Assembly: GCA_015069575.1 (NCBI GenBank)
Contig: SVIH01000001.1
Location: 114,385 to 178,384, forward strand
DNA: 64,000 nt
Origin: Clostridiales bacterium
GTDB taxonomy: Bacteria > Bacillota > Clostridia > Christensenellales > QALW01
Direction: 5' to 3'
This document shows, in pieces, positions 1 through 64,000 of the stretch (within the stretch, counting starts at the first letter, position 1; the number at the start of each line of letters is the position of its first letter). Position numbers and translations under genes: made by a program. The notes beneath the pieces were generated by a model, which ran no database searches, was not told where the DNA came from, and was given only the letters and a program-made list of their open reading frames with translations.

Positions 1-1397
1 AGATCAGGCGGTTTATCAAAACCTTTTTTAAGCGATAAATAATCATTAAAACGCCTTGATACAACTTCTTGCATAGATGCATAGTCATTATTACCCTGAT
101 GCACCTTAAAACGCCTGTATTCCTTTTTATCTGGCGTTCCGTTAGTTAGAACGACCATTGAAGCAACAGTATCAGTGCCTTGAATGTGTGAAATATCAAA
201 ACATTCAATTCTCTCAGGAGTATTTTTTAAATTTAAGATGTTTTTTAATTTTTCTAAGCCGTTTGTTATGCGGCTTTCTTTATATTGAATGCTTTTATAC
301 GATTTTTCTAATCTTTCCCTTGCGTTTCGTTTTGCCATTAAAAGAAGCTCATATTTTTTACCACGCATAGCTAATTTAACACTAACTTTTTTTCCTTTTA
401 TATCGCATAAAAGTTGTTCTATTATTTCCTTATCATCTGGCAAATAATTCGTTATTATTTCATCGGGAATATATGCACCATCATAATAATGCTGAATAAG
501 ATATTGTGAAATTAACTGTTTTTCATCATTATATGTTAAATTTTCCTGTTCGATTGTATTTACACCAATTAATCTTCCTGAACGAATAAACAATGAACAA
601 ATTACACCATAAGTATCTCTTGTTATAACAGAAATAATATCAATATTCTTATTTTTATCCAAAACAATTTTTTGTTTATTTAAAATTTCGTTTATAGTAA
701 TAAGTTTATCTCTTATTTCTGCAGCTCTTTCAAATTCAAGATTTTCACTTGCTTTATTCATTTTTTCTTTTAATATTTCTTGAACATCAGAATCATTTCC
801 TTTTAAAAACGAAATAATTCCCTTAACATTTTTCTGATATAAAGCAATATCTTTATTTAAGCATGGGGCAGGGCAACGGTTAATATGATATTTTAAGCAA
901 GGTTTAATGTTTTTTCTATTTATAATATCATAAGAACAAGTTCTTAACGGGTAAATTTCTGTTGCAATATCCTGAATTATTTTTGCACTTGTTGCGCCAT
1001 GATAAGGTCCGAAGTATAAAGCCCCGTCATATTTAATTTTTCTTGCAAGTTCAAGTTTGGGAAATGATTCTTTAGGGTTAATTCTTAAATATGGATAACC
1101 TTTATCGTCTTTTAAAAGAATATTATACTTTGGCTTATATTTTTTTATTAAATTATTTTCAAGAAGAAGTGCTTCAAGCTCGTTTGCTGTAACAATATAG
1201 TTTATATCCGCAATATTTGATATTAAAACACGAGTTTTGTAATTTTGTTCAGTAGAACTAAAATACGAACGTACACGGTTCTTAAGGCTTTTTGCCTTAC
1301 CAATATAAATAACCGTTCCGTTCGCATCGAAATAAATATATACTCCCGATTCATTCGGGAGTTTTTTTAATATATCAGATAAATTATTGGAAATCAT
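1..1397 (-). CDS. uvrC: Excinuclease ABC subunit C (UvrC), N-terminal about 465 aa; the C-terminus lies beyond the window start
   Basis: Hand translation of the minus strand from ATG at 1397 gives MISNNLSDILKKLPNESGVYIYFDANGTVIYIGKAKSLKNRVRSYF (GIY-YIG). It continues with LEFERAAEIRDKL (UVR domain) and IECFDISHIQGTDTVASMVV, with no stop down to position 1. It is missing from the ORF track because it runs off the edge. Confidence 0.9.
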   Translation of the reverse strand, partial: MISNNLSDILKKLPNESGVYIYFDANGTVIYIGKAKSLKNRVRSYFSSTEQNYKTRVLISNIADINYIVTANELEALLLENNLIKKYKPKYNILLKDDKGYPYLRINPKESFPKLELARKIKYDGALYFGPYHGATSAKIIQDIATEIYPLRTCSYDIINRKNIKPCLKYHINRCPAPCLNKDIALYQKNVKGIISFLKGNDSDVQEILKEKMNKASENLEFERAAEIRDKLITINEILNKQKIVLDKNKNIDIISVITRDTYGVICSLFIRSGRLIGVNTIEQENLTYNDEKQLISQYLIQHYYDGAYIPDEIITNYLPDDKEIIEQLLCDIKGKKVSVKLAMRGKKYELLLMAKRNARERLEKSYKSIQYKESRITNGLEKLKNILNLKNTPERIECFDISHIQGTDTVASMVVLTNGTPDKKEYRRFKVHQGNNDYASMQEVVSRRFNDYLSLKKGFDKPPD

Positions 1398-1740
1398 TTA
1401 TGTGTAACATTCCTTGAAGAAGAATTTGACCAATATGATCATCATCTAAAGAATAATAAACAATTTTAGCTTCTCTACGATATTTAACTATACGGCTGTT
1501 ACGTAATGTTTTTAACTGATGGGATACTGTTGACTGATTCATATTAAGAGTAGCTGCAATATCAGAAACACACATTTCATTCATTGTAAGAAGATATAAA
1601 ATTTTAAGCCTTGATTCATCAGAAAAAAGTTTAAAAAAGTCAGCAAGATTCATAAGACTTCTTTCATCAATAAGCCTTTGAGTCATTGATTCAACTAATT
1701 CAGAATTAATGATTGGTCTGCTTTCTTTTATTTCGCTCAT
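1384..1740 (-). CDS. ArsR/SmtB-family metalloregulatory transcription factor
   Basis: wHTH signature SRLKILYLL...MCVSDIAATLNMNQSTVSHQLKTLRNSRIV. The internal ATG at 1740 is preceded by GGAGAT, so the longer track start at 1800 is unlikely. Confidence 0.8.
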   Translation of the reverse strand: MSEIKESRPIINSELVESMTQRLIDERSLMNLADFFKLFSDESRLKILYLLTMNEMCVSDIAATLNMNQSTVSHQLKTLRNSRIVKYRREAKIVYYSLDDDHIGQILLQGMLHINDFQ

Positions 1741-1858
1741 AAAACAATCTCCTTCATAATAATATAGTAATAGTATAGACAAAAGGATAATTTTTGTCAA
1801 TAAAAAATATTTGAAATATTCATATTTTATCTATCATATTATTTTTTGAGGTGTTTTT

Positions 1859-2608
1859 ATGAAAAAATTTTTAAATATTTTTTCAATAGTTATGCTTATT
1901 TCTGTAATTCTAATTGAAATAATGAGCATAAATGCATACAAGCCTGTTTTTGCATATTCGGGTAAAGAAAAACCAATATACTGCGTTGAAACAGATGAAA
2001 AAAAGGTTGCAATAAGTTTTGATGCAGCATGGGGCGCTGACAACACTAAATCTATTCTTGATATACTTGATTCTTATGAAGTTCATGCTACATTTTTTTT
2101 AGTGGGTTTTTGGGTTGATAAATATCCTGAAATGGTTAAAGAAATTGATTCAAGAGGGTATGAAATTGGCAATCATTCTGAGAATCACCCTCATATGAGT
2201 GAACTTAGTATTAAACAAATGGAAAATGAAATCAAATCAGTTAACAATAAAATTTATAAACTTATCGGAAAAGAACCAACTGTTTTCAGAGCGCCATATG
2301 GAGATTATTCTGATACTGTGATAAAAACAATGCGTAATCTTAATATGCATACAGTTCAATGGTCTATTGATTCATTAGATTGGAAAGAATATGGCAAACA
2401 AGAGTTAATTAACCGTGTATTAAAAAAAGTAAAAAGCGGTGATATAATTTTGTTTCATAATAATGCAAAATATACACCTGATGCACTTCCTGAAATTTTA
2501 AAAGAGTTGCAAAATCGAGGGTTTGCAGTTTGTTCGGTTGGTGAACTAATACATCATAATGATTATATTGTTGATATACAAGGGGTACAGCATAAAGTAT
2601 CACAATAA
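1859..2608 (+). CDS. Polysaccharide deacetylase (NodB homology domain), secreted or membrane-anchored
   Basis: N-terminal hydrophobic segment, then FDAAWGADNT, TFFLVGFW, GYEIGNHSENHPHM and FRAPYG motifs typical of the CE4/PdaB-like family. GAGGTG RBS. Confidence 0.8.
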   Translation: MKKFLNIFSIVMLISVILIEIMSINAYKPVFAYSGKEKPIYCVETDEKKVAISFDAAWGADNTKSILDILDSYEVHATFFLVGFWVDKYPEMVKEIDSRGYEIGNHSENHPHMSELSIKQMENEIKSVNNKIYKLIGKEPTVFRAPYGDYSDTVIKTMRNLNMHTVQWSIDSLDWKEYGKQELINRVLKKVKSGDIILFHNNAKYTPDALPEILKELQNRGFAVCSVGELIHHNDYIVDIQGVQHKVSQ

Positions 2609-2736
2609 ATATTATTAAATTTCACAAATAAACCAAACTTGTAACACAAAAAATAATTATAATAAAATAGTAATATTTTCAAAATTTTCCACATATATAT
2701 TATTGAAAATAATTTACATAACACGGGGGCATATTT

Positions 2737-3375
2737 ATGGTTCAACCAACAAACAATAGGATAATTTTATGCGGAACTGCAACGGAAAATCCAATATTTA
2801 GTCACGAAGTATTTGGTGAAAGTTTTTATATTTTCAAATTAGAGGTAAAACGATTATCAGGTCAAAGTGATATTTTGCCAATAATGATTTCTGAACGACT
2901 TGTTTTAAACGAAGATATTATTATGGGTAAAAGATATTTAATTGAGGGACAATTGCGATCATATAACATAATAACTGATAATAAAAGCAAATTACAGTTG
3001 CAAACATTTGCCCGTGAAATTTCTATAGATGAAACGGGAGATGATATAAATCAAATTGAATTTAATGGGTTTATCTGCAAAACACCGGTTTATCGTGTAA
3101 CACCTTTTGCAAGAGAAATTGCGGATGTTTTAATTGCTGTAAATCGTGCTTATGGCAAAAGTGATTATATACCGTCAATTTGTTGGGGAAGAAACGCTAG
3201 ATATTGCCAACAATTAAATGTAGGTGATTCAATTCATATTGAAGGCAGGCTTCAATCTAGAGAATACCAGAAAAAATTAGATGATAATTCTATAATTAAT
3301 AAAATTGCATATGAGGTTTCTGTTTCAAAATTATCAGTTGATAAAGATGAAAATAAAGAATTATGTGAAGAATAA
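2737..3375 (+). CDS. SSB/PriB-like protein with two tandem OB-fold-like halves
   Basis: Two internally similar halves, each ending in G(Q/R)L(R/Q)S(Y/RE)... (IEGQLRSYNI / IEGRLQSREYQKK), as in SSB OB folds. There is no canonical acidic DDDIPF tip. Confidence 0.45.
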   Translation: MVQPTNNRIILCGTATENPIFSHEVFGESFYIFKLEVKRLSGQSDILPIMISERLVLNEDIIMGKRYLIEGQLRSYNIITDNKSKLQLQTFAREISIDETGDDINQIEFNGFICKTPVYRVTPFAREIADVLIAVNRAYGKSDYIPSICWGRNARYCQQLNVGDSIHIEGRLQSREYQKKLDDNSIINKIAYEVSVSKLSVDKDENKELCEE

Positions 3376-3400
3376 AAGGCAACATAATGTTGCCTTTTTA
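3375..3400. terminator. Bidirectional intrinsic terminator between convergent genes
   Basis: aaaggcaaca-taa-tgttgccttt stem-loop flanked by A and T runs. Confidence 0.5.
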
Positions 3401-5062
3401 TAGTTTTTTAATATTTTTAATTTTATCTTCTGATGGGGTTACATAATAGGTTGTCTGATTTGTATAAATAACTTTTCCCGGCATCGAAGATGATTGTTTT
3501 TTAATAAATTTTCGTTTGGTTGCATCTACAGGTACAAGTGAAGAATACTTTGCTTTTGAATAATATGCTGCCAACAATGCAGCTTCTTCAATAGTTTCAT
3601 TATCAGGATTAATTGACTTTATAATTACATGAGAACCGTGTGTATCTTTAGTGTGTAACCATAGATCTTCAGAAGATGCTTCTTTCATTGTTAATCGATC
3701 ATTCTGAGTATTGTTTTTTCCAACAAAAATGTCGATTCCACTTGAAGAAACAAAATGCATTGGTTTACTTTCAACAGTTTTATCCTTGCTTTTTTGTGTT
3801 CTTATATAGCCAAATTTAATTAACTCTTGTCTAATTTCGTTAATATCATCTTCATTTTCACATTTGGTTAAATTATCAAGTTGTGAAGAAAAATATTCAA
3901 TTTCTTTCTCTGTTTCCATTATTTGACCTGATAATAATCTTAATGCGGTTTTTAATTTATTGTATTGTTTAAAGTATTTTTGCGCATTTAAACTTGCGTT
4001 AATTGTATTATCAAGCGGAATTACTAATTCATTATTGTTATCATAATAATTTTCAACAATTACTTCTTTTGCACCCTTCTTGATTTTATATATGTTTGCT
4101 GTTATTAATTCACCATAAATACGAAATTTTTCAACATCGCTACATTCAATTTGTTTTTCAAGTTGTAATGCTCTTTTTTTCTCTGCTTTCTCAAGTAAAC
4201 TTTTTAATTTTATTTTTAAACTATGCGAGCGTTCATTAATACGCTGTATTTTATCTTTTAATAAATAAAAGTCATCAATTGCTTGTGAAATTGAAGGGCA
4301 AACAACCTGATTTACTGTTAAAAATCTTTGTTGATATACAGCAAAAAAATCAATAGGTTCGCCCGTATCACTTTTTAAAATAATAGGAGTAAAATCTTTA
4401 TTGGTGAATAATTTAAGGTAATTTTTAAAAGCATTGGAATCATAATTTAATCTATATACAACTTCTTCGGCACTTTGTTTTGAAATTCCCATATATTTTT
4501 CACTTATTTGTTTTGCTGTGCCTGAAATAAGCTGTGTTTCATAAAATGGATTTAACTTATCTTGTGTTTGCGGTAGAATATATTGAATTCCTGGTTGAAT
4601 AATGCGAATTCTGCTCATAAGCGAGTTAACGCGTTTAATACTATCATAAATTTTATTGCTTTCATCTGTAAAAATAATATTACTGTGCTTACCCATAATT
4701 TCGAGAATTATATTCTTTTTAACCGATTCATTAAAATCATTAAAGCAATCAAAAGTAATAATTACAATTCTATCATTTTCTAACTGCGTAAATTTGCATA
4801 TTTTTGAACCTGTTAAATGTTTGCGCAAAAGCATGCAAAAAGCAGATGGTGTAGTTGGGTTTGTTTTTGTTATTTCAGTAATATTTAAACGTGAGAAACT
4901 AGCATTTGAGCATAAAAGTAATTTATAGTTTCTTCCATTATTGCGAAGTAAAATATGAACCTCATCATTTTCAGGCTGATTTATTTTATCAACTCTGGCA
5001 CCTGATAATATTGAATTTAATTCAAATACTATTGCGCCTATTGTTAATCCATCCATCGGCAT
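3398..5062 (-). CDS. rqcH: Ribosome quality control factor RqcH (FbpA/NFACT family)
   Basis: NFACT-N start MPMDGLTIGAIVFELNSILSGARVDKINQP, central coiled coil, and C-terminal DUF814-like WLHTKDTHGSHVIIKS. Confidence 0.85.
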   Translation of the reverse strand: MPMDGLTIGAIVFELNSILSGARVDKINQPENDEVHILLRNNGRNYKLLLCSNASFSRLNITEITKTNPTTPSAFCMLLRKHLTGSKICKFTQLENDRIVIITFDCFNDFNESVKKNIILEIMGKHSNIIFTDESNKIYDSIKRVNSLMSRIRIIQPGIQYILPQTQDKLNPFYETQLISGTAKQISEKYMGISKQSAEEVVYRLNYDSNAFKNYLKLFTNKDFTPIILKSDTGEPIDFFAVYQQRFLTVNQVVCPSISQAIDDFYLLKDKIQRINERSHSLKIKLKSLLEKAEKKRALQLEKQIECSDVEKFRIYGELITANIYKIKKGAKEVIVENYYDNNNELVIPLDNTINASLNAQKYFKQYNKLKTALRLLSGQIMETEKEIEYFSSQLDNLTKCENEDDINEIRQELIKFGYIRTQKSKDKTVESKPMHFVSSSGIDIFVGKNNTQNDRLTMKEASSEDLWLHTKDTHGSHVIIKSINPDNETIEEAALLAAYYSKAKYSSLVPVDATKRKFIKKQSSSMPGKVIYTNQTTYYVTPSEDKIKNIKKL

Positions 5063-5188
5063 ACTGTTTGTACCTCAAAAATTTTTTTATATTATATCAC
5101 TAAACCACATTAATTGAAAGAAATATTTATAAAAAAGCAATTTTTAAGTAAAAAATAAAAAAGTTTAGCAAAAAATGGTCTTTTACGG

Positions 5189-5217
5189 TTGCTTAAAATA
5201 TTCATGTGTGGTATAAT
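5189..5217 (+). promoter_or_regulatory. Sigma-A type promoter for tig
   Basis: TTGCTT, 17 nt, then TGgTATAAT (extended -10), about 45 nt upstream of the tig start. Confidence 0.45.
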
Positions 5218-5259
5218 TATCCACGATTGTATTGATAATTTACTTGGAGGTAAATATTT

Positions 5260-6696
5260 ATGAGTACCATGGTTAAAAACGAAAAAAATCAGGCTGTTAT
5301 CAGTTTAGAGATCAGCAAAGAAGCAATGGACGCTGCAATAAGCGCAGTATTCCAAAGAAACAAGGGAAAATATGCAATTCCCGGTTTCCGCAAAGGTAAA
5401 GCACCTAGAAAAATGGTAGAACAATATTATGGCGCAGGCGTTTTCTTCGAAGATGCGTTTAACGATGTTTTACCGGGCGTTTACGAAGCAGCAGTTATTG
5501 AACTTGCACTTGAACCTGTTGACCGTCCTGAATTTGAAATTGAAGATATTACAGATGAAGGTATTATCAAGGTTAAAGCAACTGTTACACTTATGCCTGA
5601 AGTAAAACTTGGAAAATATGAAGGTATAAAGGTTGATTTAGTTGAGTATAATGTAACCGATGATGAAGTTGATCACGAAATTAAACATGCTCTTGATCGC
5701 GCTTCTCGTTTTGTTGATGTTGAAGATCGCGCAGTTATGATGGGCGATACTGTTGGTCTTAATTATTCCGGTTCAATTGATGGTGTTAAATTTGATGGCG
5801 GAACAGCCGAAAATCAAACTCTTGAAATTGGTTCAGGTAGCTTTATTCCCGGATTTGAAGATCAGATGGTTGGCATGAATATTGGTGAAGAAAAGGCAAT
5901 TAATGTTAAATTCCCCGATGAATATCACGCCGAGGATCTTAAAGGTAAAGAAGCTGTATTTGAAGTAAAGGTTCTTTCTATTAAAGAAAAGCAGGTTCCG
6001 GCTCTTGACGATGAATTTGCAAAAGATGTTTCAGAATTTGATACTTTAGATGAATATAAAGCTGATATTAAAGCAAAACTTACAGAACGCAAAAAGAATC
6101 AGGCTGAAACTGAAATGGAAAACAAAATGATTGAATCAATTGCTGAAAATTCAACAATCGATATTCCTGATTGCATGATCGAACAGCAAATTGATGCACA
6201 GCTTCGTGATATGGAAATGCGTATGAGCTATCAAGGTCTTAAACTTGAGGACTATATTAAGTACACAGGTATGACTATGGCACAGATGCGTGATATGTAT
6301 CGTGATGGTGCAAAGAAGACCGTTCAGATCAGACTTACTCTTGCAGAAATTATTAAAGCAGAAAAAATTGAGGCATCAGAAGAAGATATTAATGTAGAAA
6401 TTTCAAAGTATGCTGAAAATTATGGTACAAATGCAGATGAATTTATTAAAAATATTTCAGCAGATCAAAAAGAATACTTTAAAGAAATGGCTGTAATGAA
6501 TAAAACAATCGCTCTTTTAAAAGAAAAGAATCCTGCTAAAAAAGCTGCAAAAAAATCAACAAAGAAAACAGCCGAAAAAGCAGATAATGAAACAGCAACC
6601 AAAAAACCTGCAACTAAAAAAACAACAACTAAAAAAGCAGATGGCGAGACTTCTGCAAAAAAATCTACTGCAAAAAAGACAACAAAAAAAAGCTGA
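5260..6696 (+). CDS. tig: Trigger factor with Lys/Thr/Ala-rich C-terminal tail
   Basis: AIPGFRKGKAPRKMVEQYYG ribosome-binding signature, FKBP-type PPIase core (GFIPGFEDQMVGM), GGAGG RBS. Confidence 0.95.
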   Translation: MSTMVKNEKNQAVISLEISKEAMDAAISAVFQRNKGKYAIPGFRKGKAPRKMVEQYYGAGVFFEDAFNDVLPGVYEAAVIELALEPVDRPEFEIEDITDEGIIKVKATVTLMPEVKLGKYEGIKVDLVEYNVTDDEVDHEIKHALDRASRFVDVEDRAVMMGDTVGLNYSGSIDGVKFDGGTAENQTLEIGSGSFIPGFEDQMVGMNIGEEKAINVKFPDEYHAEDLKGKEAVFEVKVLSIKEKQVPALDDEFAKDVSEFDTLDEYKADIKAKLTERKKNQAETEMENKMIESIAENSTIDIPDCMIEQQIDAQLRDMEMRMSYQGLKLEDYIKYTGMTMAQMRDMYRDGAKKTVQIRLTLAEIIKAEKIEASEEDINVEISKYAENYGTNADEFIKNISADQKEYFKEMAVMNKTIALLKEKNPAKKAAKKSTKKTAEKADNETATKKPATKKTTTKKADGETSAKKSTAKKTTKKS

Positions 6697-6720
6697 AGAA
6701 GCTTAATTGGAGGAAAAACA

Positions 6721-7305
6721 ATGCCTGTAATTCCATATGTTATTGAACAAGATGGCAGAGGGGAAAGATCCTATGATATTTATTCCCGTTTGCTTAAAGA
6801 CCGCATAATATTTTTAAGCGGTGAAATCAATGATGAAATGGCAAATTGCATAGTAGCACAACTTTTATTTCTTGAAGCAGAAGATATGGATAAAGATATT
6901 ATGCTTTATATCAATAGCCCCGGTGGTTCTGTAACTGCCGGAATGGCTATTTATGATACAATTCAATATATTAAGCCTCAAGTTTCAACAATTTGCGTTG
7001 GTATGGCAGCATCTATGGCAGCTGTATTGCTTTCTTCTGGTGCAAAAGGTAAGCGTATTGCTTTGCCTAACAGTGAAATAATGATTCATCAGGCATTAGG
7101 TGGGGCAAAAGGACAGACAACAGATGTCCTTATTCATGCTGAACAACTTTTAAAATGTAAAAACAAACTTAATAAAATTCTTGCCGATAATACAGGCAAA
7201 GATTTTAAACAAATTGAAGCAGATTGTGATCGTGATCATTTTATGGATGCCCAGGAAGCACTTGAATATGGTATAATTGATGCCATATATTCAAAAAGAC
7301 AGTAA
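6721..7305 (+). CDS. clpP: ATP-dependent Clp protease proteolytic subunit
   Basis: [37 protein letters not shown] (Ser), IMIHQ (His). Confidence 0.97.
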
Positions 7306-7314
7306 GGAGAATTT

Positions 7315-8550
7315 ATGGAAGAAATTAGATGCGTTTTTTGTGGTAGAACAGCGCAGGCAGGGCTTTCTTTTGTTTCAGGTCCTCCCGGAGTTTTTATTTG
7401 TGAAGAATGCGTTCAAGATTGTGTTGAGTCCCTTGAAAATGAAGGAACTACAGGATTTTCACAAGAAAAGCTTGATCTTTTAAAACCACAGGAAATTAAA
7501 CAGATTCTTGATCAGTATGTAATTGGTCAGGATAATGCAAAAATCGCACTTTCAGTTGGAGTTTATAATCATTATAAACGCATTAATGCATTAAAAAGTG
7601 GCGAAAAACCCGATATTGATATTCAAAAAAGCAATATTCTTCTTATTGGACCAACCGGTACAGGAAAAACATATTTGGCGCAAACTCTTGCTAAAATTCT
7701 TGATGTTCCTTTTGCCATTGCAGATGCAACAACCATTACAGAAGCAGGCTATGTAGGCGACGATGTTGAAAATATTCTTCTCCGCCTTATTCAAGCTGCG
7801 GATTATGATGTTACAAAAGCAGAACGCGGTATTATTTATATTGATGAAATTGATAAAATTGCCCGCAGAAGTGAAAACCCATCTTTAACAAGAGATGTTT
7901 CCGGCGAAGGCGTTCAGCAGTCTTTATTAAAAATTCTTGAAGGTACGCTTTCCAATGTTCCACCAAACGGCGGAAGAAAACATCCTCATCAGGATTTTAT
8001 ACAAATTGACACAACAAATATTTTATTTATTTGCGGTGGTGCATTTGATGGTCTTGATAAGATTATTCAACGCAGAGTTGGCAAAAAAACTGTTGGATTT
8101 GGCTCTGAAATTAATGTTGTAGCCACAACAGATGATTTAGGTAAGATATTTGAATCTGTAACGCCGCAAGATTTGCAAAAGTTTGGATTAATTCCTGAAT
8201 TAATCGGTAGACTTGCTATGACAGTTACATTAGAAAATCTTAACGAGAATATGCTTGTTGATATTCTTAAAACGCCAAAGAATGCTTTAACAAAGCAGTA
8301 TGCGGCTTTGATTAAGATGGATAATGTAGATCTTGAATTTACTGATGAAGCTTTAATTGCAATTGCTAAAAAGGCTATTGAATTAAAAACAGGTGCTCGT
8401 GGATTAAGATCTGTTATTGAAGGCATAATGATGAATATAATGTATGATATTCCATCATTAGAAAACCTTGAAAAATGTGTTATTACTGAAAAAACTGTTA
8501 CAGATAAAGCCAAACCTGAATTTGTTTTTAAAGAACAAATAACAGCATAA
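7315..8550 (+). CDS. clpX: ATP-dependent Clp protease ATP-binding subunit ClpX
   Basis: N-terminal zinc ribbon CVFCG...CEEC, Walker [26 protein letters not shown]. Confidence 0.97.
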
Positions 8551-8558
8551 ATAAAAAT

Positions 8559-8587
8559 AACGGGTTAATTTAACCCGTTTTTTTTAT
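8559..8587 (+). terminator. Intrinsic terminator after clpX
   Basis: aacgggtt...aacccgtt hairpin followed by a T run. Confidence 0.6.
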
Positions 8588-8588
8588 T

Positions 8589-8618
8589 AAAAAAACACCT
8601 TGCTAAATGCAAAGTGTT
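8589..8618 (-). terminator. Intrinsic terminator after the ABC exporter operon
   Basis: Minus strand aacactttgc-attta-gcaaggtgtt (one wobble pair) followed by a T7 run. Confidence 0.5.
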
Positions 8619-8625
8619 TATTTTT

Positions 8626-10521
8626 TTATTCAAGTTCAAATGCGCCGGTATATAATTGATAATATGTACCTTTTTGCTCAATAAGTTCATTGTGTGTTCC
8701 GCGTTCGATAATTCTGCCGTTATCAAGAACCATTATAACATCAGAATTCATAACTGTGGATAATCTGTGGGCAATAACAAATACTGTTCTGCCTTCCATA
8801 AGCATATCCATACCTTTTTGAACAATAGCTTCAGTTCTTGTATCAATTGATGATGTTGCTTCATCAAGAATCATAACAGGGGGATCTGCAACTGCAGCAC
8901 GAGCAATAGCAATTAACTGTCTTTGACCTTGCGATAAATTTGAGCCATTGTTAGTTAACAACGTATTATATCCTTCAGGCAATCTTGTAATAAAATCATC
9001 AGCGCCCGAAAGTTTTGCAGCGTTAATACACTGTTGATCTGTTGCGTTAAGATTACCATAACGAATATTTTCCATAACGGTGCCAGTAAACAGATTAGTA
9101 TCCTGTAATACAATCCCTAAAGAACGCCTTAAATCGCTTTTTTTGATTTTATTGATATTTATACCGTCATAACGAATTTTACCGTCAGCAATATCGTAAA
9201 AACGATTTATAAGATTAGTTATAGTAGTTTTGCCGGCGCCTGTTGCACCAACAAAAGCCACCTTTTGACCAGGTTTAGCATATACACTGACATTATGAAG
9301 AACTTGTTTTTCTTCATTGTAGCCAAAATCAACCTCATTTAAGCGAACATCGCCCTGAAGTAAGGTGTAGGTGAGTGTTCCGTCATGATGAGGGTGTTTC
9401 CACGCCCAAATGCCCGTATGTGTGCTTGTTTCTACAATAGTACCATCATCAAGAATATTAGCATTAACTAAGGTAACATAACCATCATCTGCTTCCGGCT
9501 CCTGATCAATTAAAGCAAAAACGCGTTTGGCACCTGCCATCGCCATAACAATAGCATTAATCTGTTGTGAAACATTGTTTATATTACCTGTGAATTGCTT
9601 AGTCATATTAAGGAATGGAACAACAATACTTATACTAAACGCCATTCCTGATAAACTAATGTTATCGGCATTTGATAATAAAAATATTCCACCAACAAGT
9701 GCCATAATAACATATAAAATATTGCCTATGTTCATAATAATAGGACCTAACATATTTGCATAAGCGTGTGCGCGATAACTATCTTCGTAAAGTTCGTTAT
9801 TTATCTTATCAAAATCTTGTTGACACTCATTTTCGTGGCAGAAAACCTTAATAACCTTCTGACCATTCATCATTTCTTGAATAAAACCTTCAGTTTTACC
9901 CATAGCTTTTTGCTGCCTTATAAAGTACTTTGCTGAACCACCACCAACTGTTTTTGAAACAATAAGCATAAAGCAAACACCAACAAGAACAACAAGAGTC
10001 ATCCAAATACTGAAATAAAGCATTATTGAAAGAACGCTTACAACAATCACAAACGATTGAATTAAAGCAGGTAACGCCTGTGAAACAAGTTGTCTTAAAG
10101 TATCAAGGTCGTTGGTATAATGGCTCATAATATCGCCATGTTTATTGGTATCAAAGTACTTAATAGGTAACTTTTGCATACCGCTAAACATCATTTTACG
10201 CATTTTTGCCAAAAATCCGTGAGTTATATATGCCATCAACTGTGTGTGGGTTAAAATTGAAGCAAATGCTAAAATATATAAGATAATTAAAATACAAACA
10301 AGAGGGATAATTTCCTTTGAAGCGCTTGCCCAATCTTGTGTAGGCTGCCAAACTTGAATTTTTTCAATAATCTTTTGAATAAAAAGTGCAGGTATAGAAG
10401 ATACAATTGCTGAAAAAATAATACAAATAACCGTTAAGGGAAGAAGTATAGGATAAAAACTTCTTAAGAGTTTTATAATTCTGAAAACATCCTTAAATCC
10501 GCCATTATTCTTTTTATTCAT
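8626..10521 (-). CDS. ABC exporter, fused permease/ATPase (type I exporter half-transporter)
   Basis: Six predicted TM helices, then Walker A GATGAGKTT, signature LSQGQRQL and Walker B ILDEATS. The ATG at 10521 (MNKKNNGG) overlaps the upstream stop by 8 nt and is preferred over the track start at 10617. Confidence 0.85.
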   Translation of the reverse strand: MNKKNNGGFKDVFRIIKLLRSFYPILLPLTVICIIFSAIVSSIPALFIQKIIEKIQVWQPTQDWASASKEIIPLVCILIILYILAFASILTHTQLMAYITHGFLAKMRKMMFSGMQKLPIKYFDTNKHGDIMSHYTNDLDTLRQLVSQALPALIQSFVIVVSVLSIMLYFSIWMTLVVLVGVCFMLIVSKTVGGGSAKYFIRQQKAMGKTEGFIQEMMNGQKVIKVFCHENECQQDFDKINNELYEDSYRAHAYANMLGPIIMNIGNILYVIMALVGGIFLLSNADNISLSGMAFSISIVVPFLNMTKQFTGNINNVSQQINAIVMAMAGAKRVFALIDQEPEADDGYVTLVNANILDDGTIVETSTHTGIWAWKHPHHDGTLTYTLLQGDVRLNEVDFGYNEEKQVLHNVSVYAKPGQKVAFVGATGAGKTTITNLINRFYDIADGKIRYDGININKIKKSDLRRSLGIVLQDTNLFTGTVMENIRYGNLNATDQQCINAAKLSGADDFITRLPEGYNTLLTNNGSNLSQGQRQLIAIARAAVADPPVMILDEATSSIDTRTEAIVQKGMDMLMEGRTVFVIAHRLSTVMNSDVIMVLDNGRIIERGTHNELIEQKGTYYQLYTGAFELE

Positions 10522-12253
10522 TAATAGCACCCCCAATCTGTTGGGTATAAACTTCTCTATAAATTTCTGAGTTTTTAAGAAGTTCTTCGTGTTTACCAAT
10601 AGCAGAAATTTCACCATTATTCATAACAATAATCTTATCTGCATCCATAACGGAAGCAACACGCTGTGCAATTATTATTTTTGTAGTTTCAGGTATATAT
10701 GTTTTAAAACTTTTCCTTATCATTGCATCTGTTTTAGTGTCAACTGCGCTGGTAGAATCATCTAAAATTAATATTTTAGGTTTTTTTAACAAAGCCCTTG
10801 CAATACAAAGTCTTTGTTTTTGACCGCCTGAAACATTAGAACCACCTTGTTCAATAAAAGTATCGTATTTATCAGGAAAACTCATAACAAAATCATGCGC
10901 ACAAGCAAGTTTACAAGCCTCAACAAGTTCTTCATCAGTTGCATCTTTGTTACCCCAACGAAGATTTTCTTTAATTGTGCCTGAAAACAACAGATTTTTT
11001 TGTAAAACTACCGCAACGGAAGATCTTAATGCATTAAGTTCATAATCTTTAACGTTTACTCCACCAACTAAAACTTCTCCTTCAGTTGTATCATAAAGCC
11101 TTGAAATCAGCTGTATCAATGATGATTTACTTGAACCTGTACCACCGATTATTCCAACAGTTTCACCTGATTTTATTGATAAATTTATGTTTGAAAGTGC
11201 ATATTTCTTTGCTTTATCGGAATATTTAAAAAATACGTTCTTAAATTCAACAGATCCATTTTTTATATCAAAAATGGGGGAGTCTGGTTCTTTAATATTT
11301 GGCGTTTCAACTAAAACCTCGTCAATTCTTTTAATTGATTCAGCAGACATAGTTAAAATTACGTATATCATTGAAAGCATCATAAGTTGCATTAAAATTT
11401 GCATACCGTATGTAAGCATAGCAGATATATGACCAATTTTAACAACTTCACCTCCGCTTTGAACAATAAGCATTGAACCTACTATCAAAACGAATATCAT
11501 ATTAAAATATAAACAAATCTGCATTAAAGGTGTGTTTAATGCAACCATTCTTTCCGCGCGGGTAAAATCTTTGCAAATTTCATTTGATGCAATATCAAAC
11601 TTTTTGTTCTCAAATTCTTCTCTTGAATAACCTTTAACAACACGCATCCCGCGAACATTTTCTTCAATAGATTCATTTAATTTATCGTATTTTTTAAAAA
11701 CACTTCTGAATGCAGGCATTGCTTTGTTACCAATAATAAGTAATCCAAAGGCCAAAAGGGGAACAATTACAACAAAAGTTAATGCAAGTTTACCACCCAT
11801 AATAGATGCCATGATAATAGCGCAAATAAGCATTAGAGGAGCACGAACTGCAATACGAATAAGCATCATATAAGCCATTTGAACATTGCCAATATCAGTA
11901 GTAAGTCTTGTAACTAGTGATGATGACGAAAATTTATCTATATTCGAAAAGGAAAATGTTTGGATTTTGCTAAAAACTTCTTTTCTTAAATTTTTAGCAA
12001 ATCCACCTGACGCTTTAGCGCTTGTAAAACCTGCAATACCACCACAGCAAAGGGAAATACATGCCATTACAGCAAGCACAACACACGCTTTTATAACGCT
12101 GTTTAATGGGGCGCTTTTTTCTATATTATCTATTATCTCAACTGTAATAAAAGGAATAAAAACTTCAATAGCAACTTCTAATATAATAAACACAAATGTT
12201 AATATAGTAGGAAGTTTATATTCTTTTATACATTTTATCAATCGTTTAAACAT
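10514..12253 (-). CDS. ABC exporter, fused permease/ATPase (partner half-transporter)
   Basis: TM domain plus GGTGSSKSS, VSGGQKQRL and ILILDDSTSAVD. It overlaps the downstream paralog, as expected for a heterodimeric pair. Confidence 0.85.
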   Translation of the reverse strand: MFKRLIKCIKEYKLPTILTFVFIILEVAIEVFIPFITVEIIDNIEKSAPLNSVIKACVVLAVMACISLCCGGIAGFTSAKASGGFAKNLRKEVFSKIQTFSFSNIDKFSSSSLVTRLTTDIGNVQMAYMMLIRIAVRAPLMLICAIIMASIMGGKLALTFVVIVPLLAFGLLIIGNKAMPAFRSVFKKYDKLNESIEENVRGMRVVKGYSREEFENKKFDIASNEICKDFTRAERMVALNTPLMQICLYFNMIFVLIVGSMLIVQSGGEVVKIGHISAMLTYGMQILMQLMMLSMIYVILTMSAESIKRIDEVLVETPNIKEPDSPIFDIKNGSVEFKNVFFKYSDKAKKYALSNINLSIKSGETVGIIGGTGSSKSSLIQLISRLYDTTEGEVLVGGVNVKDYELNALRSSVAVVLQKNLLFSGTIKENLRWGNKDATDEELVEACKLACAHDFVMSFPDKYDTFIEQGGSNVSGGQKQRLCIARALLKKPKILILDDSTSAVDTKTDAMIRKSFKTYIPETTKIIIAQRVASVMDADKIIVMNNGEISAIGKHEELLKNSEIYREVYTQQIGGAINE

Positions 12254-12336
12254 AAATGTATCCTCTCGTAAAATTAAAAATATTGTAATTTATATATAAA
12301 CATTATAAAGCCAAAGGTGTATCCTTGGCTTTATTT

Positions 12337-13119
12337 TTATTCTTTAGTTAAAAGATCGCTTCTATTAAATTCTGCAACAAGGTCATCAGCAGCATAAGCC
12401 ATTTTAGGCGCAACAGGAATGATTAATTCTTTTGCAGTTTGTTGAAAACCACGGGTTTTTGTATAATAAAATATAATTGCGTCCTGACCGTAAATTTCTT
12501 TGCGTTCTACACGATGATAAGTTATACCGTTATCACCAAAGAAACATACTTTGCCACAGTACCAAATACCACTTCTTGAAAAAATAATTTCTTTAGCATC
12601 ACCAAAAATTTTAGTTCTGAATTTTAATAATAAATACTGAACATAGGGTAGAGTATAAATTCCGCATATAAGAAGAATTATTGAAATAAATAAAAACACA
12701 ATCCCAAGATAATGTGATGCAATATTTAAAATCATTATTACGCTAATAATTAAAATTATTAGTGAACATAATGTAAAATTCCAAAAAGAAGTTTTACTTT
12801 GCCTACGACACATTTTACGATAAAAATTATATATGGTTTCGGGTTTGTATTTCCAGATGGCATATAAATTTTCGTTTATACTATCTGCAATATTTTGTTT
12901 TATTGAGGCAATAACACTTATAATTATACCACCAAGTAAACCAAAAACTGCAACAACAAAAATATAATATATCATTTCTGTGTACATATCGGCTTGAAGC
13001 ATATAGTAAATAACTATTATCGATAATATTGGTAATGCTAATAAAACAATTCCTATTGCCTTTAAAATATCAAGATGATTCTGATATGCAGTATTTAGTT
13101 TTTGTTTTTTATTTTTCAT
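12337..13119 (-). CDS. Polytopic membrane protein of unknown function with a C-terminal soluble domain
   Basis: Four hydrophobic helices followed by an about 90-aa soluble tail. The start is 4 nt after the stop of the upstream paralogous ORF. Confidence 0.5.
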   Translation of the reverse strand: MKNKKQKLNTAYQNHLDILKAIGIVLLALPILSIIVIYYMLQADMYTEMIYYIFVVAVFGLLGGIIISVIASIKQNIADSINENLYAIWKYKPETIYNFYRKMCRRQSKTSFWNFTLCSLIILIISVIMILNIASHYLGIVFLFISIILLICGIYTLPYVQYLLLKFRTKIFGDAKEIIFSRSGIWYCGKVCFFGDNGITYHRVERKEIYGQDAIIFYYTKTRGFQQTAKELIIPVAPKMAYAADDLVAEFNRSDLLTKE

Positions 13120-13123
13120 TATA

Positions 13124-13756
13124 TTAACCGTTTAAAAATTCGTTCAAATCCAATATAAATGCATCGACCGTTGCAATTTTATCTTCAGGAATATCAATAA
13201 CTATTGAATGTTCTTTTTTTCTTTGTAAGATGTTTATAACTAATTTTTTATTATCGTTTTTTACACTAAGTATTCCATTAGAATATCCATTAAATACAGT
13301 TGATTTTCTACCTAATATTAAACCCACATGAGAAAGAACAAAACTATCAATATTTTTGTATTTTTCTTCAAGGCGCTTAATTCCCATAAGCCACCAACCT
13401 AAACATGCAAATGCAATTGATAAGGATAACAATATATTAGAAATAATATTAAAAGAATTTATTGAAAAAACAATGCCGAATACAATTCCGATAAAAAGTG
13501 CTATATAAAAAGGTGTTTTTTGTGGTTTAATGTTATCTGTTTTTGCATTCCATGATACAATTTTTTTAGATAATAAATAATCAATTCGCGCAATTTTAAA
13601 TTTAAATATTGATAAAATTGAATAAGCAAGAACAAATAATATAAAAAGAATTAAAATTACAGAATAAATTATACCTTTTAAACCTAATAAACTGTAGTTA
13701 ATTATTGGCACTATTAAAGCAAAAATAAAAGAAGTTATTAAAAACAATATATCCAT
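13124..13756 (-). CDS. Polytopic membrane protein of unknown function, architecture paralogous to 12337..13119
   Basis: Four hydrophobic helices plus an about 75-aa soluble tail. The ATG lies 2 nt after the galT stop (TAAtaATG). Confidence 0.5.
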   Translation of the reverse strand: MDILFLITSFIFALIVPIINYSLLGLKGIIYSVILILFILFVLAYSILSIFKFKIARIDYLLSKKIVSWNAKTDNIKPQKTPFYIALFIGIVFGIVFSINSFNIISNILLSLSIAFACLGWWLMGIKRLEEKYKNIDSFVLSHVGLILGRKSTVFNGYSNGILSVKNDNKKLVINILQRKKEHSIVIDIPEDKIATVDAFILDLNEFLNG

Positions 13757-13758
13757 TA

Positions 13759-15258
13759 TTAAACCTCAAAGCCACAAGCAACAAGGAATTTTTTTAAGCC
13801 TTCTTTTCCTTCTTCGTCTTCCTTAAAAACACCTGCATCTCTTAAAACATTTTCGCAAACTTCGCCAACAATATTGTAAATATATTTTATGGCATCATTA
13901 AAATCATCGGGCTTATAATTATCTTTAAATGAATTAAACCAATTATAATGAACGCTTGTTTTATCAAGTTCTTGTTTATTAATCCATATGTTTGCTATAT
14001 CATCAAGTTCAGTTTTTAATCTGCCGGGAAGAATAAACAATCCCATTACTTCAATAAGACCAATATTTTCTTTTTTAATATTGTGTTTGTTGGGATGGGG
14101 GTGGTATACACCTAACGGGAATTCTTCAGTGGTAAGATTATTTCTTAAAACAATATCACATTCATAAAGACCATTAGAGTTAATTCTTGCAATAGGCGTA
14201 ATCGTGTTATGCTCAATTCCATCGGTATAAGCAAAAATATTAAGTGATTCATCTGAATAATTTTGCCATGTTTCAAGAATATTAGTCGCTACTTTTATAA
14301 CCTTATCACAATCTTGGCTTGAAAGGCGAATACATGTCATTGGCCAATTAACAATTGATGCTTTAACGCCATTTTCTTTACAGTCAAAAACATAAAGATC
14401 TTCTGCTTTTTCCATCGGCATAATATGCCTTCCACCTTGAAAATGCTCATGTGTTAATATTGATCCGCCAACAACAGGAAGTTGTGTATTAGAGCCAATA
14501 AAATAATGGGGGAATTTTTTTATAAAATCAAATAAACGAACAAATTTTCTTTTATTCATAGTCATAGGTGTATGCTCTGAACAAAAAACAATGCAGTGTT
14601 CATCGTAATATACATATGGGCTATACTGAAAATTCCATGTTTCATTATCAAGTTCAATAGGAATAGTTCTTAAAGTTTCATGTGAAGGATATCCAAGCCT
14701 GCCTTGGTATCCAACATTTTCAAGACAAAGCATGCACTTTGGATAATTAGTTTGCGGCATGGACTTTTGTTTTTCAATTTCTTTAGGATCTTTTTCAGGT
14801 TTGGTAAGGTTAATTGTTATTTCCATTGTGCCGTATGACGATTCATAGTCATACTTAATGTTTTTAGCCACATCTGCTGTGCGAATATAGTTAATATCCC
14901 TACATAAATCATAAAACCAATTTGTTGCTTTTTCAGGTGATTCTTCATAAAGATTTTTGAAGATTTCTTGTGCCTGTGACTGCATCATAAGCATACATCC
15001 ACAAATTTTTGTATCAAACATTGCGCGATAAGCAGCAGTATTCATTTCTAACATACCTTTTTCTGCAGCATAATCAACCATTTCTTCCAAAACAGGAATA
15101 ATGGATTCCGGAATTTCTACAGAATCTTCAAAAATTGATGTAACATTAAAAAGAGACATAAGTCTGTTTCTGATTAAAGACATATCAACCTTATAGCAAA
15201 GACCTTTTTTTACTGCAAATTGTGTGCAAATTTCAATAAGTTCTTTAATATCGCGCAT
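13759..15258 (-). CDS. galT: Galactose-1-phosphate uridylyltransferase, long Firmicutes (type 2) form
   Basis: About 500-aa GalT with CMLC...H.H-type motifs (PKCMLCLENVGY, LTHEHFQGG). The ATG at 15258 is preceded by GGAGG; the track start at 15273 is a TTG inside that RBS. Confidence 0.85.
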   Translation of the reverse strand: MRDIKELIEICTQFAVKKGLCYKVDMSLIRNRLMSLFNVTSIFEDSVEIPESIIPVLEEMVDYAAEKGMLEMNTAAYRAMFDTKICGCMLMMQSQAQEIFKNLYEESPEKATNWFYDLCRDINYIRTADVAKNIKYDYESSYGTMEITINLTKPEKDPKEIEKQKSMPQTNYPKCMLCLENVGYQGRLGYPSHETLRTIPIELDNETWNFQYSPYVYYDEHCIVFCSEHTPMTMNKRKFVRLFDFIKKFPHYFIGSNTQLPVVGGSILTHEHFQGGRHIMPMEKAEDLYVFDCKENGVKASIVNWPMTCIRLSSQDCDKVIKVATNILETWQNYSDESLNIFAYTDGIEHNTITPIARINSNGLYECDIVLRNNLTTEEFPLGVYHPHPNKHNIKKENIGLIEVMGLFILPGRLKTELDDIANIWINKQELDKTSVHYNWFNSFKDNYKPDDFNDAIKYIYNIVGEVCENVLRDAGVFKEDEEGKEGLKKFLVACGFEV

Positions 15259-15334
15259 ATTAAAATCCTCCAAATAATTATATGTATATATAATAGAATA
15301 AATATATTATTTTGTCAATTAAATATAAAATTAG

Positions 15335-15363
15335 TTGAACTTTTATTAATAATATGATATACT
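15335..15363 (+). promoter_or_regulatory. Sigma-A type promoter for galK
   Basis: TTGAAC, 17 nt, then TATACT in the divergent galT/galK intergenic region. Confidence 0.4.
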
Positions 15364-15399
15364 TTTTTTAAAATAATTAAAAGGATATTTTTTAAAATT

Positions 15400-16665
15400 A
15401 TGGGATTAATCAAAGACATCAAAAACACACAAAACTTAAAAAAAATATATGGAGAAAACGCTAAATTTCAACTTGACCGTTATGAAAAAATTCAAAATAA
15501 ATTTATAGAACTTTTTGGTCAAGAACCTTCAGGCTTTTTTTCAACATCAGGCAGAAGTGAAATAATAGGAAATCATACTGACCACAACCATGGATGCGTA
15601 ATGGCCGCAGGTATAAATCTTGATGCTGTTGCCGCTGTTATAAAAACAGATGATAATAATGTGTATTTTGCTTCTGAAGGTTATAAAGATATGAATATAA
15701 TTGATCTTGATGACCTTACATTAAATACAAAAGAACGGGGTACAACAACTTCTCTTATCCGTGGTATTGCATATCATATGAAAGAAGACCTTGGCTATAA
15801 TATAGGTGGTTTTAAGGCTTATGTTCAAAGCGATGTATTTCGTGGTAGCGGTCTTTCATCTTCTGCTGCTATTGAAGTACTTATTTATACTATTTTTAAT
15901 TTCTTGTATAATGATGGCAAACTTGATAATGTTGAAGGTGCTAAAACAAGCCAATGGGCCGAAAACAATTATTTTGGTAAACCTTGCGGATTAATGGATC
16001 AAACAGCATGCGCTTTAGGAAAACTTGTATTTATTGATTTTGCTGACCCAACAAATCCAATAATTGAAGGTATAGATTTTGATTTTAATAAAGAAGGATA
16101 TTCTATAATAATTACGGATGTTCATGCTGATCATGCCGATCTTACACAGGAATATGCTGCAATCACAGAAGAAATGAAAGCAGTTGCTAAATACTTTGGC
16201 AAAGAATATTTGCGCGATGTAAATGAAAATGTATTTTACAGCAGTTTAATGAATCTTCGTGAATGTGTTTCCGATCGTGCAGTTATGCGTGCAATTCACT
16301 TTTTTGATGAAAACAAACGTGTTTTACAGGCTGTTGAAGCAATTAAAAATAAGAATTTAAAACAATTTTTTAATGCTATATCAGACTCTGGTGAATCAAG
16401 TTGGAAACTTTTACAAAACACTCATGCAACCGGAAGCTGTCAACAAGCAATGACACTTGCCCTTGCGCTTTCACAAAAATTACTTGATGGGGAAGGTGCA
16501 TGTAGGGTTCATGGCGGTGGATTTGGCGGAACAATTCTTGCGTTTGTTCCTAAAAAAATACAAAATTATTATATTTCTGAAATGGAAAAAATATTTGGCA
16601 AAGGTGCATGTAACGAACTTTCTGTTCGCCCAATAGGTACATCTGATGTTGAAATCCAAGGATAA
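15400..16665 (+). CDS. galK: Galactokinase (GHMP kinase)
   Basis: GRSEIIGNHTDHNHG galactokinase signature, GSGLSSSAA GHMP motif, GGGFGG near the C-terminus. Confidence 0.9.
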   Translation: MGLIKDIKNTQNLKKIYGENAKFQLDRYEKIQNKFIELFGQEPSGFFSTSGRSEIIGNHTDHNHGCVMAAGINLDAVAAVIKTDDNNVYFASEGYKDMNIIDLDDLTLNTKERGTTTSLIRGIAYHMKEDLGYNIGGFKAYVQSDVFRGSGLSSSAAIEVLIYTIFNFLYNDGKLDNVEGAKTSQWAENNYFGKPCGLMDQTACALGKLVFIDFADPTNPIIEGIDFDFNKEGYSIIITDVHADHADLTQEYAAITEEMKAVAKYFGKEYLRDVNENVFYSSLMNLRECVSDRAVMRAIHFFDENKRVLQAVEAIKNKNLKQFFNAISDSGESSWKLLQNTHATGSCQQAMTLALALSQKLLDGEGACRVHGGGFGGTILAFVPKKIQNYYISEMEKIFGKGACNELSVRPIGTSDVEIQG

Positions 16666-17869
16666 TTTTTATGCTGTTTTAATTTCGGCAACACTGTGTG
16701 TAATTATATTATTATGTTCTGCAATTGTTTTTGATTTAAATATCCTTGAACATAATGTTTATGATAGTTATACCCGCCAAGCTTTAGCATGGCGTGAAGG
16801 CAGGACATATTTAAACGATAATCCTGAATCAATTAAATATCTTGAACTTGCCATTTATGAAGGCAAATATTATGTTAGTTTTCCACCCGTACCATCTATA
16901 ATTGAATATTTTTTAACATTTATATTTGGTAATAACACGCCTAACCAGTTAATGCTGTATATTTATACATTAATCAGTTGTATTGCCTTAACAGTTTTAT
17001 TTTATAAAAAATATAACTTATTTCTATCTGTAATACTTGGTTTATTGGCGTCTTTAGGAACAAATATAATTTCTCTTGTTGCCTTTGGCGGAGTATGGCA
17101 TGAAGCACAGTGCTTATCGTTTATGTTATGCTCACTTGCTGTTTTATTTATAAAATCTGATAAAAAAATTCTTAATGGAATATCACTTTTTTGTGCCTCT
17201 CTTGCTGTAGGTTGCCGTCCTTTTACTGTAATATTTATTCCTTTTTTACTTTATGAACTTTATAAAAAAAACATATCAAATAGTTCGGAAAAAAACATAA
17301 AAGAAAAAATTATTTATTTTAAGTTTTTTATACCATATCTTATAGCACCGGCTTTAGTAGCATTTTCACTTATGTTTTATAATGTTATTAGGTTTGATAA
17401 TCCTTTTGAATTTGGACACAATTATTTACCTGAATTTACAAGTGTTGAAGAAGGGCAGTTTAATCTTTCATATCTTATTCCAAACTTAAAACAAGCATTT
17501 AAACTTCCTTTTGAATTTGAACCGGAATTTAAACTAAATATAAATAAGTTTTCTGCAAATATTTTTTATATATTTAACCCGATAATTGCAGTATTTTTTT
17601 ATTACAATATCAAAGCAATTATCAAAAATTTAAAAACATACGATTTAATGTGGCTGTTTGCAGTTATTACATTTATTTTTGCAACATGTATGCATCGTAC
17701 ATTAGGTGGTTTTCAATTTGGCGCAAGATACTTTATTGATTTAATTCCTTATCTGGCATTATACATTATGGGTAAAAATATAAATAAATGGGGCATAATT
17801 GTTTTAACTTTTATTTGTATTTTTGCTGTTTCGTTAAATATTTATGGTGCATTTTCGTTAATGAAATAG
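16646..17869 (+). CDS. Polytopic membrane protein, possibly a GT-C-fold (ArnT/PMT-like) glycosyltransferase
   Basis: About 11 hydrophobic segments with short loops. It overlaps the galK end by 20 nt. The family assignment rests on topology only. Confidence 0.4.
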   Translation: MLKSKDNFYAVLISATLCVIILLCSAIVFDLNILEHNVYDSYTRQALAWREGRTYLNDNPESIKYLELAIYEGKYYVSFPPVPSIIEYFLTFIFGNNTPNQLMLYIYTLISCIALTVLFYKKYNLFLSVILGLLASLGTNIISLVAFGGVWHEAQCLSFMLCSLAVLFIKSDKKILNGISLFCASLAVGCRPFTVIFIPFLLYELYKKNISNSSEKNIKEKIIYFKFFIPYLIAPALVAFSLMFYNVIRFDNPFEFGHNYLPEFTSVEEGQFNLSYLIPNLKQAFKLPFEFEPEFKLNINKFSANIFYIFNPIIAVFFYYNIKAIIKNLKTYDLMWLFAVITFIFATCMHRTLGGFQFGARYFIDLIPYLALYIMGKNINKWGIIVLTFICIFAVSLNIYGAFSLMK

Positions 17870-17897
17870 ATAATAAACATAGGATAAAGGTATTTTT

Positions 17898-19082
17898 ATG
17901 GATAAAGCGTTTTATAAAAATAAAAAATTACATTTCCTTGAGGGCATGCGGGCTTTAATGGCATTCAATGTTATTCTATGTCATTTTTGTTCTGTATACT
18001 ATCCACAAATGATGACAAAAGCTGCAGCAGAAAATGCGAATAATTTTTTAAGCATTTTTGCAACAACTCCTTTAAGTGTAACAATAAATGGAAACATTGC
18101 TGTTGTGTATTTTATGGCTTTGACAGGTTTTCTTGTAGGAATGAGTACGTTTACTAAACCAAAACTTTCGACTAAAGAATTGTTTAGAAAATCATTTTTA
18201 AGATACACAAGATTACTTCCGATTGTTTTGATTGCAACTCTTTTTACATATATTACAATGATATGTAATTTGCAAAAGCATCTATTAATTACAGATCCAC
18301 AAGCAGATTTAGATCATATAAGCAGATATTGTAATTTTGATCCTACGATACCTTCGCTTATTAATAATATTTTTATTAAACCTTTTATTATTGATAGCGA
18401 CTATATTGGTCCTTTCTGGACAATAAAATATGAATTTATAGGATATATATTGGTTTTGTTTGCTTCAACAATTCTACAAAACTTACGTTGGAGAAGAATT
18501 TTATATATTCTTATTGGCATTGCTGCGCCACTTATTTGTTTTGTTATAAATCGCTCTTTAGATATTCATTATACAATATTTATGATTGGTCTGCTTGTTG
18601 CCGATTTAGAGTATAACACCAATGAAACTATACTAAGCAAATATTATAATAAATTTTTAGATAGTAAGGTTTATATTGTAGTCTGTTTAATACTTGGTAT
18701 ATATCTATCCTGCTGCCCAATGTTTTCAACGCCATTATATTCTTTACTTTTAAAAATACCAGGCGTATCAGGTACGCTTATTCGTGGTATTGGTATTTGT
18801 TTATTTATAATCGTTCTATTAAAAACAAAATACTTACAACGAATTTTGAGTTGGAAGCCGCTTCTTGTTTTAGGAAAATGTTCTTTTGAAACTTACGCAC
18901 TCCATTGGCCTTTAATGATGACTGTTGAAGCAGCTTTGTTTTTGGCATTTAGACAATCCCTCTCATATGATGTATCTGCACTTCTTGCTTTTGTTATCTC
19001 ATTACCAGTATTTTACGCATCATCTTTAGGTCTGAATTATTTTATTAATTATACAAAACACAGAAGAAATAATAAAACATAA
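17898..19082 (+). CDS. Acyltransferase family 3 membrane protein (O-acyltransferase)
   Basis: N-terminal FLEGMRALMAFNVILCHF (R/H motif) and about 10 TM segments, typical of the OatA/acyltransferase_3 family. Confidence 0.7.
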   Translation: MDKAFYKNKKLHFLEGMRALMAFNVILCHFCSVYYPQMMTKAAAENANNFLSIFATTPLSVTINGNIAVVYFMALTGFLVGMSTFTKPKLSTKELFRKSFLRYTRLLPIVLIATLFTYITMICNLQKHLLITDPQADLDHISRYCNFDPTIPSLINNIFIKPFIIDSDYIGPFWTIKYEFIGYILVLFASTILQNLRWRRILYILIGIAAPLICFVINRSLDIHYTIFMIGLLVADLEYNTNETILSKYYNKFLDSKVYIVVCLILGIYLSCCPMFSTPLYSLLLKIPGVSGTLIRGIGICLFIIVLLKTKYLQRILSWKPLLVLGKCSFETYALHWPLMMTVEAALFLAFRQSLSYDVSALLAFVISLPVFYASSLGLNYFINYTKHRRNNKT

Positions 19083-19085
19083 AAT

Positions 19086-19114
19086 AAAGCGAGGTAAAAA
19101 TACCTCGCTTTTAA
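19086..19114. terminator. Bidirectional intrinsic terminator between convergent genes
   Basis: aaagcgaggta-aaaa-tacctcgcttt perfect hairpin flanked by A and T runs. Confidence 0.55.
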
Positions 19115-19120
19115 ATTTAT

Positions 19121-19939
19121 TTATTTAATAAAATTTTTTCCGTTTACACTACCACCGTCACAAAGAATATCTACACCTGCTAAATAGCCGTTTCTTTCAT
19201 CTGCCACTGTAGCAATAGCATATCCAAGTTCTTCTGGTAAACCCATGCGCTTTTCTGCTGTTGTTTTTAAAAGCATAGAACCTTCTTCAGCTTCCATTTT
19301 GCCCATATCTGTATCGATAAGTCCAGGACTTAATGAAACAACACGGATATTCTTTGCGCCATATTCAAACGCACATTTAGACGCATACCATATTACGAAT
19401 TTTTTAGATAATCCATAAGCAAGACCTGAGGATTTATATTCATCTTTAATCATTTTACTAAGTTTTAATGATTTCTTTAAGAAATGATCCTCGTTTGTTT
19501 CTGCTAAAGCAAAGGTTTTTTTATTTGCAAGGAAATCAGGAAGTATGTATGCAGAATTAGATGAAATATCAACAATAACACCGCCTTCATTCATTCTTTT
19601 TGAAAATTCCTGGTTAACATAAACTGTACCTAGAGCATTAACACGCATTAACTGTTCAGGCTTTGCCATAGCAGGTGAGAGACCTGCTGAATGAATTACA
19701 TTTTTAATTACACCAAGACTTGCGGCAAACTCAGCAAGAGCAATAACATCCTCTCTTTTTGATGTATCACAAGTTTTAGCATAAGCCTCATAACCAAGTT
19801 CGGTTAATTCTTTAACGGCTGCTTCAAGCTTAGAAAGAGTGCGACCTGTAACAACTATTATTTTTTCTTTAGGCATAAATTTTGCAGCAGCAAGACCCAT
19901 TCCGCTTCCGCCACCGGTAATTACACATACACTTTTCAT
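19121..19939 (-). CDS. Short-chain dehydrogenase/reductase (SDR) family oxidoreductase
   Basis: ITGGGSGMGLAAA Rossmann motif, and an AYGLSKKF segment that fits the catalytic YxxxK motif. Confidence 0.85.
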   Translation of the reverse strand: MKSVCVITGGGSGMGLAAAKFMPKEKIIVVTGRTLSKLEAAVKELTELGYEAYAKTCDTSKREDVIALAEFAASLGVIKNVIHSAGLSPAMAKPEQLMRVNALGTVYVNQEFSKRMNEGGVIVDISSNSAYILPDFLANKKTFALAETNEDHFLKKSLKLSKMIKDEYKSSGLAYGLSKKFVIWYASKCAFEYGAKNIRVVSLSPGLIDTDMGKMEAEEGSMLLKTTAEKRMGLPEELGYAIATVADERNGYLAGVDILCDGGSVNGKNFIK

Positions 19940-20089
19940 AATATTCTCCTTTTATCTTTTTGTTTTGCCAATTATATCATATTAAATGTAAAAAGTAAAT
20001 TCTTTTTTTTATGCAAAAAACAGTATAAATCACATTGTTTTACAAATACTAACAATACAAATTTTTAAAGTAAGGAGAATTTTTAATAT

Positions 20090-20632
20090 ATGAAAGCCAC
20101 AGGAATAGTTAGAAGAATTGATGAACTTGGTAGGGTAGTAATACCTAAGGAAATAAGACGTACTCTCCGTTTTCGTGAAGGCGATCCGCTTGAAATATTT
20201 ACAGATAAAGATGGGGGAGTTGTTTTAAGAAAATATTCAATAATGGGTGATATTGAAGAGCATGCAAAAGAATTTGCTGAATCAATACATCACACATTAG
20301 GTCATACAACGGTTATTACCGATAAAGACATCGTAGTTGCAGCGGCAGGAAAAGGTAAAAAAGATTTAGTTGGTAAAAGCCTTTCTAAAGAACTACAAAA
20401 ACGAATTGATTCACGCAGGGGAATATTAACTGATAAAAAAACAAAAGATATGCCCATTCCTATTATTGAATTTGATCAAACTGAATACAATTCACAATGT
20501 ATTTTGCCAATTTTAGGTGCAGGTGATGTTTTAGGTGCGGTAGTTGTAACTTCAAATGACGATTCTTTAAGTCAGGTAGCTTACAAAAATGCAGAAACAG
20601 CTGCTTATTTTTTAGGTAGCCAGATAGAATAA
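20090..20632 (+). CDS. spoVT: Stage V sporulation protein T (AbrB-type N-domain plus GAF-like C-domain)
   Basis: MKATGIVRRIDELGRVVIPKEIRRTLRFREGDPLEIF swapped-hairpin domain, 180 aa total, GGAG RBS. Confidence 0.85.
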   Translation: MKATGIVRRIDELGRVVIPKEIRRTLRFREGDPLEIFTDKDGGVVLRKYSIMGDIEEHAKEFAESIHHTLGHTTVITDKDIVVAAAGKGKKDLVGKSLSKELQKRIDSRRGILTDKKTKDMPIPIIEFDQTEYNSQCILPILGAGDVLGAVVVTSNDDSLSQVAYKNAETAAYFLGSQIE

Positions 20633-20661
20633 AGAGGATGAAATCATTCATCCTCTTTTTT
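20631..20661 (+). terminator. Intrinsic terminator after spoVT (overlaps the last codons of the convergent recombinase gene)
   Basis: aaagaggatgaa-atca-ttcatcctcttt followed by a T run. Confidence 0.5.
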
Positions 20662-21690
20662 GTCTCTTAATTTAATTGATTTAGCGGCAATTCGCCTGTT
20701 TTCTTCTGCTTGTGCGGCATAATGACGCCTTGTTGTATTAACGTCTTTATGTCCTAAAACATCTGCAACAAGGTAAATATCACCTGTTTCCTGATATAGT
20801 GTTGTACCATAGGTTGAGCGTAATTTATGTGGCGTAATATGCTTTAATGGCGTTATAATTGAAGAATACTTTTTAACCAAATTCTGCACAGCGCGCGTTG
20901 AAATTCTTGTGCCTTGCAGTGATAAAAAGAATGCAGGGGAGTCTTCTGCACCTTTCATTATGTGACGTGTTTCATTGTAATCATTTAATGCTTCAGCAAC
21001 CTCATCACTTAAGTATAAAACAGATTGATTTCCGCCTTTTCTTGTTACACGAATACTTAAATTTCTAAAATCAACATCATCAACATTCAACCCAATACAT
21101 TCACTTATACGAATTCCAGTACCTAAAAATAGGGTAATAAGAGCTAAATCACGCTTTTTTGTTAATGCATGAAAATGTTTTTGTTTTTCACTTAATCCGT
21201 CACCAGATTCAATTTCATCAAGAAGTTTAACTATTTCATCTACATCAAGACGAATGATTGCCTTTTCATGAATTTTAGGCAAATCAACAAGTGATGCAAC
21301 ATTTGATTCCAAATCTCCAGATTTATAAAAATACTTAAACATCATTCGAATTGATGCAATTTTTCGCGCTTTACCGTTTTCGTGATTAGCAACAAGTTTT
21401 TTATCATCGTTTTCATATAGGGAAATATGATTTATGTAATTTTCAATATCATGAACATTTAACCGTTTTAAATCATCTAATGTTATGTTTTTTATTTCTT
21501 TATTTAACTCATTAGATAAAAATATAAAAAACAATCTTAAATCATATGCATAATTTAAACGAGTAAGCGGACCTGTAGTATTATTAATACCAATAAATAA
21601 TATTTTACAAAATTCAGGTAATTCATTTAAAACACCTTTTAATTTTTCATTTGCAGAATAAGTTCTTGATAAATAATAAGAATCAACCAT
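20644..21690 (-). CDS. Tyrosine site-specific recombinase, Xer-like (348 aa)
   Basis: All catalytic positions are visible: GIRISE (Arg), VTRKGG (Lys), PHKLRST (His-x-x-Arg), LGHKDV (His) and RRHY (Tyr). An N-terminal SAM-like core-binding domain is present. The gene lies just outside the left direct repeat of the prophage. Confidence 0.85.
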   Translation of the reverse strand: MVDSYYLSRTYSANEKLKGVLNELPEFCKILFIGINNTTGPLTRLNYAYDLRLFFIFLSNELNKEIKNITLDDLKRLNVHDIENYINHISLYENDDKKLVANHENGKARKIASIRMMFKYFYKSGDLESNVASLVDLPKIHEKAIIRLDVDEIVKLLDEIESGDGLSEKQKHFHALTKKRDLALITLFLGTGIRISECIGLNVDDVDFRNLSIRVTRKGGNQSVLYLSDEVAEALNDYNETRHIMKGAEDSPAFFLSLQGTRISTRAVQNLVKKYSSIITPLKHITPHKLRSTYGTTLYQETGDIYLVADVLGHKDVNTTRRHYAAQAEENRRIAAKSIKLRDKKEDE

Positions 21691-21745
21691 TTTAATTTAC
21701 ATCCTTTATTTTTAAAATTTTTATAAAAATAGGGTGCTTTGCAAT

Positions 21746-22708
21746 TTATAAACTATTCGCAAAACACAAGTTTTCCTGTTGGTTGTCCCAACGTGTATTT
21801 ATAAATTTTTTAAATTCAGGATGCATAGCAACTTCGTCGCGCCTGCATTGTTTTTCACTTTTCCAAGGTTTTGTAAGGAAGAAAAATTTTTTTTCACAAT
21901 GTTTTATAAAAACATCGTCAATAGATACACCATTTACCAAATCAAAATAAATAAGATTAGCAGCAAGCATTGAATCTTTATTCTTAAATTCAAATTCTAA
22001 ACGAGACCAATAGGGAAGACGCTCGTCAGTAATTTTCTGTTCTGTTCTTTTATCATAAATTCTAACAAAAGAAGAATGATTACGCTTACCAAAGTAAAGG
22101 GTCCAACCATTACGAATTTTACCATTTAAAAATTCAATTTCAGGTTTTAAAACCATACCTTGAGAATAAAACATACAGGATAAATCACCATAATTATCTT
22201 TGCAAAGATTTTCAAAAAAAGGTGTAAAATTATCTTTACAAAGGTCAATACGTGTACACTTAAAGGATTTATCACCATTATAAATAGGCGAAAAAAGACC
22301 ATAAGCCTTTATCTTGTAATGTAAATCAAGCAAAAACTGAAACATAACACCATTAGAGTAAAGCATACCACAAGCCGAACCTGTAAGAGAAAGAACAGAT
22401 ATTTCAGAATGACAACCACGAATCCAAGAGCATTTAAAAGTGCTATGTGTATTTTGACAAATATACATACGTTCATAGCCACCTTTAGAAACAAACTCGC
22501 CATTGTCCATTATAGCAGAGAAATTAAATCCGTAAGGTTGCAAAATAGATAATATTTCAGAATCATTAAAATTTTTAAAAGAAAAAGTTAGAGTATCAAT
22601 TAAAGTAGGACCATATTTAATATCATTTTCATAAAGATAATCAAGATTTAATTCACGTCTATCGCAATAAATTTCTTCATTCTTTTTGTAAAAATAACCT
22701 ACAGACAT
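21746..22708 (-). CDS. Rolling-circle replication initiator, Rep_trans-like (5-prime part of a rep gene apparently split by integration)
   Basis: Motifs resemble the Rep_trans/RstA family: TLIDTLTFSF near the N-terminus, CTRIDLCKDNF, and LYFGKRNHSSFVRIYDKRTEQ. The ORF ends inside the direct repeat (..ENLCFANSL*). Confidence 0.6.
   Translation of the reverse strand: MSVGYFYKKNEEIYCDRRELNLDYLYENDIKYGPTLIDTLTFSFKNFNDSEILSILQPYGFNFSAIMDNGEFVSKGGYERMYICQNTHSTFKCSWIRGCHSEISVLSLTGSACGMLYSNGVMFQFLLDLHYKIKAYGLFSPIYNGDKSFKCTRIDLCKDNFTPFFENLCKDNYGDLSCMFYSQGMVLKPEIEFLNGKIRNGWTLYFGKRNHSSFVRIYDKRTEQKITDERLPYWSRLEFEFKNKDSMLAANLIYFDLVNGVSIDDVFIKHCEKKFFFLTKPWKSEKQCRRDEVAMHPEFKKFINTRWDNQQENLCFANSL
21750..21774. 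repeat. Left copy of the 25-bp direct repeat (putative attL core)
   Basis: aaactattcgcaaaacacaagtttt is identical to 27115..27139; the flanking bases differ on both sides. Confidence 0.9.
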
Positions 22709-22729
22709 ATAAAACCACCTTAAAAATAT

Positions 22730-23100
22730 ATTAGGGGCATACCATAAGGTTGGCTTATACTATGCCGTACGGCATACCCCTTGCGCATTTATAGTATATT
22801 AAAAAAATAAGTGTTTGTCAATAGTTTTTTTAAAAGTGGGGCTTGTGTTACTCACAGCCCCACGAGATAGGAACCGAATACCTACTTAAGTATATACTTA
22901 AGTATGTCGTATAAAGCAATTTAAAGCAATAAAGAGACAGTTCGCCACTACGTTGGGTATCAAATAGGAATACCCACATAGCAAAAGGGAATATAGCCTA
23001 AAAACAGTTTTAAAAGGCTATGTACAATAAAACAACGTCATACAATAGATAAACCCTGTACTTTATATATTGCTTGACAGTAAGCCAAGCAATTAAGAAC
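22730..23100 (-). other. Hairpin-rich intergenic region of the element (candidate packaging signal and/or replication origin)
   Basis: Noncoding and visibly richer in G+C than the flanks. It holds perfect palindromes at 22761..22776 (16 nt) and 22883..22904 (22 nt). Stem-loops lie at 22836..22863, 22954..22976, 22993..23021 and 23070..23092. GGCATACC recurs at 22736 and 22771. Confidence 0.5.
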
Positions 23101-23140
23101 AAAAAAATAGCATAGGCGCCGTATCAAAACGGCCGCCTAT
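23101..23140 (-). terminator. Intrinsic terminator after the Zot-like gene
   Basis: Minus strand ataggcggccg-ttttgata-cggcgcctat hairpin (one bulge) followed by a T7 run. Confidence 0.55.
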
Positions 23141-23153
23141 ACTATTTTCTAAA

Positions 23154-23807
23154 TTATTTAACATTAAGATAATTCATTGTAGTAAACCATTCTTTACCAT
23201 TAGGGCAGGGAAGAACAGACATATTTATTGGCTCAAAGGAATCAAAATACTTATAATACAAAGGTCTAAAACAAAAAATAAATTGTTTTGGTTGAAATGG
23301 TAACAGCTGAAACAAAATTGATTTCCAATAATGTTGATATGCTAATTGTTTTGTTTGCTCATCAATACCTATTCTTTTATAAACACAACGTGCAAAAGAT
23401 AAAGGACCTATTTTACGGATAACCCATATCTCTTCGGCCAGATCCCTTAACTGTTTATCTGTATCATCCCAAGTTTGACTAAATAAATCAATATCCTGAT
23501 GTTCGTGACCGTGTTTCTTAAAATTTTCAATTACCCCAAAGGGAAGAGATGCAAATTTTCTACTATTAAAAGACAAACCTGATTCATCTAAAGCAATATA
23601 AGAATATTCAGGCAATTTAAACTTACCAAGCATAGAATCGTCAAAGTAATTAGATAGACCATAATTAGTTTCAAAATTACTAAAATGATACTTATATTTA
23701 ATACGTTTTAAATTAAGAAAATTCTTCTTCCGAAGATGCTTTTTCATAATTTTACAGGCAATAGTAGTTTTGCCAGAACGGGGAACACCAACAAAATATC
23801 TAATCAT
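23154..23807 (-). CDS. Zot/pI-like P-loop NTPase (filamentous phage assembly ATPase)
   Basis: The N-terminal MIRYFVGVPRSGKTT Walker A at the extreme N-terminus and the YIALDESG Walker B are typical of the Zot family. The start overlaps the upstream small ORF by ATGA. Confidence 0.6.
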   Translation of the reverse strand: MIRYFVGVPRSGKTTIACKIMKKHLRKKNFLNLKRIKYKYHFSNFETNYGLSNYFDDSMLGKFKLPEYSYIALDESGLSFNSRKFASLPFGVIENFKKHGHEHQDIDLFSQTWDDTDKQLRDLAEEIWVIRKIGPLSFARCVYKRIGIDEQTKQLAYQHYWKSILFQLLPFQPKQFIFCFRPLYYKYFDSFEPINMSVLPCPNGKEWFTTMNYLNVK

Positions 23808-23992
23808 TTTTTACCCCCAAAGATACAACGTAACAATGCAAAAACGTTACAAATAACGCAAAGAAGAATTACAGCTCCTATCATATATTCAATCATTAAA
23901 CCATAATCCCACGTTGCATTACTGCCGTATATAACCCGATAAAAATCAGCTTCACCTAAAACACGTCTTAAAGCCTCAATTAAACTTTCCAT
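23804..23992 (-). CDS. Small single-pass membrane protein (62 aa)
   Basis: Hydrophobic helix MIGAVILLCVICNVFALLRCIF with a basic end GGKK; translationally coupled to the Zot-like gene. Confidence 0.5.
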   Translation of the reverse strand: MESLIEALRRVLGEADFYRVIYGSNATWDYGLMIEYMIGAVILLCVICNVFALLRCIFGGKK

Positions 23993-23993
23993 A

Positions 23994-24065
23994 TTACCAC
24001 CTCATAAAAATTTGTAGACAAAGTATCATAAAAATACAAATTAACAAAAAAACAGTCATGCTCAT
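23994..24065 (-). CDS. Tiny hydrophobic ORF (23 aa: MSMTVFLLICIFMILCLQIFMRW)
   Basis: Hand-translated. The ATG overlaps the previous stop (ATGA), and the stop lies 1 nt before the next ATG. Below the track length cutoff. Confidence 0.25.
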   Translation of the reverse strand: MSMTVFLLICIFMILCLQIFMRW

Positions 24066-24172
24066 AAACTTGTAAACCCCTTAATCATAAGAAAAATAAA
24101 CCCTAGCATAAAAACAGCAAAAAGATAATTAAAACTAGAAAAAAAAATTTCAAGACAAGGCAAGATAATCAT
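24062..24172 (-). CDS. Tiny hydrophobic ORF (36 aa: MIILPCLEIFFSSFNYLFAVFMLGFIFLMIKGFTSL)
   Basis: Hand-translated. The start overlaps the previous stop by 1 nt (TGATG). Confidence 0.35.
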   Translation of the reverse strand: MIILPCLEIFFSSFNYLFAVFMLGFIFLMIKGFTSL

Positions 24173-24318
24173 CAAGAACGCGCTCCCTTCCAGAAAACAG
24201 AAATAACCATTCCGAAAATAGATAAAGCAACAAAAAACCAACCATAATAAATTGTAAAGCCTTCATATTCAAAAGTTATACCATTTAAAAATGTAAAAAA
24301 AGATATTACTAAATTCAT
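24172..24318 (-). CDS. Small membrane ORF (48 aa: MNLVISFFTFLNG...GWFFVALSIFGMVISVFWKGARS)
   Basis: Hand-translated. One clear TM helix with a basic C-terminus, in series with the neighbouring ORFs. Confidence 0.4.
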   Translation of the reverse strand: MNLVISFFTFLNGITFEYEGFTIYYGWFFVALSIFGMVISVFWKGARS

Positions 24319-24338
24319 TATAAATTGCAATGCCTGGA

Positions 24339-24566
24339 TCATTCGCTATATCCTCCCAAAGAAATCAAGATTTTAACAAGTGCTATAGCAATAACAAACA
24401 TTCCACATGAACCAATAATTGAGGGAATTTCAGGAGAAGTAAAAAGATCAATAGAATCTAATGCTCCCAATAATATTTCAAAAAAATTAACTATACTTTG
24501 TAAAGTATGAGTAATAATAGACCAAATGCTAGTAAAAAAATCAGCAACATTTTCAAAAAAAGACAT
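24339..24566 (-). CDS. Small membrane protein (75 aa), in the gVI-like position
   Basis: Two hydrophobic segments. The start is directly adjacent to the stop of the 374-aa ORF. Confidence 0.5.
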   Translation of the reverse strand: MSFFENVADFFTSIWSIITHTLQSIVNFFEILLGALDSIDLFTSPEIPSIIGSCGMFVIAIALVKILISLGGYSE

Positions 24567-25691
24567 TTAATCACCTTTTTTACCTTTCGATCGTTTATTA
24601 CCTGAAGATGAATATGTATTAGAGCGAGATGATACAAATTGAGCAAGACCAAATAAGAAACCTAGACAACCTAAACCAAGAGACATATATAAAACCACCC
24701 TTAAAAACGGTAGTCTTAACACATGATCATCAACAAAAGCAGATAAACCACGCATTGTAGAGACTAATTCAGGATATAAGGAGAGAACTGTAAACGAAAA
24801 ATCAACACTATTATCTTTTAATAAGTTTGAAGAAATTTCATTTATAGCAGATTCTTTATCAAAGAAAATATCCGACGTAGAATTATCAAAACTATTGTAA
24901 TTATTACCGCCTGTACCATCAATAATAGAACCAGCAACAGCATTTTGAACATCTTCAACAGTAACTTCAGTAAAATTTAATGGAGATAATGTATATTCAG
25001 TGTAAAAATAAGGATAATTATAATTACCATCAAGACGAACACCAACGCCACCAGAATTACCGAACCTGAAGAAAAAACCACAAATAAAGCCTGTAGATTT
25101 AAAATTAACAGTTAAATCAGCCTTATAAGTTAAAGAAGATGGATTAACAGTTAAAGAATCATTTTTTAAAGTACATGGAATTTGAGAATAATTTTCAATA
25201 GAACCAACATAAAAAGCAAAATAAGGATTATTTTCAAAAGAAGACTGCCAGAATTCGCCGTTATTAATTTTAACTGTAAGCATAATAGTAAAAGTAATGT
25301 CTTTATTTAAAAATGCATTAGATATAAAAAATTCTGGTGAAAGTTTTGTTGTTGGTACAGATAAAGAAAAATTATTAACAAAATTATATTTTCCTGAATA
25401 ATCAGGTTGAATAGGTGCAGTATTTTTAAAAGTAGTAATTAATTCTGAATTAGTAGAAACGTCATTTTCATATGTAAAAAAATTAGAATAAGATAAAGAA
25501 CCATATCCATCACCCAATTCATAACCAATTTGTATTTGATTCCGATACTTATCCCACAAACCAAATGTTAATTTATCTGATGCAGCATGCGCAGGCAAAG
25601 ACCAGGAAAGAAAAACAAATATAAAAACAAAAGCCGATGAAATAAGGGCTTTTAAATATTTTTTATTTTTAAAAGTTTTAAACAAAAACAT
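24567..25691 (-). CDS. Secreted, C-terminally anchored protein (374 aa), in the gIII-like adsorption/minor coat position
   Basis: Signal peptide ending SLPAHA/AS, a long Asn/Ser/Thr-rich beta-type ectodomain, then the C-terminal TM LGLGCLGFLFGLAQFV and a basic tail KRSKGKKGD. Confidence 0.55.
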   Translation of the reverse strand: MFLFKTFKNKKYLKALISSAFVFIFVFLSWSLPAHAASDKLTFGLWDKYRNQIQIGYELGDGYGSLSYSNFFTYENDVSTNSELITTFKNTAPIQPDYSGKYNFVNNFSLSVPTTKLSPEFFISNAFLNKDITFTIMLTVKINNGEFWQSSFENNPYFAFYVGSIENYSQIPCTLKNDSLTVNPSSLTYKADLTVNFKSTGFICGFFFRFGNSGGVGVRLDGNYNYPYFYTEYTLSPLNFTEVTVEDVQNAVAGSIIDGTGGNNYNSFDNSTSDIFFDKESAINEISSNLLKDNSVDFSFTVLSLYPELVSTMRGLSAFVDDHVLRLPFLRVVLYMSLGLGCLGFLFGLAQFVSSRSNTYSSSGNKRSKGKKGD

Positions 25692-25701
25692 AAAATCACC
25701 T

Positions 25702-25734
25702 AAAAAAAGGGAAAACTACATATGCAGTTTTCCC
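25702..25734 (-). terminator. Intrinsic terminator immediately after the coat-like gene
   Basis: Minus strand gggaaaact-gcatatgt-agttttccc followed by a T7 run, then the AGGTGA RBS of the 374-aa ORF. Confidence 0.6.
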
Positions 25735-25740
25735 AGAGAA

Positions 25741-25923
25741 TTATGAACGTACAAGACGTTGAAAAATACCGATAGCAAAAGAAATAACTGGCATTGCTAT
25801 TACAAGAATAAGCAACGCAGGATTACTAACTACGGTTTCAAGTACATCACCCATCCAAGTCATTGCCTGGGTAAAATATGTACCGATTGAAGCTAACATA
25901 GATTCCATAGCACCTTCAGCCAT
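25741..25923 (-). CDS. Major-coat-protein-like small protein (60 aa)
   Basis: Acidic/amphipathic N-part (MAEGAMESMLAS...), hydrophobic helix ALLILVIAMPVISFAIGIF, basic end QRLVRS. The ATG at 25923 has an AGGAG RBS; the track start at 25941 contains that RBS. Confidence 0.55.
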   Translation of the reverse strand: MAEGAMESMLASIGTYFTQAMTWMGDVLETVVSNPALLILVIAMPVISFAIGIFQRLVRS

Positions 25924-25986
25924 ATGGCATGCTCCTTTCATATTAAATTTTACTTTTATATATAAAATTGCAATTTTAATTAAAAA

Positions 25987-26112
25987 TTATAAATCAATAT
26001 CATTTTCTTTAAACTTTTTTAAAATCTTTTGTAAAGTAAAATAACAATACAATATAGAAAAATTAATAAGAAATAAATATAAACCTAAAATAAAATAAAT
26101 AAAAGTTTCCAT
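25987..26112 (-). CDS. Tiny membrane ORF (41 aa: METFIYFILGLYLFLINFSILYCYFTLQKILKKFKENDIDL)
   Basis: Hand-translated; AAGGTGA RBS 5 nt upstream. A competing 45-aa ORF at 26085..26222 (TAATG coupling to the 83-aa ORF) overlaps it in another frame. Confidence 0.35.
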   Translation of the reverse strand: METFIYFILGLYLFLINFSILYCYFTLQKILKKFKENDIDL

Positions 26113-26221
26113 AAAATCACCTTATAATTTCTAAATACAAAATAAATTAAAAAAAAATCAAGAATAAAAAGAAAAGAAAAGAAAATAAAAGAAAATAACA
26201 AAATATTTCCATAAATAACCA

Positions 26222-26473
26222 TTAAAATAGTTCTACAGAAGAAATTTCTTTTAAAGGTGCATAAACCGAAAGACCCAAAGAACCTTTAGAAGAATAGGGA
26301 ACAACGTCAAAGAGATCAACTAAACCGATAGGGTAAAGCGTTTTTAATTTTTCAATGTCAATATCCGAATTATAAAAAGTACTTAATTCTTCACCATATT
26401 GAGTTTGAAAGACTAACAAATACCCCTTATCTTTAATCTCACGTAATTCATTAACTTTTAATTTTGCTTTCAT
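26222..26473 (-). CDS. 83-aa soluble protein in the gV (ssDNA-binding protein) position
   Basis: Only size and position (between the regulator and the coat gene) support this call. No motif was recognised. Confidence 0.35.
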   Translation of the reverse strand: MKAKLKVNELREIKDKGYLLVFQTQYGEELSTFYNSDIDIEKLKTLYPIGLVDLFDVVPYSSKGSLGLSVYAPLKEISSVELF

Positions 26474-26681
26474 TTAAAATCACTCCTTTATAATATAATT
26501 TATTTTCAATAATTAAAAAATTATGAAAGCCATAAAAAGATAAAATAGAATATAAAGAATTATTTAAAGTAAAAAAACTATAATTTTCATAACGATGCAA
26601 CGTAGATTTAGAAATGTTCATGCGTTCTGATGCACGTCTTAAAGATAAACAACGTTCTAAACGTAAATCTTTTAAATTCAT
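26451..26681 (-). CDS. Small HTH (XRE-like) DNA-binding protein
   Basis: MNLKDLRLERCLSLRRASERMNISKSTLHRYENYS helix-turn-helix. The ATG at 26681 has an AGGTG RBS; the track start is a GTG inside the RBS. Confidence 0.6.
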   Translation of the reverse strand: MNLKDLRLERCLSLRRASERMNISKSTLHRYENYSFFTLNNSLYSILSFYGFHNFLIIENKLYYKGVILNESKIKS

Positions 26682-26690
26682 AAAAAACAC

Positions 26691-27134
26691 CTAAAGTTTA
26701 GAAAAATCATTAAAAGAAGAATTAAAAGAATTATCAGAAGAACTATTAAGGATAGCATTATTGAAAAAATCAGGGGAATAGTAATCGTTATTGCATTTTT
26801 CAACAATTTCAAGAACTTGTTCAAGAGATATTTCACCATCCATACAAACAGAACTTATAAAATCCCAGTAAACATCAGGAACAGATAATTCAAGACAGGG
26901 TATATCATTCATAATATCATTTGTATTACTACGATAATATACATAAATTGTTTTTTTAACATTATCAATACGGAACTGACGACCATCGGAATAAATTAAA
27001 TCTTGTAAACGATAGACAATTTGTTTAAATGTAAGGTTAGAAAGAACCTTTGGAACAAGGGCAGAGACAAGACGTTTAACAGTTTCATCGTTTTTGTTTT
27101 TATCCCAAAAAAACAAACTATTCGCAAAACACAA
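26691..27134 (-). CDS. ORF of 147 codons lacking its own ATG and RBS; probably the 3-prime part of the split rep gene
   Basis: The only start candidate is a TTG inside the direct repeat, with no Shine-Dalgarno sequence. Its first residues CFANSL duplicate the last residues of the Rep ORF in the same frame. Confidence 0.5.
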   Translation of the reverse strand: MCFANSLFFWDKNKNDETVKRLVSALVPKVLSNLTFKQIVYRLQDLIYSDGRQFRIDNVKKTIYVYYRSNTNDIMNDIPCLELSVPDVYWDFISSVCMDGEISLEQVLEIVEKCNNDYYSPDFFNNAILNSSSDNSFNSSFNDFSKL

Positions 27135-27139
27135 GTTTT
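27115..27139. repeat. Right copy of the 25-bp direct repeat (putative attR core)
   Basis: Identical to 21750..21774. Confidence 0.9.
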
Positions 27140-27149
27140 GCGAATAGTT
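27116..27149. repeat. Perfect 34-bp palindrome (15-bp arms, 4-nt centre): candidate recombinase core site; also usable as the spoIIP terminator hairpin
   Basis: aactattcgcaaaac-acaa-gttttgcgaatagtt. On the minus strand it is followed by tgttttttt. Confidence 0.9.
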
Positions 27150-27190
27150 AAGTATATTTTAAGCCAAAAATAAGGATTTGTCAATATAAT

Positions 27191-28021
27191 TTATAATATT
27201 TTATTAATTGCCTGCGCAATAATTTCCGTGCTGTTTTTTGCTTGTTGTAAATCGTTTCTTTCATTACCGATTTCAATTAAAATACATTTGTCTGATAAAT
27301 GTTGATTTAATCTTGCACTTTTTATAAAAATATCTTTTGCTAAATCAGGAAAAATTAAATTTATTTCATTATTAAGTTTTTCTGCAAATAAATAATTTTC
27401 TTTATAGTTTGGTTTTTCTTTATATTTAGTGCCGTTTGCTACTACGAACCTTATAAATGCATATTCTTTATTTAATTTTTTTGCATAATTTTTACCTGTT
27501 TGTTCAGAAAAAGCATCTCTGTGTAAATCAATATAAATATCGTAGTTTTTACCGTGTTTATTAATGTTTTTTAAGCTTGTATCATACGCATAATCAAAAC
27601 CTTCAGAAACATTATCACTTTTATCATGATAAACAATATATCCGTATTTTTCAAGGTGTGTTTTTAATGCTTCACCAACTGCAATAACATTATATTTTTC
27701 GTCAAATGTTCTGCCTGTATCTGTTTCTATATAATTTTTAGTTCCTTTATAATAGGCTTCATCGTTATGAGTATGATATATTAAAATGCTTAAAGGTTTT
27801 TCGGTTGGTTCAGGTGTAATTATAATTTTAGGCGTATATGTATTTAATGTATAATCGTTATCAATTATTGTTGCCTGTTCGCTTTTTCCACCTAAAAAAC
27901 ATAAAATTAAACTAAATAAAAGCATAAATACAACTGTTATAAATACAACTCTGCGCAAAATATATACTTTTCTCTTCTCTTTAAGCCGTAACCTACTTGT
28001 TTTTTCTATTTGTTTGTTCAT
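27191..28021 (-). CDS. spoIIP: Stage II sporulation protein P family (SpoIIP-like amidase/peptidase)
   Basis: N-terminal TM anchor, ILIYHTHNDEAY motif and DLHRDA, characteristic of the SpoIIP family. Confidence 0.6.
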   Translation of the reverse strand: MNKQIEKTSRLRLKEKRKVYILRRVVFITVVFMLLFSLILCFLGGKSEQATIIDNDYTLNTYTPKIIITPEPTEKPLSILIYHTHNDEAYYKGTKNYIETDTGRTFDEKYNVIAVGEALKTHLEKYGYIVYHDKSDNVSEGFDYAYDTSLKNINKHGKNYDIYIDLHRDAFSEQTGKNYAKKLNKEYAFIRFVVANGTKYKEKPNYKENYLFAEKLNNEINLIFPDLAKDIFIKSARLNQHLSDKCILIEIGNERNDLQQAKNSTEIIAQAINKIL

Positions 28022-28030
28022 TTCAATACC

Positions 28031-28119
28031 TTTTTGTAATATTTTTGTAACAATATTATATTTTTTAGTAAAAAAATTGTCAATACAATCAGAACATTTG
28101 TTACAAAATCTTTACAAAA
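28031..28119. promoter_or_regulatory. Four copies of TTTTGTAA/TTACAAAA bracketing the promoter (candidate operator set)
   Basis: tttttgtaa at 28031 and 28042; ttacaaaa at 28101 and 28112. Spacing within each pair is 11 bp, and the two pairs are in inverted orientation. Confidence 0.35.
28055..28083 (-). promoter_or_regulatory. Consensus sigma-A type promoter upstream of spoIIP
   Basis: Minus strand TTGACA, 17 nt, then TATAAT, both hexamers perfect. Confidence 0.55.
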
Positions 28120-28122
28120 TCA

Positions 28123-28150
28123 AAAGACAGCAGATTTTACTGCTGTCTTT
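28123..28150 (-). terminator. Intrinsic terminator of rnhA (overlaps its stop codon)
   Basis: aaagacagcag-atttta-ctgctgtcttt perfect 11-bp stem with a U-rich tail on the minus strand. Confidence 0.5.
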
Positions 28151-28586
28151 CCTTCTTACAATCTTTAATTGCATCAGTTGCTAACTTATCGCAACGGTTA
28201 TTAAACTCGTTATCGGCGTGACCCTTAACCTTTATAAAATTTATTTTATGTTTATTATGGTTATCATACAGAATTTGCCACAAGTCTTTATTTGGTATAT
28301 CGTTTTCACCTTTTTTAAAGTCTTTTTTCTTCCAGCCATATATCCATTTTTCGTTAAATGCATTAACAAGATATGCGCTATCAGAATAAAGATCAACTTC
28401 GCAAGGTTCTTTTAATAAATTAAGTGCTTCGATGGCAGCGGTTAATTCCATACGATTATTAGTAGTTAAATCGCAATAACCACTAATTTCCTTTTTAAAT
28501 TCATTATAAAACAGAATTGCACCCCAGCCGCCAACACCTGGATTGCCTGAACAGGCACCGTCTGTATAAATAGTTACTTTTTTCAT
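28137..28586 (-). CDS. rnhA: Ribonuclease HI
   Basis: IYTDGACSGNPGVGGWGAIL, TNNRMEL, DSAY, KGHADNEFNNRCDKLA (DEDD residues). Confidence 0.92.
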   Translation of the reverse strand: MKKVTIYTDGACSGNPGVGGWGAILFYNEFKKEISGYCDLTTNNRMELTAAIEALNLLKEPCEVDLYSDSAYLVNAFNEKWIYGWKKKDFKKGENDIPNKDLWQILYDNHNKHKINFIKVKGHADNEFNNRCDKLATDAIKDCKKERQQ

Positions 28587-29825
28587 TTAATTTCCTTGTG
28601 CTTTATCGTAAGCCTGCCAAACAGGTTGATATTGATTTTTTATTTTAACGTGTTCTTCATAAGTTTTTGAATATGCAACAGCTCCTGTGTATGGATCAGT
28701 AAGAGTAAAATATAAATATCCACCGTTTAAAATTTCGTTATCCGGATATAAAACTGCTTCAATGGCATCTTTTCCTGGATTACAAATCGGCCCTGCAGGA
28801 ATACCTGTAACAACATATGTATTATACGGCGACTGCGTTTTTAATTGATCCGCTGTTAAAACAAGTTTTTTAATATCTAAAGCATATTGAACGGTAACAT
28901 CAGATTCTAATTTCATACCTTTTTTAATTCTGTTATGAAACACAGCTGATATTTTTTTAAAATCTTCCCCTTTTCCCTCTTTTTCAATTAATGAAGCAAG
29001 AGTAATTACCTGATGCATAGAAAGTTTTAATTCGTCAGCGCGTTCGGTATATTTTACAGTATAAACGCTGTTTAATCTTGATAACAGTTTTTTAATAACA
29101 ACATCATTTGAAGAACCGGCATAAAACTCGTATGTATCAGGAAACAAATATCCTTCAAGATTATATTTCAAATTACCGTTATCATAAAGTGGTTTAACAA
29201 AATAATAATCAGAATAAGCTTTAGCATTTTTACATTCATTTAAGAAGCTATCGACAGAAGAAATTACACCTGCAGATTTTAACTGTTCAGCAAAATCTTC
29301 AACGGTCATACCTTCAACAAGCGTAACGCTTACAACTTTAGCTGAAGTACTTGATTTTGTAATAACATCTAAAATATCCTGAACGCTCATAGTTCTGTCA
29401 AGAACATATTCTCCGTTTTGTATTTTAGAAGAAACGCTTGTGAAATCTGCAAGAAGTTTTATTCCTAATGATGATTTAATTAATTTTGCATCTTCTAACT
29501 TTGTGGCTACATATGACATTGATGCACCTTCATTTATAGTGAATAAAACAGGTGTTTTATCCCTTTTATCATATGAACCAAACAAACTATTAAGCACAAT
29601 AGATATTGCACATGTAAAAATAGTAATAACAAGTAAAAAGCTTATAAGATATATTGACCATGGTCTTAAAATTTGCCATGTTTTTTTAGTATTTTTTCCT
29701 GTTCCTAAAAAATTACCAAACCATAATAACACTTTAGTTTTACTATTTTTTATAAATTCTGCAAAATTATCTTTTATTTGCATGAAATCTATTTTTTTTA
29801 AATTAAATTTGTTTTTTCTTTTCAT
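28587..29825 (-). CDS. mltG: Endolytic murein transglycosylase MltG (YceG-like)
   Basis: N-terminal TM, LysM-like FTINEGASMSYVATKL, and SPYNTYVVTGIPAGPICNPG catalytic region. Confidence 0.85.
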   Translation of the reverse strand: MKRKNKFNLKKIDFMQIKDNFAEFIKNSKTKVLLWFGNFLGTGKNTKKTWQILRPWSIYLISFLLVITIFTCAISIVLNSLFGSYDKRDKTPVLFTINEGASMSYVATKLEDAKLIKSSLGIKLLADFTSVSSKIQNGEYVLDRTMSVQDILDVITKSSTSAKVVSVTLVEGMTVEDFAEQLKSAGVISSVDSFLNECKNAKAYSDYYFVKPLYDNGNLKYNLEGYLFPDTYEFYAGSSNDVVIKKLLSRLNSVYTVKYTERADELKLSMHQVITLASLIEKEGKGEDFKKISAVFHNRIKKGMKLESDVTVQYALDIKKLVLTADQLKTQSPYNTYVVTGIPAGPICNPGKDAIEAVLYPDNEILNGGYLYFTLTDPYTGAVAYSKTYEEHVKIKNQYQPVWQAYDKAQGN

Positions 29826-31492
29826 ATTTCAATAATCATAGGCAAAATCATAGGAGTTCTTTTTGTTTTTGAATAAAGGTAATCCTTTAATTGATGCCTT
29901 ATTTCATTTTTTATATATGACCAATCACGAAGTTTATCAGCACGGATATCTTCAATCAATTCCTGAACTATCTGCTTTAAATCGTGAATAAGTTCTTCGT
30001 TTTCTTTAACATAAATAAAACCGCGTGAAATAATATCGGGTTCTGTTAAAAGCGAACCATCTGAACTTGAAAGTGTTATACACACAACAATTAAACCGTC
30101 TTGTGATAAAACACGCCTATCCCTTAAAACAACGTTTCCTACATCACCGATTCCAAGACCATCTACCATAACAACGCCACTGGGAACATTGCCATTATGT
30201 TTAGCTTCCTTTTTACTGATTTCAAGCACATGACCAAGTTCAGGCATAAAAATATTGTTAGATTTCACACCTACTTTTTCAGCAAGTAACGCGTGTTGCA
30301 TTAAATGACGATATTCGCCATGAACAGGCATAAAATATTTTGGTTTAGTTAACGAAAGAATAAGCTTAAGTTCTTCTTTGCAAGCATGCCCTGAAACATG
30401 AACTGTTTCAAGAGCTTCGTAAATAACCACAACACCTAAACGATATAAATTATTTATAACGCGATATACCATTTTTTCATTTCCGGGAATTGGTGATGCT
30501 GAAATAATAACCATATCGCCTTTTGTTAGTTTTAATCTGGAATGATCTCCTGTAGCCAATCTTGAAAGACCGCTCATAGGTTCACCCTGAGAACCTGTAG
30601 TAATAATAACAACATTTTCTTTGGGCATATTTTCCGCTTTTTCAGGTGTTATTATTGATTTTGGATCAACTATAAGTTCGCCAAGTTCTGCAGCAATTTT
30701 TGAAACATTTTCCATGCTTCTGCCTAAAAAGCAAATTTTTCTTTTATATTTTTCAGCACAATCAACAATCTGTTGAATTCTGTGCACATTACTTGCAAAG
30801 GTAGCAATAATTATTCTTTTATCGCTTCCTTCGTCAAAATATTTTTCAAAACATTCGCCAACCTTACTTTCACTCATTGTAAAGCCTTCACGCTCAGCGT
30901 TTGTACTATCAGACATTAATAATAATACACCTTCTTCGCCCAAACGTGAAAAGGTAGCCAAATCAATAACATCACCATCAACAGGTGTATAATCAACCTT
31001 GAAATCACCTGTATGTATAACAGTTCCAACAGGCGTATGAATAGCCAATGCAACAGCACCTGCAATAGAATGATTTGTTTTAATAAATTCTATTGAAAAA
31101 CAGCCTATATTAAGAGTATCTTTTGGTTGAATACAATTCATTTTTATTTTGTTTGGCATATTGTATTCTTTTAATTTGTTTTGAATAAGTGCTTGTGTTA
31201 ATCTTGTGCAATATATGGGTGCATTAATTTTCTGAAAAACATATGGTATTGCACCAATATGGTCTTCATGACCATGTGTAATAATAAACGCACGGAGTTT
31301 ATCTATATTTTTTTCAAGATATGTTACATCAGGTATAACAAGATCTATACCGTAAAGGTCTTCATTTGGAAACATTGAACCGCAATCTATTACAATTATA
31401 TCATTTCCATATTCAATAGCGGTCATATTTTTTCCGATTTCATCAACGCCGCCAAGTGAAATAATTTTTAATTTATGTTTAAGTTTTGACAC
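29822..31492 (-). CDS. rnj: Ribonuclease J
   Basis: Metallo-beta-lactamase THGHEDHIGAIPY, beta-CASP region, 556 aa. ATGA overlap with mltG. Confidence 0.92.
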   Translation of the reverse strand: MSKLKHKLKIISLGGVDEIGKNMTAIEYGNDIIVIDCGSMFPNEDLYGIDLVIPDVTYLEKNIDKLRAFIITHGHEDHIGAIPYVFQKINAPIYCTRLTQALIQNKLKEYNMPNKIKMNCIQPKDTLNIGCFSIEFIKTNHSIAGAVALAIHTPVGTVIHTGDFKVDYTPVDGDVIDLATFSRLGEEGVLLLMSDSTNAEREGFTMSESKVGECFEKYFDEGSDKRIIIATFASNVHRIQQIVDCAEKYKRKICFLGRSMENVSKIAAELGELIVDPKSIITPEKAENMPKENVVIITTGSQGEPMSGLSRLATGDHSRLKLTKGDMVIISASPIPGNEKMVYRVINNLYRLGVVVIYEALETVHVSGHACKEELKLILSLTKPKYFMPVHGEYRHLMQHALLAEKVGVKSNNIFMPELGHVLEISKKEAKHNGNVPSGVVMVDGLGIGDVGNVVLRDRRVLSQDGLIVVCITLSSSDGSLLTEPDIISRGFIYVKENEELIHDLKQIVQELIEDIRADKLRDWSYIKNEIRHQLKDYLYSKTKRTPMILPMIIEI

Positions 31493-31616
31493 AAACTAAC
31501 CTCCATATTATCATATATCTAAATTATACATCAATAAATATGATTTTGCAAGTAATTATATTTATTTTAAAAGTCGTATTATGTAAAATGCCGATAAAAA
31601 TATATCGGCATATTTA

Positions 31617-33836
31617 TTATATTTCAATATTATTTTCAACAAATTCTTCTAGTATATCAGGGGCGTATTCTTCTCTTGCAAACCTGCCATATGCGGTAAA
31701 AGTATATCCGTTATTTCCTGGCACTATAGTTATAAAACCACCTCTGTAATCTGCAGTAATATGATTATTGGTTTTGTTTTTATTAAGATTAAAAATGGCT
31801 TCTAATGACTTTGTGGGGTTAATATTGAAATCATATCTTGAAATAATACTTGTATCACTATTATCTATATTTTGTTTTTGCAAATAATATAATAACGCCT
31901 CTGCAAAAAAGTGCGGAACATATTCAAGTAAAATTGCAGTATTATTAAAATTATCAACCTGATGCATTGAATTTCCTAAATGTTGTTGAATGTTTATAAT
32001 TTTCATATTACTATTATTAGCTTCATTAATTATTTCTTCAGTAACATAAGGTGGCATAAAAACTTCCTTAGCACCGATTATTTTTGCAATATCCAATTTA
32101 AGTTTCATAAAATTAACGGAACTTATTCGTTGATTATCATAATATATATCTGTTACAGTATTATTTTTTGCAATTACAGCTGCCTTTGACAATCCGCTTA
32201 ACGATTTAAATTCACCATCTTTATTTATAACATTATGAAGTTTTAAACTGTAATTAGAATAAACTTCTATATTTTCCCTTGTAAAAGGAAAGGATGCATT
32301 TAAAAAATATTCAAAATCATTATCAACAGAATTTAATCTGATGATTTTACCTTTGTTTAATGAATAATCAACAAGATTAAAATCTATATTTTTTTCTTTA
32401 ACATATGGTAAATTTAATCCTTTATTATCAATTAAATGAATGTTTAAAAAATCATTATCATCATAAATATACACACCTTGCATTTTATTAACAGAAGAAA
32501 AAAATCTTGAAGAACCAATATATGAGTTAAATATATATACATTTGAACCACATAGAGAATAAAATGATGCTAATAAATTTGCAATCGCTATTCCTGTTTG
32601 TGTTTTGTTTGAAGCCACAAAAACTTTATTATCTTTAAATGAAGAAGCAATTCCCAACAAATGTTCTGTTTTAATCTGATGATTCCATATGCCTTGAATG
32701 ATACCATCTTCAAATAATGCATTTTTAGTAAAATTGCTGTGTTTAATTTCCCCTGAAATAATTGATTCAGGCATAATAGAAACATTATTGAAAACCTTTG
32801 CCCCATTTTTCAATAAAACATTTTTTTTGATGACTACATTTGAACCAATAGTATTTTTACCATTAAATACTGCCTTGTCAATACGGGTGTTTTCACCTAT
32901 CACTTCCCCATCCATTTCGCAATCTGTTATCACGCATTTATTCCATAATACAGAATTTTTAATACTTACATTTTCTAATATTGAATTTTCACCTATCACA
33001 ACATTAGGACCGATGGTTGATTTGCCCGAAATTATACTGTTTTTACCTATATAAACAGGCGGTATAAGTTTTGTGTTTTCAGAAAGTATAACATTTTCTT
33101 CTAATGTATTTTCGTGTTTTTTATCAAACACTTTTCCATTTAAAATATCTATATTTGCGTTAAGATATGCATCGCTATTACCTAAATCACACCAATAGTC
33201 TTCTGTTAAATATCCATATAATTTATAATTTTCTTTTAATAACAAAGGAAATAAATCTTTGCTAAAATCAAACTGCGTATTTTCAGGTATTTTATCAAGT
33301 ACATGTTTTTCGATTAAATATATACCTGTATTTACTTTATTTGAAACAACATTTTCCCATTGTGGTTTTTCAACAAATGATGTAATTTTTCCATCATCAT
33401 CAGTTAAAACAACACCGTATTCTATGGGGTTTTCTTGTTTAGAAAGAACAATAGTAACATCAGCACCTATTGTTTTATGATATTTATATATTTTATTGAT
33501 ATTAATATTTGTTAAAGCATCTCCGCTTAAAACTACAAAAGTATCATTTATAAAATTTTGCGCTAGTTTAACACTACCTGCTGTTCCTAAAGGATTTGTT
33601 TCTTCAAAATATTTAATATTTACATCAAATTTTTTACCGTCATTAAAATGATTTTTTATAAATTGAGGTAAATACATTACTGTTATACCTATATCACTAA
33701 TTCCGTTTTCTTTTAATAAATTAACAGAATACTCCATTAATGGCCTATTTATTACAGGAATCATCGGTTTAGGTAATTCTTGTGTTAACGGCATAAGTCT
33801 TTTGCCTAATCCACCAGCTAAAATAATTGCTTGCAT
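31617..33836 (-). CDS. Sugar-1-phosphate nucleotidyltransferase fused to a left-handed beta-helix and a degenerate phosphohexomutase-like C-terminal region
   Basis: MQAIILAGGLGKRLMPLTQELPKPMIPV NTP-transferase start and hexapeptide-like repeats at about aa 250-360. The C-terminal half resembles PGM/PMM domains, but no TASHNP-type serine loop was recognised. Confidence 0.55.
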   Translation of the reverse strand: MQAIILAGGLGKRLMPLTQELPKPMIPVINRPLMEYSVNLLKENGISDIGITVMYLPQFIKNHFNDGKKFDVNIKYFEETNPLGTAGSVKLAQNFINDTFVVLSGDALTNININKIYKYHKTIGADVTIVLSKQENPIEYGVVLTDDDGKITSFVEKPQWENVVSNKVNTGIYLIEKHVLDKIPENTQFDFSKDLFPLLLKENYKLYGYLTEDYWCDLGNSDAYLNANIDILNGKVFDKKHENTLEENVILSENTKLIPPVYIGKNSIISGKSTIGPNVVIGENSILENVSIKNSVLWNKCVITDCEMDGEVIGENTRIDKAVFNGKNTIGSNVVIKKNVLLKNGAKVFNNVSIMPESIISGEIKHSNFTKNALFEDGIIQGIWNHQIKTEHLLGIASSFKDNKVFVASNKTQTGIAIANLLASFYSLCGSNVYIFNSYIGSSRFFSSVNKMQGVYIYDDNDFLNIHLIDNKGLNLPYVKEKNIDFNLVDYSLNKGKIIRLNSVDNDFEYFLNASFPFTRENIEVYSNYSLKLHNVINKDGEFKSLSGLSKAAVIAKNNTVTDIYYDNQRISSVNFMKLKLDIAKIIGAKEVFMPPYVTEEIINEANNSNMKIINIQQHLGNSMHQVDNFNNTAILLEYVPHFFAEALLYYLQKQNIDNSDTSIISRYDFNINPTKSLEAIFNLNKNKTNNHITADYRGGFITIVPGNNGYTFTAYGRFAREEYAPDILEEFVENNIEI

Positions 33837-33929
33837 TTAAATTCTCCTTTATTTTTTATGCAATTATTTTTAGCAAATATTTTATTTGATATACAAAAAA
33901 AGTGCCAACAAAATGTTAGCACTTTAATT

Positions 33930-35246
33930 TTAAATAATATACTTCTTCAAATCTTTATCAGATGCATTTTCACCTAAATGTTTTTCAATATATTCTTTAT
34001 CAATTATAACATCATGCATTGGAAGTTCATCTGTTGCAATAAATGAAATCTCATCAAGAAGTTTTTCCATAACAGCAGTAAGCCTTCTTGCACCGATGTT
34101 TTCCTTAACTTCGTTTTCAATATAAGCATAGTGTGCAATCATATCAATTGCTTCATCTGTAAATTTAAGGTCAACATTATCAACCTTAAGAAGTGCTTGA
34201 TACTGATGTAATAATGCATTATCAGTTCTGATTAAAATATCTTTTAATTCTTTTTCACCTAATGCATTAAGTTGAACATGCAACGGAAATCTACCCTGTA
34301 ATTCAGGGATAAGATCTGTAATTTTTGATAAATGGAATGCACCTGCTGCTATAAAAAGAATATAATCCGTCTTTATTGGACCATATTTAGTACTTACTGT
34401 ACAACCTTCAACAAGAGGTAAAATATCCCTTTGTACACCCTCACGGCTTACGTCAGGGCCACGACCGGAAGATGCACCTGAAGCAATCTTATCAATTTCA
34501 TCGATAAAAATAATACCGCTTTGTTCTGCTCTTTCAAGGGCTTCCTGTGTTACAGAATCCATATCGATTAACTTATTAAGTTCTTGTTGTGAAATAACTT
34601 TCCTTGCTTCCTTAACAGGCATTTTGCGTTTTTTTGTTTTTTTAGGCATCATACTGCCAAACAAATCGCCTATAACAATTTCCGGTTGACCGGGCATTTC
34701 AACATTCATGCCTTGCGGTTTATCTTCAACTTCTACTTCAATAATTAAATCTTCAATCTTACCTGTATCAAGGTCTTTTTTTATTGCATCACGTCTGACT
34801 TGTAAGTCATCAGATTCCATATCTTTTTTCTTACGCATAGGCAGAAGAATATCGATTAATCTGTTACATGTAATATTATCAAGTTTATCATGTAATTGAT
34901 TGGTTTTTTCTTCTTTGATTAAACGAATAGAAGCTTCAGCAAGATCGCGAATCATTGAATCAACATCTCTACCAACATATCCAACTTCAGTAAATTTTGT
35001 TGCCTCAACCTTAACAAAAGGTGCACCAACAATTTTTGCTATTCTTCGTGCAATTTCTGTTTTACCAACACCTGTAGGACCTGACATAATTATGTTTTTA
35101 GGTGTAATTTCATCTTGCATTTCTTTTGGTAACTTGCTTCTTCTGTATCGATTTCTAAGCGCTATGGCAACTGAACGCTTTGCTTCGTTTTGGCCAATAA
35201 TATAGCGACTTAATTCATCAACAACTTCATTTGGTGAATATTGCAT
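33930..35246 (-). CDS. hslU: ATP-dependent protease ATPase subunit HslU
   Basis: PNEVVDELSRYIIGQNEAKRSVAIALRNRYRR, GPTGVGKTEIARR, IIFIDEIDKI. The ATG at 35246 lies just after the hslV stop, so the track N-extension is rejected. Confidence 0.93.
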   Translation of the reverse strand: MQYSPNEVVDELSRYIIGQNEAKRSVAIALRNRYRRSKLPKEMQDEITPKNIIMSGPTGVGKTEIARRIAKIVGAPFVKVEATKFTEVGYVGRDVDSMIRDLAEASIRLIKEEKTNQLHDKLDNITCNRLIDILLPMRKKKDMESDDLQVRRDAIKKDLDTGKIEDLIIEVEVEDKPQGMNVEMPGQPEIVIGDLFGSMMPKKTKKRKMPVKEARKVISQQELNKLIDMDSVTQEALERAEQSGIIFIDEIDKIASGASSGRGPDVSREGVQRDILPLVEGCTVSTKYGPIKTDYILFIAAGAFHLSKITDLIPELQGRFPLHVQLNALGEKELKDILIRTDNALLHQYQALLKVDNVDLKFTDEAIDMIAHYAYIENEVKENIGARRLTAVMEKLLDEISFIATDELPMHDVIIDKEYIEKHLGENASDKDLKKYII

Positions 35247-35248
35247 AA

Positions 35249-35782
35249 TTAAACCTCCAAAACAGTAATATGATCGTTTGTATATACGCATATTTCACCT
35301 GCAATTTTAAGTGCTTTATATGCTATATCTTTAGGTTCAAGATCAGTATTTTGTGATAATGCTCTTGCAGCAGCAAGCGCATAATTTCCACCACTGCCAA
35401 TTGCAACAATTCCATCGTCAGGTTCAATAATTTCGCCTGTTCCTGATAAAACAAGAGTAGAATTTTTATCTGCAGCAATAAGCATTGCTTCTAATTTACT
35501 TAAAGCACGATCTCTGCGCCACATTTTAACAAGTTCAACACTTGCACGATATAAATTACCTGAATGTTCCTGTAATTTTGCTTCAAAAAGATCACAAAGA
35601 GTAAACGCATCAGAAACAGAGCCTGCAAAACCAACAGAAACTGTATCATTAAATAATTTACGAACTTTTACAGCAGTGGCTTTCATTACAACAGATTCAC
35701 CCATTGTAACCTGTCCATCTCCTGCCAAAGCACACTTGCCGTTTTTTCGTACACACACAATTGTTGTACCTCTGAATTCCAT
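35249..35782 (-). CDS. hslV: ATP-dependent protease subunit HslV
   Basis: N-terminal [11 protein letters not shown] (catalytic Thr), [20 protein letters not shown]. Confidence 0.93.
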
Positions 35783-35784
35783 AT

Positions 35785-37086
35785 TTAAATTAGCTCCTTT
35801 AAATCCTTGATTTTATTTAATGCTCTTTGTGCAATATATGCATAACGAGCCTGTTTTCCGCCTTTAATTTTATTTTCAGGCGGAGAAATAATACCAAAAT
35901 TAACATTCATAGGTTGAAAATCTCTGCCGCTGCCTGAAGATACATAATGACCAAGAGCACCAATTGCTGTTTCACTTGTAAAATCAATTATTTCTTCATT
36001 ATTTAATCGTTGAAACATTGAAATAGCTGCAATAAATCCCGATGCAGTGGATTCAATATATCCTTCAACACCTGTAATCTGACCTGCAAACGCAATTAAA
36101 TTATTATTTTTTAATGCAAATGTATGATCCAATAATTTAGGAGAACAAATAAATGTATTCTTATGCATTACACCATAGCGAACAATTTCACAATTTTCTA
36201 ATCCGGGAATCATTGAAAAAATACGTTTTTGTTCGCCAAACTTAAGATGAGTTTGAAAACCAACTATATTATAAAGTGTATCCATTGCATCATCACGCCT
36301 TAATTGAACGCATGCATAAGGTGTTTTTTGCGTTTTTGGATCAATTATACCAACAGGTTTACAAGGGCCAAATGCAAGTGTTTGAACGCCCCTGGAAGCC
36401 ATTACTTCAATTGGCATACAACCTTCAAAAACTTGTCCTTCAAAATCATGTACAGGCGCTACCTCAGCATTTAATAATTCATGCACAAAGTTTTCGTACT
36501 GTTCCTGCGTCATGGGACAATTTATATAATCACTATCTCCCCTATCATATCTGCTTGCACAAAACGCAATATCCATATTAATAGAATCTTTTGTAACTAT
36601 AGGCGCTGCAGCATCAAAAAAGTGTAAATAATCTTCACCTGTAAGTTGTTTTATGTTTTTAATAAGTTCTTCACTGCATAATGGTCCTGCAGCGATTATA
36701 ACAGGAATATCTTTAGGTATTTCAATTACTTCTTCATTAATAAAATTGAGATTTTCAAAAGAAAAAAGAATCTCTTTTACTTTTTTAGAAAATAAGTCTC
36801 TGTCAACTGCTAAAGCACCACCGGCAGGAACTTTACATAAATCTGCTGCTTTCATTATAACAGAATCAAGTTCCCTTAACTCTTCTTTTAGTAATCCGGC
36901 AGCATTTTCTATTCTATCAGACCTTAATGAATTAGAACAAACAAGTTCAGCAAATCCACCGCCATGATGTGCAGGTGTTAATTTTTTAGGACGCATTTCA
37001 TATAGATCAACACAAACACCGCGTTTAAGTAGCTGATATGCTGCTTCGCAACCTGCAAGACCAGCGCCAATAACTGCAACTTTCAT
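35785..37086 (-). CDS. trmFO: Methylenetetrahydrofolate--tRNA-(uracil-5-)-methyltransferase TrmFO
   Basis: [18 protein letters not shown] motif, [25 protein letters not shown]. Confidence 0.92.
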
Positions 37087-39174
37087 CTATTCAATCTCTT
37101 TTTTACTTTCTTTTTTATATGCTTTAGTGTATTTACAATCAAAATTATTGCAAAGAATTTTACCCTTAAAACCACGGATTAAAAATCCACCGCACTCGGG
37201 GCAATTTTCACCTGTAGGAAGACCTGTTGATGCAAAATCACAATCAGGATAATTTACACATCCGAAAAATTTCTTTCCCTTTTTAGAAACTCTTTGAACA
37301 AGTTTTCCGCCACATTTTGGGCATGGAACAGTAATTTCATCAGCAGGCAACGGTTTTGTTGTTTTACATTCAGGATAATTAGGACAAGCAAGGAATTTAC
37401 CAAATCTACCTGATCTGATAACCATTTTAGCGCCACATTTTGGGCAAGGTTCTTCAGTTTCAACAACAGGAACTTTTACCCTTTCAATTTGACTTGCTTT
37501 ATCAAGTGTTTTTTTAAACGGACCGTAAAAATCAGAAATAACTTTTATCCAGTCTTTACCACCGTTTTCAATATCATCAAGTTTTTCTTCCATTGATGCA
37601 GTAAACTTAATATCAACAATATCAGGAAAGTTTTCTGCCATCATATCGGTTACACATATACCTAATGTTGTTGGCTTAAGTATTTTCTTTTCGCGTTCAA
37701 TATAGTCACGCTCTAAAATTGTAGAAACTGTTGGCGCATATGTTGAAGGTCTTCCAATACCTTTTATTTCCATTTCTTTAACAAGTGATGCTTCGTTATA
37801 TCTTAATGGAGGCTGTGTGAAGAACTGTTGATTTTCAAATGCAATCCATGTAAGTTCATCACCAATTTTAAGTTCAGGTAAAGTTGTTTTTACTTCATCT
37901 TCTTTTTCTGTAGCATAAACTGTCATAAATCCATCAAAAACACGTTTTGAAGAACTTACTTTAAAAATATAATTATCATTAGCACATATTGAAACATTAA
38001 TTGTTGCATATTTAGCAGGTGCCATCTGGCATGCAACAAAACGATCAAAAATAAGTTTATAAAGTTTATACTGATCGCTTGTAAGGCTTGTTTTAACACT
38101 TTCAGGTGTAAAACTCATACTAACAGGCCTAATTGCTTCGTGAGCGTCCTGTGAGTTTTTCTTGGTTTTAAAAGTGTTAGGTTTGCTTGGTAAAAACTTT
38201 GAATCAAAATTATTTGAAATATAATCTCTAACATCATTTATTGCCTCATTAGATATACGAACTGAATCGGTACGGATATAAGTAACTAAGCCTATAGCAC
38301 CTACGCCTTGAATTTCAAGACCTTCATATAACTGTTGTGCAAGCATCATTGTTTTCTTTGTAGTAAAACCAAGTTTTCTTGATGCTTCTTGCTGAAGAAC
38401 GCTTGTTGTAAAAGGTGGTTGTGGATTATGATTTTTAAATCCTTCTTTATATTCAGATACGATATATTTAGCATCTGTAAGTTCATTTTTTATTTGTTCA
38501 ACTTGTGTTTGGTTTTTCAGCTCAATTTTACCGTTTTTATCACCATAAAAATGAACAGTAAATTTCTTTTTAGGTTTAATTGTTGATAAAATTGAATCAA
38601 GTTCCCAATATTCTTGCGGAACAAAATTTTCAATTTCCCGTTCCCTATCAACAACCATTTTAGTTACAGCTGATTGAACACGGCCGGCACTTAAGCCACT
38701 TTTAATTTTATGCCATAAAATAGGACTGATCTGATATCCTACAAGCCTGTCAAGAACACGCCTTGCTTGCTGTGCATTTACAAGGTCAACATCTATTGCA
38801 CGGGGATTTTTTAATGCATTTAAAACACAATTTTTTGTAATTTCATTAAAAACAATTCTGCACGGTGCATTTTCAGGCATTTTTAATAAGTTTGCCAAAT
38901 GCCATGAAATAGCTTCCCCCTCTCTATCAGGGTCAGTTGCAAGATAAACTTCATCTGCATTTATTGCAGCTTCTTTAAGTTCGTTTGCAAGATCTTTTTT
39001 AGCGTTTATCAAGGAATATTGCGGTTGAAAATTATCATCAATTTTTATTCCCATTTTGCTTTTGGGAAGATCAACAATATGACCGCCGCTTGCTAAAACT
39101 TTAAAATCTTTTCCTAAAAATTTGCTAATTGTTTTTGCTTTATGTGGAGATTCCACAATCATTAATTTTGCCAT
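37087..39174 (-). CDS. topA: DNA topoisomerase I
   Basis: Toprim LMIVESPHKAKTI, DPDREGEAISWH, active-site region GLVTYIRTDS, and C-terminal CPKCG zinc ribbons in tandem. Confidence 0.95.
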   Translation of the reverse strand: MAKLMIVESPHKAKTISKFLGKDFKVLASGGHIVDLPKSKMGIKIDDNFQPQYSLINAKKDLANELKEAAINADEVYLATDPDREGEAISWHLANLLKMPENAPCRIVFNEITKNCVLNALKNPRAIDVDLVNAQQARRVLDRLVGYQISPILWHKIKSGLSAGRVQSAVTKMVVDREREIENFVPQEYWELDSILSTIKPKKKFTVHFYGDKNGKIELKNQTQVEQIKNELTDAKYIVSEYKEGFKNHNPQPPFTTSVLQQEASRKLGFTTKKTMMLAQQLYEGLEIQGVGAIGLVTYIRTDSVRISNEAINDVRDYISNNFDSKFLPSKPNTFKTKKNSQDAHEAIRPVSMSFTPESVKTSLTSDQYKLYKLIFDRFVACQMAPAKYATINVSICANDNYIFKVSSSKRVFDGFMTVYATEKEDEVKTTLPELKIGDELTWIAFENQQFFTQPPLRYNEASLVKEMEIKGIGRPSTYAPTVSTILERDYIEREKKILKPTTLGICVTDMMAENFPDIVDIKFTASMEEKLDDIENGGKDWIKVISDFYGPFKKTLDKASQIERVKVPVVETEEPCPKCGAKMVIRSGRFGKFLACPNYPECKTTKPLPADEITVPCPKCGGKLVQRVSKKGKKFFGCVNYPDCDFASTGLPTGENCPECGGFLIRGFKGKILCNNFDCKYTKAYKKESKKEIE

Positions 39175-39186
39175 TAAAAAACCGCC

Positions 39187-40269
39187 TTATCTTTTTAAAT
39201 AATAATTTGCGCCTGCATCTTTTATAACATATCCGTTGATCTCAAGCATAACAAGTGCTACATTAAGACTTGCTGCATCAACTGACAATGATTCCTCAAG
39301 TTGATAAACAGAAAGTGATTCAACGCATAAAAGTTTTAAAATATCTTTTTGTAAATCATCAAGATTTTCATCATCAGGAATAGGACCAGAATCCTTATCT
39401 ACCCTAAATCTTCCAAACTCTGCTAAAATATCGTATGGATCAACAGCACAAATACAACCTGATTTAATTAAAAAATTAGAACCTGCACTTGTTGTTGAAT
39501 GAATACTTCCCGGAATTGCATAAACATTTTTATTTTGTTCTAAACAATGATCAACCGTAGTTAATGTGCCGCTTGGTAGCCCCGCTTCTGCTACAACAAG
39601 GCAATCTGATAGCCCTGCAATAATTCTGTTTCTATATGGAAAATATGGTTTTTGAGGTCTAACAGATAAAGGAAATTCACTAATCACAAGACCTGTTTTA
39701 CATATTTCTTCATATAAATTTCTGTTGCTTGAAGGATAAATATAATCAATACCGCAAGCAAGAACTGCTATTGTTTTACCATTATTATTAATTGCAGACC
39801 AATGTGCACAGGCATCTATTCCTTCAGCCATACCTGATACAACACATATATCATTTTTAACAAATGTATCGCAAAAATATCTTGTGCATTCTTTCCCATA
39901 AGAAGAATATTTTCTTGAACCGATAACTGCTATATTATTTCCACCTGTTAATTGCAAATCACCAATATAATAAAGAATTGGTGGTGGAAATTCAATATTC
40001 TTTAAACAAAATGGATAGTTATCAGAATGATAAAATGTTATATGAATATTGTGTTTTTCAATAAAATCAAGTAAATCTTTACACTTAAGCTTCCAATTTT
40101 CATTTAAAATTTCATTTTTAACTTCCGTAGAAAGTGAAATTTCATCATTAAATATACCTTTTATAAACTCGTCAACATCGCTGTACTTAAAATATAATTT
40201 TGAGAAAACGTTTAAATTCATCTTATCAATATTATGTAAATAAAGCCAAAATAGATCGTTTCTTAACAC
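39187..40269 (-). CDS. dprA: DNA processing protein DprA (Smf)
   Basis: Rossmann-like core IAVIGSRKYSSYG...VVSGMAEGIDACAH...GSIHSTTSAGSNFLIK. GTG start with a GGAGGA RBS. Confidence 0.85.
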   Translation of the reverse strand: MLRNDLFWLYLHNIDKMNLNVFSKLYFKYSDVDEFIKGIFNDEISLSTEVKNEILNENWKLKCKDLLDFIEKHNIHITFYHSDNYPFCLKNIEFPPPILYYIGDLQLTGGNNIAVIGSRKYSSYGKECTRYFCDTFVKNDICVVSGMAEGIDACAHWSAINNNGKTIAVLACGIDYIYPSSNRNLYEEICKTGLVISEFPLSVRPQKPYFPYRNRIIAGLSDCLVVAEAGLPSGTLTTVDHCLEQNKNVYAIPGSIHSTTSAGSNFLIKSGCICAVDPYDILAEFGRFRVDKDSGPIPDDENLDDLQKDILKLLCVESLSVYQLEESLSVDAASLNVALVMLEINGYVIKDAGANYYLKR

Positions 40270-40333
40270 TATTCTTCCTCCATTTACAAATATTAGATAA
40301 ATACAATATATAATAAAAAAGATAACATGTCAA

Positions 40334-40365
40334 CAAAAATTAAGCACTCGTTATTATACGGGTGC
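40334..40365 (-). terminator. Probable terminator after the FtsX/ABC operon
   Basis: Minus strand gcacccg-tataataa-cgagtgc (one wobble pair) followed by ttaatttttg. Confidence 0.4.
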
Positions 40366-40405
40366 AAAATTTTGAACCATTTATTACAATAATTAATAAA
40401 AAAGT

Positions 40406-41293
40406 CTAATTTGGTATTAAAACAATTCTTCCATCTTTATCAAACTCGATTTTAATACGGCTCATAGGTTCAATATGTGCTTTTTCAAGCAATTCTTGGG
40501 GTATCTGCATTCGTCCAACACGATCAACAAATACGTATTCCTGATGAGTTTGTTCTTTTTCTGTATCCTTATGTTCAAAAACAAGATCTGTTGTATTTTT
40601 ATCAAGTTTAAGATATTCTGTACTTATTCTTCCATCTTTAATTTTAATAACCCTGTCAACTTTAGCAGAAAGTTTAAGGTCGTGTGTAACAATAATAACC
40701 GTAACGCCAAGTTCTTTATTGATTTTTCTGAACAAATCAAGAATTAAGTTTGCAGTATTATTATCAACTGCACCTGTTGGTTCATCAGCAAGTAAAATTT
40801 TAGGATTATTAGCTAATGCCATCGCAATAGCTACGCGTTGTTGTTCTCCCCCTGATAAAGCAAATAATTTTGAATGTGTTTTATCACCGATTCCAACAAT
40901 ATCAAGAAGTTTCTGCGCAAACTGACGGTCTGCTTTTTTACCTATTATTTCCATAGGTAAAACAATATTATCAATTACAGAAAGATATGGCAAAAGATTT
41001 CTTGCACTGTTCTGCCACACAAAAGAAACAATGTTTCGTTTATAGTCAAGTGTTTCTTTTTCATTCATTTTTGAAATATCTATACCTGCAACTGTAATAT
41101 TTCCTGCACTTTGTTTATCAAGAGCGCCTAAAATATTTAAAAAAGTACTTTTACCGCTTCCACTTGCACCAATAAGTGCAATAATTTCACCCTCATTAAT
41201 GGAAATATCAAGCCCTTGTAATGCAAGAACTTCCGTTTGTTCAGTTTTATAAATTTTTACAAGATTTTCGCAAGAAATAATAGGCGTTGTCAT
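40406..41293 (-). CDS. ABC transporter ATP-binding protein (MacB/LolD-type) with an about 70-aa C-terminal extension
   Basis: [32 protein letters not shown]. The extension ends ..RVGRMQIPQELLEKAHIEPMSRIKIEFDKDGRIVLIPN, which resembles an AbrB/MazE-type swapped hairpin. Confidence 0.85.
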   Translation of the reverse strand: MTTPIISCENLVKIYKTEQTEVLALQGLDISINEGEIIALIGASGSGKSTFLNILGALDKQSAGNITVAGIDISKMNEKETLDYKRNIVSFVWQNSARNLLPYLSVIDNIVLPMEIIGKKADRQFAQKLLDIVGIGDKTHSKLFALSGGEQQRVAIAMALANNPKILLADEPTGAVDNNTANLILDLFRKINKELGVTVIIVTHDLKLSAKVDRVIKIKDGRISTEYLKLDKNTTDLVFEHKDTEKEQTHQEYVFVDRVGRMQIPQELLEKAHIEPMSRIKIEFDKDGRIVLIPN

Positions 41294-41985
41294 TTTTTAT
41301 TCCCCCTTAAATCTTGAATATCACATATCATACCATCATCAATTGTATAAATATAATCAGCAAATTCCATTATACCCTGATCGTGTGTAGTCATAATGAT
41401 AGTCGTATCTTCTTCGTTAATGATTTGGTGAAAAACATTCATAATTGATTTTGATGTTTCGCTATCAAGTTGTGCAGTAGGTTCATCTGCAAAAATAATT
41501 TTAGGTTTATGTACTATTGCACGGGCAATTGCAACACGTTGCTGTTCACCGCCAGACAACTGATAAGGCATATGAAACGCTCTGTTTTTAAGCCCTACAA
41601 GGTCAAGACAATGTAAAATTCGTTCTCTATCCAAAGGAAGCCCCGCAATACGCAACATGAATTCAACATTATCATAGGCGCTCATTGAACCAATTAAAGC
41701 AATTGATTGAAAAACAAATGAAATATAGTTTTTGCGTAATTTATCTTTTTCATTTTCAGATAAATCAGTAACATCAGAATCGTTAATAAATACTTTGCCC
41801 TTTGTTGGTTTATCAAGCAAACCTAAAATATTCATTAACGTAGTTTTACCGCTTCCTGATCTACCTTTTAGAACCGTTAACGCTTGTTCTTCAATAGTAA
41901 TATCTATATGTTTAAGTACCTTAACAGAACCTTTTGTTAAAGGAAAATCACGGCAAATATCTGTTCCTTTAATTATTACACTCAT
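41290..41985 (-). CDS. ABC transporter ATP-binding protein (MacB/LolD-type), second ATPase
   Basis: [32 protein letters not shown]. Overlaps the next ATPase gene by 4 nt. Confidence 0.85.
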
Positions 41986-41988
41986 ATT

Positions 41989-44817
41989 TTATTCCTCACC
42001 CAGTTTAATTGCTGTTGTTGATTTAATACGCTTAAGCATAATAATACCCGCTATAATTGAAACACTAACTAGAATAATAATAAATAATATAAGTTTGATT
42101 ATATCAAGGTAATTAAAATCAAAAATATATGATGGCATTTGGTTCATACTATCAAATGCTGACTGTAATAACGGCGCAAACAAATATCCTGAACATACAC
42201 CCGATAATATACCTAATATAACAGGTGCAATGCAAATAAGAATCTGTTCCCACAAAACCATTTTGGATATTTCAGAAAATGACATACCAAGTGCACGCAT
42301 TGTGCCTATCTGCAATGTTCTTGATTTTATAGAAATAATCCAGTATATTATAAAGCCTATTGCACAAATAAAAATCACACAAATAAAACCTAATGTTAAC
42401 GATCCGTTAGTTGCCTGTCTTAATGGATTTATTTTACCCATATGTTTTTCAGTTGAACAGTTAACAATGTTTTCAAGGCGAATATTTGCCTTATCTTCGT
42501 AATTTTCCGTATTAATACCAAGTTTAATCGTTAATGATTTTAATTCATTAATAGATTTATCTGTATTCATCCATACAGAATACGGTTGATTAGGTGCAAT
42601 AGAATCAATACTTTTTACATTAACAACAATTAAATAATTATCTTGTTTTATTCCTGATAAATTTTTAGTTTCAGCAATGTATGTAGGAAATGTATCAACA
42701 ATTTTTTTAATACGATATGTTTCTACATATCTTGATTTTAAAGATGAATCGGGTTTTAAGTTAATAAAATCGTTTTCATTTAATTGCAAAGCCTGAGCAA
42801 CATTTCTTGAAATTATGCAACAATTTGCATCACTTGCAAGATCATTTAAGCATTCATTAAACAAACTATCATCCCATTGAACAATATCATTGAATTCCTG
42901 CGGATTTATAGCAAGCATTTTAACATTGTCATTTATACTTTGACCTCGTCTTGAACTGATTCTGGGAAGATTACCTGTAACAACCCTTGTTGCTTCAATT
43001 CCTTCAACATCATTATATATAAAACGCCTGTTGATATTATTATTTTCCTGAACAGAATAAAACTTAACATCTGCCATAATATCACACGGATACAAATAAT
43101 TTAATGAATTATCAATATTATAATTTAATGTTCTTGAACAAACAGATGCAAAAGAACCAATTGCAACAGTAAGTGTTAAAAATATAATAATAAATCTTTC
43201 TTTTGTTGCTAAATTTTTCATTCTTGAAAATGCAGTATATTTAGCAGGATTCCATTTTCTTTTTCCTAAATTAAAGAAAAATTTAATTAATAATGGATAA
43301 ATAATAACAAGCAATAACGCAATAAAAACAAAAATACATATTAAAAATACATATGCAAGAGGCTGTATACCGCCATTTGAGGTAAACACACCTTCTTTTT
43401 GATAAACAAGATTATAATATGAATAACCTGCAATTACAGCCGAAATTATTGCGCCTATTGTAAGAAAAATAAAACTGAGTGCTTTATTGGATGTTTTTCT
43501 TTTTTGTTCAACTATCTCAATCTTTGAAACATTATAAACAGGTATTAACATAGTTAATAATGAAATAATTGAAGCAATTAAACAAAAAATTATACTGGAA
43601 ATATTTAAACTTACTTTTATTGGCGCCCTTTGACCAAATTCAAGGAATCCAGATGAAGCACCTAAAAAATTACACAAAGTTATTGATAATAACGGTGCTA
43701 CAATAAGGCTGATTAACAATATTGCACCGCCTTGTAAAAAATACAAGAACAATATTTGTTTTCTTGATGCACCCCTTGATGTTAACATTGAAATTTCATT
43801 TTTATCTTTTTCAACAACAAATCCGGAAATCATAAAAATAAAATAAATTATTAGTAAAAAAACTGGAGAATAAAATAAAATCAATAAAATATTAACTGCC
43901 TGAACATTATCATAATAAGTTACATATTGTTCAATTGGCGGAATAATTGTTTTTGTATTACCTGATAAACTCCATATTTTAATATTATTTTCAAGGCTCT
44001 TTATTGTAGAAATTGTTTTGTCAATATTATTAATATTGAATTGTGTAAAATCACCTGCATAATACCAGGTAACATTTGAACACAAGTCTTTTTGTTTAAA
44101 AATGTAGTCAAAATATGTATTATAATCACAGTATAATTCTATACCTGCATCTTTATCTATAAATGGACTATATGAATCTTCAATATAATCAAAAATACCA
44201 ACAATTTTAATGCTTAATAACGGTGATTCTTTTGAATTAACATCAAAAATTTCTTTATTGTACGCTAAATCAAGCGTAGTACCTACAACATATTTATGAC
44301 TAATGTGTACTGCACGGCTTATTATTACTTCAATACAACCTTTTTCATCAATATTGTTTGATGGCATTCTACCGCTAATAATATTTACTGCGTTTTCATA
44401 TGTATCAGTAGCTTTTAAAACAACCTTATTTAAGTTGCTTAATTTTTTATCCCTATTATCTTTTGCAAGCATTGTGGCACAAGATAATGTTGTGCTTTTA
44501 ACAAGGGGTGGCATATAAAGACCTGGAAAAATATTATTATTTAAATAATCATTATAAAAGTTAAAATTATCAAAATTAGTTGATTCTTCATCACGCCTTG
44601 TAAACGAAGAAAGTGGACAAGAAACAATAACCGAACTTGGCGAAACAGCTGTTGAATCCTGATAATTTTCAAGTTGAGTAATGAGCATACGGTGTGATAT
44701 TGCTTGTGAATACATAGGAATAGTGCACGAAATAATAACTGCACATAAGATTCCGGCAAAAAGCGATAACATCAGTATTTTGTTGTTGATGATTTTTTTA
44801 ATTGCAAGTAACAGCAT
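41989..44817 (-). CDS. Large FtsX-family ABC permease (942 aa, two FtsX-type TM bundles with large extracytoplasmic domains)
   Basis: N-terminal TM, a large loop, a four-helix bundle at about aa 310-500, a second large loop, and a C-terminal helix bundle. This architecture matches duplicated MacB/FtsX permeases. Confidence 0.7.
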   Translation of the reverse strand: MLLLAIKKIINNKILMLSLFAGILCAVIISCTIPMYSQAISHRMLITQLENYQDSTAVSPSSVIVSCPLSSFTRRDEESTNFDNFNFYNDYLNNNIFPGLYMPPLVKSTTLSCATMLAKDNRDKKLSNLNKVVLKATDTYENAVNIISGRMPSNNIDEKGCIEVIISRAVHISHKYVVGTTLDLAYNKEIFDVNSKESPLLSIKIVGIFDYIEDSYSPFIDKDAGIELYCDYNTYFDYIFKQKDLCSNVTWYYAGDFTQFNINNIDKTISTIKSLENNIKIWSLSGNTKTIIPPIEQYVTYYDNVQAVNILLILFYSPVFLLIIYFIFMISGFVVEKDKNEISMLTSRGASRKQILFLYFLQGGAILLISLIVAPLLSITLCNFLGASSGFLEFGQRAPIKVSLNISSIIFCLIASIISLLTMLIPVYNVSKIEIVEQKRKTSNKALSFIFLTIGAIISAVIAGYSYYNLVYQKEGVFTSNGGIQPLAYVFLICIFVFIALLLVIIYPLLIKFFFNLGKRKWNPAKYTAFSRMKNLATKERFIIIFLTLTVAIGSFASVCSRTLNYNIDNSLNYLYPCDIMADVKFYSVQENNNINRRFIYNDVEGIEATRVVTGNLPRISSRRGQSINDNVKMLAINPQEFNDIVQWDDSLFNECLNDLASDANCCIISRNVAQALQLNENDFINLKPDSSLKSRYVETYRIKKIVDTFPTYIAETKNLSGIKQDNYLIVVNVKSIDSIAPNQPYSVWMNTDKSINELKSLTIKLGINTENYEDKANIRLENIVNCSTEKHMGKINPLRQATNGSLTLGFICVIFICAIGFIIYWIISIKSRTLQIGTMRALGMSFSEISKMVLWEQILICIAPVILGILSGVCSGYLFAPLLQSAFDSMNQMPSYIFDFNYLDIIKLILFIIILVSVSIIAGIIMLKRIKSTTAIKLGEE

Positions 44818-45425
44818 TAAAATAACACCACCTTTTCGCCAACATTTAAACCAGATATAACTTGGTAATATTTTTCATTTGAATAGCCAACTTTTATTTG
44901 TTTTTCAACCAAAAGATTATCATCATTAACAGAATAAACTAAAGCATTACCTTCATCATCTAATAGCGAAACTGCATTTTGTGAAACAAGCATACAATTT
45001 GATTGTTCAAATGTTATAACAAAAAATTTACCTGGCCAATTAAACTTCAAATCATTATCTAAATTTTTATGCTGAGCATAAATTGAACCGGCTATATCAC
45101 TTTGATTTTCCACAAGTGTTGCTTCTAAAGTAATAATTTCATTATTGTATTCATATGAAACATAACCTTTTTCACCAATAAAAAACCCTTGCTCTTTTAG
45201 TGTTCCGCTTGTTGTATATAAACCATCATTTTTGTAATTGCCTCTAAAACTTTTTTCTATTTTTAAATCTCCAATAAATACTTCCGTAGTCTTATATTCG
45301 CTATATGTTGGAAATTCATTAACAGGTGGTGCGATCGGTTCAAAATTATTTGAACATCCGCACAAAACAAATAATATAAAAATATAAAACAATAAAAACA
45401 TTTGTTTGCAAGTTAATTTCATCAT
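44817..45425 (-). CDS. Lipoprotein, possibly an adaptor (membrane-fusion-like C-terminus) of the ABC system
   Basis: Signal peptide with LCGC lipobox-like cleavage site. The C-terminal YYQVISGLNVGEKVVLF resembles the ends of MFP beta-barrel domains. Its stop overlaps the permease start. Confidence 0.5.
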   Translation of the reverse strand: MMKLTCKQMFLLFYIFILFVLCGCSNNFEPIAPPVNEFPTYSEYKTTEVFIGDLKIEKSFRGNYKNDGLYTTSGTLKEQGFFIGEKGYVSYEYNNEIITLEATLVENQSDIAGSIYAQHKNLDNDLKFNWPGKFFVITFEQSNCMLVSQNAVSLLDDEGNALVYSVNDDNLLVEKQIKVGYSNEKYYQVISGLNVGEKVVLF

Positions 45426-45562
45426 TTACCTCACTATAAAAAATAAGCCTATGCTTTGTCCTTAATTTGTAATAGAGTTTCTCTTATATAATTTCATTTT
45501 ATATTTTTTTGCGTATTTTATCAAGAATATTCTTATGTATTTACAAAATATTTACAGTTATA

Positions 45563-45591
45563 TTGACCAAATATAAACTTTAAGATATAAT
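45563..45591 (+). promoter_or_regulatory. Sigma-A type promoter for the rRNA methyltransferase gene
   Basis: TTGACC, 17 nt, then TATAAT. Confidence 0.45.
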
Positions 45592-45617
45592 ATAGCAAAG
45601 ATTTTTGGAGAAAAATT

Positions 45618-46961
45618 ATGAAAAAAAATGATATTATAACACTAAATATAGAAGATTTAAATAGTGATGGCGCAGGCGTTGGCAGATATGATGGTCTTGT
45701 AGTTTTTGTACCCTATGCCTTGCCCGGTGAAACTGTAGAAACTTTAATAATTAAAGTAACAAAAAATTATGCAGTTGGAAAAATTCAAAAAATAATTAAA
45801 AAGGCAAATGAGAGAATTGAACCCAAATGCCCTTATTTTTACCGTTGCGGTGGCTGTGATTATCAGCACATAAATTATAATGATCAGCTACAACTTAAGT
45901 GTTCTTCAACAATAAAAAACATTCATAAAATTTCACAAAACAAAGATATTAAGATTAAAAAAATAATTGGTGCAGATGAATTGTGGAATTATAGAAACAA
46001 AGCACAGTTTCCCGTTTCAAAAGATAAAGAAAACAATGTTATAATGGGCTTTTTCTCATCAAAAAGTCACCGCGTTGTTTCTATTGATAAATGTATTTTA
46101 CAAGATAATAAGTGCAATAGTATCATTGAACCAATAAAAAAAATCATAAAAAAGCACAACATAAGTATTTATGATGAAATCAATCATAAAGGCATTTTAA
46201 GGCATATAATTGCTCGTGCAAGCAAAAATGAACTTATGGTTATTCTTGTTACAAATTGCAACGAAAAACTTCCTGATAATTTTATAAATGATATAAAAAT
46301 TACACTACCTTTTATTACTACCCTTATACAAAATATCAACACAAAAAAAGGTAATATTATTTTAGGTTCAAAATGTATTACCTTGTTTGGCAAAGGCTAT
46401 ATCAATGATATTCTTTGCGGAATAAATTTCCGTTTGCGACCACTTGCATTTTTGCAAGTTAATGCTAATCAAGCAGAAAAACTATATAATACAGCGCTTG
46501 AATATGCAAATTTAACAGGTAATGAAATTGTTTTTGATGCATACTGCGGTATCGGCGTTATGAGTCTTATGCTTGCTAAAAAAGCAAAAAAACTTATTGG
46601 TGTTGAAATCGTTCCAGAAGCCATTGAAACTGCCAAAGAATCAGCAAAATTAAATGGCATAAACAATACTGAATTTATCGTTGGTGCTTGCGAAGATGTT
46701 CTTCCACAACTTCTAAAAAAAGGTGAAAATCCTGACGTTATCGTTGTTGACCCACCTCGCGCAGGCTGTGAAGCAAGCCTTATAAACGCAATTGCAGAAA
46801 ATAATATTAAAAAAATTGTTTATGTTTCCTGTAATCCCGCAACATTGGCAAGAGATATTAAACTTTTTAACGAACTTGGTTATTCATGTTCTGACGTTAC
46901 TTTTGTTGATATGTTTTGCCATACAAAGCATATTGAAAGCGTAATATGTTTAACAAAATAA
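45618..46961 (+). CDS. 23S rRNA (uracil-C5)-methyltransferase, RumA/RlmD family
   Basis: TRAM domain start, Fe-S cysteines CPYFYRCGGCDYQH, SAM motif DAYCGIG, VVDPPRAG, VSCNPATLARD. Confidence 0.85.
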   Translation: MKKNDIITLNIEDLNSDGAGVGRYDGLVVFVPYALPGETVETLIIKVTKNYAVGKIQKIIKKANERIEPKCPYFYRCGGCDYQHINYNDQLQLKCSSTIKNIHKISQNKDIKIKKIIGADELWNYRNKAQFPVSKDKENNVIMGFFSSKSHRVVSIDKCILQDNKCNSIIEPIKKIIKKHNISIYDEINHKGILRHIIARASKNELMVILVTNCNEKLPDNFINDIKITLPFITTLIQNINTKKGNIILGSKCITLFGKGYINDILCGINFRLRPLAFLQVNANQAEKLYNTALEYANLTGNEIVFDAYCGIGVMSLMLAKKAKKLIGVEIVPEAIETAKESAKLNGINNTEFIVGACEDVLPQLLKKGENPDVIVVDPPRAGCEASLINAIAENNIKKIVYVSCNPATLARDIKLFNELGYSCSDVTFVDMFCHTKHIESVICLTK

Positions 46962-46986
46962 AAGCACCTTTTCAGGTGCTTTCATT
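46961..46986. terminator. Bidirectional intrinsic terminator between convergent genes
   Basis: aaagcacct-tttc-aggtgcttt perfect hairpin flanked by A and T runs. Confidence 0.55.
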
Positions 46987-47448
46987 TTATTTATCTGTTT
47001 TTTTAAGTAATGTTGTAAGTTCCTTCATAAATGAATCAATATCTTTAAACTCACGGTAAACGGAAGCAAAACGAACGTATGCAACCTGATCAAGCTCCAT
47101 AAGTTTATCCATAATGATTTCACCGATTTCAATAGAACTGATTTCATGGTCAAGTGAACTATGTACCTGACGGTCAATATCATTTACAACATGTTCTATC
47201 TGTTCAACAGAAACCTTACATTTTTCACAGGCTTTCACGATACCGCGGCGAACTTTATCAATTTCAAAAAGTTGCCTGCTGCCGTCTTTTTTAACAACCA
47301 TAACAGGTGAAGTTTCTATTTTTTCATAGGTTGTAAAACGTTTACCGCATTCGGGGCATTCCCTACGCCTACGAATTACACTACCTTCTTCTGTTGGACG
47401 GGAATCAAGTACACGGCTATCTAAACATCCGCAAAACATACATCTCAT
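46987..47448 (-). CDS. nrdR: Transcriptional repressor NrdR
   Basis: Zinc ribbon MRCMFCGC...CPECGKRFTTYE followed by an ATP-cone domain. Confidence 0.92.
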   Translation of the reverse strand: MRCMFCGCLDSRVLDSRPTEEGSVIRRRRECPECGKRFTTYEKIETSPVMVVKKDGSRQLFEIDKVRRGIVKACEKCKVSVEQIEHVVNDIDRQVHSSLDHEISSIEIGEIIMDKLMELDQVAYVRFASVYREFKDIDSFMKELTTLLKKTDK

Positions 47449-48215
47449 AAAATACCTCCAAATAAAAGTTTATTATAAAGTTCAATTGTGTTTTTTTCTT
47501 TTAACGATGATTCAATGGTCACTGTTCCTTTTTCATTGGAGAGATTTTTAATATCATTTTCAATTAAAATTTCTTTTAAATGTGCAACAGTACCATCAAT
47601 ACCATCAAAAACTATAATTTCATTTTTAAAAAAGTTAACAATTTTATCTTTTACAAATGGATAATGTGTACAACCTAATACAATTGCTGTAACATCACAC
47701 TCTCTATATGGCAATAAAATGTTATTAAGATATGAATCAATATTAATATTTTTAAAAACTGATTCTTCTATCTTTTTTGCAAGTTCAGGGCAAGGAACTT
47801 TTATAACGCGTTTATCATGATCGTATTTATCAATTAGTTTATTAACTCTATCAGAACTCAATGTAACATTTGTTGCTAACAATAGTATTTTACCTTTTGT
47901 TTTTTCTAGCGCAGGTTTGATAGCAGGCTCCATACTGATTATAGGAACGCTTATTTTTTTTCTTAATTCATCAACAGCAATACTTGTTGCAGTATTACAA
48001 GCAACGACTATTGCTTTAACATTTTGTTTCAACAAATATTCTACACCTTTTTCTGTTAATTCAAAAACATGTTCTTTTGCTTTTGTTCCGTAAGGCGCGT
48101 TTAATGAATCACCAAAGTATATGTAATTTTCTTCAGGCATAATTTTAAGGGCATATTTTAAAACAGATAATCCACCAACACCTGAATCAAAAAAACCTAT
48201 AGGATTTTTTCGCAT
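47445..48215 (-). CDS. murI: Glutamate racemase
   Basis: IGFFDSGVGGLSV, VVACNTATS, LGCTHYPF. Confidence 0.92.
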   Translation of the reverse strand: MRKNPIGFFDSGVGGLSVLKYALKIMPEENYIYFGDSLNAPYGTKAKEHVFELTEKGVEYLLKQNVKAIVVACNTATSIAVDELRKKISVPIISMEPAIKPALEKTKGKILLLATNVTLSSDRVNKLIDKYDHDKRVIKVPCPELAKKIEESVFKNINIDSYLNNILLPYRECDVTAIVLGCTHYPFVKDKIVNFFKNEIIVFDGIDGTVAHLKEILIENDIKNLSNEKGTVTIESSLKEKNTIELYNKLLFGGIL

Positions 48216-48341
48216 ACTAGCTCCTAAAAAAATTTAATAGTAACACTATATATAGTATACAACAAAGAAAAAACTTTTTCAAGTAGTATTTTTAAAACTT
48301 TATTCTTTATTATTCTCAGAAAATATATTATTAAATATTTC

Positions 48342-48370
48342 TTGCAAATAATATGTTAATTTGATATAAT
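48342..48370 (+). promoter_or_regulatory. Sigma-A type promoter for the glycoside hydrolase gene
   Basis: TTGCAA, 17 nt, then TGaTATAAT (extended -10). Confidence 0.45.
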
Positions 48371-48399
48371 TATATAACATTTAATTAAGGAGATATTAT

Positions 48400-50874
48400 A
48401 TGAAATTAAACGATTTTAACCAACATATTCTTTGTCCACAAAATAAAAAATGCTTCCCTACTGCAGTTAAGCATATTTTTGGTAATATTGAAAACGCTCA
48501 AAATATTTTAAAAGAAACAGGCACAACAACATTAAAGTATGATGCTAATTTGGGTGCGCCAAAATTAATTTTGGATTTAGGTAGAGCATCTGTTGGTGGT
48601 TACTTGGTTTTTAATATAAAATCTTTTAAAGGAAATAATCCTGTTTTAAGATTTGTTTATTCTGACTGGTATGATTATATTATGGAAGAAAAATACTGTG
48701 ATATCGGTGATTTTTCTAGAGGATGCTGTAAGTATTTAGGTGTTGAACTTCCCGTTTTACCTGCAGATCCTAACAGGTATAATCTTTTTACTATAACTCA
48801 TACAGGAGAATATATTGCTCCATTAATTCAAGGTCAACAGTGTTGGATGGGTATTAAACTTGAAACCCCAGAAAGCGAAGTTGAAATTGAATATGCTTAT
48901 TTTTATTATACTTCTGATGATTCAAAATATGATGGCGCTTTTGAATGTTCAGATGAGAACCTTACTAAACTTTGGTATGCTTCTTGTTGGACATGTCAGA
49001 TAGCCACAATAAACAATTCACATTCATGGGATAACCTTAATAACACATTATTACTTCGCACCCTTACAAAAGGTAATGATGCAGGCTATTATAAAGAAGG
49101 AATGCGGTTAACTGATTACACCGTTGAGTTTGACGGCGCAATATTTAACAACCCACAGATGTGTTCTGGTATTGGTGTACTTCTTCGTGCAAAAGATATT
49201 GAAAGCGGATATGCCATATTTTTGAATCTTGATGGGACAGTACAGGCTTTTGTTCGTAATAACAACACATATAATCTTATTAAAACCGAAAAAGTTAGTT
49301 TTGATGTTATAGATAATAAATTTTATCACATAAAAGCAATTGTTTCCGGTAATAAAATTACATATTGTGTTGACAATTTAGTTTGTCTCGAATTTACTGA
49401 TGATACATACTCTTCCGGTTCTTTTGGTTTTTGCCAGACAACTGAAAAATGGGCTGTTGCAAAAAACCTTGCTGTAACTGCAGGTAATAATGTAATTTGG
49501 ACAGATGATTTTTCAGGAAATCTTGATGCATACGAGTTTACTCGTTCTGCCCCATTTGTTTCTGATGGTGCAAAGCGCGACAGATTGCCTTGGATTGGCG
49601 ATCTTGACTGGGCAGGCAGAAGTATTTATTATGCATTTAAGAATTTTATTGCAATGCCCGAATCATTAAAAATGTTTGCATTTCATCAAAATCCTGAAGG
49701 TTATATTTGGGGAACTTGTTATCCCGAAAATACTAAAAAGCCCGATATAAGTGAATACGGATATTATGAATCAGATATTTTTTCAGCATGGATAGTACCG
49801 ACTCTTGCTGATTATCTCTTATTTACAGACGATAAAGATTTTGCAAGAGAAATCTATAAAAACATAAAAGATGATGTTGATTATCTTTGGAGATTTGTTG
49901 AAGCCGACGGTTTATTTAATCAGCGCTACGCAACAAGCAAAGGTCTTTGGGATCATACGCTTAATGATATGGGTAAATTCACTTATAATAACCTGATTAT
50001 TTCTGAAGCATTTGGCGAAGCCGCTTATATTGCTGAACAATTAGGCGAAATTAACGACAAAAACGAATTTTTACACAGAAAAAACACCGTTCGTGAGGCA
50101 ATAAAAAAATATCTTACAAGCGAAGAAGGATATCTCGTTAAAAGCATTACTGACCGTGATATGTGCCATATGTCAAATCCCCTTGCATTATCAATTGGAT
50201 ATTTTGAAGATAAAAATGATGCAAAATCAGCGCTTGATGCTTTGCTTGACAATACCCCAGGACATGGTAAAATTACAGCATTAATGATTCGCGGTGCATA
50301 CAAATATGATTTTGATTTTGAAGCAATAAGTACACTTTATCAGCCGGGATATCAATATGTAAAAGAAAGCGATGATTTTATCGTTTATGATGCGCTTGAA
50401 AATCCGAACTTTAATTTCCGTGAAAAAGGCATGCATCCTGCAAATTGGATAAAAGCACTTAATGACTGGCGTGGACCTATGACCACTTGGGAATGTATGA
50501 CATATCCCCCACTTAAAGAAGGCAAAGGTAACGCCTGGGGTGACCGTTCGCACCCTGACACTGCAGTTGCAGACATTTTATCAAGTTATATACTTGGCAT
50601 TTTACCCAAACAAGCAGGTTTTAAGACATTTACATTTATTCCACATACATCAAATCTTAAAAACGCAAAAGGAATTGTTCCATCTACTTATGGCGATATT
50701 TATGCTATGTGGAACATTGAAAATGATAAAATGACCGTTAATATTGATTTTAGCGGTGAGAATTCTCTTTCATTAATAAGATTAAAAAAATCTGATGCCA
50801 AGGAATTTTTCGTTACAGTTAACGGAAAAAAATTATCTGTTAAAGATGAAAATTCTGAATATATCTTTTATTAA
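48400..50874 (+). CDS. Cytoplasmic multi-domain glycoside hydrolase, GH78-like (alpha/alpha)6 barrel with an inserted lectin/LamG-like domain
   Basis: No signal peptide. GAKRDRLPWIGDLDWAGRS resembles the R-(E)-R-x-(G)W-x-GD motif at the start of rhamnosidase-type six-hairpin domains. A central beta-sandwich region lies at about aa 235-355. Confidence 0.45.
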   Translation: MKLNDFNQHILCPQNKKCFPTAVKHIFGNIENAQNILKETGTTTLKYDANLGAPKLILDLGRASVGGYLVFNIKSFKGNNPVLRFVYSDWYDYIMEEKYCDIGDFSRGCCKYLGVELPVLPADPNRYNLFTITHTGEYIAPLIQGQQCWMGIKLETPESEVEIEYAYFYYTSDDSKYDGAFECSDENLTKLWYASCWTCQIATINNSHSWDNLNNTLLLRTLTKGNDAGYYKEGMRLTDYTVEFDGAIFNNPQMCSGIGVLLRAKDIESGYAIFLNLDGTVQAFVRNNNTYNLIKTEKVSFDVIDNKFYHIKAIVSGNKITYCVDNLVCLEFTDDTYSSGSFGFCQTTEKWAVAKNLAVTAGNNVIWTDDFSGNLDAYEFTRSAPFVSDGAKRDRLPWIGDLDWAGRSIYYAFKNFIAMPESLKMFAFHQNPEGYIWGTCYPENTKKPDISEYGYYESDIFSAWIVPTLADYLLFTDDKDFAREIYKNIKDDVDYLWRFVEADGLFNQRYATSKGLWDHTLNDMGKFTYNNLIISEAFGEAAYIAEQLGEINDKNEFLHRKNTVREAIKKYLTSEEGYLVKSITDRDMCHMSNPLALSIGYFEDKNDAKSALDALLDNTPGHGKITALMIRGAYKYDFDFEAISTLYQPGYQYVKESDDFIVYDALENPNFNFREKGMHPANWIKALNDWRGPMTTWECMTYPPLKEGKGNAWGDRSHPDTAVADILSSYILGILPKQAGFKTFTFIPHTSNLKNAKGIVPSTYGDIYAMWNIENDKMTVNIDFSGENSLSLIRLKKSDAKEFFVTVNGKKLSVKDENSEYIFY

Positions 50875-50885
50875 TTAAAATTAAG

Positions 50886-50914
50886 TTGTTTTGTTAAACA
50901 ATATATGATATAAT
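50886..50914 (+). promoter_or_regulatory. Sigma-A type promoter for the HPr-like gene
   Basis: TTGTTT, 17 nt, then TGaTATAAT. Confidence 0.4.
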
Positions 50915-50943
50915 TAATTTAATGAATTGAAAGAGGTGTTTTT

Positions 50944-51180
50944 ATGAAAAAAGTAATGATTAGTTTAAGCGAATCAATTCAAATTAAATCCTTTGTTAAT
51001 ATTATAAACAAATATTCTTTTGATTTAGATCTTCGCTCAGGCAGATATCTTGTTGATGCTAAAAGTATTTTGGGTATTTTCAGTCTTGACCTTTCCAAGC
51101 CTGTAGAACTTGAAATTTTATCTGATGATGAAAAAGAAATTGAAAAATTTCTTGAAGAAATCAAACCATATCTTGCATAA
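50944..51180 (+). CDS. HPr-family-like small protein lacking the phosphorylatable His
   Basis: 78 aa. VDAKSILGIFSLDL resembles the HPr Ser46 region (V.AKSI.G...L). No His occurs at the position of His15. Confidence 0.5.
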   Translation: MKKVMISLSESIQIKSFVNIINKYSFDLDLRSGRYLVDAKSILGIFSLDLSKPVELEILSDDEKEIEKFLEEIKPYLA

Positions 51181-51187
51181 AAAAATA

Positions 51188-51212
51188 AAAGCCTGCTAAT
51201 GCGGGCTTTTAA
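51188..51212 (+). terminator. Intrinsic terminator after the HPr-like gene
   Basis: aaagcctgc-taat-gcgggcttt (one G-U pair) followed by a T-rich tail. Confidence 0.5.
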
Positions 51213-51229
51213 ATTAAACAGGAGAATTT

Positions 51230-51739
51230 ATGAATTTTACAGAAGTTTCTTTAACTGTTTTATATTTATTACAAGAAGCAAAAACTCCACTTAACATAGA
51301 ACAAATAAGTAATGCTTTGCATACAAATTACACTTATATAGAAATTTCAATAGCATTAACTAACTTGCTTGAAAAAAATCTTGTATTAAAAAACAAAACG
51401 CCAATAAGTGAAGAATATACTATAACCGTTGATGGAAGAATAAGTCTTGCTCATTTAAAAAATGATATAAGGGGTTCAGTACGCAACAGTATTGTAAAAT
51501 ATGTTGATGAAAATCTTAAGCAGCTGTGCCTTGAATCAAAAGTTGCGTCTCACATCAGCGTGCTTGACGACGGAAATTATTTGCTTCAATTAAGGGCCAT
51601 CGATAACGACCTTAAAATGAATGATATTATGCTTGTTGTAAGTGATGAACATGAGGCAAAGTTAATTGCTTCTAACTGGGAAAACCGCGCTGATGAAGCT
51701 ATTGCTTCACTATACAATATTCTTATATCGGATAAATAA
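51230..51739 (+). CDS. Hypothetical protein with a winged-helix-like N-terminal half
   Basis: Coding-like ORF with a GGAG RBS. No firm motif was recognised. Confidence 0.4.
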   Translation: MNFTEVSLTVLYLLQEAKTPLNIEQISNALHTNYTYIEISIALTNLLEKNLVLKNKTPISEEYTITVDGRISLAHLKNDIRGSVRNSIVKYVDENLKQLCLESKVASHISVLDDGNYLLQLRAIDNDLKMNDIMLVVSDEHEAKLIASNWENRADEAIASLYNILISDK

Positions 51740-52454
51740 TGTTGTTATATACATCAAGAATTTTATTATTTTCACAAATAGGATAATTGGAAAATTTGCA
51801 CAGTTTAAAACCTGTGCTTTTTTTTATAGATTCTATGTTTAAATTTTCATTAAAAATAATTCTGTAATCGTCTCCATCATAAATTAATTTATTATTAAAA
51901 CAAAAAAGTTCTCCAATCTGAAATTTAATTTTAACTTTTTTAATTATTGTAAATTTAAGTGAATACATATATATGTAATTATAAAAACCATCATTAAACA
52001 AAATATAAATATATTTGTTGCATAAAATTCTTTGGGGAAATTTTGAAAAATATAACTTTTTTGTTATATTAAAATTATTTAAAACAGTAAGTTTGTTATT
52101 AAAATAAGATAATACATATATATTATTATTAACTGTAAAAAAATCGCTTATATGTTCACCAATTTTTATACTTTCTAAAATTTTACCATTAACATTATAT
52201 TTATACATTGTTCCAGAATCATTTCCGGAAACATAAATATATTCATTAACTAAAATTTTATCGCAATAATTTTCAATAGAATTAATCTTAAAAATCATTG
52301 AATTATTTTTATATGCAATTATAAAAAAATCTGTTAGAAAATAGATATAATTACGAAAAACATAAACGGAACGACAATTTTTTATAAAAAATTTATGCTT
52401 AATGTTATTGATATATACTATAACAAAATCTTCAAATATATTTGCACTCCACAC
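51723..52454 (-). CDS. Hypothetical Asn/Ile/Tyr-rich protein with repeated beta-strand units
   Basis: GTG start with an AGGGTGA RBS. Units such as NEYIYVSGND, NNNIYVLSYFN, NKYIYILFND and NNKLIYDGDD recur. Confidence 0.4.
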   Translation of the reverse strand: MWSANIFEDFVIVYINNIKHKFFIKNCRSVYVFRNYIYFLTDFFIIAYKNNSMIFKINSIENYCDKILVNEYIYVSGNDSGTMYKYNVNGKILESIKIGEHISDFFTVNNNIYVLSYFNNKLTVLNNFNITKKLYFSKFPQRILCNKYIYILFNDGFYNYIYMYSLKFTIIKKVKIKFQIGELFCFNNKLIYDGDDYRIIFNENLNIESIKKSTGFKLCKFSNYPICENNKILDVYNNIIYPI

Positions 52455-52527
52455 ATTATCACCCTAAAGTATAATATGTAAAACAAAAATAAAGCGTGTA
52501 TTAAAAAATACACGCTTTAAATTTTGA

Positions 52528-52719
52528 TTATTCTTCGTCATTTTTAACAACGATTTGTTTGCCGTTATAATAACCGCAAGCTTTACACATTCTGTGTGCA
52601 AGCATTTTAGCATGGCACTGAGGACATTCAACAATACCAGGAAGAGAAAGCTTCCAGTTAGCACGCCTTGAATCACGCCTTGCTCTTGAAATTTTACGCT
52701 TAGGTGCAATTGCTCCCAT
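52528..52719 (-). CDS. rpmF: 50S ribosomal protein L32
   Basis: APKRKISRARRDSRRANWK plus a CPQC...CKAC zinc ribbon. Confidence 0.93.
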   Translation of the reverse strand: MGAIAPKRKISRARRDSRRANWKLSLPGIVECPQCHAKMLAHRMCKACGYYNGKQIVVKNDEE

Positions 52720-52731
52720 AAAGACACCTCC

Positions 52732-53220
52732 TTAGTCCACAAGCCCACGAAGAACAGCAAATGGATTATCGTCATCGCTATCACTACATGAGCAAGATGA
52801 AAAATTTTTATCAATACCGCACTTATGGCACAAACCTTTACAATCCTCTTTGCACAAACGTTCAATCGGAAGTGATGTAAGAATTGTATCATAAACAAGC
52901 GGTTGAAGATCAACTGTTTGATTTCTGTTAATAAATAATGTTTCATCATCAGAATTGCTTGAAAAAGTTTCATTAAAATTAAATGAAAATGATTTTTCAA
53001 AATCTTTTAAGCAACGATCACATTCAAAAATGCAGGTAACATCTATTTTACCCATAAAACGAACCCTATCGCCTATTGAAAAATAGTAACCGTTAATATT
53101 AACTTCTTTAAACTGAACTTTGCCCATATAATCAATGGAATCAAGTTCACAATTAACATTAAGATCGTATCTATCGCCTTCATTATAAAGGCAATCTTTA
53201 ACTGAAACAATTATACTCAT
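52732..53220 (-). CDS. yceD: YceD/DUF177 family protein (large ribosomal RNA accumulation protein)
   Basis: C-terminal CKEDCKGLCHKCGIDKN motif and the conserved position upstream of rpmF. Confidence 0.85.
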   Translation of the reverse strand: MSIIVSVKDCLYNEGDRYDLNVNCELDSIDYMGKVQFKEVNINGYYFSIGDRVRFMGKIDVTCIFECDRCLKDFEKSFSFNFNETFSSNSDDETLFINRNQTVDLQPLVYDTILTSLPIERLCKEDCKGLCHKCGIDKNFSSCSCSDSDDDNPFAVLRGLVD

Positions 53221-53266
53221 AACAGCACCCGATTATTATATCTATATTGTAAAACTTTGTCAATCA

Positions 53267-54466
53267 TTATTTTGAAAGTTCTTTTGTATCCCTTGCGATT
53301 ACAAGTTCTTCATTTGTGGGGATAACAATAATCTTAACTGATGAATCATCAGTTGAAACAATTGTTTCCTTGCCATGAATGGTTTTATTTAAATCAAAAT
53401 TCATTTTTGCACCGAGGAATTCAAGACCTTTTACTGATTCTGCACGAACATAATCATCATTTTCACCGATACCGGCAGTGAATATAATAGCATCAACGCC
53501 ACCCATAGCTGCAGCATATGCACCAATAAATTTCTTTACATTGTATGTGAAAATATCAAGTGCAAGCTGTGCACGCATATTGCCTTGTTCAGCAGCTGCT
53601 GAAAGGTCTCTGAAATCGCTACCAACGCCTGAAACACCTAAAACACCACTCTTTTTGTTAAGATAAGCGTCCATTTCGTCAATAGTCATATTGTACTTGT
53701 TCATTAAGAAACGAATAATAGCGGGGTCAATATTACCGCAACGGGTACCCATAGGAAGACCTTCAAGAGGAGTAAGACCCATTGTTGTATCAACACATTT
53801 ACCGCCCTGAATAGCAGCAACGCTTGAACCATTACCAAGATGACAGGAAACTATATTAAGTTCTTCAGGTTTTTTACCTAAAATCTCTGCACAACGCTGT
53901 GAAACAAACTTATGGCTTGAACCGTGGAAGCCGTATCTTCTAACCTGATGATCTTCATAAGCTTCATAAGGAATACCATAAATATAGCTTCTTGCAGGCA
54001 TTGTCTGATGGAATGCAGTATCAAAAACGCCAACCATGGGTGTATTGGGCATTACTGCCTTACAAGCTGCAATACCCTGAAGGTTTGCAGGATTGTGTAA
54101 AGGTGCAAGGTCAATAAGGCTTTCCATAACAGAAACAACTTCGTCAGTAATTTTAACTGAACAAGCAAATTTCTCACCGCCATGAACAACACGATGACCA
54201 ACTGCATCAATTTCATCCATTGATTTAATTACACCAACTGTTGCATCTGTAAGCTTATTAAGTACGCGCTGAATTGCATCTTCATGATTAGGAATATCAA
54301 GATCGGTATCCTTATAGGTTTCACCGTTAGCAACATACTTGTGTTCAGATCCGCCACCAAGACCAATACGGTCCATACCGCCCTTAGCAATTACTTGTTC
54401 ATTATCCATATCAAAAAGCTGATATTTCATTGAACTTGAGCCTGCATTAATAACTAAAACTTTCAT
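53267..54466 (-). CDS. ackA: Acetate kinase
   Basis: MKVLVINAGSSSMKYQLF, VGHRVVHGG, RYGFHGSSH, FTAGIGEN. The ATG at 54466 has a GGAGGA RBS, so the track N-extension is rejected. Confidence 0.95.
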   Translation of the reverse strand: MKVLVINAGSSSMKYQLFDMDNEQVIAKGGMDRIGLGGGSEHKYVANGETYKDTDLDIPNHEDAIQRVLNKLTDATVGVIKSMDEIDAVGHRVVHGGEKFACSVKITDEVVSVMESLIDLAPLHNPANLQGIAACKAVMPNTPMVGVFDTAFHQTMPARSYIYGIPYEAYEDHQVRRYGFHGSSHKFVSQRCAEILGKKPEELNIVSCHLGNGSSVAAIQGGKCVDTTMGLTPLEGLPMGTRCGNIDPAIIRFLMNKYNMTIDEMDAYLNKKSGVLGVSGVGSDFRDLSAAAEQGNMRAQLALDIFTYNVKKFIGAYAAAMGGVDAIIFTAGIGENDDYVRAESVKGLEFLGAKMNFDLNKTIHGKETIVSTDDSSVKIIVIPTNEELVIARDTKELSK

Positions 54467-54577
54467 AATATCCTCCAAATAAAAATTATTTTGAAATTCA
54501 AGATTTATATGATATAATATTATCGGACTTATTATAACACATCTTTTAAAATAAGTACACAATTTTTAAGAAAAAAG

Positions 54578-55642
54578 GTGATCAATATTAAAATTTGCGG
54601 CATAATCTGTGAATATAACCCTCTGCACAATGGTCATATCTACCAAATACAAAAAGCAAAAGAGCAAACAAACGCTGATTTTATCGTTTGTATAATGAGC
54701 GGTAATTTTGTTCAGCGTGGTGAAAGCGCTGTTTTTGATAAATTTTCAAGGGCAAAAGCAGCTATTGAATCAGGTGCTGATGCAGTTGTAGAATTACCAA
54801 CCATTTACGCTTTACAATCTGCTGAATATTTCGCTTTTGGCGGTGTTCAGATTGCTGATTCAATTGGCTGTACACATCTTTGTTTTGGTTCAGAAAGCGG
54901 TGACCTTCAGTTGCTTTACGAAAATAAAGAAAACGAAAACTTTAAATCTGTTATGCAAACAGGTGTTTCATATGGCAGATCATTATCAAATTTTGAAGGC
55001 GAACCAAATAATCTTTTAGGAAAAGAATATTTAAAATCACTTGATATTATTGATAGTGATATTATTCCTGTAACAGTTAAACGCCAACAAAACTTTGCTT
55101 CTGCAAGTGAAATAAGGGCTGATTTACTTAAAAAGAATATAAATTCTGAGATGTATCCATTTAAACCTTCTCCATTGTTTTTTGAAAGATTTTTTGATGT
55201 TATCAAATACAAAATACTTTTAATGTCTGCTGAAGAGATCGCAAAAATATGTGGTGTAAGCGAAGGCCTTGAAAACAAAATAAAAAAAGAAGTTTTATAT
55301 GCAAAAAATATTGATGAATTAATCAAAAGTATTAAAAGCAAGCGTTACACATATTCACGAATAAGCAGAATTCTTTGTTGTATTTTACTTGGTATAACAA
55401 AATCAAAACTTCGTGCAGTAATTAACGAAACACCAAAGGTTAAGCTTTTAGGAATAAATAAAGAAAAAACGCAGATTTTGTCACTTTTAAACAATTATTA
55501 TATTTCCCCCATTGATGCAAATAATCACGGTGGAAGCACAGAAATTTCAAACGAGATTAATGTTTTATCAACACAGGTTTATTCAACCTTTACCGATTTA
55601 ATTGGTGATGAAGATTATACGCTGGGGCTTATGAAAATATAA
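54578..55642 (+). CDS. tmcAL: tRNA(Met) cytidine acetate ligase TmcAL (YlbM family nucleotidyltransferase)
   Basis: GIICEYNPLHNGHIYQI HIGH-type motif and MSGNFVQRGE. GTG start after an AGG RBS. Confidence 0.85.
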   Translation: MINIKICGIICEYNPLHNGHIYQIQKAKEQTNADFIVCIMSGNFVQRGESAVFDKFSRAKAAIESGADAVVELPTIYALQSAEYFAFGGVQIADSIGCTHLCFGSESGDLQLLYENKENENFKSVMQTGVSYGRSLSNFEGEPNNLLGKEYLKSLDIIDSDIIPVTVKRQQNFASASEIRADLLKKNINSEMYPFKPSPLFFERFFDVIKYKILLMSAEEIAKICGVSEGLENKIKKEVLYAKNIDELIKSIKSKRYTYSRISRILCCILLGITKSKLRAVINETPKVKLLGINKEKTQILSLLNNYYISPIDANNHGGSTEISNEINVLSTQVYSTFTDLIGDEDYTLGLMKI

Positions 55643-55672
55643 AAAAACCGCACTTTTTGTGCGGTTTTTTAT
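55643..55672. terminator. Bidirectional intrinsic terminator between convergent genes
   Basis: aaaaaccgcac-ttttt-gtgcggttttt hairpin flanked by A and T runs. Confidence 0.55.
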
Positions 55673-56439
55673 TATATTTTTAGGTCGCTTTTAATTTTAT
55701 CAACAACTTTTAACGCAGCAAGTCTTCCAAGTTCAATGGTTTCTTCGGCTTTTTCAAGGTTGTGAAGCGGAATTTCACTTAAATCAGGATCAATAACACA
55801 ATCACAAAGTTTATACATTTGTTTAACATTTTGCCAATCGCTCATTTCAAAGGCATACATTAAAACTTCCATCAAATTTTGCGCTTTTTTGTGACCTAAC
55901 CCCTGATATCCAACATCAACACCAATAACGTATTCTGCACCCATTTCCTTTACTTCTTTTATGGGAATTCTTGTCGTTGCACCACCATCTATAAGTTGCA
56001 TACCATCAATTTCAACAGGTTCAAATACGCCTGGAATTGCAAAACTGGCATGACATGCTTTTGAAACCCTACCTTTATTTATTGTAACACATTTACCTGT
56101 AATTATATCGCAAGCTACAGCAGTAAAGGGCGGATCACATTCTTCTATATTTTTACCTTTACAAAGCATATCTACAAGATTTTCGGCTTTTTCGCCTTTT
56201 ATGAAACCTATTTTAGGAATAATTATATCAATAAATGTTGACATATCAATTGTAGCACATAATTTTCCTGCAAGATACATATCGCTTCCTGTTGAAAATA
56301 ATCCACCAACAACAGCGCCTGCACTGCAACCGGAAATATAATCAATAGGAATATTATTTTCAGTTAAAACTTGCAGCACACCAATATGCGCAACCCCATG
56401 CGCAGCACCGCCACCAAGAGCAAGCCCTACTTTTTTCAT
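55672..56439 (-). CDS. Patatin-like phospholipase (YlbK-like)
   Basis: GLALGGGAAHGVAHIGV oxyanion motif, GCSAGA (GxSxG), DGG. The ATG at 56439 has a GGAG RBS, so the track N-extension is rejected. Confidence 0.85.
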   Translation of the reverse strand: MKKVGLALGGGAAHGVAHIGVLQVLTENNIPIDYISGCSAGAVVGGLFSTGSDMYLAGKLCATIDMSTFIDIIIPKIGFIKGEKAENLVDMLCKGKNIEECDPPFTAVACDIITGKCVTINKGRVSKACHASFAIPGVFEPVEIDGMQLIDGGATTRIPIKEVKEMGAEYVIGVDVGYQGLGHKKAQNLMEVLMYAFEMSDWQNVKQMYKLCDCVIDPDLSEIPLHNLEKAEETIELGRLAALKVVDKIKSDLKI

Positions 56440-56470
56440 AATCAAATCAACTCCGTAATATATTGTATCG

Positions 56471-57433
56471 GTGAATAAAATGTTATATATCAGTATTTTA
56501 ATATTATGCCTTTTTAACCCTGAAATAACCATTAACTCAGTTAAAGATTGTATTAATTTATGGGCAAATTCCGTTGTGCCTGTGCTTTTACCTTTTTTTA
56601 TTATAAGCAAAGCAATATATTATAGTGGTGGAATAAATTATTTTTCAAAAATATTAAATCCTTTAACTAAAATTCTTGGGTTAGATAAAAACATATGTTT
56701 TCCGTTTGCAATGACTTTATTATGTGGATATCAAACAGGAAGTAAAACTATAGCATTAATGGAAAAGGATGGACTAAAAAATGTTGATTATTATGCTAAT
56801 ATATGCTTTTCATCAAGCCCGTTATTTGTTATAGGAACAGTTGGAACTTCTATATTAAACAATACTCACGAAGGCTATATGTTATATTTAATTCATATTT
56901 TATCACTTTTAATATTCATATCAATATATCAAAACAAAAATAATTACGAAGAAATAATACTTTCACACACAAAAGGAAATATAACTAACGCAATAAACGA
57001 AAGTATTTTGGGAATATTATCTGTATGTTGTTACATGATTTTATTTTCGATAATTATCAGTATAATTTCAACAATACATATTCTACCCTTAAAAACAACG
57101 GGAATACTATCAGGTCTATTAGAAATTACAACAGGAATTAAAATTGTTAGTTCTATTTTAAATAATCCACTTCCGGTAATTAGTTTTTACCTGTCATTTG
57201 GTGGATGCTGTGTTAATATGCAATGTATTAATAATTATAATAAAATTAATGTTATAAGATTTATTATAAACAGAATTATATGTGGTATTATATCATTTAT
57301 TTTATGTTATCTATATAAAAAAACCGCCATATATCTGCCGATAGCAATAACTGCTGTTATCATAATTATCAGCAACATATTAAGGCGGAAAAAATCTTAT
57401 TTATTGAAATCATCAAAATCCTGTGATATCTGA
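56471..57433 (+). CDS. ylbJ: Sporulation integral membrane protein YlbJ-like (nucleoside-recognition/Gate domain)
   Basis: Polytopic membrane protein in the conserved rsmD-coaD-ylbJ-patatin-tmcAL neighbourhood known from Bacillus. The start is uncertain (GTG at 56471 or ATG at 56480). Confidence 0.55.
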   Translation: MNKMLYISILILCLFNPEITINSVKDCINLWANSVVPVLLPFFIISKAIYYSGGINYFSKILNPLTKILGLDKNICFPFAMTLLCGYQTGSKTIALMEKDGLKNVDYYANICFSSSPLFVIGTVGTSILNNTHEGYMLYLIHILSLLIFISIYQNKNNYEEIILSHTKGNITNAINESILGILSVCCYMILFSIIISIISTIHILPLKTTGILSGLLEITTGIKIVSSILNNPLPVISFYLSFGGCCVNMQCINNYNKINVIRFIINRIICGIISFILCYLYKKTAIYLPIAITAVIIIISNILRRKKSYLLKSSKSCDI

Positions 57434-57846
57434 TCGTCAAGATCTTTAATTCTTTCTTTTAATTCATCAAAGATACTTAATGCATAATTTTTTGCAGAAA
57501 GCCTTACTTCTTTTGCGTTTTGTCTTGCCATATCAATTATTTTTTTACCTTCAATCTCAGCATTACGTGTGATCTCATGCTCTTGAATCATCTCATCAGC
57601 AGTTTTTTGAGCCGCTACAATACATTGTTTTGCTTCTTCTTCAGCATCAACAAGTATCTGACGACGTTCCTTCATGATATTACATGCACGTTCAATCTCG
57701 GTAGGTAATGTTTCCCTTAACTCATCTAGAATACTTAAGCAAGTATCTGTATCGAGTAATGCTTTGCCACCAAAAATCACACTTTTTTTAGCCTCTGTTA
57801 ATTCAGCCTCAAGTTCATCAAGTAAATTTGAAATTACGCTATCCAT
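57397..57846 (-). CDS. Coiled-coil protein of unknown function (ATP-synthase-b-like heptad pattern)
   Basis: 149 aa, Glu/Lys/Ala-rich, no TM. Its 3-prime end overlaps the convergent ylbJ end by 37 nt. Confidence 0.4.
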   Translation of the reverse strand: MDSVISNLLDELEAELTEAKKSVIFGGKALLDTDTCLSILDELRETLPTEIERACNIMKERRQILVDAEEEAKQCIVAAQKTADEMIQEHEITRNAEIEGKKIIDMARQNAKEVRLSAKNYALSIFDELKERIKDLDDQISQDFDDFNK

Positions 57847-57849
57847 TTT

Positions 57850-58344
57850 TTACTCCTTTATACCGTTTTTATTTAATTTATCATTAACATAATCATATAT
57901 TTCAGGTGATACCATCTTTTTTATGTTACCACCTAATTGACCAATTTCGCGAACAATACTGGAAGATAAAAAGCTATGCTCTGTATTTGCCATTAAAAAA
58001 ACTGCCTCAAATTCATCATCAAGCATTTGGTTGAATGTTGCCCATTGAAGTTCATACTCAAAATCAGTAACAGCCCTTAATCCCCTTACAGCAGCGGTAG
58101 CACCAACTTTTTTCATATAATCTACCATTAACCCGCTAAAACAATCAACTTCAACATTTTTAATGTTTTTAGTGCATTTCTTTATCATTTCAATTCGTTC
58201 ATCAACGCTGAAATAACAATTCTTTTCAGGATTATACATCACTGTAACTATTAATTTATCTGCCATTTTAGACGCTCTTTTAATTATATCCAAATGGCCT
58301 AATGTTATCGGGTCAAAACTACCCGGATAAACCATTGTTTTCAT
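57850..58344 (-). CDS. coaD: Phosphopantetheine adenylyltransferase
   Basis: YPGSFDPITLGHLDII, SSSIVREI. Confidence 0.95.
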   Translation of the reverse strand: MKTMVYPGSFDPITLGHLDIIKRASKMADKLIVTVMYNPEKNCYFSVDERIEMIKKCTKNIKNVEVDCFSGLMVDYMKKVGATAAVRGLRAVTDFEYELQWATFNQMLDDEFEAVFLMANTEHSFLSSSIVREIGQLGGNIKKMVSPEIYDYVNDKLNKNGIKE

Positions 58345-58892
58345 TATTTTCCTCCAAGAAAAGTCAATGCTCGACTGCCATAAACACGCTTATCGGTTAC
58401 TTCTAAACCAAATGTATTATCAATAACAAAATCTCTTGAATGTTCAAGAATTATTTTGCCGTTTTCTTTTAATAAATATTGCGCTGAATCAATTATATCT
58501 TCATATAGCCCTTCATTATAAGGAGGGTCAGCAAAAATAAAATCAAATTTTTCGTTGTTTTTCGCAAAAGAAGATAAAATAAATTTAAAATCACCGCAAA
58601 TAACACGGCAAGATTCATTTAAGCCAATGTTAGAAATGTTTTTATTAACTAACGACACATTTTTATCAATAAAAGTAACATTTGCACCATTTGATGCTGC
58701 TTCAATGCCGTTTTGACCTGTACCGCAAAAAACATCAAGAAAATCAGAACCGGGAAGATCAAATCTGATTATATTAAACAGTGATTCTTTAACCCTTGCT
58801 GATGTAGGTCTAACAGTACTATCCTGCGGAGAAATAAGACCTTTCCCCCTATATTTACCACTGACAATTCTTAATAAACATTTATTTTTCAT
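58344..58892 (-). CDS. rsmD: 16S rRNA (guanine966-N2)-methyltransferase RsmD
   Basis: RIVSGKYRGK, RPTSARVKESLFN, DVFCGTG, FADPPY. The start is uncertain (ATG at 58892 versus TTG at 58922). Confidence 0.85.
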   Translation of the reverse strand: MKNKCLLRIVSGKYRGKGLISPQDSTVRPTSARVKESLFNIIRFDLPGSDFLDVFCGTGQNGIEAASNGANVTFIDKNVSLVNKNISNIGLNESCRVICGDFKFILSSFAKNNEKFDFIFADPPYNEGLYEDIIDSAQYLLKENGKIILEHSRDFVIDNTFGLEVTDKRVYGSRALTFLGGK

Positions 58893-58936
58893 AATTTTAT
58901 CATATTTTAATAATAAATTCAATAATTATTTTGTAA

Positions 58937-59539
58937 TTATTTGTTGTTTTTTAATTTATTAACGGTTTCCTTAAGTAGTTTTCTGTCTTTGTGCCCATAA
59001 AAATAACCAAATGAAACGGCAACAATAAAAAGTATCGCAGGAATAAAAAACATCGGTGCAAAAACAGCATTAGGTGTTGTAATATTTTTAAGTATTGTAA
59101 TTGCCGGCTGTGCAAAATCAATGCTGAATGCAGGGTTAAATGAAACAAAAGAACTTAAAACAGGTGTAAACGAAAGGAAAATAAGATATAAAATCATATA
59201 AACCATATCTGCAATAATACGATTATCGCCATTCCAACCTTTATATGTTAAAGCCATATATAAAATTGTTAAAACAATTGCAGGAATCATTGTTAAAAAA
59301 GAAGCCAATAAACCTTTATAAGATTTATAAACATTGTTTTTAGTATCATCTTCGCCTTTATTTCTTCCTGCATTAAATGCCAGATACAAAATAAATGCAA
59401 TAAAAAATAAACCAAATATCATTTTAATTGAAAAATCTATATCAGCGCTTAAACACATCATCATGCTGATAAATGCGATTACGCTTGTTGCAACAAAAGT
59501 TAAAAATAGCTTTAATATAAATTTAAGAAAATCTTTCAT
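58937..59539 (-). CDS. Polytopic membrane protein of unknown function
   Basis: Five or six hydrophobic helices. ATGA overlap with the upstream 5-FCL gene. Confidence 0.45.
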   Translation of the reverse strand: MKDFLKFILKLFLTFVATSVIAFISMMMCLSADIDFSIKMIFGLFFIAFILYLAFNAGRNKGEDDTKNNVYKSYKGLLASFLTMIPAIVLTILYMALTYKGWNGDNRIIADMVYMILYLIFLSFTPVLSSFVSFNPAFSIDFAQPAITILKNITTPNAVFAPMFFIPAILFIVAVSFGYFYGHKDRKLLKETVNKLKNNK

Positions 59540-60051
59540 ATTAACTCTCCGTAAATATTATTTTCTGTAACAATAACATCCATCTTAACATCAGTATTTT
59601 TTACAATAATACCTTCTGTTTCCTGACAAGAAAACGCAACACCAATTTTTAAACAATCTTTATTAATTAAAAATCTATCATAGTATCCTTTACCGAAGCC
59701 TAAACGATTACAATTTTTATCAAAAGCACATATTGGAACAATCACAGCATCAATCTTATCATTAAAAACATCACCAATTGGTTCGTTAATATTATATGAA
59801 CCTTTATAAAATCCACAAGGTTTTACTGCAACAATATTATTTTCTTCAATTCTTGGATAAAGGATTGTTTTTTTATTATCAACAAGTTGTGAAACATCAG
59901 CTTCATTATCAATACTGTTATAAAGCATAATTACTTTTTTATCTGCAATTATTTTTTTAATTTTTTGGCATATGATATCTGAAAATTTATTATATGATTC
60001 GATGCTTAATAACTTTCTTGATGCTCTTGCCTGTTTTCTTTTAATCAACAT
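59536..60051 (-). CDS. 5-formyltetrahydrofolate cyclo-ligase
   Basis: C-terminal VPICAFDKNCNRLGFGKGYYDRFL, matching the family P..AFD..G.RLG.G.GYYDR motif. Confidence 0.8.
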   Translation of the reverse strand: MLIKRKQARASRKLLSIESYNKFSDIICQKIKKIIADKKVIMLYNSIDNEADVSQLVDNKKTILYPRIEENNIVAVKPCGFYKGSYNINEPIGDVFNDKIDAVIVPICAFDKNCNRLGFGKGYYDRFLINKDCLKIGVAFSCQETEGIIVKNTDVKMDVIVTENNIYGELI

Positions 60052-61150
60052 AATGTTTTTTTACTCTGTTTGTAATGGATAATGGAATTTCATAACTTAT
60101 GGTTTCGCACCAACAAGCAACATCATCAGTGGTTATTTTTTCAGCACCTTGCTCACCTATCAAAACTACGCTATCACCTATTGAAACATCGGGAATATCT
60201 GTTACATCAACCATTGTCATATCCATACAAACCCTGCCAACAACTTTGGCTTTTTTATTATTGATAAGAACATATCCCTTGTTGGAATTTAACCGCTTAT
60301 ATCCATCACCATAACCAACAGGGATAACTGCTACAATCATATCTTTTTCCGCAGTATATGTACATCCGTAACTTATTTTTTCACCCTTTAAAATTGTATT
60401 AATTGCAATTACTGCTGTTTCAAATGATAAAACCGGCTCAACATTTATAGGTTTATCAACTTCATTTGATGGATAATAACCGTATAATATTATTCCTGCC
60501 CTTACCATATCAAAATTATATTCAGGATACGATAATAATGCCCCGCTGTTAGAACAATGAACAATTATATTTTTGAATCCTTTGTTTTTAATTATGTTAA
60601 CGGCTTTTATAAAATATTCTGCCTGATTAATTGTATATGTTTTATCAAAAGAATCAGAATCTGCAAAATGAGTAAAAACACCTTTTAAATTTAAATATTT
60701 GCTGTTATTAACAAATTCAAGAATTGTATCAATATCTTCTATTCTTACACCAATACGATGCATTCCACTATCAATTTTCAAATGAATATTTTTTGTTTTA
60801 TTAAACTTTTTACACGCTTTTTCAAGATTAATAAGCTCATCAAAACATGTAATTGTTTGATCGGCATCAATATTAACGCAATAATCTTCATCACCTTTAG
60901 GAACAGGCCCTAAACAAAGTATAGGTGTATTTATATTATTGTTACGAATAATCTCTGCTTCTTCAAGACATGCAACGCCAAGATAATCCGCACCAATTTC
61001 TTCAAATACTTTTGCGCATTCAATTATACCGTGCCCATATGCATCTGCTTTAACGAGAGCAAGAACTTTATTATTGCAATGTTTTTTTACTGACAGATAA
61101 TTATTTTTTAGTTTATTTAAATTAATAATACATTTAGTTGGTCTTGACAT
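60041..61150 (-). CDS. alr: Alanine racemase
   Basis: VKADAYGHG PLP-lysine motif and the C-terminal beta domain with GRVCMDM. Confidence 0.93.
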   Translation of the reverse strand: MSRPTKCIINLNKLKNNYLSVKKHCNNKVLALVKADAYGHGIIECAKVFEEIGADYLGVACLEEAEIIRNNNINTPILCLGPVPKGDEDYCVNIDADQTITCFDELINLEKACKKFNKTKNIHLKIDSGMHRIGVRIEDIDTILEFVNNSKYLNLKGVFTHFADSDSFDKTYTINQAEYFIKAVNIIKNKGFKNIIVHCSNSGALLSYPEYNFDMVRAGIILYGYYPSNEVDKPINVEPVLSFETAVIAINTILKGEKISYGCTYTAEKDMIVAVIPVGYGDGYKRLNSNKGYVLINNKKAKVVGRVCMDMTMVDVTDIPDVSIGDSVVLIGEQGAEKITTDDVACWCETISYEIPLSITNRVKKHYVD

Positions 61151-61189
61151 AGATTATCTCCTCCACTTCTTTATTATAATACATTATCT

Positions 61190-61236
61190 AAAAAAAATAA
61201 AGCAAAAACATTCTTTGTTATGTCTGTTTTTGCTTT
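61190..61236 (-). terminator. Intrinsic terminator after the LysM protein gene
   Basis: Minus strand aaagcaaaaaca-(14 nt)-tgtttttgcttt followed by a T run. Confidence 0.5.
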
Positions 61237-61245
61237 TTTATTAAA

Positions 61246-62763
61246 TTAAACCGCTAATTTGCGGAAAATATATATTCTTTTATTTTGTTCAGGTATATCT
61301 GATATATCTCCGTTAAGTTTTTTTACTTCATCAATATCAACACCATATTTTTTGCAAATATCCCACAAATTTTCCCCTTTTTGAACATTATAAATAATAA
61401 TGCCAAACTCTGGTAATGTCTCATTTTCATCTAAAATAACATTATTAACCAGTGTGCAATTATTCATTTTTTGGGGAACAAAATTTAAATCAAATCCTCC
61501 GCGAATTTCTATTTCGTTGCCTGACACTAATACTGCCTGAATATCTGTTAAACTTAAATTAACTAAAATTTTATCAATATCATTTAAAAGCATACTGTCA
61601 ACAACAATGTCAAACTCAACTGTTGTATTAAAACCATCTGCTTCACCGCTTCCTGATGCGGTATATACTGCACATACTTCACCAATACATTTTATTGTTG
61701 CTTTAGATGATTTTAATTGAACATCCACTGCAGATGGCATAAAACATACTGAATTTATCCTTGCAATAGGTGTTTTATTTTCAGGTAATTTCACCTGAAT
61801 ATTTTTATTGCTTGTTATGTTAAATTTTTCACCAAATTCTGATACTGATATGCCTTTTATTTCACAGTTTATTTTATTGCTTATTGAATACATATCCGAT
61901 ATAACATTTTTTTGTTGTACGGAAGTTGTAAAAACATATCCGCAAAGTCCTACTGTATATGCTATTCTGCGTATTTCGCCTTGTTCATTCGGTAAAATAC
62001 TTGTGTTTATTTCTTCAACAGATAAATTAACATTTGGTATGCCTGTATCGATATTTTTTAACTCAATTATTTGTGAAAAATCAAAATTATCTGTAACCTG
62101 AACTATAGGCTCATACTCATCTGTTGAATTATAAACCGTTTGCAAAGTTACTTCACCGCCAATAACTAACTGACCTGCTGAAATATGTGCTTCTTTAACA
62201 TTAACTGTTGAGGAAACAGATAAAATCTGATTGATTTCAGGTACTCTTGGTGAAAGTTCTTTTTCCTGATCAACGGAAAATCTTATATTCTTCCTATAAT
62301 CAATTTTACTTAAATTAATTTCCTGTTCTTTTTTTCTGTATTCATCACCTTCAATATCGGTAAAACATTCAATTTCATTAGGAGTAATTAACAACCCCGA
62401 GATATTGACTGTTGAATTTAACATCAGATTACCTGCTTCAATATAACCTCTTACTTTTTCACAGTTTGCACTTGCAAGCATATATGATGAAGGTGTCGCT
62501 CCATGACATGTTTCATTTAAACTAAATCTTTCGCTTCTTTCGATTTTTTTGATTCCGTTTTCATCTTTAATTACAGCACAAAAATTCTGTACACCTTCAA
62601 TTAATACTTCGTTATTTAACATTTCACATCGATTACAACAAGCATTTGCTGTTACTGTTAATAATTTTGCGTCATCGTCAATAAGTTCTTTTGCAGAAAC
62701 ATTTAAACTGTAGTTTCTTTTTTCTGTACAATCAAAACTAAGTTTTTCGCTATTAAAATCCAT
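61246..62763 (-). CDS. Spore-associated-type protein with repeated beta-rich (DUF3794/SPOCS-like) region and C-terminal LysM domain
   Basis: The C-terminal IIIYNVQKGENLWDICKKYGVDIDEVKKLN is a LysM motif. The N-terminal family assignment is tentative. Confidence 0.45.
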   Translation of the reverse strand: MDFNSEKLSFDCTEKRNYSLNVSAKELIDDDAKLLTVTANACCNRCEMLNNEVLIEGVQNFCAVIKDENGIKKIERSERFSLNETCHGATPSSYMLASANCEKVRGYIEAGNLMLNSTVNISGLLITPNEIECFTDIEGDEYRKKEQEINLSKIDYRKNIRFSVDQEKELSPRVPEINQILSVSSTVNVKEAHISAGQLVIGGEVTLQTVYNSTDEYEPIVQVTDNFDFSQIIELKNIDTGIPNVNLSVEEINTSILPNEQGEIRRIAYTVGLCGYVFTTSVQQKNVISDMYSISNKINCEIKGISVSEFGEKFNITSNKNIQVKLPENKTPIARINSVCFMPSAVDVQLKSSKATIKCIGEVCAVYTASGSGEADGFNTTVEFDIVVDSMLLNDIDKILVNLSLTDIQAVLVSGNEIEIRGGFDLNFVPQKMNNCTLVNNVILDENETLPEFGIIIYNVQKGENLWDICKKYGVDIDEVKKLNGDISDIPEQNKRIYIFRKLAV

Positions 62764-62853
62764 AAGTTCACCCTCCGTACAAATTTTATTGCTTATTTAC
62801 AGTAAAATATATACATATTTTTAAAAAAATATTCCAATACAATAAATTCACCG

Positions 62854-62881
62854 TTGCATTTTTTGTAAAATTTGATATAAT
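62854..62881 (+). promoter_or_regulatory. Sigma-A type promoter for the GNAT gene
   Basis: TTGCAT, 16 nt, then TGaTATAAT. Confidence 0.4.
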
Positions 62882-62909
62882 ATTAAAAAAGATTTTTTTG
62901 AGGTGTATT

Positions 62910-63443
62910 ATGTTAAGTTATAAACTTAGTATTCGCAAAATGGAAAGAAGCGATATTCCCTATCTTGTAACTTGGTCATCAAATTATTCGCATATTAAAG
63001 GATTTCATGGATATCTTCCAAAAAACACTAACGAAGGTAATAAATGGTATCAGCGTTCTTTGCTTGATAAAACACGCGATGATTACATGATTTATGTGTT
63101 TGAAGAAGGTGGAAATTCATATCCAATAGGTATGCTTGGTTTAATCAATATTGACGATGTAAATCGCAAAGGCGAATATTATATTATCGTTGGTAACGAA
63201 GAATTCCTTCACCGCGGAATTGCATATAAAACATCAAACGAAATGATTAAAAATAATTATTTTAAAGGTTTTGAATTTAATAAAGTATATGCTTGCATTG
63301 ATAAAGATAATTATCCTGCACAAAAGCTTGCCGAAAAGCTTGGTTTTAGAAAAGAAGGCGTTATGTTATCCGATATTGTTTTAGAAAACGGCACCACCGT
63401 TGATAGAATTTATTACGGTTTATTGGCTTCTGATAAGATTTAA
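62910..63443 (+). CDS. GNAT family N-acetyltransferase (RimJ/RimL-like)
   Basis: HRGIAYK acetyl-CoA loop and C-terminal NYPAQKLAEKLGFRKEG. The ATG at 62910 follows a GAGGTG RBS. Confidence 0.8.
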   Translation: MLSYKLSIRKMERSDIPYLVTWSSNYSHIKGFHGYLPKNTNEGNKWYQRSLLDKTRDDYMIYVFEEGGNSYPIGMLGLINIDDVNRKGEYYIIVGNEEFLHRGIAYKTSNEMIKNNYFKGFEFNKVYACIDKDNYPAQKLAEKLGFRKEGVMLSDIVLENGTTVDRIYYGLLASDKI

Positions 63444-63473
63444 GATATCAAATTTATAAAGGCAGCTTAAAAC

Positions 63474-63501
63474 AGCACCTTGCAAAAGGTGCTTTATTTT
63501 T
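63474..63501 (+). terminator. Intrinsic terminator after the GNAT gene
   Basis: agcacctt-gcaa-aaggtgct followed by ttattttt. Confidence 0.55.
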
Positions 63502-63505
63502 GATT

Positions 63506-64000
63506 ATGATTATTTTAGGATTTGACCCTGGTCTTGCAACATTAGGCTTTGGTGTTATTGAAACAAACGGACATAAACATAAAATGATTGAATATGGTGT
63601 TATTTCTACCCCACCTGATATGCCTACGCCTATCAGGTTAAGAAACATATTTAACGATGTTCAAACAGTTATTGACCGTTTTAAACCTGACGCTATCGCA
63701 GTTGAAGAATTATTTTTTAATAACAATGTTAAAACAGCAATAAGTGTTGCACAAGCTCGTGGTGCTTTACTTGCTGCAGCATCTATGAAAACAAATGAAC
63801 TTTACGAATACACACCTCTACAGATAAAACAAGCTATTGTTGGATATGGAAGAGCTGATAAGCATCAGGTTCAACAAATGGTTATGCATTTTTTAAACCT
63901 TGAAAAAGTTCCTAAACCTGATGACGCTGCTGATGGTTTAGCTGCTGCTATTTGTCACGCTCACACCGCTAAAATGAGCGCTCAATTTAAAATTAAGTAG
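63506..64000 (+). CDS. ruvC: Crossover junction endodeoxyribonuclease RuvC
   Basis: MIILGFDPGLATLGFGVIE (Asp), AVEELFF (Glu), DAADGLAAAICH (Asp/His). The stop is at the last window bases. Confidence 0.93.
   Translation: MIILGFDPGLATLGFGVIETNGHKHKMIEYGVISTPPDMPTPIRLRNIFNDVQTVIDRFKPDAIAVEELFFNNNVKTAISVAQARGALLAAASMKTNELYEYTPLQIKQAIVGYGRADKHQVQQMVMHFLNLEKVPKPDDAADGLAAAICHAHTAKMSAQFKIK

Follow-up and report, generated by a model that had tools for sequence, protein, structure and literature searches.

The 64-kb window (the whole stretch of DNA analysed here) contains an inovirus-like prophage next to the gene of a 348-aa tyrosine recombinase, which is the only one in the window and lies outside the phage (Table 1). 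The prophage encodes a Zot protein that is 28-36% identical to the annotated Zot of circular faecal Inoviridae genomes. With Zot, Rep_trans, a size of 5.34 kb (such phages have 4-12 kb), genes on one strand and small hydrophobic ORFs it fulfils the criteria for an Inoviridae-like element; virions were not observed. The intergenic region upstream of rep is inferred to be, probably, the phage origin and regulatory region. Judged by where they lie and by their residue composition, the three small ORFs are candidates for minor coat or assembly proteins, and the 66-aa hydrophobic protein is a candidate for the major coat protein, again by inference. The 374-aa protein is inferred to be a pIII-like adsorption protein, and the position of the 83-aa ORF would correspond, as far as can be inferred, to that of the inovirus ssDNA-binding protein gene. 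Among the scanned phage ORFs of at least 62 aa, no recombinase was found with Pfam, NCBIfam or PHROGs. An earlier note on this DNA had suggested a filamentous IMEX, that is, an element which has no recombinase of its own and carries a dif mimic, so that a dif and a hybrid site flank it after integration. The scanned ORFs agree with the first point, and the junctions, the empty site and the attP of relatives with the second.

Table 1. Features of the prophage locus (positions within the window).
Feature	Position	Strand	Evidence or remark
Host Xer-type tyrosine recombinase, 348 aa, XerS-like	20644..21690	-	Pfam, NCBIfam, catalytic residues
rep N-terminal fragment, 320 aa, Rep_trans	21746..22708	-	Pfam 1.1e-14; stop codon in host DNA just past the core
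25-bp exact direct repeat AAACTATTCGCAAAACACAAGTTTT, crossover region	21750-21774 (left), 27115-27139 (right)	.	Direct sequence comparison
Hybrid junction site: perfect arm, centre CACAAG, degenerate phage-derived arm TTTTCCTGTTGGTT (9/14)	21751..21784	.	PWM
Inovirus-like prophage, 5.34 kb between repeats, called genes all on one strand	21775..27114	-	ORF scan and families
Phage intergenic region upstream of rep	22709..23153	-	Promoter-like 22821-22793, TTGACA-17-TATACT
Zot/pI-like assembly ATPase, 217 aa	23154..23807	-	Pfam Zot; PHROG Zot-like 6.8e-11
Three small ORFs, 62/56/75 aa	23804..24566	-	No family matches
374-aa protein, hydrophobic N-terminal stretch and C-terminal hydrophobic anchor	24567..25691	-	No family matches
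66-aa hydrophobic protein, basic C-terminus	25741..25941	-	Translation
83-aa protein	26222..26473	-	No family matches
Helix-turn-helix regulator, 79 aa (76 aa as called on other contigs)	26451..26690	-	Pfam HTH_31/HTH_3; PHROG transcriptional regulator
rep C-terminal fragment, about 140 aa, severed by integration	26691..27139	-	Comparison with full-length Reps
Intact dif-like site, AACTATTCGCAAAA-CACAAG-TTTTGCGAATAGTT	27116..27149	.	45.8 bits, consensus arm equalled on both sides
Promoter-like TTGACA-17-TAAAAT, ends 6 nt before the intact site	27156..27184	-	Kept with spacing in L005, L006, L212, L213

The earlier note had reported a perfect palindrome at the right junction, a 25-bp repeat shared by both junctions and a degenerate right arm at the left one, and we found all three as described. 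The right junction reads aactattcgcaaaac-acaa-gttttgcgaatagtt, the two copies of the repeat are exact, and the left junction reads aactattcgcaaaac-acaa-gttttcctgttggtt, where the right arm agrees at 10/15 positions; the arms of this hybrid site score 22.9 and -12.6 with the PWM. Allowing up to three mismatches, the full site occurs once in the window and in none of 100 shuffles, while the 14-nt arm is present three times where 0.15 occurrences are expected. The palindrome and its arms are not in the window by chance. One full site and the hybrid are present, uniqueness having been assessed within the window only. The proposed 15-4-15 layout holds for this palindrome, but 60 orthologous sites share a conserved 14-6-14 architecture, in which arms AACTATTCGCAAAA enclose a 6-bp centre that varies; the window site looks like 15-4-15 because the outer bases of its centre CACAAG happen to be complementary. 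In the 60-site set, the arms are complementary in 726/840 cells (shuffle mean 672, sd 7.7, max 694), and arm changes occur on both sides at positions 1-5 and 7, a palindromic co-variation. We infer that both inverted arms may be recognised by a single protein species; this is based on sequence only, without binding data.

The hybrid site lies 60 bp upstream of the start of the recombinase gene. The ORF is, as had been noted before, outside the repeats. The catalytic residues, previously described as complete, are R194, K218, H288, R291, H314 and Y324, and they are invariant in a 19-member alignment of the family. Using Pfam, we found a Phage_integrase match at residues 148-329 (1.7e-32) and no arm-binding domain. 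The top NCBIfam match is the XerS model NF003462 (176.5 bits, model positions 6-354 of 360); 19/19 sampled family members matched this model, with the best E-value of the families matched (5.9e-60). Membership of the XerS equivalog is not met, the curated cut-off being 267 bits. The E-value of the family, too, is still short of what this cut-off implies. The nearest solved structures are XerA and XerD (62-64 bits), and the best models and structures are all Xer proteins, namely XerS, XerA, XerC and XerD. The protein has core-binding and catalytic domains only and an R-K-H-R-H/W-Y active site, as required for the Xer group. The Xer-like character ascribed to it is thus supported, XerS being nearest by score, and it does not group with arm-binding phage integrases. 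Orthologs with more than 50% identity are found across Clostridia, spanning orders, which has the look of vertical conservation. Provisionally, we regard the protein as a chromosomal Clostridial Xer-type recombinase, a "Clostridial single Xer".

The empty site, as reconstructed from the host flanks, had been proposed as something to look for in related genomes, and it is present beside the recombinase ortholog in two relatives. L213 has spoIIP, a 133-bp spacer and an xer gene 91% identical, with a perfect 34-bp palindrome and flanks as in the window; L212 (xer 95% identical) shows a similar empty spoIIP-palindrome-xer arrangement. The promoter-like element beside the intact site is probably the xer promoter in the empty configuration, and is cut off from xer in the window. 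The suggested linkage of site and gene extends much further: a strong site with the consensus AACTATTCGCAAAA-N6-TTTTGCGAATAGTT lies within 6 kb upstream of the recombinase ortholog in 58/80 loci of Clostridial GTDB species, in about 30 of the 80 within 300 bp, and the taxa include Christensenella, Lachnospiraceae, Roseburia, Enterocloster and Caldicoprobacterales. It is absent in 22/80 ortholog loci, 10 of which have less than 3 kb of upstream flank. The far-side neighbours of the site fall into 33 gene clusters over 57 loci, so that the contexts are independent, and the genetic linkage which characterises single-recombinase modules is met.

Since the recombinase gene adjoins the prophage and PHROGs places the protein among integrases (phrog_1), it might serve the phage, or a larger mobile element, as integrase, with the true borders outside the 25-bp repeats and the palindrome merely an attachment core. 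We consider this very unlikely, given that gene and intact site occur phage-free in L213 and L212 as well as in dozens of further species, that the gene is outside the repeats, that the free contigs of related phages (L214-L216) have no recombinase among their called genes, and that the protein belongs to the Xer group by HMM and lacks an arm-binding domain. The empty sites largely refute this possibility.

The palindrome could also be an ordinary transcription element, a spoIIP terminator or an xer operator, the phage having entered via Rep-mediated or illegitimate recombination. On the minus strand the palindrome followed by TGTTTTTTTG indeed has the score of an intrinsic terminator, located 41 bp past spoIIP, and the promoter-like site ends just before the palindrome. 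However, the T-run is phage DNA and missing from the empty site, and the arm sequence, not just the pairing, is conserved next to xer across families whatever the upstream gene. Moreover, unrelated phages carry one-armed copies with host-matched centres, and the junctions are exact at the core. Such an explanation is disfavoured by the phage-derived T-run, the conserved arms and the exact junctions, and we find it scarcely credible.

Related phages locate the attP. The intact rep of L214 and L215 contains AACACTTCGCAAAA-CACAAG-TTTT followed by a degenerate arm, and this arm variant agrees with the dif of the hosts L005 and L212. As a good arm and a degenerate one surround the host centre within the intact rep of these phages, integration splits rep at this place. 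In the circular form, the rep part at 26691-27139 joins 21775-22708 in the same reading frame to encode a Rep of 460 aa; 92-95% of this fused ORF can be aligned with full-length Reps of 431-449 aa, two of which are those of L214 and L215.

We think it likely, in line with the earlier note, that the recombinase and the palindrome form a gene-linked single-recombinase dif/Xer module near the terminus, which is used by an integrase-less filamentous phage (IMEX). The 34-bp palindrome would be the core site, each 14-bp arm binding one monomer of the same recombinase around a 6-bp crossover region, and the module would work like XerS/difSL, close to the replication terminus. The attP within rep would mimic dif: its centre is identical, one arm is perfect and the other is degenerate (9/14). 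Strand exchange by the host Xer may have taken place at the edges of the common centre, leaving a weak hybrid site beside xer and, towards spoIIP, a restored perfect dif, so that the host would retain a usable site. Integration divides rep into a catalytic fragment of 320 aa and a C-terminal one of 140 aa, and excision by the host Xer recombinase would restore it. Binding and cleavage by the 348-aa protein, dimer resolution and FtsK control are inferred, as are a limitation of excision by the degenerate arm and the silencing of replication by the split rep. Neither a conspecific empty site nor a free circular form of the exact phage was found, the prophage being present in 18/18 conspecific contigs, and its present-day mobility is therefore not demonstrated.

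It had further been proposed to see whether the locus is the terminus. The GC skew left and right of the site is (+,-) in 37/51 loci, and no locus has the reverse, (-,+). In most loci the cumulative skew peaks inside the stretch, and purine-rich k-mers are directed toward the site from both sides. The cross-species skew was computed on 13-kb stretches only, not on whole replicons. Convergent gene orientation, rather than replication, could partly produce the skew and the k-mer polarity. At this local level, the (+,-) skew at the site across species is a terminus signature; the whole-replicon position is not shown. In the window itself, the cumulative GC skew is highest at around 8 kb, some 13 kb away from the site, and the terminus is only roughly placed because the skew between 8 and 20 kb is mixed.

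Since the gene-plus-site pair recurs across Clostridia where the GC skew converges, it is probably an undescribed single-recombinase dimer-resolution system. The dimer-resolution role remains an inference, and XerC/XerD with a canonical dif elsewhere are not excluded. The module might be real and exploited by phages but only accessory (a landing pad, a mobile-module remnant or a self-regulating recombinase), with canonical XerC/XerD and dif elsewhere resolving dimers. No whole-genome Xer inventory stands behind the dimer-resolution reading, and, according to Garcia et al. 2021 (PMC8136486), XerC/XerD occur widely in Firmicutes, although these calls may count the Clostridial recombinase family. 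In the window's clade the site overlaps the likely xer transcript start, which fits autoregulation, and the distance of the window's skew peak from the site also speaks for an accessory role. Nevertheless, we judge an accessory role unlikely: the skew converges at the site in 37 of the 51 species with varied flanking genes, the recombinase family appears vertically conserved across orders, and predictions of a canonical dif in Clostridium species were unsuccessful or lay 174 degrees off the skew shift (PMC3025954 and supplement).

Like XerS/difSL of streptococci and lactococci, the proposed Clostridial module combines one recombinase (about 350 aa, long N-terminal domain) with a site directly beside its gene. 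The difSL arms TTTCCGAAAA...TTTTCTTGAAA end in AAAA/TTTT around the centre (PMC5357621), as do the Clostridial arms. However, the Clostridial site measures 34 bp, and its two 14-bp arms are near-perfect and flank a centre of 6 bp; difSL measures 31 bp, with unequal imperfect arms and a reported 11-bp centre. The recombinase also stays below the XerS cut-off (176.5 vs 267 bits), its hosts are Clostridia and not Lactobacillales, and there are no functional data. XerH/difH of Helicobacter and Campylobacter similarly pairs one recombinase with a nearby site whose arms are fairly palindromic and end in GAAAA, the centre being of the 6-bp class, but the phylum differs and the relation is far weaker (33.7 bits for the XerH structure 5JJV, compared with 62-64 for XerA/XerD). 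In Legionella, the attachment site of the mobile element LME-1 likewise brought to light a single-recombinase dif that had gone unrecognised. This dif lies near the terminus, its long inverted repeats are uninterrupted and its flanking genes vary; there, dif and xerL are more than 400 kb apart (PMC9765430), whereas the Clostridial pair is adjacent. The XerL system is experimentally proven, unlike the Clostridial one, and the proteins are not close relatives.

With regard to the phage, TLC-phi and the gonococcal-island IMEX show the same pattern, in which one attP arm and the centre match dif, the other arm diverges, and integration without an integrase regenerates a functional dif and leaves a weak hybrid. 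They rely on two proteins, XerC and XerD, controlled by FtsK or XafT; in the Clostridial case a single protein would bind the two arms. The attP of the Clostridial phage is within the rep coding sequence, so that its rep is split on integration. To our knowledge, no IMEX with an attP inside rep has been described, although our search was not exhaustive. CTX-phi is also filamentous and integrates at dif via the host Xer without an integrase, but its attP is a folded single-strand hairpin and integration is irreversible. The attP of the Clostridial phage is double-stranded with an arm and an identical 6-bp centre, and two-strand exchange and excision are therefore possible in principle.

In the literature searched, no such single-recombinase system in Clostridia is described. 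In a wider reading, for which we see the chances as evenly balanced, dimers would be resolved in large parts of the class Clostridia (among them Lachnospiraceae, Christensenellales and further lineages dominant in gut and rumen) by an undescribed single recombinase, the fifth such system after XerS, XerH, XerA and XerL, with a palindromic 34-bp dif beside its own gene. This site would be a common entry point for integrase-less inoviruses and microviruses, possibly some tailed phages, with Xer switching between a circle with whole rep and a silent split-rep prophage.

The inoviruses of Gram-positive Enterocloster and Hungatella resemble the Clostridial phage as small gut ssDNA phages with direct repeats and no integrase, and their description names no recombinase or dif (PMC10061712). 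No link to the Enterocloster inoviruses was found: the E. bolteae xer locus lacks the junction primers of that study, and IMG/VR contains no half-sites of the Enterocloster type. The dif-integrating microviruses are also small ssDNA phages with direct-repeat flanks and no integrase (PMC3091885). The described cases use XerC/XerD hosts, unlike the proposed Clostridial single Xer. Enterobacterial gokushoviruses are among these microviruses. In our set, L112 holds a gokushovirus-like provirus with one end at such a Clostridial site, and L181 an inovirus between two dif-like sites of this kind. Moreover, similar dif mimics, in which a perfect arm and a weaker one surround a host-type centre, are present in the free circular genomes of a microvirus (PQ006515) and an inovirus (PQ006112).

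The sequence features claimed in the earlier note all hold, with their coordinates confirmed: the palindrome, the 25-bp direct repeat, the degenerate left arm and the recombinase ORF outside the repeats. In the window, which is AT-rich (about 30% G+C), the full site occurs once when up to three mismatches are allowed and in none of 100 shuffles, and the 14-nt arm is present three times against 0.15 expected. These counts rule out that the repeat arose by chance. The 15-4-15 layout is a coincidence of the centre CACAAG found here, and the conserved unit is 14-6-14, with a 14-nt arm on either side of a variable 6-nt centre. Two sporulation genes, spoVT and spoIIP, surround the finding, indicating that the host is a spore-forming Clostridial bacterium.

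Features of the site, the prophage and their surroundings (window positions)
Feature	Position	Strand	Basis or remark
spoVT	20090-20632		sporulation gene near the finding
Tyrosine recombinase ORF (xer), 348 aa	20644-21690	-	60 bp from left junction, outside the repeats
Rep_trans replication initiator, 320-aa part of split rep	21746-22708	-	
Exact 25-bp direct repeat	21750-21774 and 27115-27139		sequence
Left junction, one arm and centre kept, other arm gttttcctgttggtt	21751-21784		sequence
Zot/pI-type ATPase	23154-23807	-	
374-aa protein, hydrophobic N-terminal stretch and C-terminal anchor		-	in prophage
Several small hydrophobic ORFs		-	in prophage
Helix-turn-helix regulator		-	in prophage
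C-terminal part of split rep, 140 aa	26691-27139	-	
Intact perfect palindrome aactattcgcaaaac-acaa-gttttgcgaatagtt	27116-27149		sequence
spoIIP	27191-28021		sporulation gene near the finding

The 5.34-kb element between the repeats, with its genes on the minus strand, is an inovirus-like prophage without an integrase. Compared with the annotated Zot of circular, 5-7-kb Inoviridae genomes recovered from mammalian faeces, its Zot protein shows 28-36% identity. The scan of prophage ORFs revealed no recombinase, and the sole tyrosine recombinase of the window is the xer product, encoded outside the prophage. We found no relatives of the prophage Rep in IMG/VR.

Every contig that protein look-ups returned as encoding an identical recombinase or an identical SpoIIP carries the prophage. 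Exact-pattern scans of metagenome_contigs for an empty site of the same species gave no match. This is uninformative, since the scan also missed the exact right-junction pattern although the JGI contigs L205-L207 contain it, and a null result there does not mean absence. It had been proposed that the empty site, reconstructed by joining the host flanks, should be sought beside the recombinase ortholog in related genomes, and there it is present. In the close relative L213, with a recombinase 91% identical, spoIIP is followed by 133 bp and then xer, without a prophage, and the spacer reads ...aaaatatactc AACTATTCGCAAAACTTGTGTTTTGCGAATAGTT tataaatt..., which equals the reconstructed site with the same flanks. 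A second relative, L212 (recombinase 95% identical), carries AACACTTCGCAAAACTTGTGTTTTGCGAATAGTT at the corresponding place and likewise lacks the prophage. The possibility that the recombinase is a phage integrase was rejected, in large part on the strength of these two loci and dozens of other species in which xer and an intact site occur with no phage.

Among the NCBIfam models, the window protein matches XerS first (176.5 bits, model positions 6-354 of 360), followed by archaeal XerA, XerC and XerD, and none of these four reaches its equivalog cut-off. All 19 family members sampled match XerS, and across them no other family reaches an E-value as good as that of XerS (5.9e-60). The best matches among solved structures are XerA and XerD (62-64 bits), with XerH remote at 34 bits. 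Judged by these comparisons alone, the recombinase is classed as a Xer-group enzyme that resembles XerS in size and in the linkage of gene and site, but differs from it in scoring below the XerS equivalog cut-off and hence falls outside that group.

Full-length relatives of the recombinase with more than 50% identity occur throughout the Clostridia. We scanned one genome per GTDB species, which returned 599 loci, and kept the best 80. Among these best 80 of 599, 58 loci have a strong match to AACTATTCGCAAAA-N6-TTTTGCGAATAGTT no more than 6 kb upstream of the ortholog, and in about 30 it is within 300 bp. In 22 of the 80 no site was found upstream of the ortholog, and 10 of those 22 have less than 3 kb of upstream sequence. 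The taxa with the module include Christensenella, Lachnospiraceae, Roseburia, Enterocloster, Hungatella and Caldicoprobacterales. Across 57 loci, the genes bordering the site on the side away from xer form 33 unrelated clusters. The site is therefore linked to xer itself rather than to a syntenic block, which bears out the claim that site and recombinase gene are genetically linked. Homologs of the prophage proteins were not found in the 80 species loci.

The two arms of the site co-vary, for example as AAGACTTCG...CGAAGTCTT and TATGCGC...GCGCATA. Arm complementarity reaches 726 of 840 cells, compared with 672 (sd 7.7, maximum 694) after shuffling of the right arms between sites. This is the pattern predicted if a single protein species binds both arms; there are no binding data. 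Arm positions 10-11 are often asymmetric, with GCAAAA on one side and TTTTAC on the other, in 24 of 60 orthologous sites (L005-L084, L212, L213). Taxa also differ in which way round the 6-bp centre stands with respect to xer: it is CTTGTG in the clade of the window and CACAAG in Christensenella. In the species locus L061 (1507-1540), a perfect arm and centre stand beside xer while the gene-proximal arm is unrecognisable; the polarity is opposite to that of the window's hybrid site and remains unexplained. No second half-sites were found in loci with the site 0.4-3.8 kb from xer. In L084, the only such gapped locus inspected, the gap holds the ordinary gene serS, so the distance between site and xer does not by itself signal an inserted element.

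The position of the site relative to the replication terminus was assessed by GC skew, which at a terminus is positive to the left and negative to the right, whichever strand is read. In 51 loci with enough flank, the skew over 4 kb to the left and 7 kb to the right of the site was (+,-) in 37, (-,-) in nine, (+,+) in five and (-,+) in none; the (+,-) pattern is seen despite xer lying on the plus strand of the right flank. In most of the 13-kb loci the cumulative skew reaches its maximum away from the ends, at a median of 1.3 kb toward xer, and its minimum at an end. A terminus location of the site is thus supported across species, within the limits of 13-kb loci and without any whole replicon. 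Purine-rich 7-mers such as GAAGAGG (124 vs 15) point toward the site from both sides, as do the known FtsK-orienting motifs (GAGAAGGG, GAAGAAG, GGGNAGGG) and the top skewed 7- and 8-mers. Because they are purine-rich and Shine-Dalgarno-like, these motifs cannot be separated from gene orientation, and we set them aside as evidence for a terminus. In the window itself the skew is mixed at 1-19 kb, turns steadily negative between about 19 and 48 kb and stays mostly so at 48-64 kb, with the cumulative maximum near 8 kb; gene orientation is mixed at 1-19 kb and mostly on the minus strand at 19-64 kb. The site of the window falls within a terminus-like region without coinciding with the skew peak, and the terminus region is diffuse in this genome.

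Joining the prophage ends gives an attP of the form AACTATTCGCAAAA-CACAAG-TTTTCCTGTTGGTT, with one perfect arm, a centre identical to that of the host and a second arm matching at 9 of 14 positions. Such a layout is like that of the TLC-phi and gonococcal-island type of IMEX and unlike that of CTX-phi, whose attP is a hairpin (PMC5357621). Because the 6-bp centre is identical, both pairs of strands could be exchanged, and the products to be expected, a weak hybrid site by xer and a perfect dif by spoIIP, are those seen. In the circular form the rep reading frame crosses the core without a stop, giving 460 aa. Three Rep homologs of 449, 449 and 431 aa (59%, 55% and 39% identical) align over 92-95% of this length, including the junction motif ENLCFA. 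The fusion is supported by these full-length homologs and not by Pfam, because the Rep_trans match on the fused protein (residues 150-305) ends at residue 305 with no extension beyond. Moreover, the uninterrupted rep genes of two of these homologs, on the free-phage-type contigs L214 and L215, contain AACACTTCGCAAAA-CACAAG-TTTT followed by a degenerate arm in the corresponding codons. Their arm variant is that found in the dif of the hosts L005 and L212, which indicates that the phage lineage tracks the dif of its hosts. Integration splits Rep into two parts and, by inference, would disable or alter phage replication, which excision would restore. An attP embedded in rep suggests a simple way for the integration state to control phage replication. 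The reading as an IMEX in the earlier note was supported in that the prophage is inovirus-like and lacks an integrase, its attP mimics the host site, and the hybrid and perfect dif junctions are those to be expected. Overall, the evidence is best explained by a filamentous IMEX occupying a dif-like, recombinase-linked site that belongs to a Clostridia-wide Xer module whose function is inferred.

Other phages were found at or with such sites. In the IMG/VR contig L181, two dif-like sites flank an inovirus that has Zot and a Rep of another family (G2P), next to a host dtd gene. The centres of these sites (606-640 and 5956-5989) are TGGGTG and CACAGC, and one right arm has an extra base, which suggests that the mode of exchange differs from that of the window phage. 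The contig L112 (1056-2711) holds a provirus of gokushovirus-like type (Chp2 scaffold, ORF5), which has one end at a site beside serS. Free circular phage genomes share the design of one good arm with the attP of the window: the inovirus Bajarodino virus 51 carries AACTATTCGCAAAA-CACAGC and a degenerate arm, and free Microviridae genomes (L217, PQ006515.1; L219, MG945271.1, 122-155) hold, in non-coding DNA, a host-type centre with a perfect arm on one side and a weaker one on the other. The first of these, Bajarodmic virus 400, has the intergenic site AACTATTCGCAAAA-GACAGC-TTGTGCGAAAAGTA (3572-3605), whose centre GACAGC recurs in the dif of several host loci. Near-perfect sites are present on more than 80 IMG/VR contigs of 30-60 kb (L085-L204), 52 with AACTATTCGCAAAACCTAACTTTTCCGAATAGTT followed by an extra CGAATAGTT and 30 with AACTATTCGCAAAACCCTTGTTTTG(C/T)GTAATG(T/C)A. 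Of two contigs sampled, one for each commonest variant, one encodes a terminase large subunit and the other MazG and HNH proteins. A tyrosine recombinase is encoded in only two of the 120 IMG/VR stretches fetched. The sites on these contigs may serve Xer-mediated integration or multimer resolution.

Reviews and surveys of single-recombinase systems list XerS, XerH, XerA and XerL and do not mention Clostridia (PMC5357621, PMC9765430). In a comprehensive dif prediction from 2011, the skew switch carried a canonical dif in Desulfitobacterium, Desulfotomaculum and Desulforudis. The same prediction failed for C. perfringens as well as C. beijerinckii, and located the dif of C. botulinum 174 degrees from the switch (PMC3025954). 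We found nothing relevant on Xer or dif in Clostridia or Lachnospiraceae, and further papers may exist. Microvirus prophages appeared in the literature found only for Bacteroidales, Hyphomicrobiales and Enterobacteriaceae. For Enterocloster inoviruses, direct repeats have been reported and no recombinase was named (PMC10061712). Enterocloster-type half-sites were absent from IMG/VR and the primers of that paper are absent from the E. bolteae xer locus, so no link to these experimentally studied phages is shown. If confirmed, the module would be the dif/Xer system of a large bacterial class that matters in medicine and ecology and in which canonical dif searches failed or misplaced the site (PMC3025954), and would explain the integrase-less lysogeny of Gram-positive filamentous phages and gut microviruses. 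The system is compact, consisting of one protein and a 34-bp symmetric site, and the consensus could be used to locate the terminus and cryptic prophages in metagenome-assembled genomes.

The surroundings of the site also bear on transcription. A strong promoter-like element, TTGACA-17-TAAAAT, stops 6 nt short of the site in the window (27184-27156, minus strand) and likewise in L005, L006, L212 and L213. Going by its consensus matches, it is probably the xer promoter in this clade, which would put the site at the beginning of the xer transcript. More distant taxa have their best promoter-like element between the site and the xer start codon instead. In the lysogen, 5.4 kb separate this promoter, which faces the prophage, from xer, and xer stands 55 bp behind the truncated rep. 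There, the palindrome together with a T-run scores as an intrinsic terminator just after the host promoter (27106-27149, minus strand). We rejected the view that the palindrome is merely a terminator, in part because the T-run is phage-borne and the empty site of L213 has none. Palindrome and T-run together could insulate the prophage from host read-through. A 44-nt stretch of phage DNA upstream of rep (22790-22833) is 73% identical to the host region of the putative xer promoter (27153-27196), with TTGACA in both, a likeness that could be due to chance or to promoter mimicry.

Follow-up and report, generated by a model that had tools for sequence, protein, structure and literature searches.

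The 64,000-nt stretch of Clostridia-type chromosome analysed here (the window) contains a 5,365-bp genome of the inovirus type that lacks an integrase and was most likely inserted into the dif site of its host by the host Xer recombinase. The dependence on Xer, the reversibility of the insertion and the production of virions are inferred.

Element borders and the split rep gene

The ends of the element are defined by the sequence AAACTATTCGCAAAACACAAGTTTT, which occurs exactly at positions 21750–21774 and 27115–27139, with a spacing of 5,365 bp and an identity that extends on neither side. The initial annotation had described a unit of this length between perfect 25-bp direct repeats, and this was borne out: no further copy with up to three mismatches is present in the window, and no match was found in 100 shuffles (chance expectation 0). 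The repeat comprises the left arm and centre of a perfect 15-4-15 palindrome of 34 bp (27116–27149), AACTATTCGCAAAAC-ACAA-GTTTTGCGAATAGTT, which lies intact at the far side of the prophage as the dif-like attR. At the xer side, the hybrid attL (21750–21784) consists of a chromosomal arm, the 4-nt centre and a degenerate phage arm; neither site is assigned a strand. In the corresponding attP, one dif arm is copied in full together with the 4-nt centre, whereas the second arm is degenerate and matches dif only over its inner 5 nt. Both prophage junctions were recovered in 17 independent metagenome contigs with 99.9–100% identity and are therefore not assembly artefacts.

Between the repeats, all ORFs preceded by an SD sequence lie on the minus strand, as do all element features described below, and 88% of the sequence is coding. 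Approximately 10–11 of these ORFs are credible genes, fewer than the 14 originally counted. The length of the element falls within the range of inoviruses (~4.5–12 kb), and the one-strand gene arrangement is accompanied by a structured intergenic region and a strong AT skew across the 5,365 bp. Profile searches with Pfam and PHROG found no recombinase match among the phage ORFs.

The two ends of the element carry the halves of a single 460-aa rep gene. The 5’ part (21746–22708, 320 aa) encodes the Rep_trans catalytic core including the motif RIY218DK, matches Pfam Rep_trans at 55 bits (cut-off 29.6; E = 1.1e-14) and is closed by a stop codon that belongs to the host DNA immediately beyond the 25-bp core. 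The 3’ part (26691–27114), contained in a 147-aa ORF at the opposite end, encodes a C-terminal domain of ~140 aa, has no SD of its own and is in frame with the 5’ part across the circular junction, where the reading frame is unbroken and both halves are undamaged. The 320-aa ORF was thus rightly taken for a rolling-circle initiator, only not for a whole gene. Neither the split gene nor integration through host dif/Xer had been noticed in the initial annotation. Rep aligns with RepD-type structures, catalytic tyrosine motif RIY(N/D)K included, and the model of a full-length relative matches the fold of 4CIJ, a Rep_trans initiator of known structure (E = 5.7e-13). Three homologs (449, 449 and 431 aa) align with 92–95% coverage and show conservation that spans the junction. 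A promoter-like site, TTGACA-17-TATACT (22793–22821), lies upstream of rep but was identified by consensus scan only.

Judged from the sequence, the coding region of rep contains attP, and integration parts the 320-aa catalytic core from the 140-aa C-terminal domain. Two relatives (L001, L002) carry the core AAAACTTGTGTTTTGCGAA at the same place in rep, as does a third (L126) with a single mismatch. Because its position is kept in the rep genes of the relatives, yet the L002 rep reads the core in a different frame, the att core is a DNA site.

A truncated rep would also be expected of a fixed, immobile prophage remnant that integrated once and has since been kept as cargo or been domesticated. 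In keeping with this, all 17 of 17 same-species contigs, from several metagenomes, hold the element at the same place as lysogens, and neither a circular (attP) junction nor an empty site was found for the exact species; the search for the former, proposed in the initial annotation, thus came back empty. Neither IMG/VR nor the GenBank phage set yielded any relatives, and no nucleotide similarity to the GenBank phage collection was detected. However, the same-species look-ups used exact protein identity and are biased toward identical lysogens. The genes are all intact with SD sequences, the two 25-bp cores have not diverged, and neither rep half is damaged or out of frame with the other. Furthermore, relatives with an intact rep occur on separate small contigs. 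A remnant is therefore considered unlikely, while keeping some weight, and a putatively mobile inovirus-type genome is preferred.

Phage genes and signals

Read as a circle, the element presents the full inovirus plan in canonical order, as originally proposed. A circular 5.7-kb relative (L125) has the same Zot-to-Rep gene order. Downstream of rep, a small HTH regulator (26451–26681; 76/79-aa ORF, 76 aa from the SD-preceded ATG) is present as annotated and matches phrog_8 (1.7e-6), although its matches to HTH_31 (3.7e-5) and HTH_3 (1.7e-4) are both just under the Pfam cut-offs. It is followed by an 83-aa ORF (26222–26473), a candidate ssDNA-binding, gV-like protein. An AF2 model of this ORF (pLDDT 63) has the element order β1-β2-β3-α-β4-β5, an OB-like topology, and the top Foldseek matches are to ssDNA-binding proteins with an OB fold (PrgE, TM 0.59–0.63), none of them significant (E 0.06 or worse). 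A 41-aa TM ORF (25987–26112) precedes a 60-aa ORF (25741–25923) that resembles a major coat protein by pattern only, with an acidic N-terminus, one TM segment and a basic C-terminus. An intrinsic-terminator-like hairpin with a T-run follows the coat-like gene (25709–25734), where one had been annotated.

Beyond the terminator lies a 374-aa ORF (24567–25691), a candidate gIII-like adsorption protein that is predicted to be secreted and anchored, with a signal-like TM segment at residues 15–33 and an anchor at 332–350. Its N-terminal 257 aa share 90% identity with the L002 phage, and an in-frame SD and ATG occur inside it at 24686. A 75-aa TM ORF (24339–24566), a gVI-sized candidate for a minor virion protein, and a 56-aa ORF with two TM segments (24172–24342) come next. 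The gV-, coat-, gIII- and gVI-like ORFs all have the layout first described, but their family identity is unproven: none has significant profile or fold support in Pfam or PHROG, nor in Foldseek for the 83-aa ORF.

The last genes of the plan are a 62-aa ORF (23804–23992) and the morphogenesis ATPase. The former is SD-preceded, overlaps the start of the ATPase gene, has a single TM segment at residues 40–58 and may be a membrane partner of the ATPase; gene calling in independent contigs also recovers it. The ATPase itself (23154–23807, 217 aa) is pI/Zot-like, with a P-loop and no TM segment. It exceeds the Pfam Zot cut-off by a thin margin (21.0 against 20.3 bits) and matches the ‘Zot-like’ phrog_197 at 6.8e-11, in support of the original call. 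An intergenic region of 445 nt (22709–23153) holds candidate replication origins and a candidate packaging signal. Its hairpin-rich character, also noted previously, is reflected in a DNA fold of -69.3 kcal/mol compared with -37.8 in shuffles (z = -8.46).

With the structural gene calls unverified, the element might instead be an integrated rolling-circle plasmid or a phage satellite that borrowed inovirus-like genes and makes no filamentous virions itself. Rep_trans initiators are typical of Gram-positive rolling-circle plasmids, the Pfam Zot match is marginal, and the ATPase is short and lacks a TM segment. Set against this are the PHROG Zot-like match, the agreement in size with the circular relative L125, and the completeness and order of the plan, in which a coat-sized TM protein and a terminator are followed by an adsorption-like protein with signal and anchor. 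A plasmid or satellite is accordingly given only a small chance, and the element is treated as an inovirus-type phage in what follows.

The target palindrome and its candidate recombinase

The palindrome at attR is a widespread chromosomal feature. It was identified in approximately 100 species-representative genomes, mostly of Christensenellales, Lachnospiraceae and unnamed Clostridia, and in 5 unrelated metagenome contexts. The arms are symmetric, 15–16 nt long around a 4-nt centre, and covary, with the outer positions 1–6 complementary far over expectation (for example 87/101 against 43). The palindrome lies upstream of the Xer homolog in all 42 loci holding one, at a distance of no more than 171 nt in 26 of them, while xer is found within 400 nt at only ~40% of the loci with enough flank. 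At 43 of 49 loci the GC skew drops from one side of the site to the other, as it does at 38 of 40 when palindromic sites are considered (p = 1.5e-9), and long ORFs converge on the site. Within the window, GC skew is near zero to the left (-0.006) and -0.116 to the right, and the cumulative skew maximum lies ~13 kb left of the palindrome. Given this weak support from the window itself, assignment of the site to the replication terminus depends for the most part on the other genomes taken together. By these sequence criteria the palindrome behaves as a chromosomal dif, and its perfect symmetry suggests, by inference only, that a single recombinase serves it.

The candidate catalyst of integration and excision is a host tyrosine recombinase of the Xer family, encoded at 20644–21690 on the minus strand (348 aa; Pfam Phage_integrase, 1.7e-32). 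Its best NCBIfam model is XerS (NF003462) with 176.5 bits over the full length, which does not reach the equivalog cut-off of 267; the XerC and XerD cut-offs are likewise not reached, and among proteins of known structure XerA and XerD come closest. A distance of 60 nt separates dif from xer once the empty site is reconstructed. A host promoter-like site (27156–27184, minus strand) is directed through dif to xer, from which the prophage now separates it, and its TTGACA box is kept at the empty sites of relatives. The flanking host genes, SpoVT and SpoIIP, and the relatives, which are Clostridia MAGs, agree with the Clostridia-type chromosome first suggested.

Sister species with an Xer protein 81–95% identical have an empty site. 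The order SpoVT-xer-palindrome-SpoIIP without prophage was found in L079 (Xer 95%), L039, L091, L104 and L114, with the site uninterrupted, both flanks contiguous and xer retained alongside. In addition, the arm carried by relative phages, GTTTTGCGAAGTGTT, is the exact arm at the sister-host sites of L039, L079, L104 and L114. Comparison with relatives had been recommended in the initial annotation, which held that presence of the segment in all of them without flanking repeats, or lack of profile similarity of the 320-aa and 217-aa ORFs to their families, would refute it; neither was the case. It is very improbable that the recombinase is the element’s own integrase and the palindrome an ordinary att site, with true borders that include the recombinase gene: this gene does directly adjoin attL and falls under all three Xer equivalog cut-offs, but it is outside the direct repeats, phage-free relatives retain it with the palindrome between the same host genes, and dozens of genera show this pairing of gene and site at a GC-skew switch with different flanking genes.

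Proposed integration cycle and related systems

Insertion of the inovirus-type phage by host Xer would take place at dif just upstream of xer, at the replication terminus. Recombination within the 25 bp of identity would leave the hybrid site beside xer and restore dif in full at the opposite junction, so that the host would keep its dimer-resolution site. In the lysogen, the split of rep may cripple or alter replication initiation, an inferred effect for which there is no demonstration. Once Xer excised the element, the 460-aa rep would be whole again, and rolling-circle replication could start in the hairpin-rich intergenic region. The 83-aa protein would coat the progeny ssDNA, and the pI/Zot-like ATPase, together with the small membrane proteins, would provide the route of extrusion.

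With no recombinase of its own and an attP that mimics dif with one degenerate arm, the element looks like an IMEX, its Xer dependence being inferred. In Vibrio, CTXphi, VGJphi and TLCphi are integrase-less filamentous phages or satellites that enter dif via host Xer, and the TLCphi attP copies one dif arm and the central region with a degenerate second arm (PMC5357621, PMC4246890). The element shares with these the lack of an integrase, insertion at dif and regeneration of an intact dif on one side. In contrast, its host is a Gram-positive sporeforming Clostridia, its target is a perfect palindrome by an XerS-like gene instead of an asymmetric XerC/XerD site, and its initiator is of the Rep_trans type with attP inside rep, so integration splits the gene. 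The paired inverted site for an ssDNA hairpin of CTX-type phages is absent. No reports of IMEX outside Proteobacteria were found in the literature.

The site itself has partial counterparts. Streptococcal and lactococcal XerS (~350 aa) is encoded immediately beside difSL as one module (PMC1914069, PMC5357621), and difSL measures 31 bp, its unequal arms enclosing a centre of 11 bp (PMC5357621). The Clostridial xer likewise adjoins its site, XerS is its best model and the arms share a TTC..AAAA flavour, whereas the score remains under the XerS cut-off (176 against 267 bits), the site is symmetric (15-4-15) and the hosts are Clostridia. In Legionellales, the att site of LME-1 revealed an unrecognised dif with long uninterrupted inverted repeats and a single recombinase, XerL (PMC9765430). 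The Clostridial palindrome was similarly revealed by the att site of a mobile element, but xerL is >400 kb from dif in Legionella, the Clostridial xer is adjacent, and LME-1 is not a filamentous phage.

Among phages, the Gram-positive inoviruses (those of Enterocloster, CAK1 and B5) are likewise small and filamentous; they infect Firmicutes and Actinobacteria and lack a secretin, and the Enterocloster prophages have direct-repeat flanks and form circles (PMC10061712). That study describes neither a mechanism of integration nor a link to dif nor a split rep. Rep resembles the pT181-family RepC/RepD and Geobacillus Rep (PDB 4CWC, 4CWE, 4CIJ) in its catalytic fold and RIY(N/D)K motif, and differs in being phage-borne and in its extra ~140-aa C-terminal domain, whose boundary doubles as attP.

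Another Clostridia MAG (L041) carries a microvirus (Phage_F, 5.6e-159) between a degenerate and a full copy of the palindrome site. Microviridae proviruses of Bacteroidetes reportedly occupy dif-like sites, with use of XerC/XerD proposed; the L041 microvirus similarly has a full host site at one end and a degenerate one at the other, the site in this case being the Clostridial palindrome in a Clostridia host. The element exposes an Xer/dif module of gut Clostridia that is apparently undescribed and is also used by other small ssDNA phages.

Boundaries and gene content of the inovirus-like element

The element is bounded by a perfect 25-bp direct repeat, AAACTATTCGCAAAACACAAGTTTT, which occurs exactly twice in the window (21750-21774 and 27115-27139), with identity ending abruptly at both sides of both copies. 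No third copy was present in the window at up to 3 mismatches, and none arose in 100 dinucleotide-preserving shuffles. One or other junction was seen in 17 independent metagenome contigs at 99.9-100% identity, indicating that the arrangement is real and not an assembly artefact. The initial annotation had proposed these ends together with about 14 ORFs, all on the minus strand. Both the boundary and the strand assignment stood, with every SD-bearing ORF between the repeats on the minus strand (88% coding); the gene set is compact as described but numbers only about 10-11 credible genes. The AT skew of the plus strand is strongly positive only at 22-27 kb, so the coding strand is T-rich. No tRNA target for integration was found in window 18000-30000, and no known RNA family reached gathering score within 20000-29000.

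The interpretation as an inovirus-like prophage was supported. The 320-aa ORF, annotated as a rolling-circle initiator, matched Pfam Rep_trans at 55 bits (cut-off 29.6) and phrog_453, and the 217-aa ORF, annotated as a Zot/pI-like P-loop ATPase, matched PHROG 197 ‘Zot-like’ (6.8e-11) and, by a thin margin, Pfam Zot (21.0 bits, cut-off 20.3). A 76/79-aa ORF resembles an HTH regulator, slightly below Pfam cut-offs (phrog_8, 1.7e-6). The hairpin-rich intergenic region was borne out by single-strand DNA folding of 445 nt (-69.3 versus -37.8 kcal/mol for shuffled sequence, z = -8.5), as was the terminator 3’ of the 60-aa coat-like ORF, where a clean hairpin and T-run are present. A promoter-like sequence close to consensus lies 5’ of rep. 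The coat-like ORF has an acidic N-terminus, a single TM and a basic tail, and the 374-aa gIII-like ORF has a signal-like TM and a C-terminal anchor. The layout claimed for both is thus present but their family identity lacks profile support, the 60-aa, 374-aa and 75-aa ORFs giving zero profile matches, and several structural-gene calls rest only on size and hydropathy. The moderate model of the 83-aa ORF (pLDDT 63) has the strand order of an OB-fold, and the fold search ranked OB-fold proteins that bind ssDNA highest, PrgE of pCF10 among them (TM 0.59-0.63). Because none of these fold matches is significant, assignment of the predicted structure to gV is plausible but unproven.

Comparison of the whole element with GenBank phages by blastn gave no match, and IMG/VR scans for the 25-bp core, a 19-nt core and Rep relatives returned nothing. 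A metagenomic contig (L125 1-5743, Logan SRR16596998) has a 30-nt terminal overlap, which suggests a circular inovirus-like genome of 5.7 kb, and shares the Zot-to-Rep order; this size and gene order fit 5.4 kb as a full genome size in the group. Its Rep is 31% identical, its Zot match is faint and a dif half-site is absent, and it is taken to be an episomal or differently integrating distant relative.

Two observations concern the g3-like gene. Its N-terminal 257 aa (window 24937-25701) are 90% identical, and 93% as DNA, to a stretch of the related phage L002 (1052-1830), while the Rep proteins of the two phages are just 39% identical; judged on these identities, this part looks like a presumed host-recognition module recently exchanged between them. 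Within the same gene, an in-frame SD and ATG (TTTTTAAGGGTGGTTTTATATATG; window 24684-24706, minus strand; Met336) are near-identical to the start regions of two genes, rep and the g3-like gene in which they lie (repeat family D2). An internal start here could give a 39-aa product of TM anchor and basic tail, reminiscent of the pX and pXI made from internal starts in Ff phages.

The host recombinase gene and the adjacent palindromic site

Directly to the left of the element, a gene at 20644-21690 (minus strand) encodes a tyrosine recombinase of 348 aa, for which the top NCBIfam model was XerS (176.5 bits full-length, under the 267-bit equivalog cut-off) and the nearest solved proteins were XerA and XerD. 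At attR the right repeat copy runs on as a perfectly palindromic sequence, AACTATTCGCAAAAC-ACAA-GTTTTGCGAATAGTT (27116-27149). At attL (21750-21784) the left copy retains a single arm with the centre, plus 5 nt of the second arm, and then passes into phage sequence. A comparison with related genomes for an empty site, suggested in the initial annotation, found the order SpoVT, xer, uninterrupted palindrome and SpoIIP in five sister genomes (L079, L039, L091, L104, L114), with recombinases 81-95% identical. In L079 both flanks known from the window can be recognised, running on from one to the other across the empty site. These empty sites show that the element was inserted and that the recombinase is encoded by a host gene. 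Some sister-species sites (L079, L104, L105, L112) are asymmetric, e.g. AACTATTCGC...GCGAAGTGTT, as if two arm variants had been combined in one site, and could be footprints of past integration and excision by phages with the other variant.

Within the species itself, exact-protein look-ups of Rep, Xer and SpoIIP for a circular or empty junction gave lysogen contigs only, and a metagenome scan for the repeat core recovered sites of other species only, with no same-species empty or circular junction. There is no evidence for current mobility of the element in its own species.

The distribution of the palindrome was surveyed with its inner 24 nt, leaving the 4-nt centre free. Among species-representative genomes, 100 loci were retrieved, mostly from Christensenella/Christensenellales, Lachnospiraceae and unnamed gut Clostridia MAGs, and a metagenome scan for the 25-mer added five more unrelated contexts, each extending to the full palindrome. 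Arm positions 1-6, outside the fixed block, are variable among genomes yet complementary (position 4 in 87/101, against 43 expected), with the signal gone at positions 7-8. This covariation defines the arms as symmetric and 15-16 nt long, as expected for two copies of one protein. The palindrome lies upstream of the Xer homolog in all 42 loci that hold one, at no more than 171 nt in 26 of them. Whichever strand is read, GC skew should turn from positive on the left of a terminus to negative on its right. The left value exceeded the right in 43/49 loci and in 38 of the 40 whose arms are palindromic (binomial 1.5e-9). Signs followed the expectation in 26-29 loci and were reversed in 2, and long ORFs converge on the palindrome. 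The window's own skew is -0.116 to the right of the site and near zero to the left, and its cumulative maximum falls ~13 kb left of the site; this would suit a terminus region, though less clearly than the aggregate does. In Christensenella sp. Marseille-P2438 the site lies at ~2.27 Mb of 2.56 Mb, which is uninterpretable without a known origin position. From these sequence comparisons, the palindrome behaves as a dif, the site of chromosome dimer resolution.

That the palindrome is an ordinary bidirectional terminator was considered and rejected on the grounds of its cross-genus conservation, its covarying arms, its fixed place upstream of xer and its use as an insertion point by two kinds of phage.

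The inner motif has a few matches outside Clostridia, including several copies in a Rikenellaceae MAG. Rikenellaceae MAGs (L089, L090, L101, L070, L053) carry a longer palindrome with a TTCGCAAAAC/GTTTTGCGAA core, present in at least 3 copies in one Bacteroidota MAG; in that setting the motif is not a single-copy dif, and it may be a different repeated element. The short core alone is therefore not diagnostic.

Integration at the palindrome and division of rep

The element has inserted at a conserved, terminus-located palindrome beside xer, with an attP that mimics dif, an intact site regenerated and rep split. Profile searches of the element ORFs found no element-encoded recombinase. Compared with the host site, the reconstructed attP is the same over one complete arm, the centre and, in the second arm, the 5 innermost nt. 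Over the other 10 nt, this degenerate arm agrees with the host arm at 5 positions only, and after integration the intact palindrome lies on the side away from xer. As far as site anatomy can indicate, this matches the integrative mobile elements exploiting Xer (IMEX), closest to the TLCphi type (PMC5357621). A hairpin attP formed from ssDNA, as in the CTX type, is ruled out by the phage having only one dif-like half-site, with no second inverted half-site.

The same class of site appears to be occupied by other phages. In a Clostridia MAG (CALBKX01; L041 1-5329), two copies of that host's palindrome, one degenerate (position 44) and one full (position 5237), enclose a complete microvirus (Phage_F capsid, 5.6e-159; Rep, 3e-99; pilot protein), and a 140-kb contig of the same MAG (L115) stops ~45 nt past its own site. 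By appearance this is a microvirus integrated at a dif of the same class, so that small ssDNA phages of more than one kind use the site. A weaker candidate is in a Christensenella MAG (MGBC128010; L068 292-7550), where a full palindrome and two degenerate copies bracket ~7.2 kb. Encoded there are a P-loop protein of 333 aa that begins with TM segments, a signal-plus-anchor protein of 573 aa, an HUH-like Rep of 225 aa whose match is weak (E 0.002) and a DUF2726 protein; this is possibly a second, unrelated inovirus-like element at dif.

When the element is read as a circle, the rep frame (21746-22708) runs through the attachment core into a ‘147-aa ORF’ at the far end (rep 3’ part, 26691-27114), giving a protein of 460 aa. 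The 3’ fragment has no ribosome-binding site. Only three close homologs of the joined Rep were found among 5.8 billion proteins (449, 449 and 431 aa), covering 92-95% of it and conserved straight across the junction. Alignment with solved Rep_trans structures placed the catalytic Tyr motif (RIY218DK) and the whole fold in the 5’ part, and the Pfam Rep_trans match on the joined protein does not extend into the C-terminal part. The model of a full-length relative matched 4CIJ over the core (E 5.7e-13), followed by a low-confidence linker at the att codons and then a separate alpha/beta domain. The C-terminal part is a separate domain, for which no significant relative was found (best, ORF56 of pRN1, E 0.19), and integration splits rep at the domain boundary. 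The relatives' rep genes hold the same DNA att core at the same place. In L002 the core is read in another frame (KLVFCEV versus NLCFANS), so it is the nucleotide sequence that is conserved there and not the peptide. The full arm of the Rep relatives, GTTTTGCGAAGTGTT, is the exact arm of sister-host sites.

To the right of dif, a host promoter-like region (27153-27196, TTGACA-17-TAAAAT) appears to be directed through dif toward xer; over 44 nt it shares 73% identity with the promoter-like region that precedes rep in the phage (22790-22833). The prophage parts this host region from xer, which now lies 55 nt downstream of truncated rep, and no terminator was detected in the gap. At attR (27106-27149, minus strand) a T-run encoded by the phage comes after the intact palindrome (TGTTTTTTTG), and the two score as an intrinsic terminator, a pairing that exists in neither the circular phage nor the empty host site. 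The promoter and terminator readings around xer remain speculative.

Proposed cycle and significance

Integration would be catalysed by the neighbouring Xer and would be reversible. In the lysogen, loss of the C-terminal domain may silence or alter initiation by Rep; excision would restore it, and the excised genome would then undergo rolling-circle replication and be extruded as a filament. Xer dependence, single-recombinase status, the ssDNA form and virions have no experimental support and are inferred at most.

Single-recombinase Xer systems described in the literature searched are XerS of streptococci and lactococci, XerH of epsilon-proteobacteria, XerA of archaea and XerL of Legionellales (PMC5357621, PMC1914069, PMC9765430). 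In the literature searched, IMEX were described from Proteobacteria only. The Gram-positive inoviruses B5, CAK1 and those of Enterocloster were reported without an integration mechanism (PMC10061712), and, for the att repeats of the latter, the supplementary files yielded no match to the palindrome. No publication was found on the palindrome, its link to the Clostridial xer or the split rep, a limited search that is no proof of novelty. We take the element to be an inovirus IMEX placed at another Xer/dif module, apparently undescribed, and carrying its attP within rep. Much as LME-1 exposed XerL/dif in Legionella, the present element points to a Clostridial module.

A broader reading, which we offer tentatively and at slightly less than an even chance, is that many gut Clostridia (Christensenellales, Lachnospiraceae and relatives) resolve chromosome dimers by an undescribed module, in which one XerS-like recombinase is paired with a perfectly palindromic dif of 34 bp within the gene's own upstream region. 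This dif would be a common landing pad of several unrelated integrase-less ssDNA phages (Rep_trans inoviruses, a microvirus and possibly an HUH-Rep inovirus). In the present inovirus lineage, with att built into rep at a domain boundary, integration and excision by Xer would act as a physical off/on switch of the initiator, a lysogeny switch by gene splitting.

The palindrome is a ready marker for further small prophages missed by standard integrase- or tRNA-based detectors, and the 34-bp site could be turned, together with its recombinase, into a tool for site-specific integration in Clostridia that resist genetic manipulation. Little is known about filamentous phages of Gram-positive anaerobes, and their formation of prophages without an integrase is unexplained. 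The locus provides a concrete, testable answer in the capture of host Xer/dif, a strategy found documented for Proteobacteria only, and points to a dimer-resolution module of abundant gut Clostridia not found in the literature searched. The position of att at the rep domain boundary, conserved as DNA across frames, suggests a simple physical coupling of integration state and replication competence, which would be new among IMEX elements.
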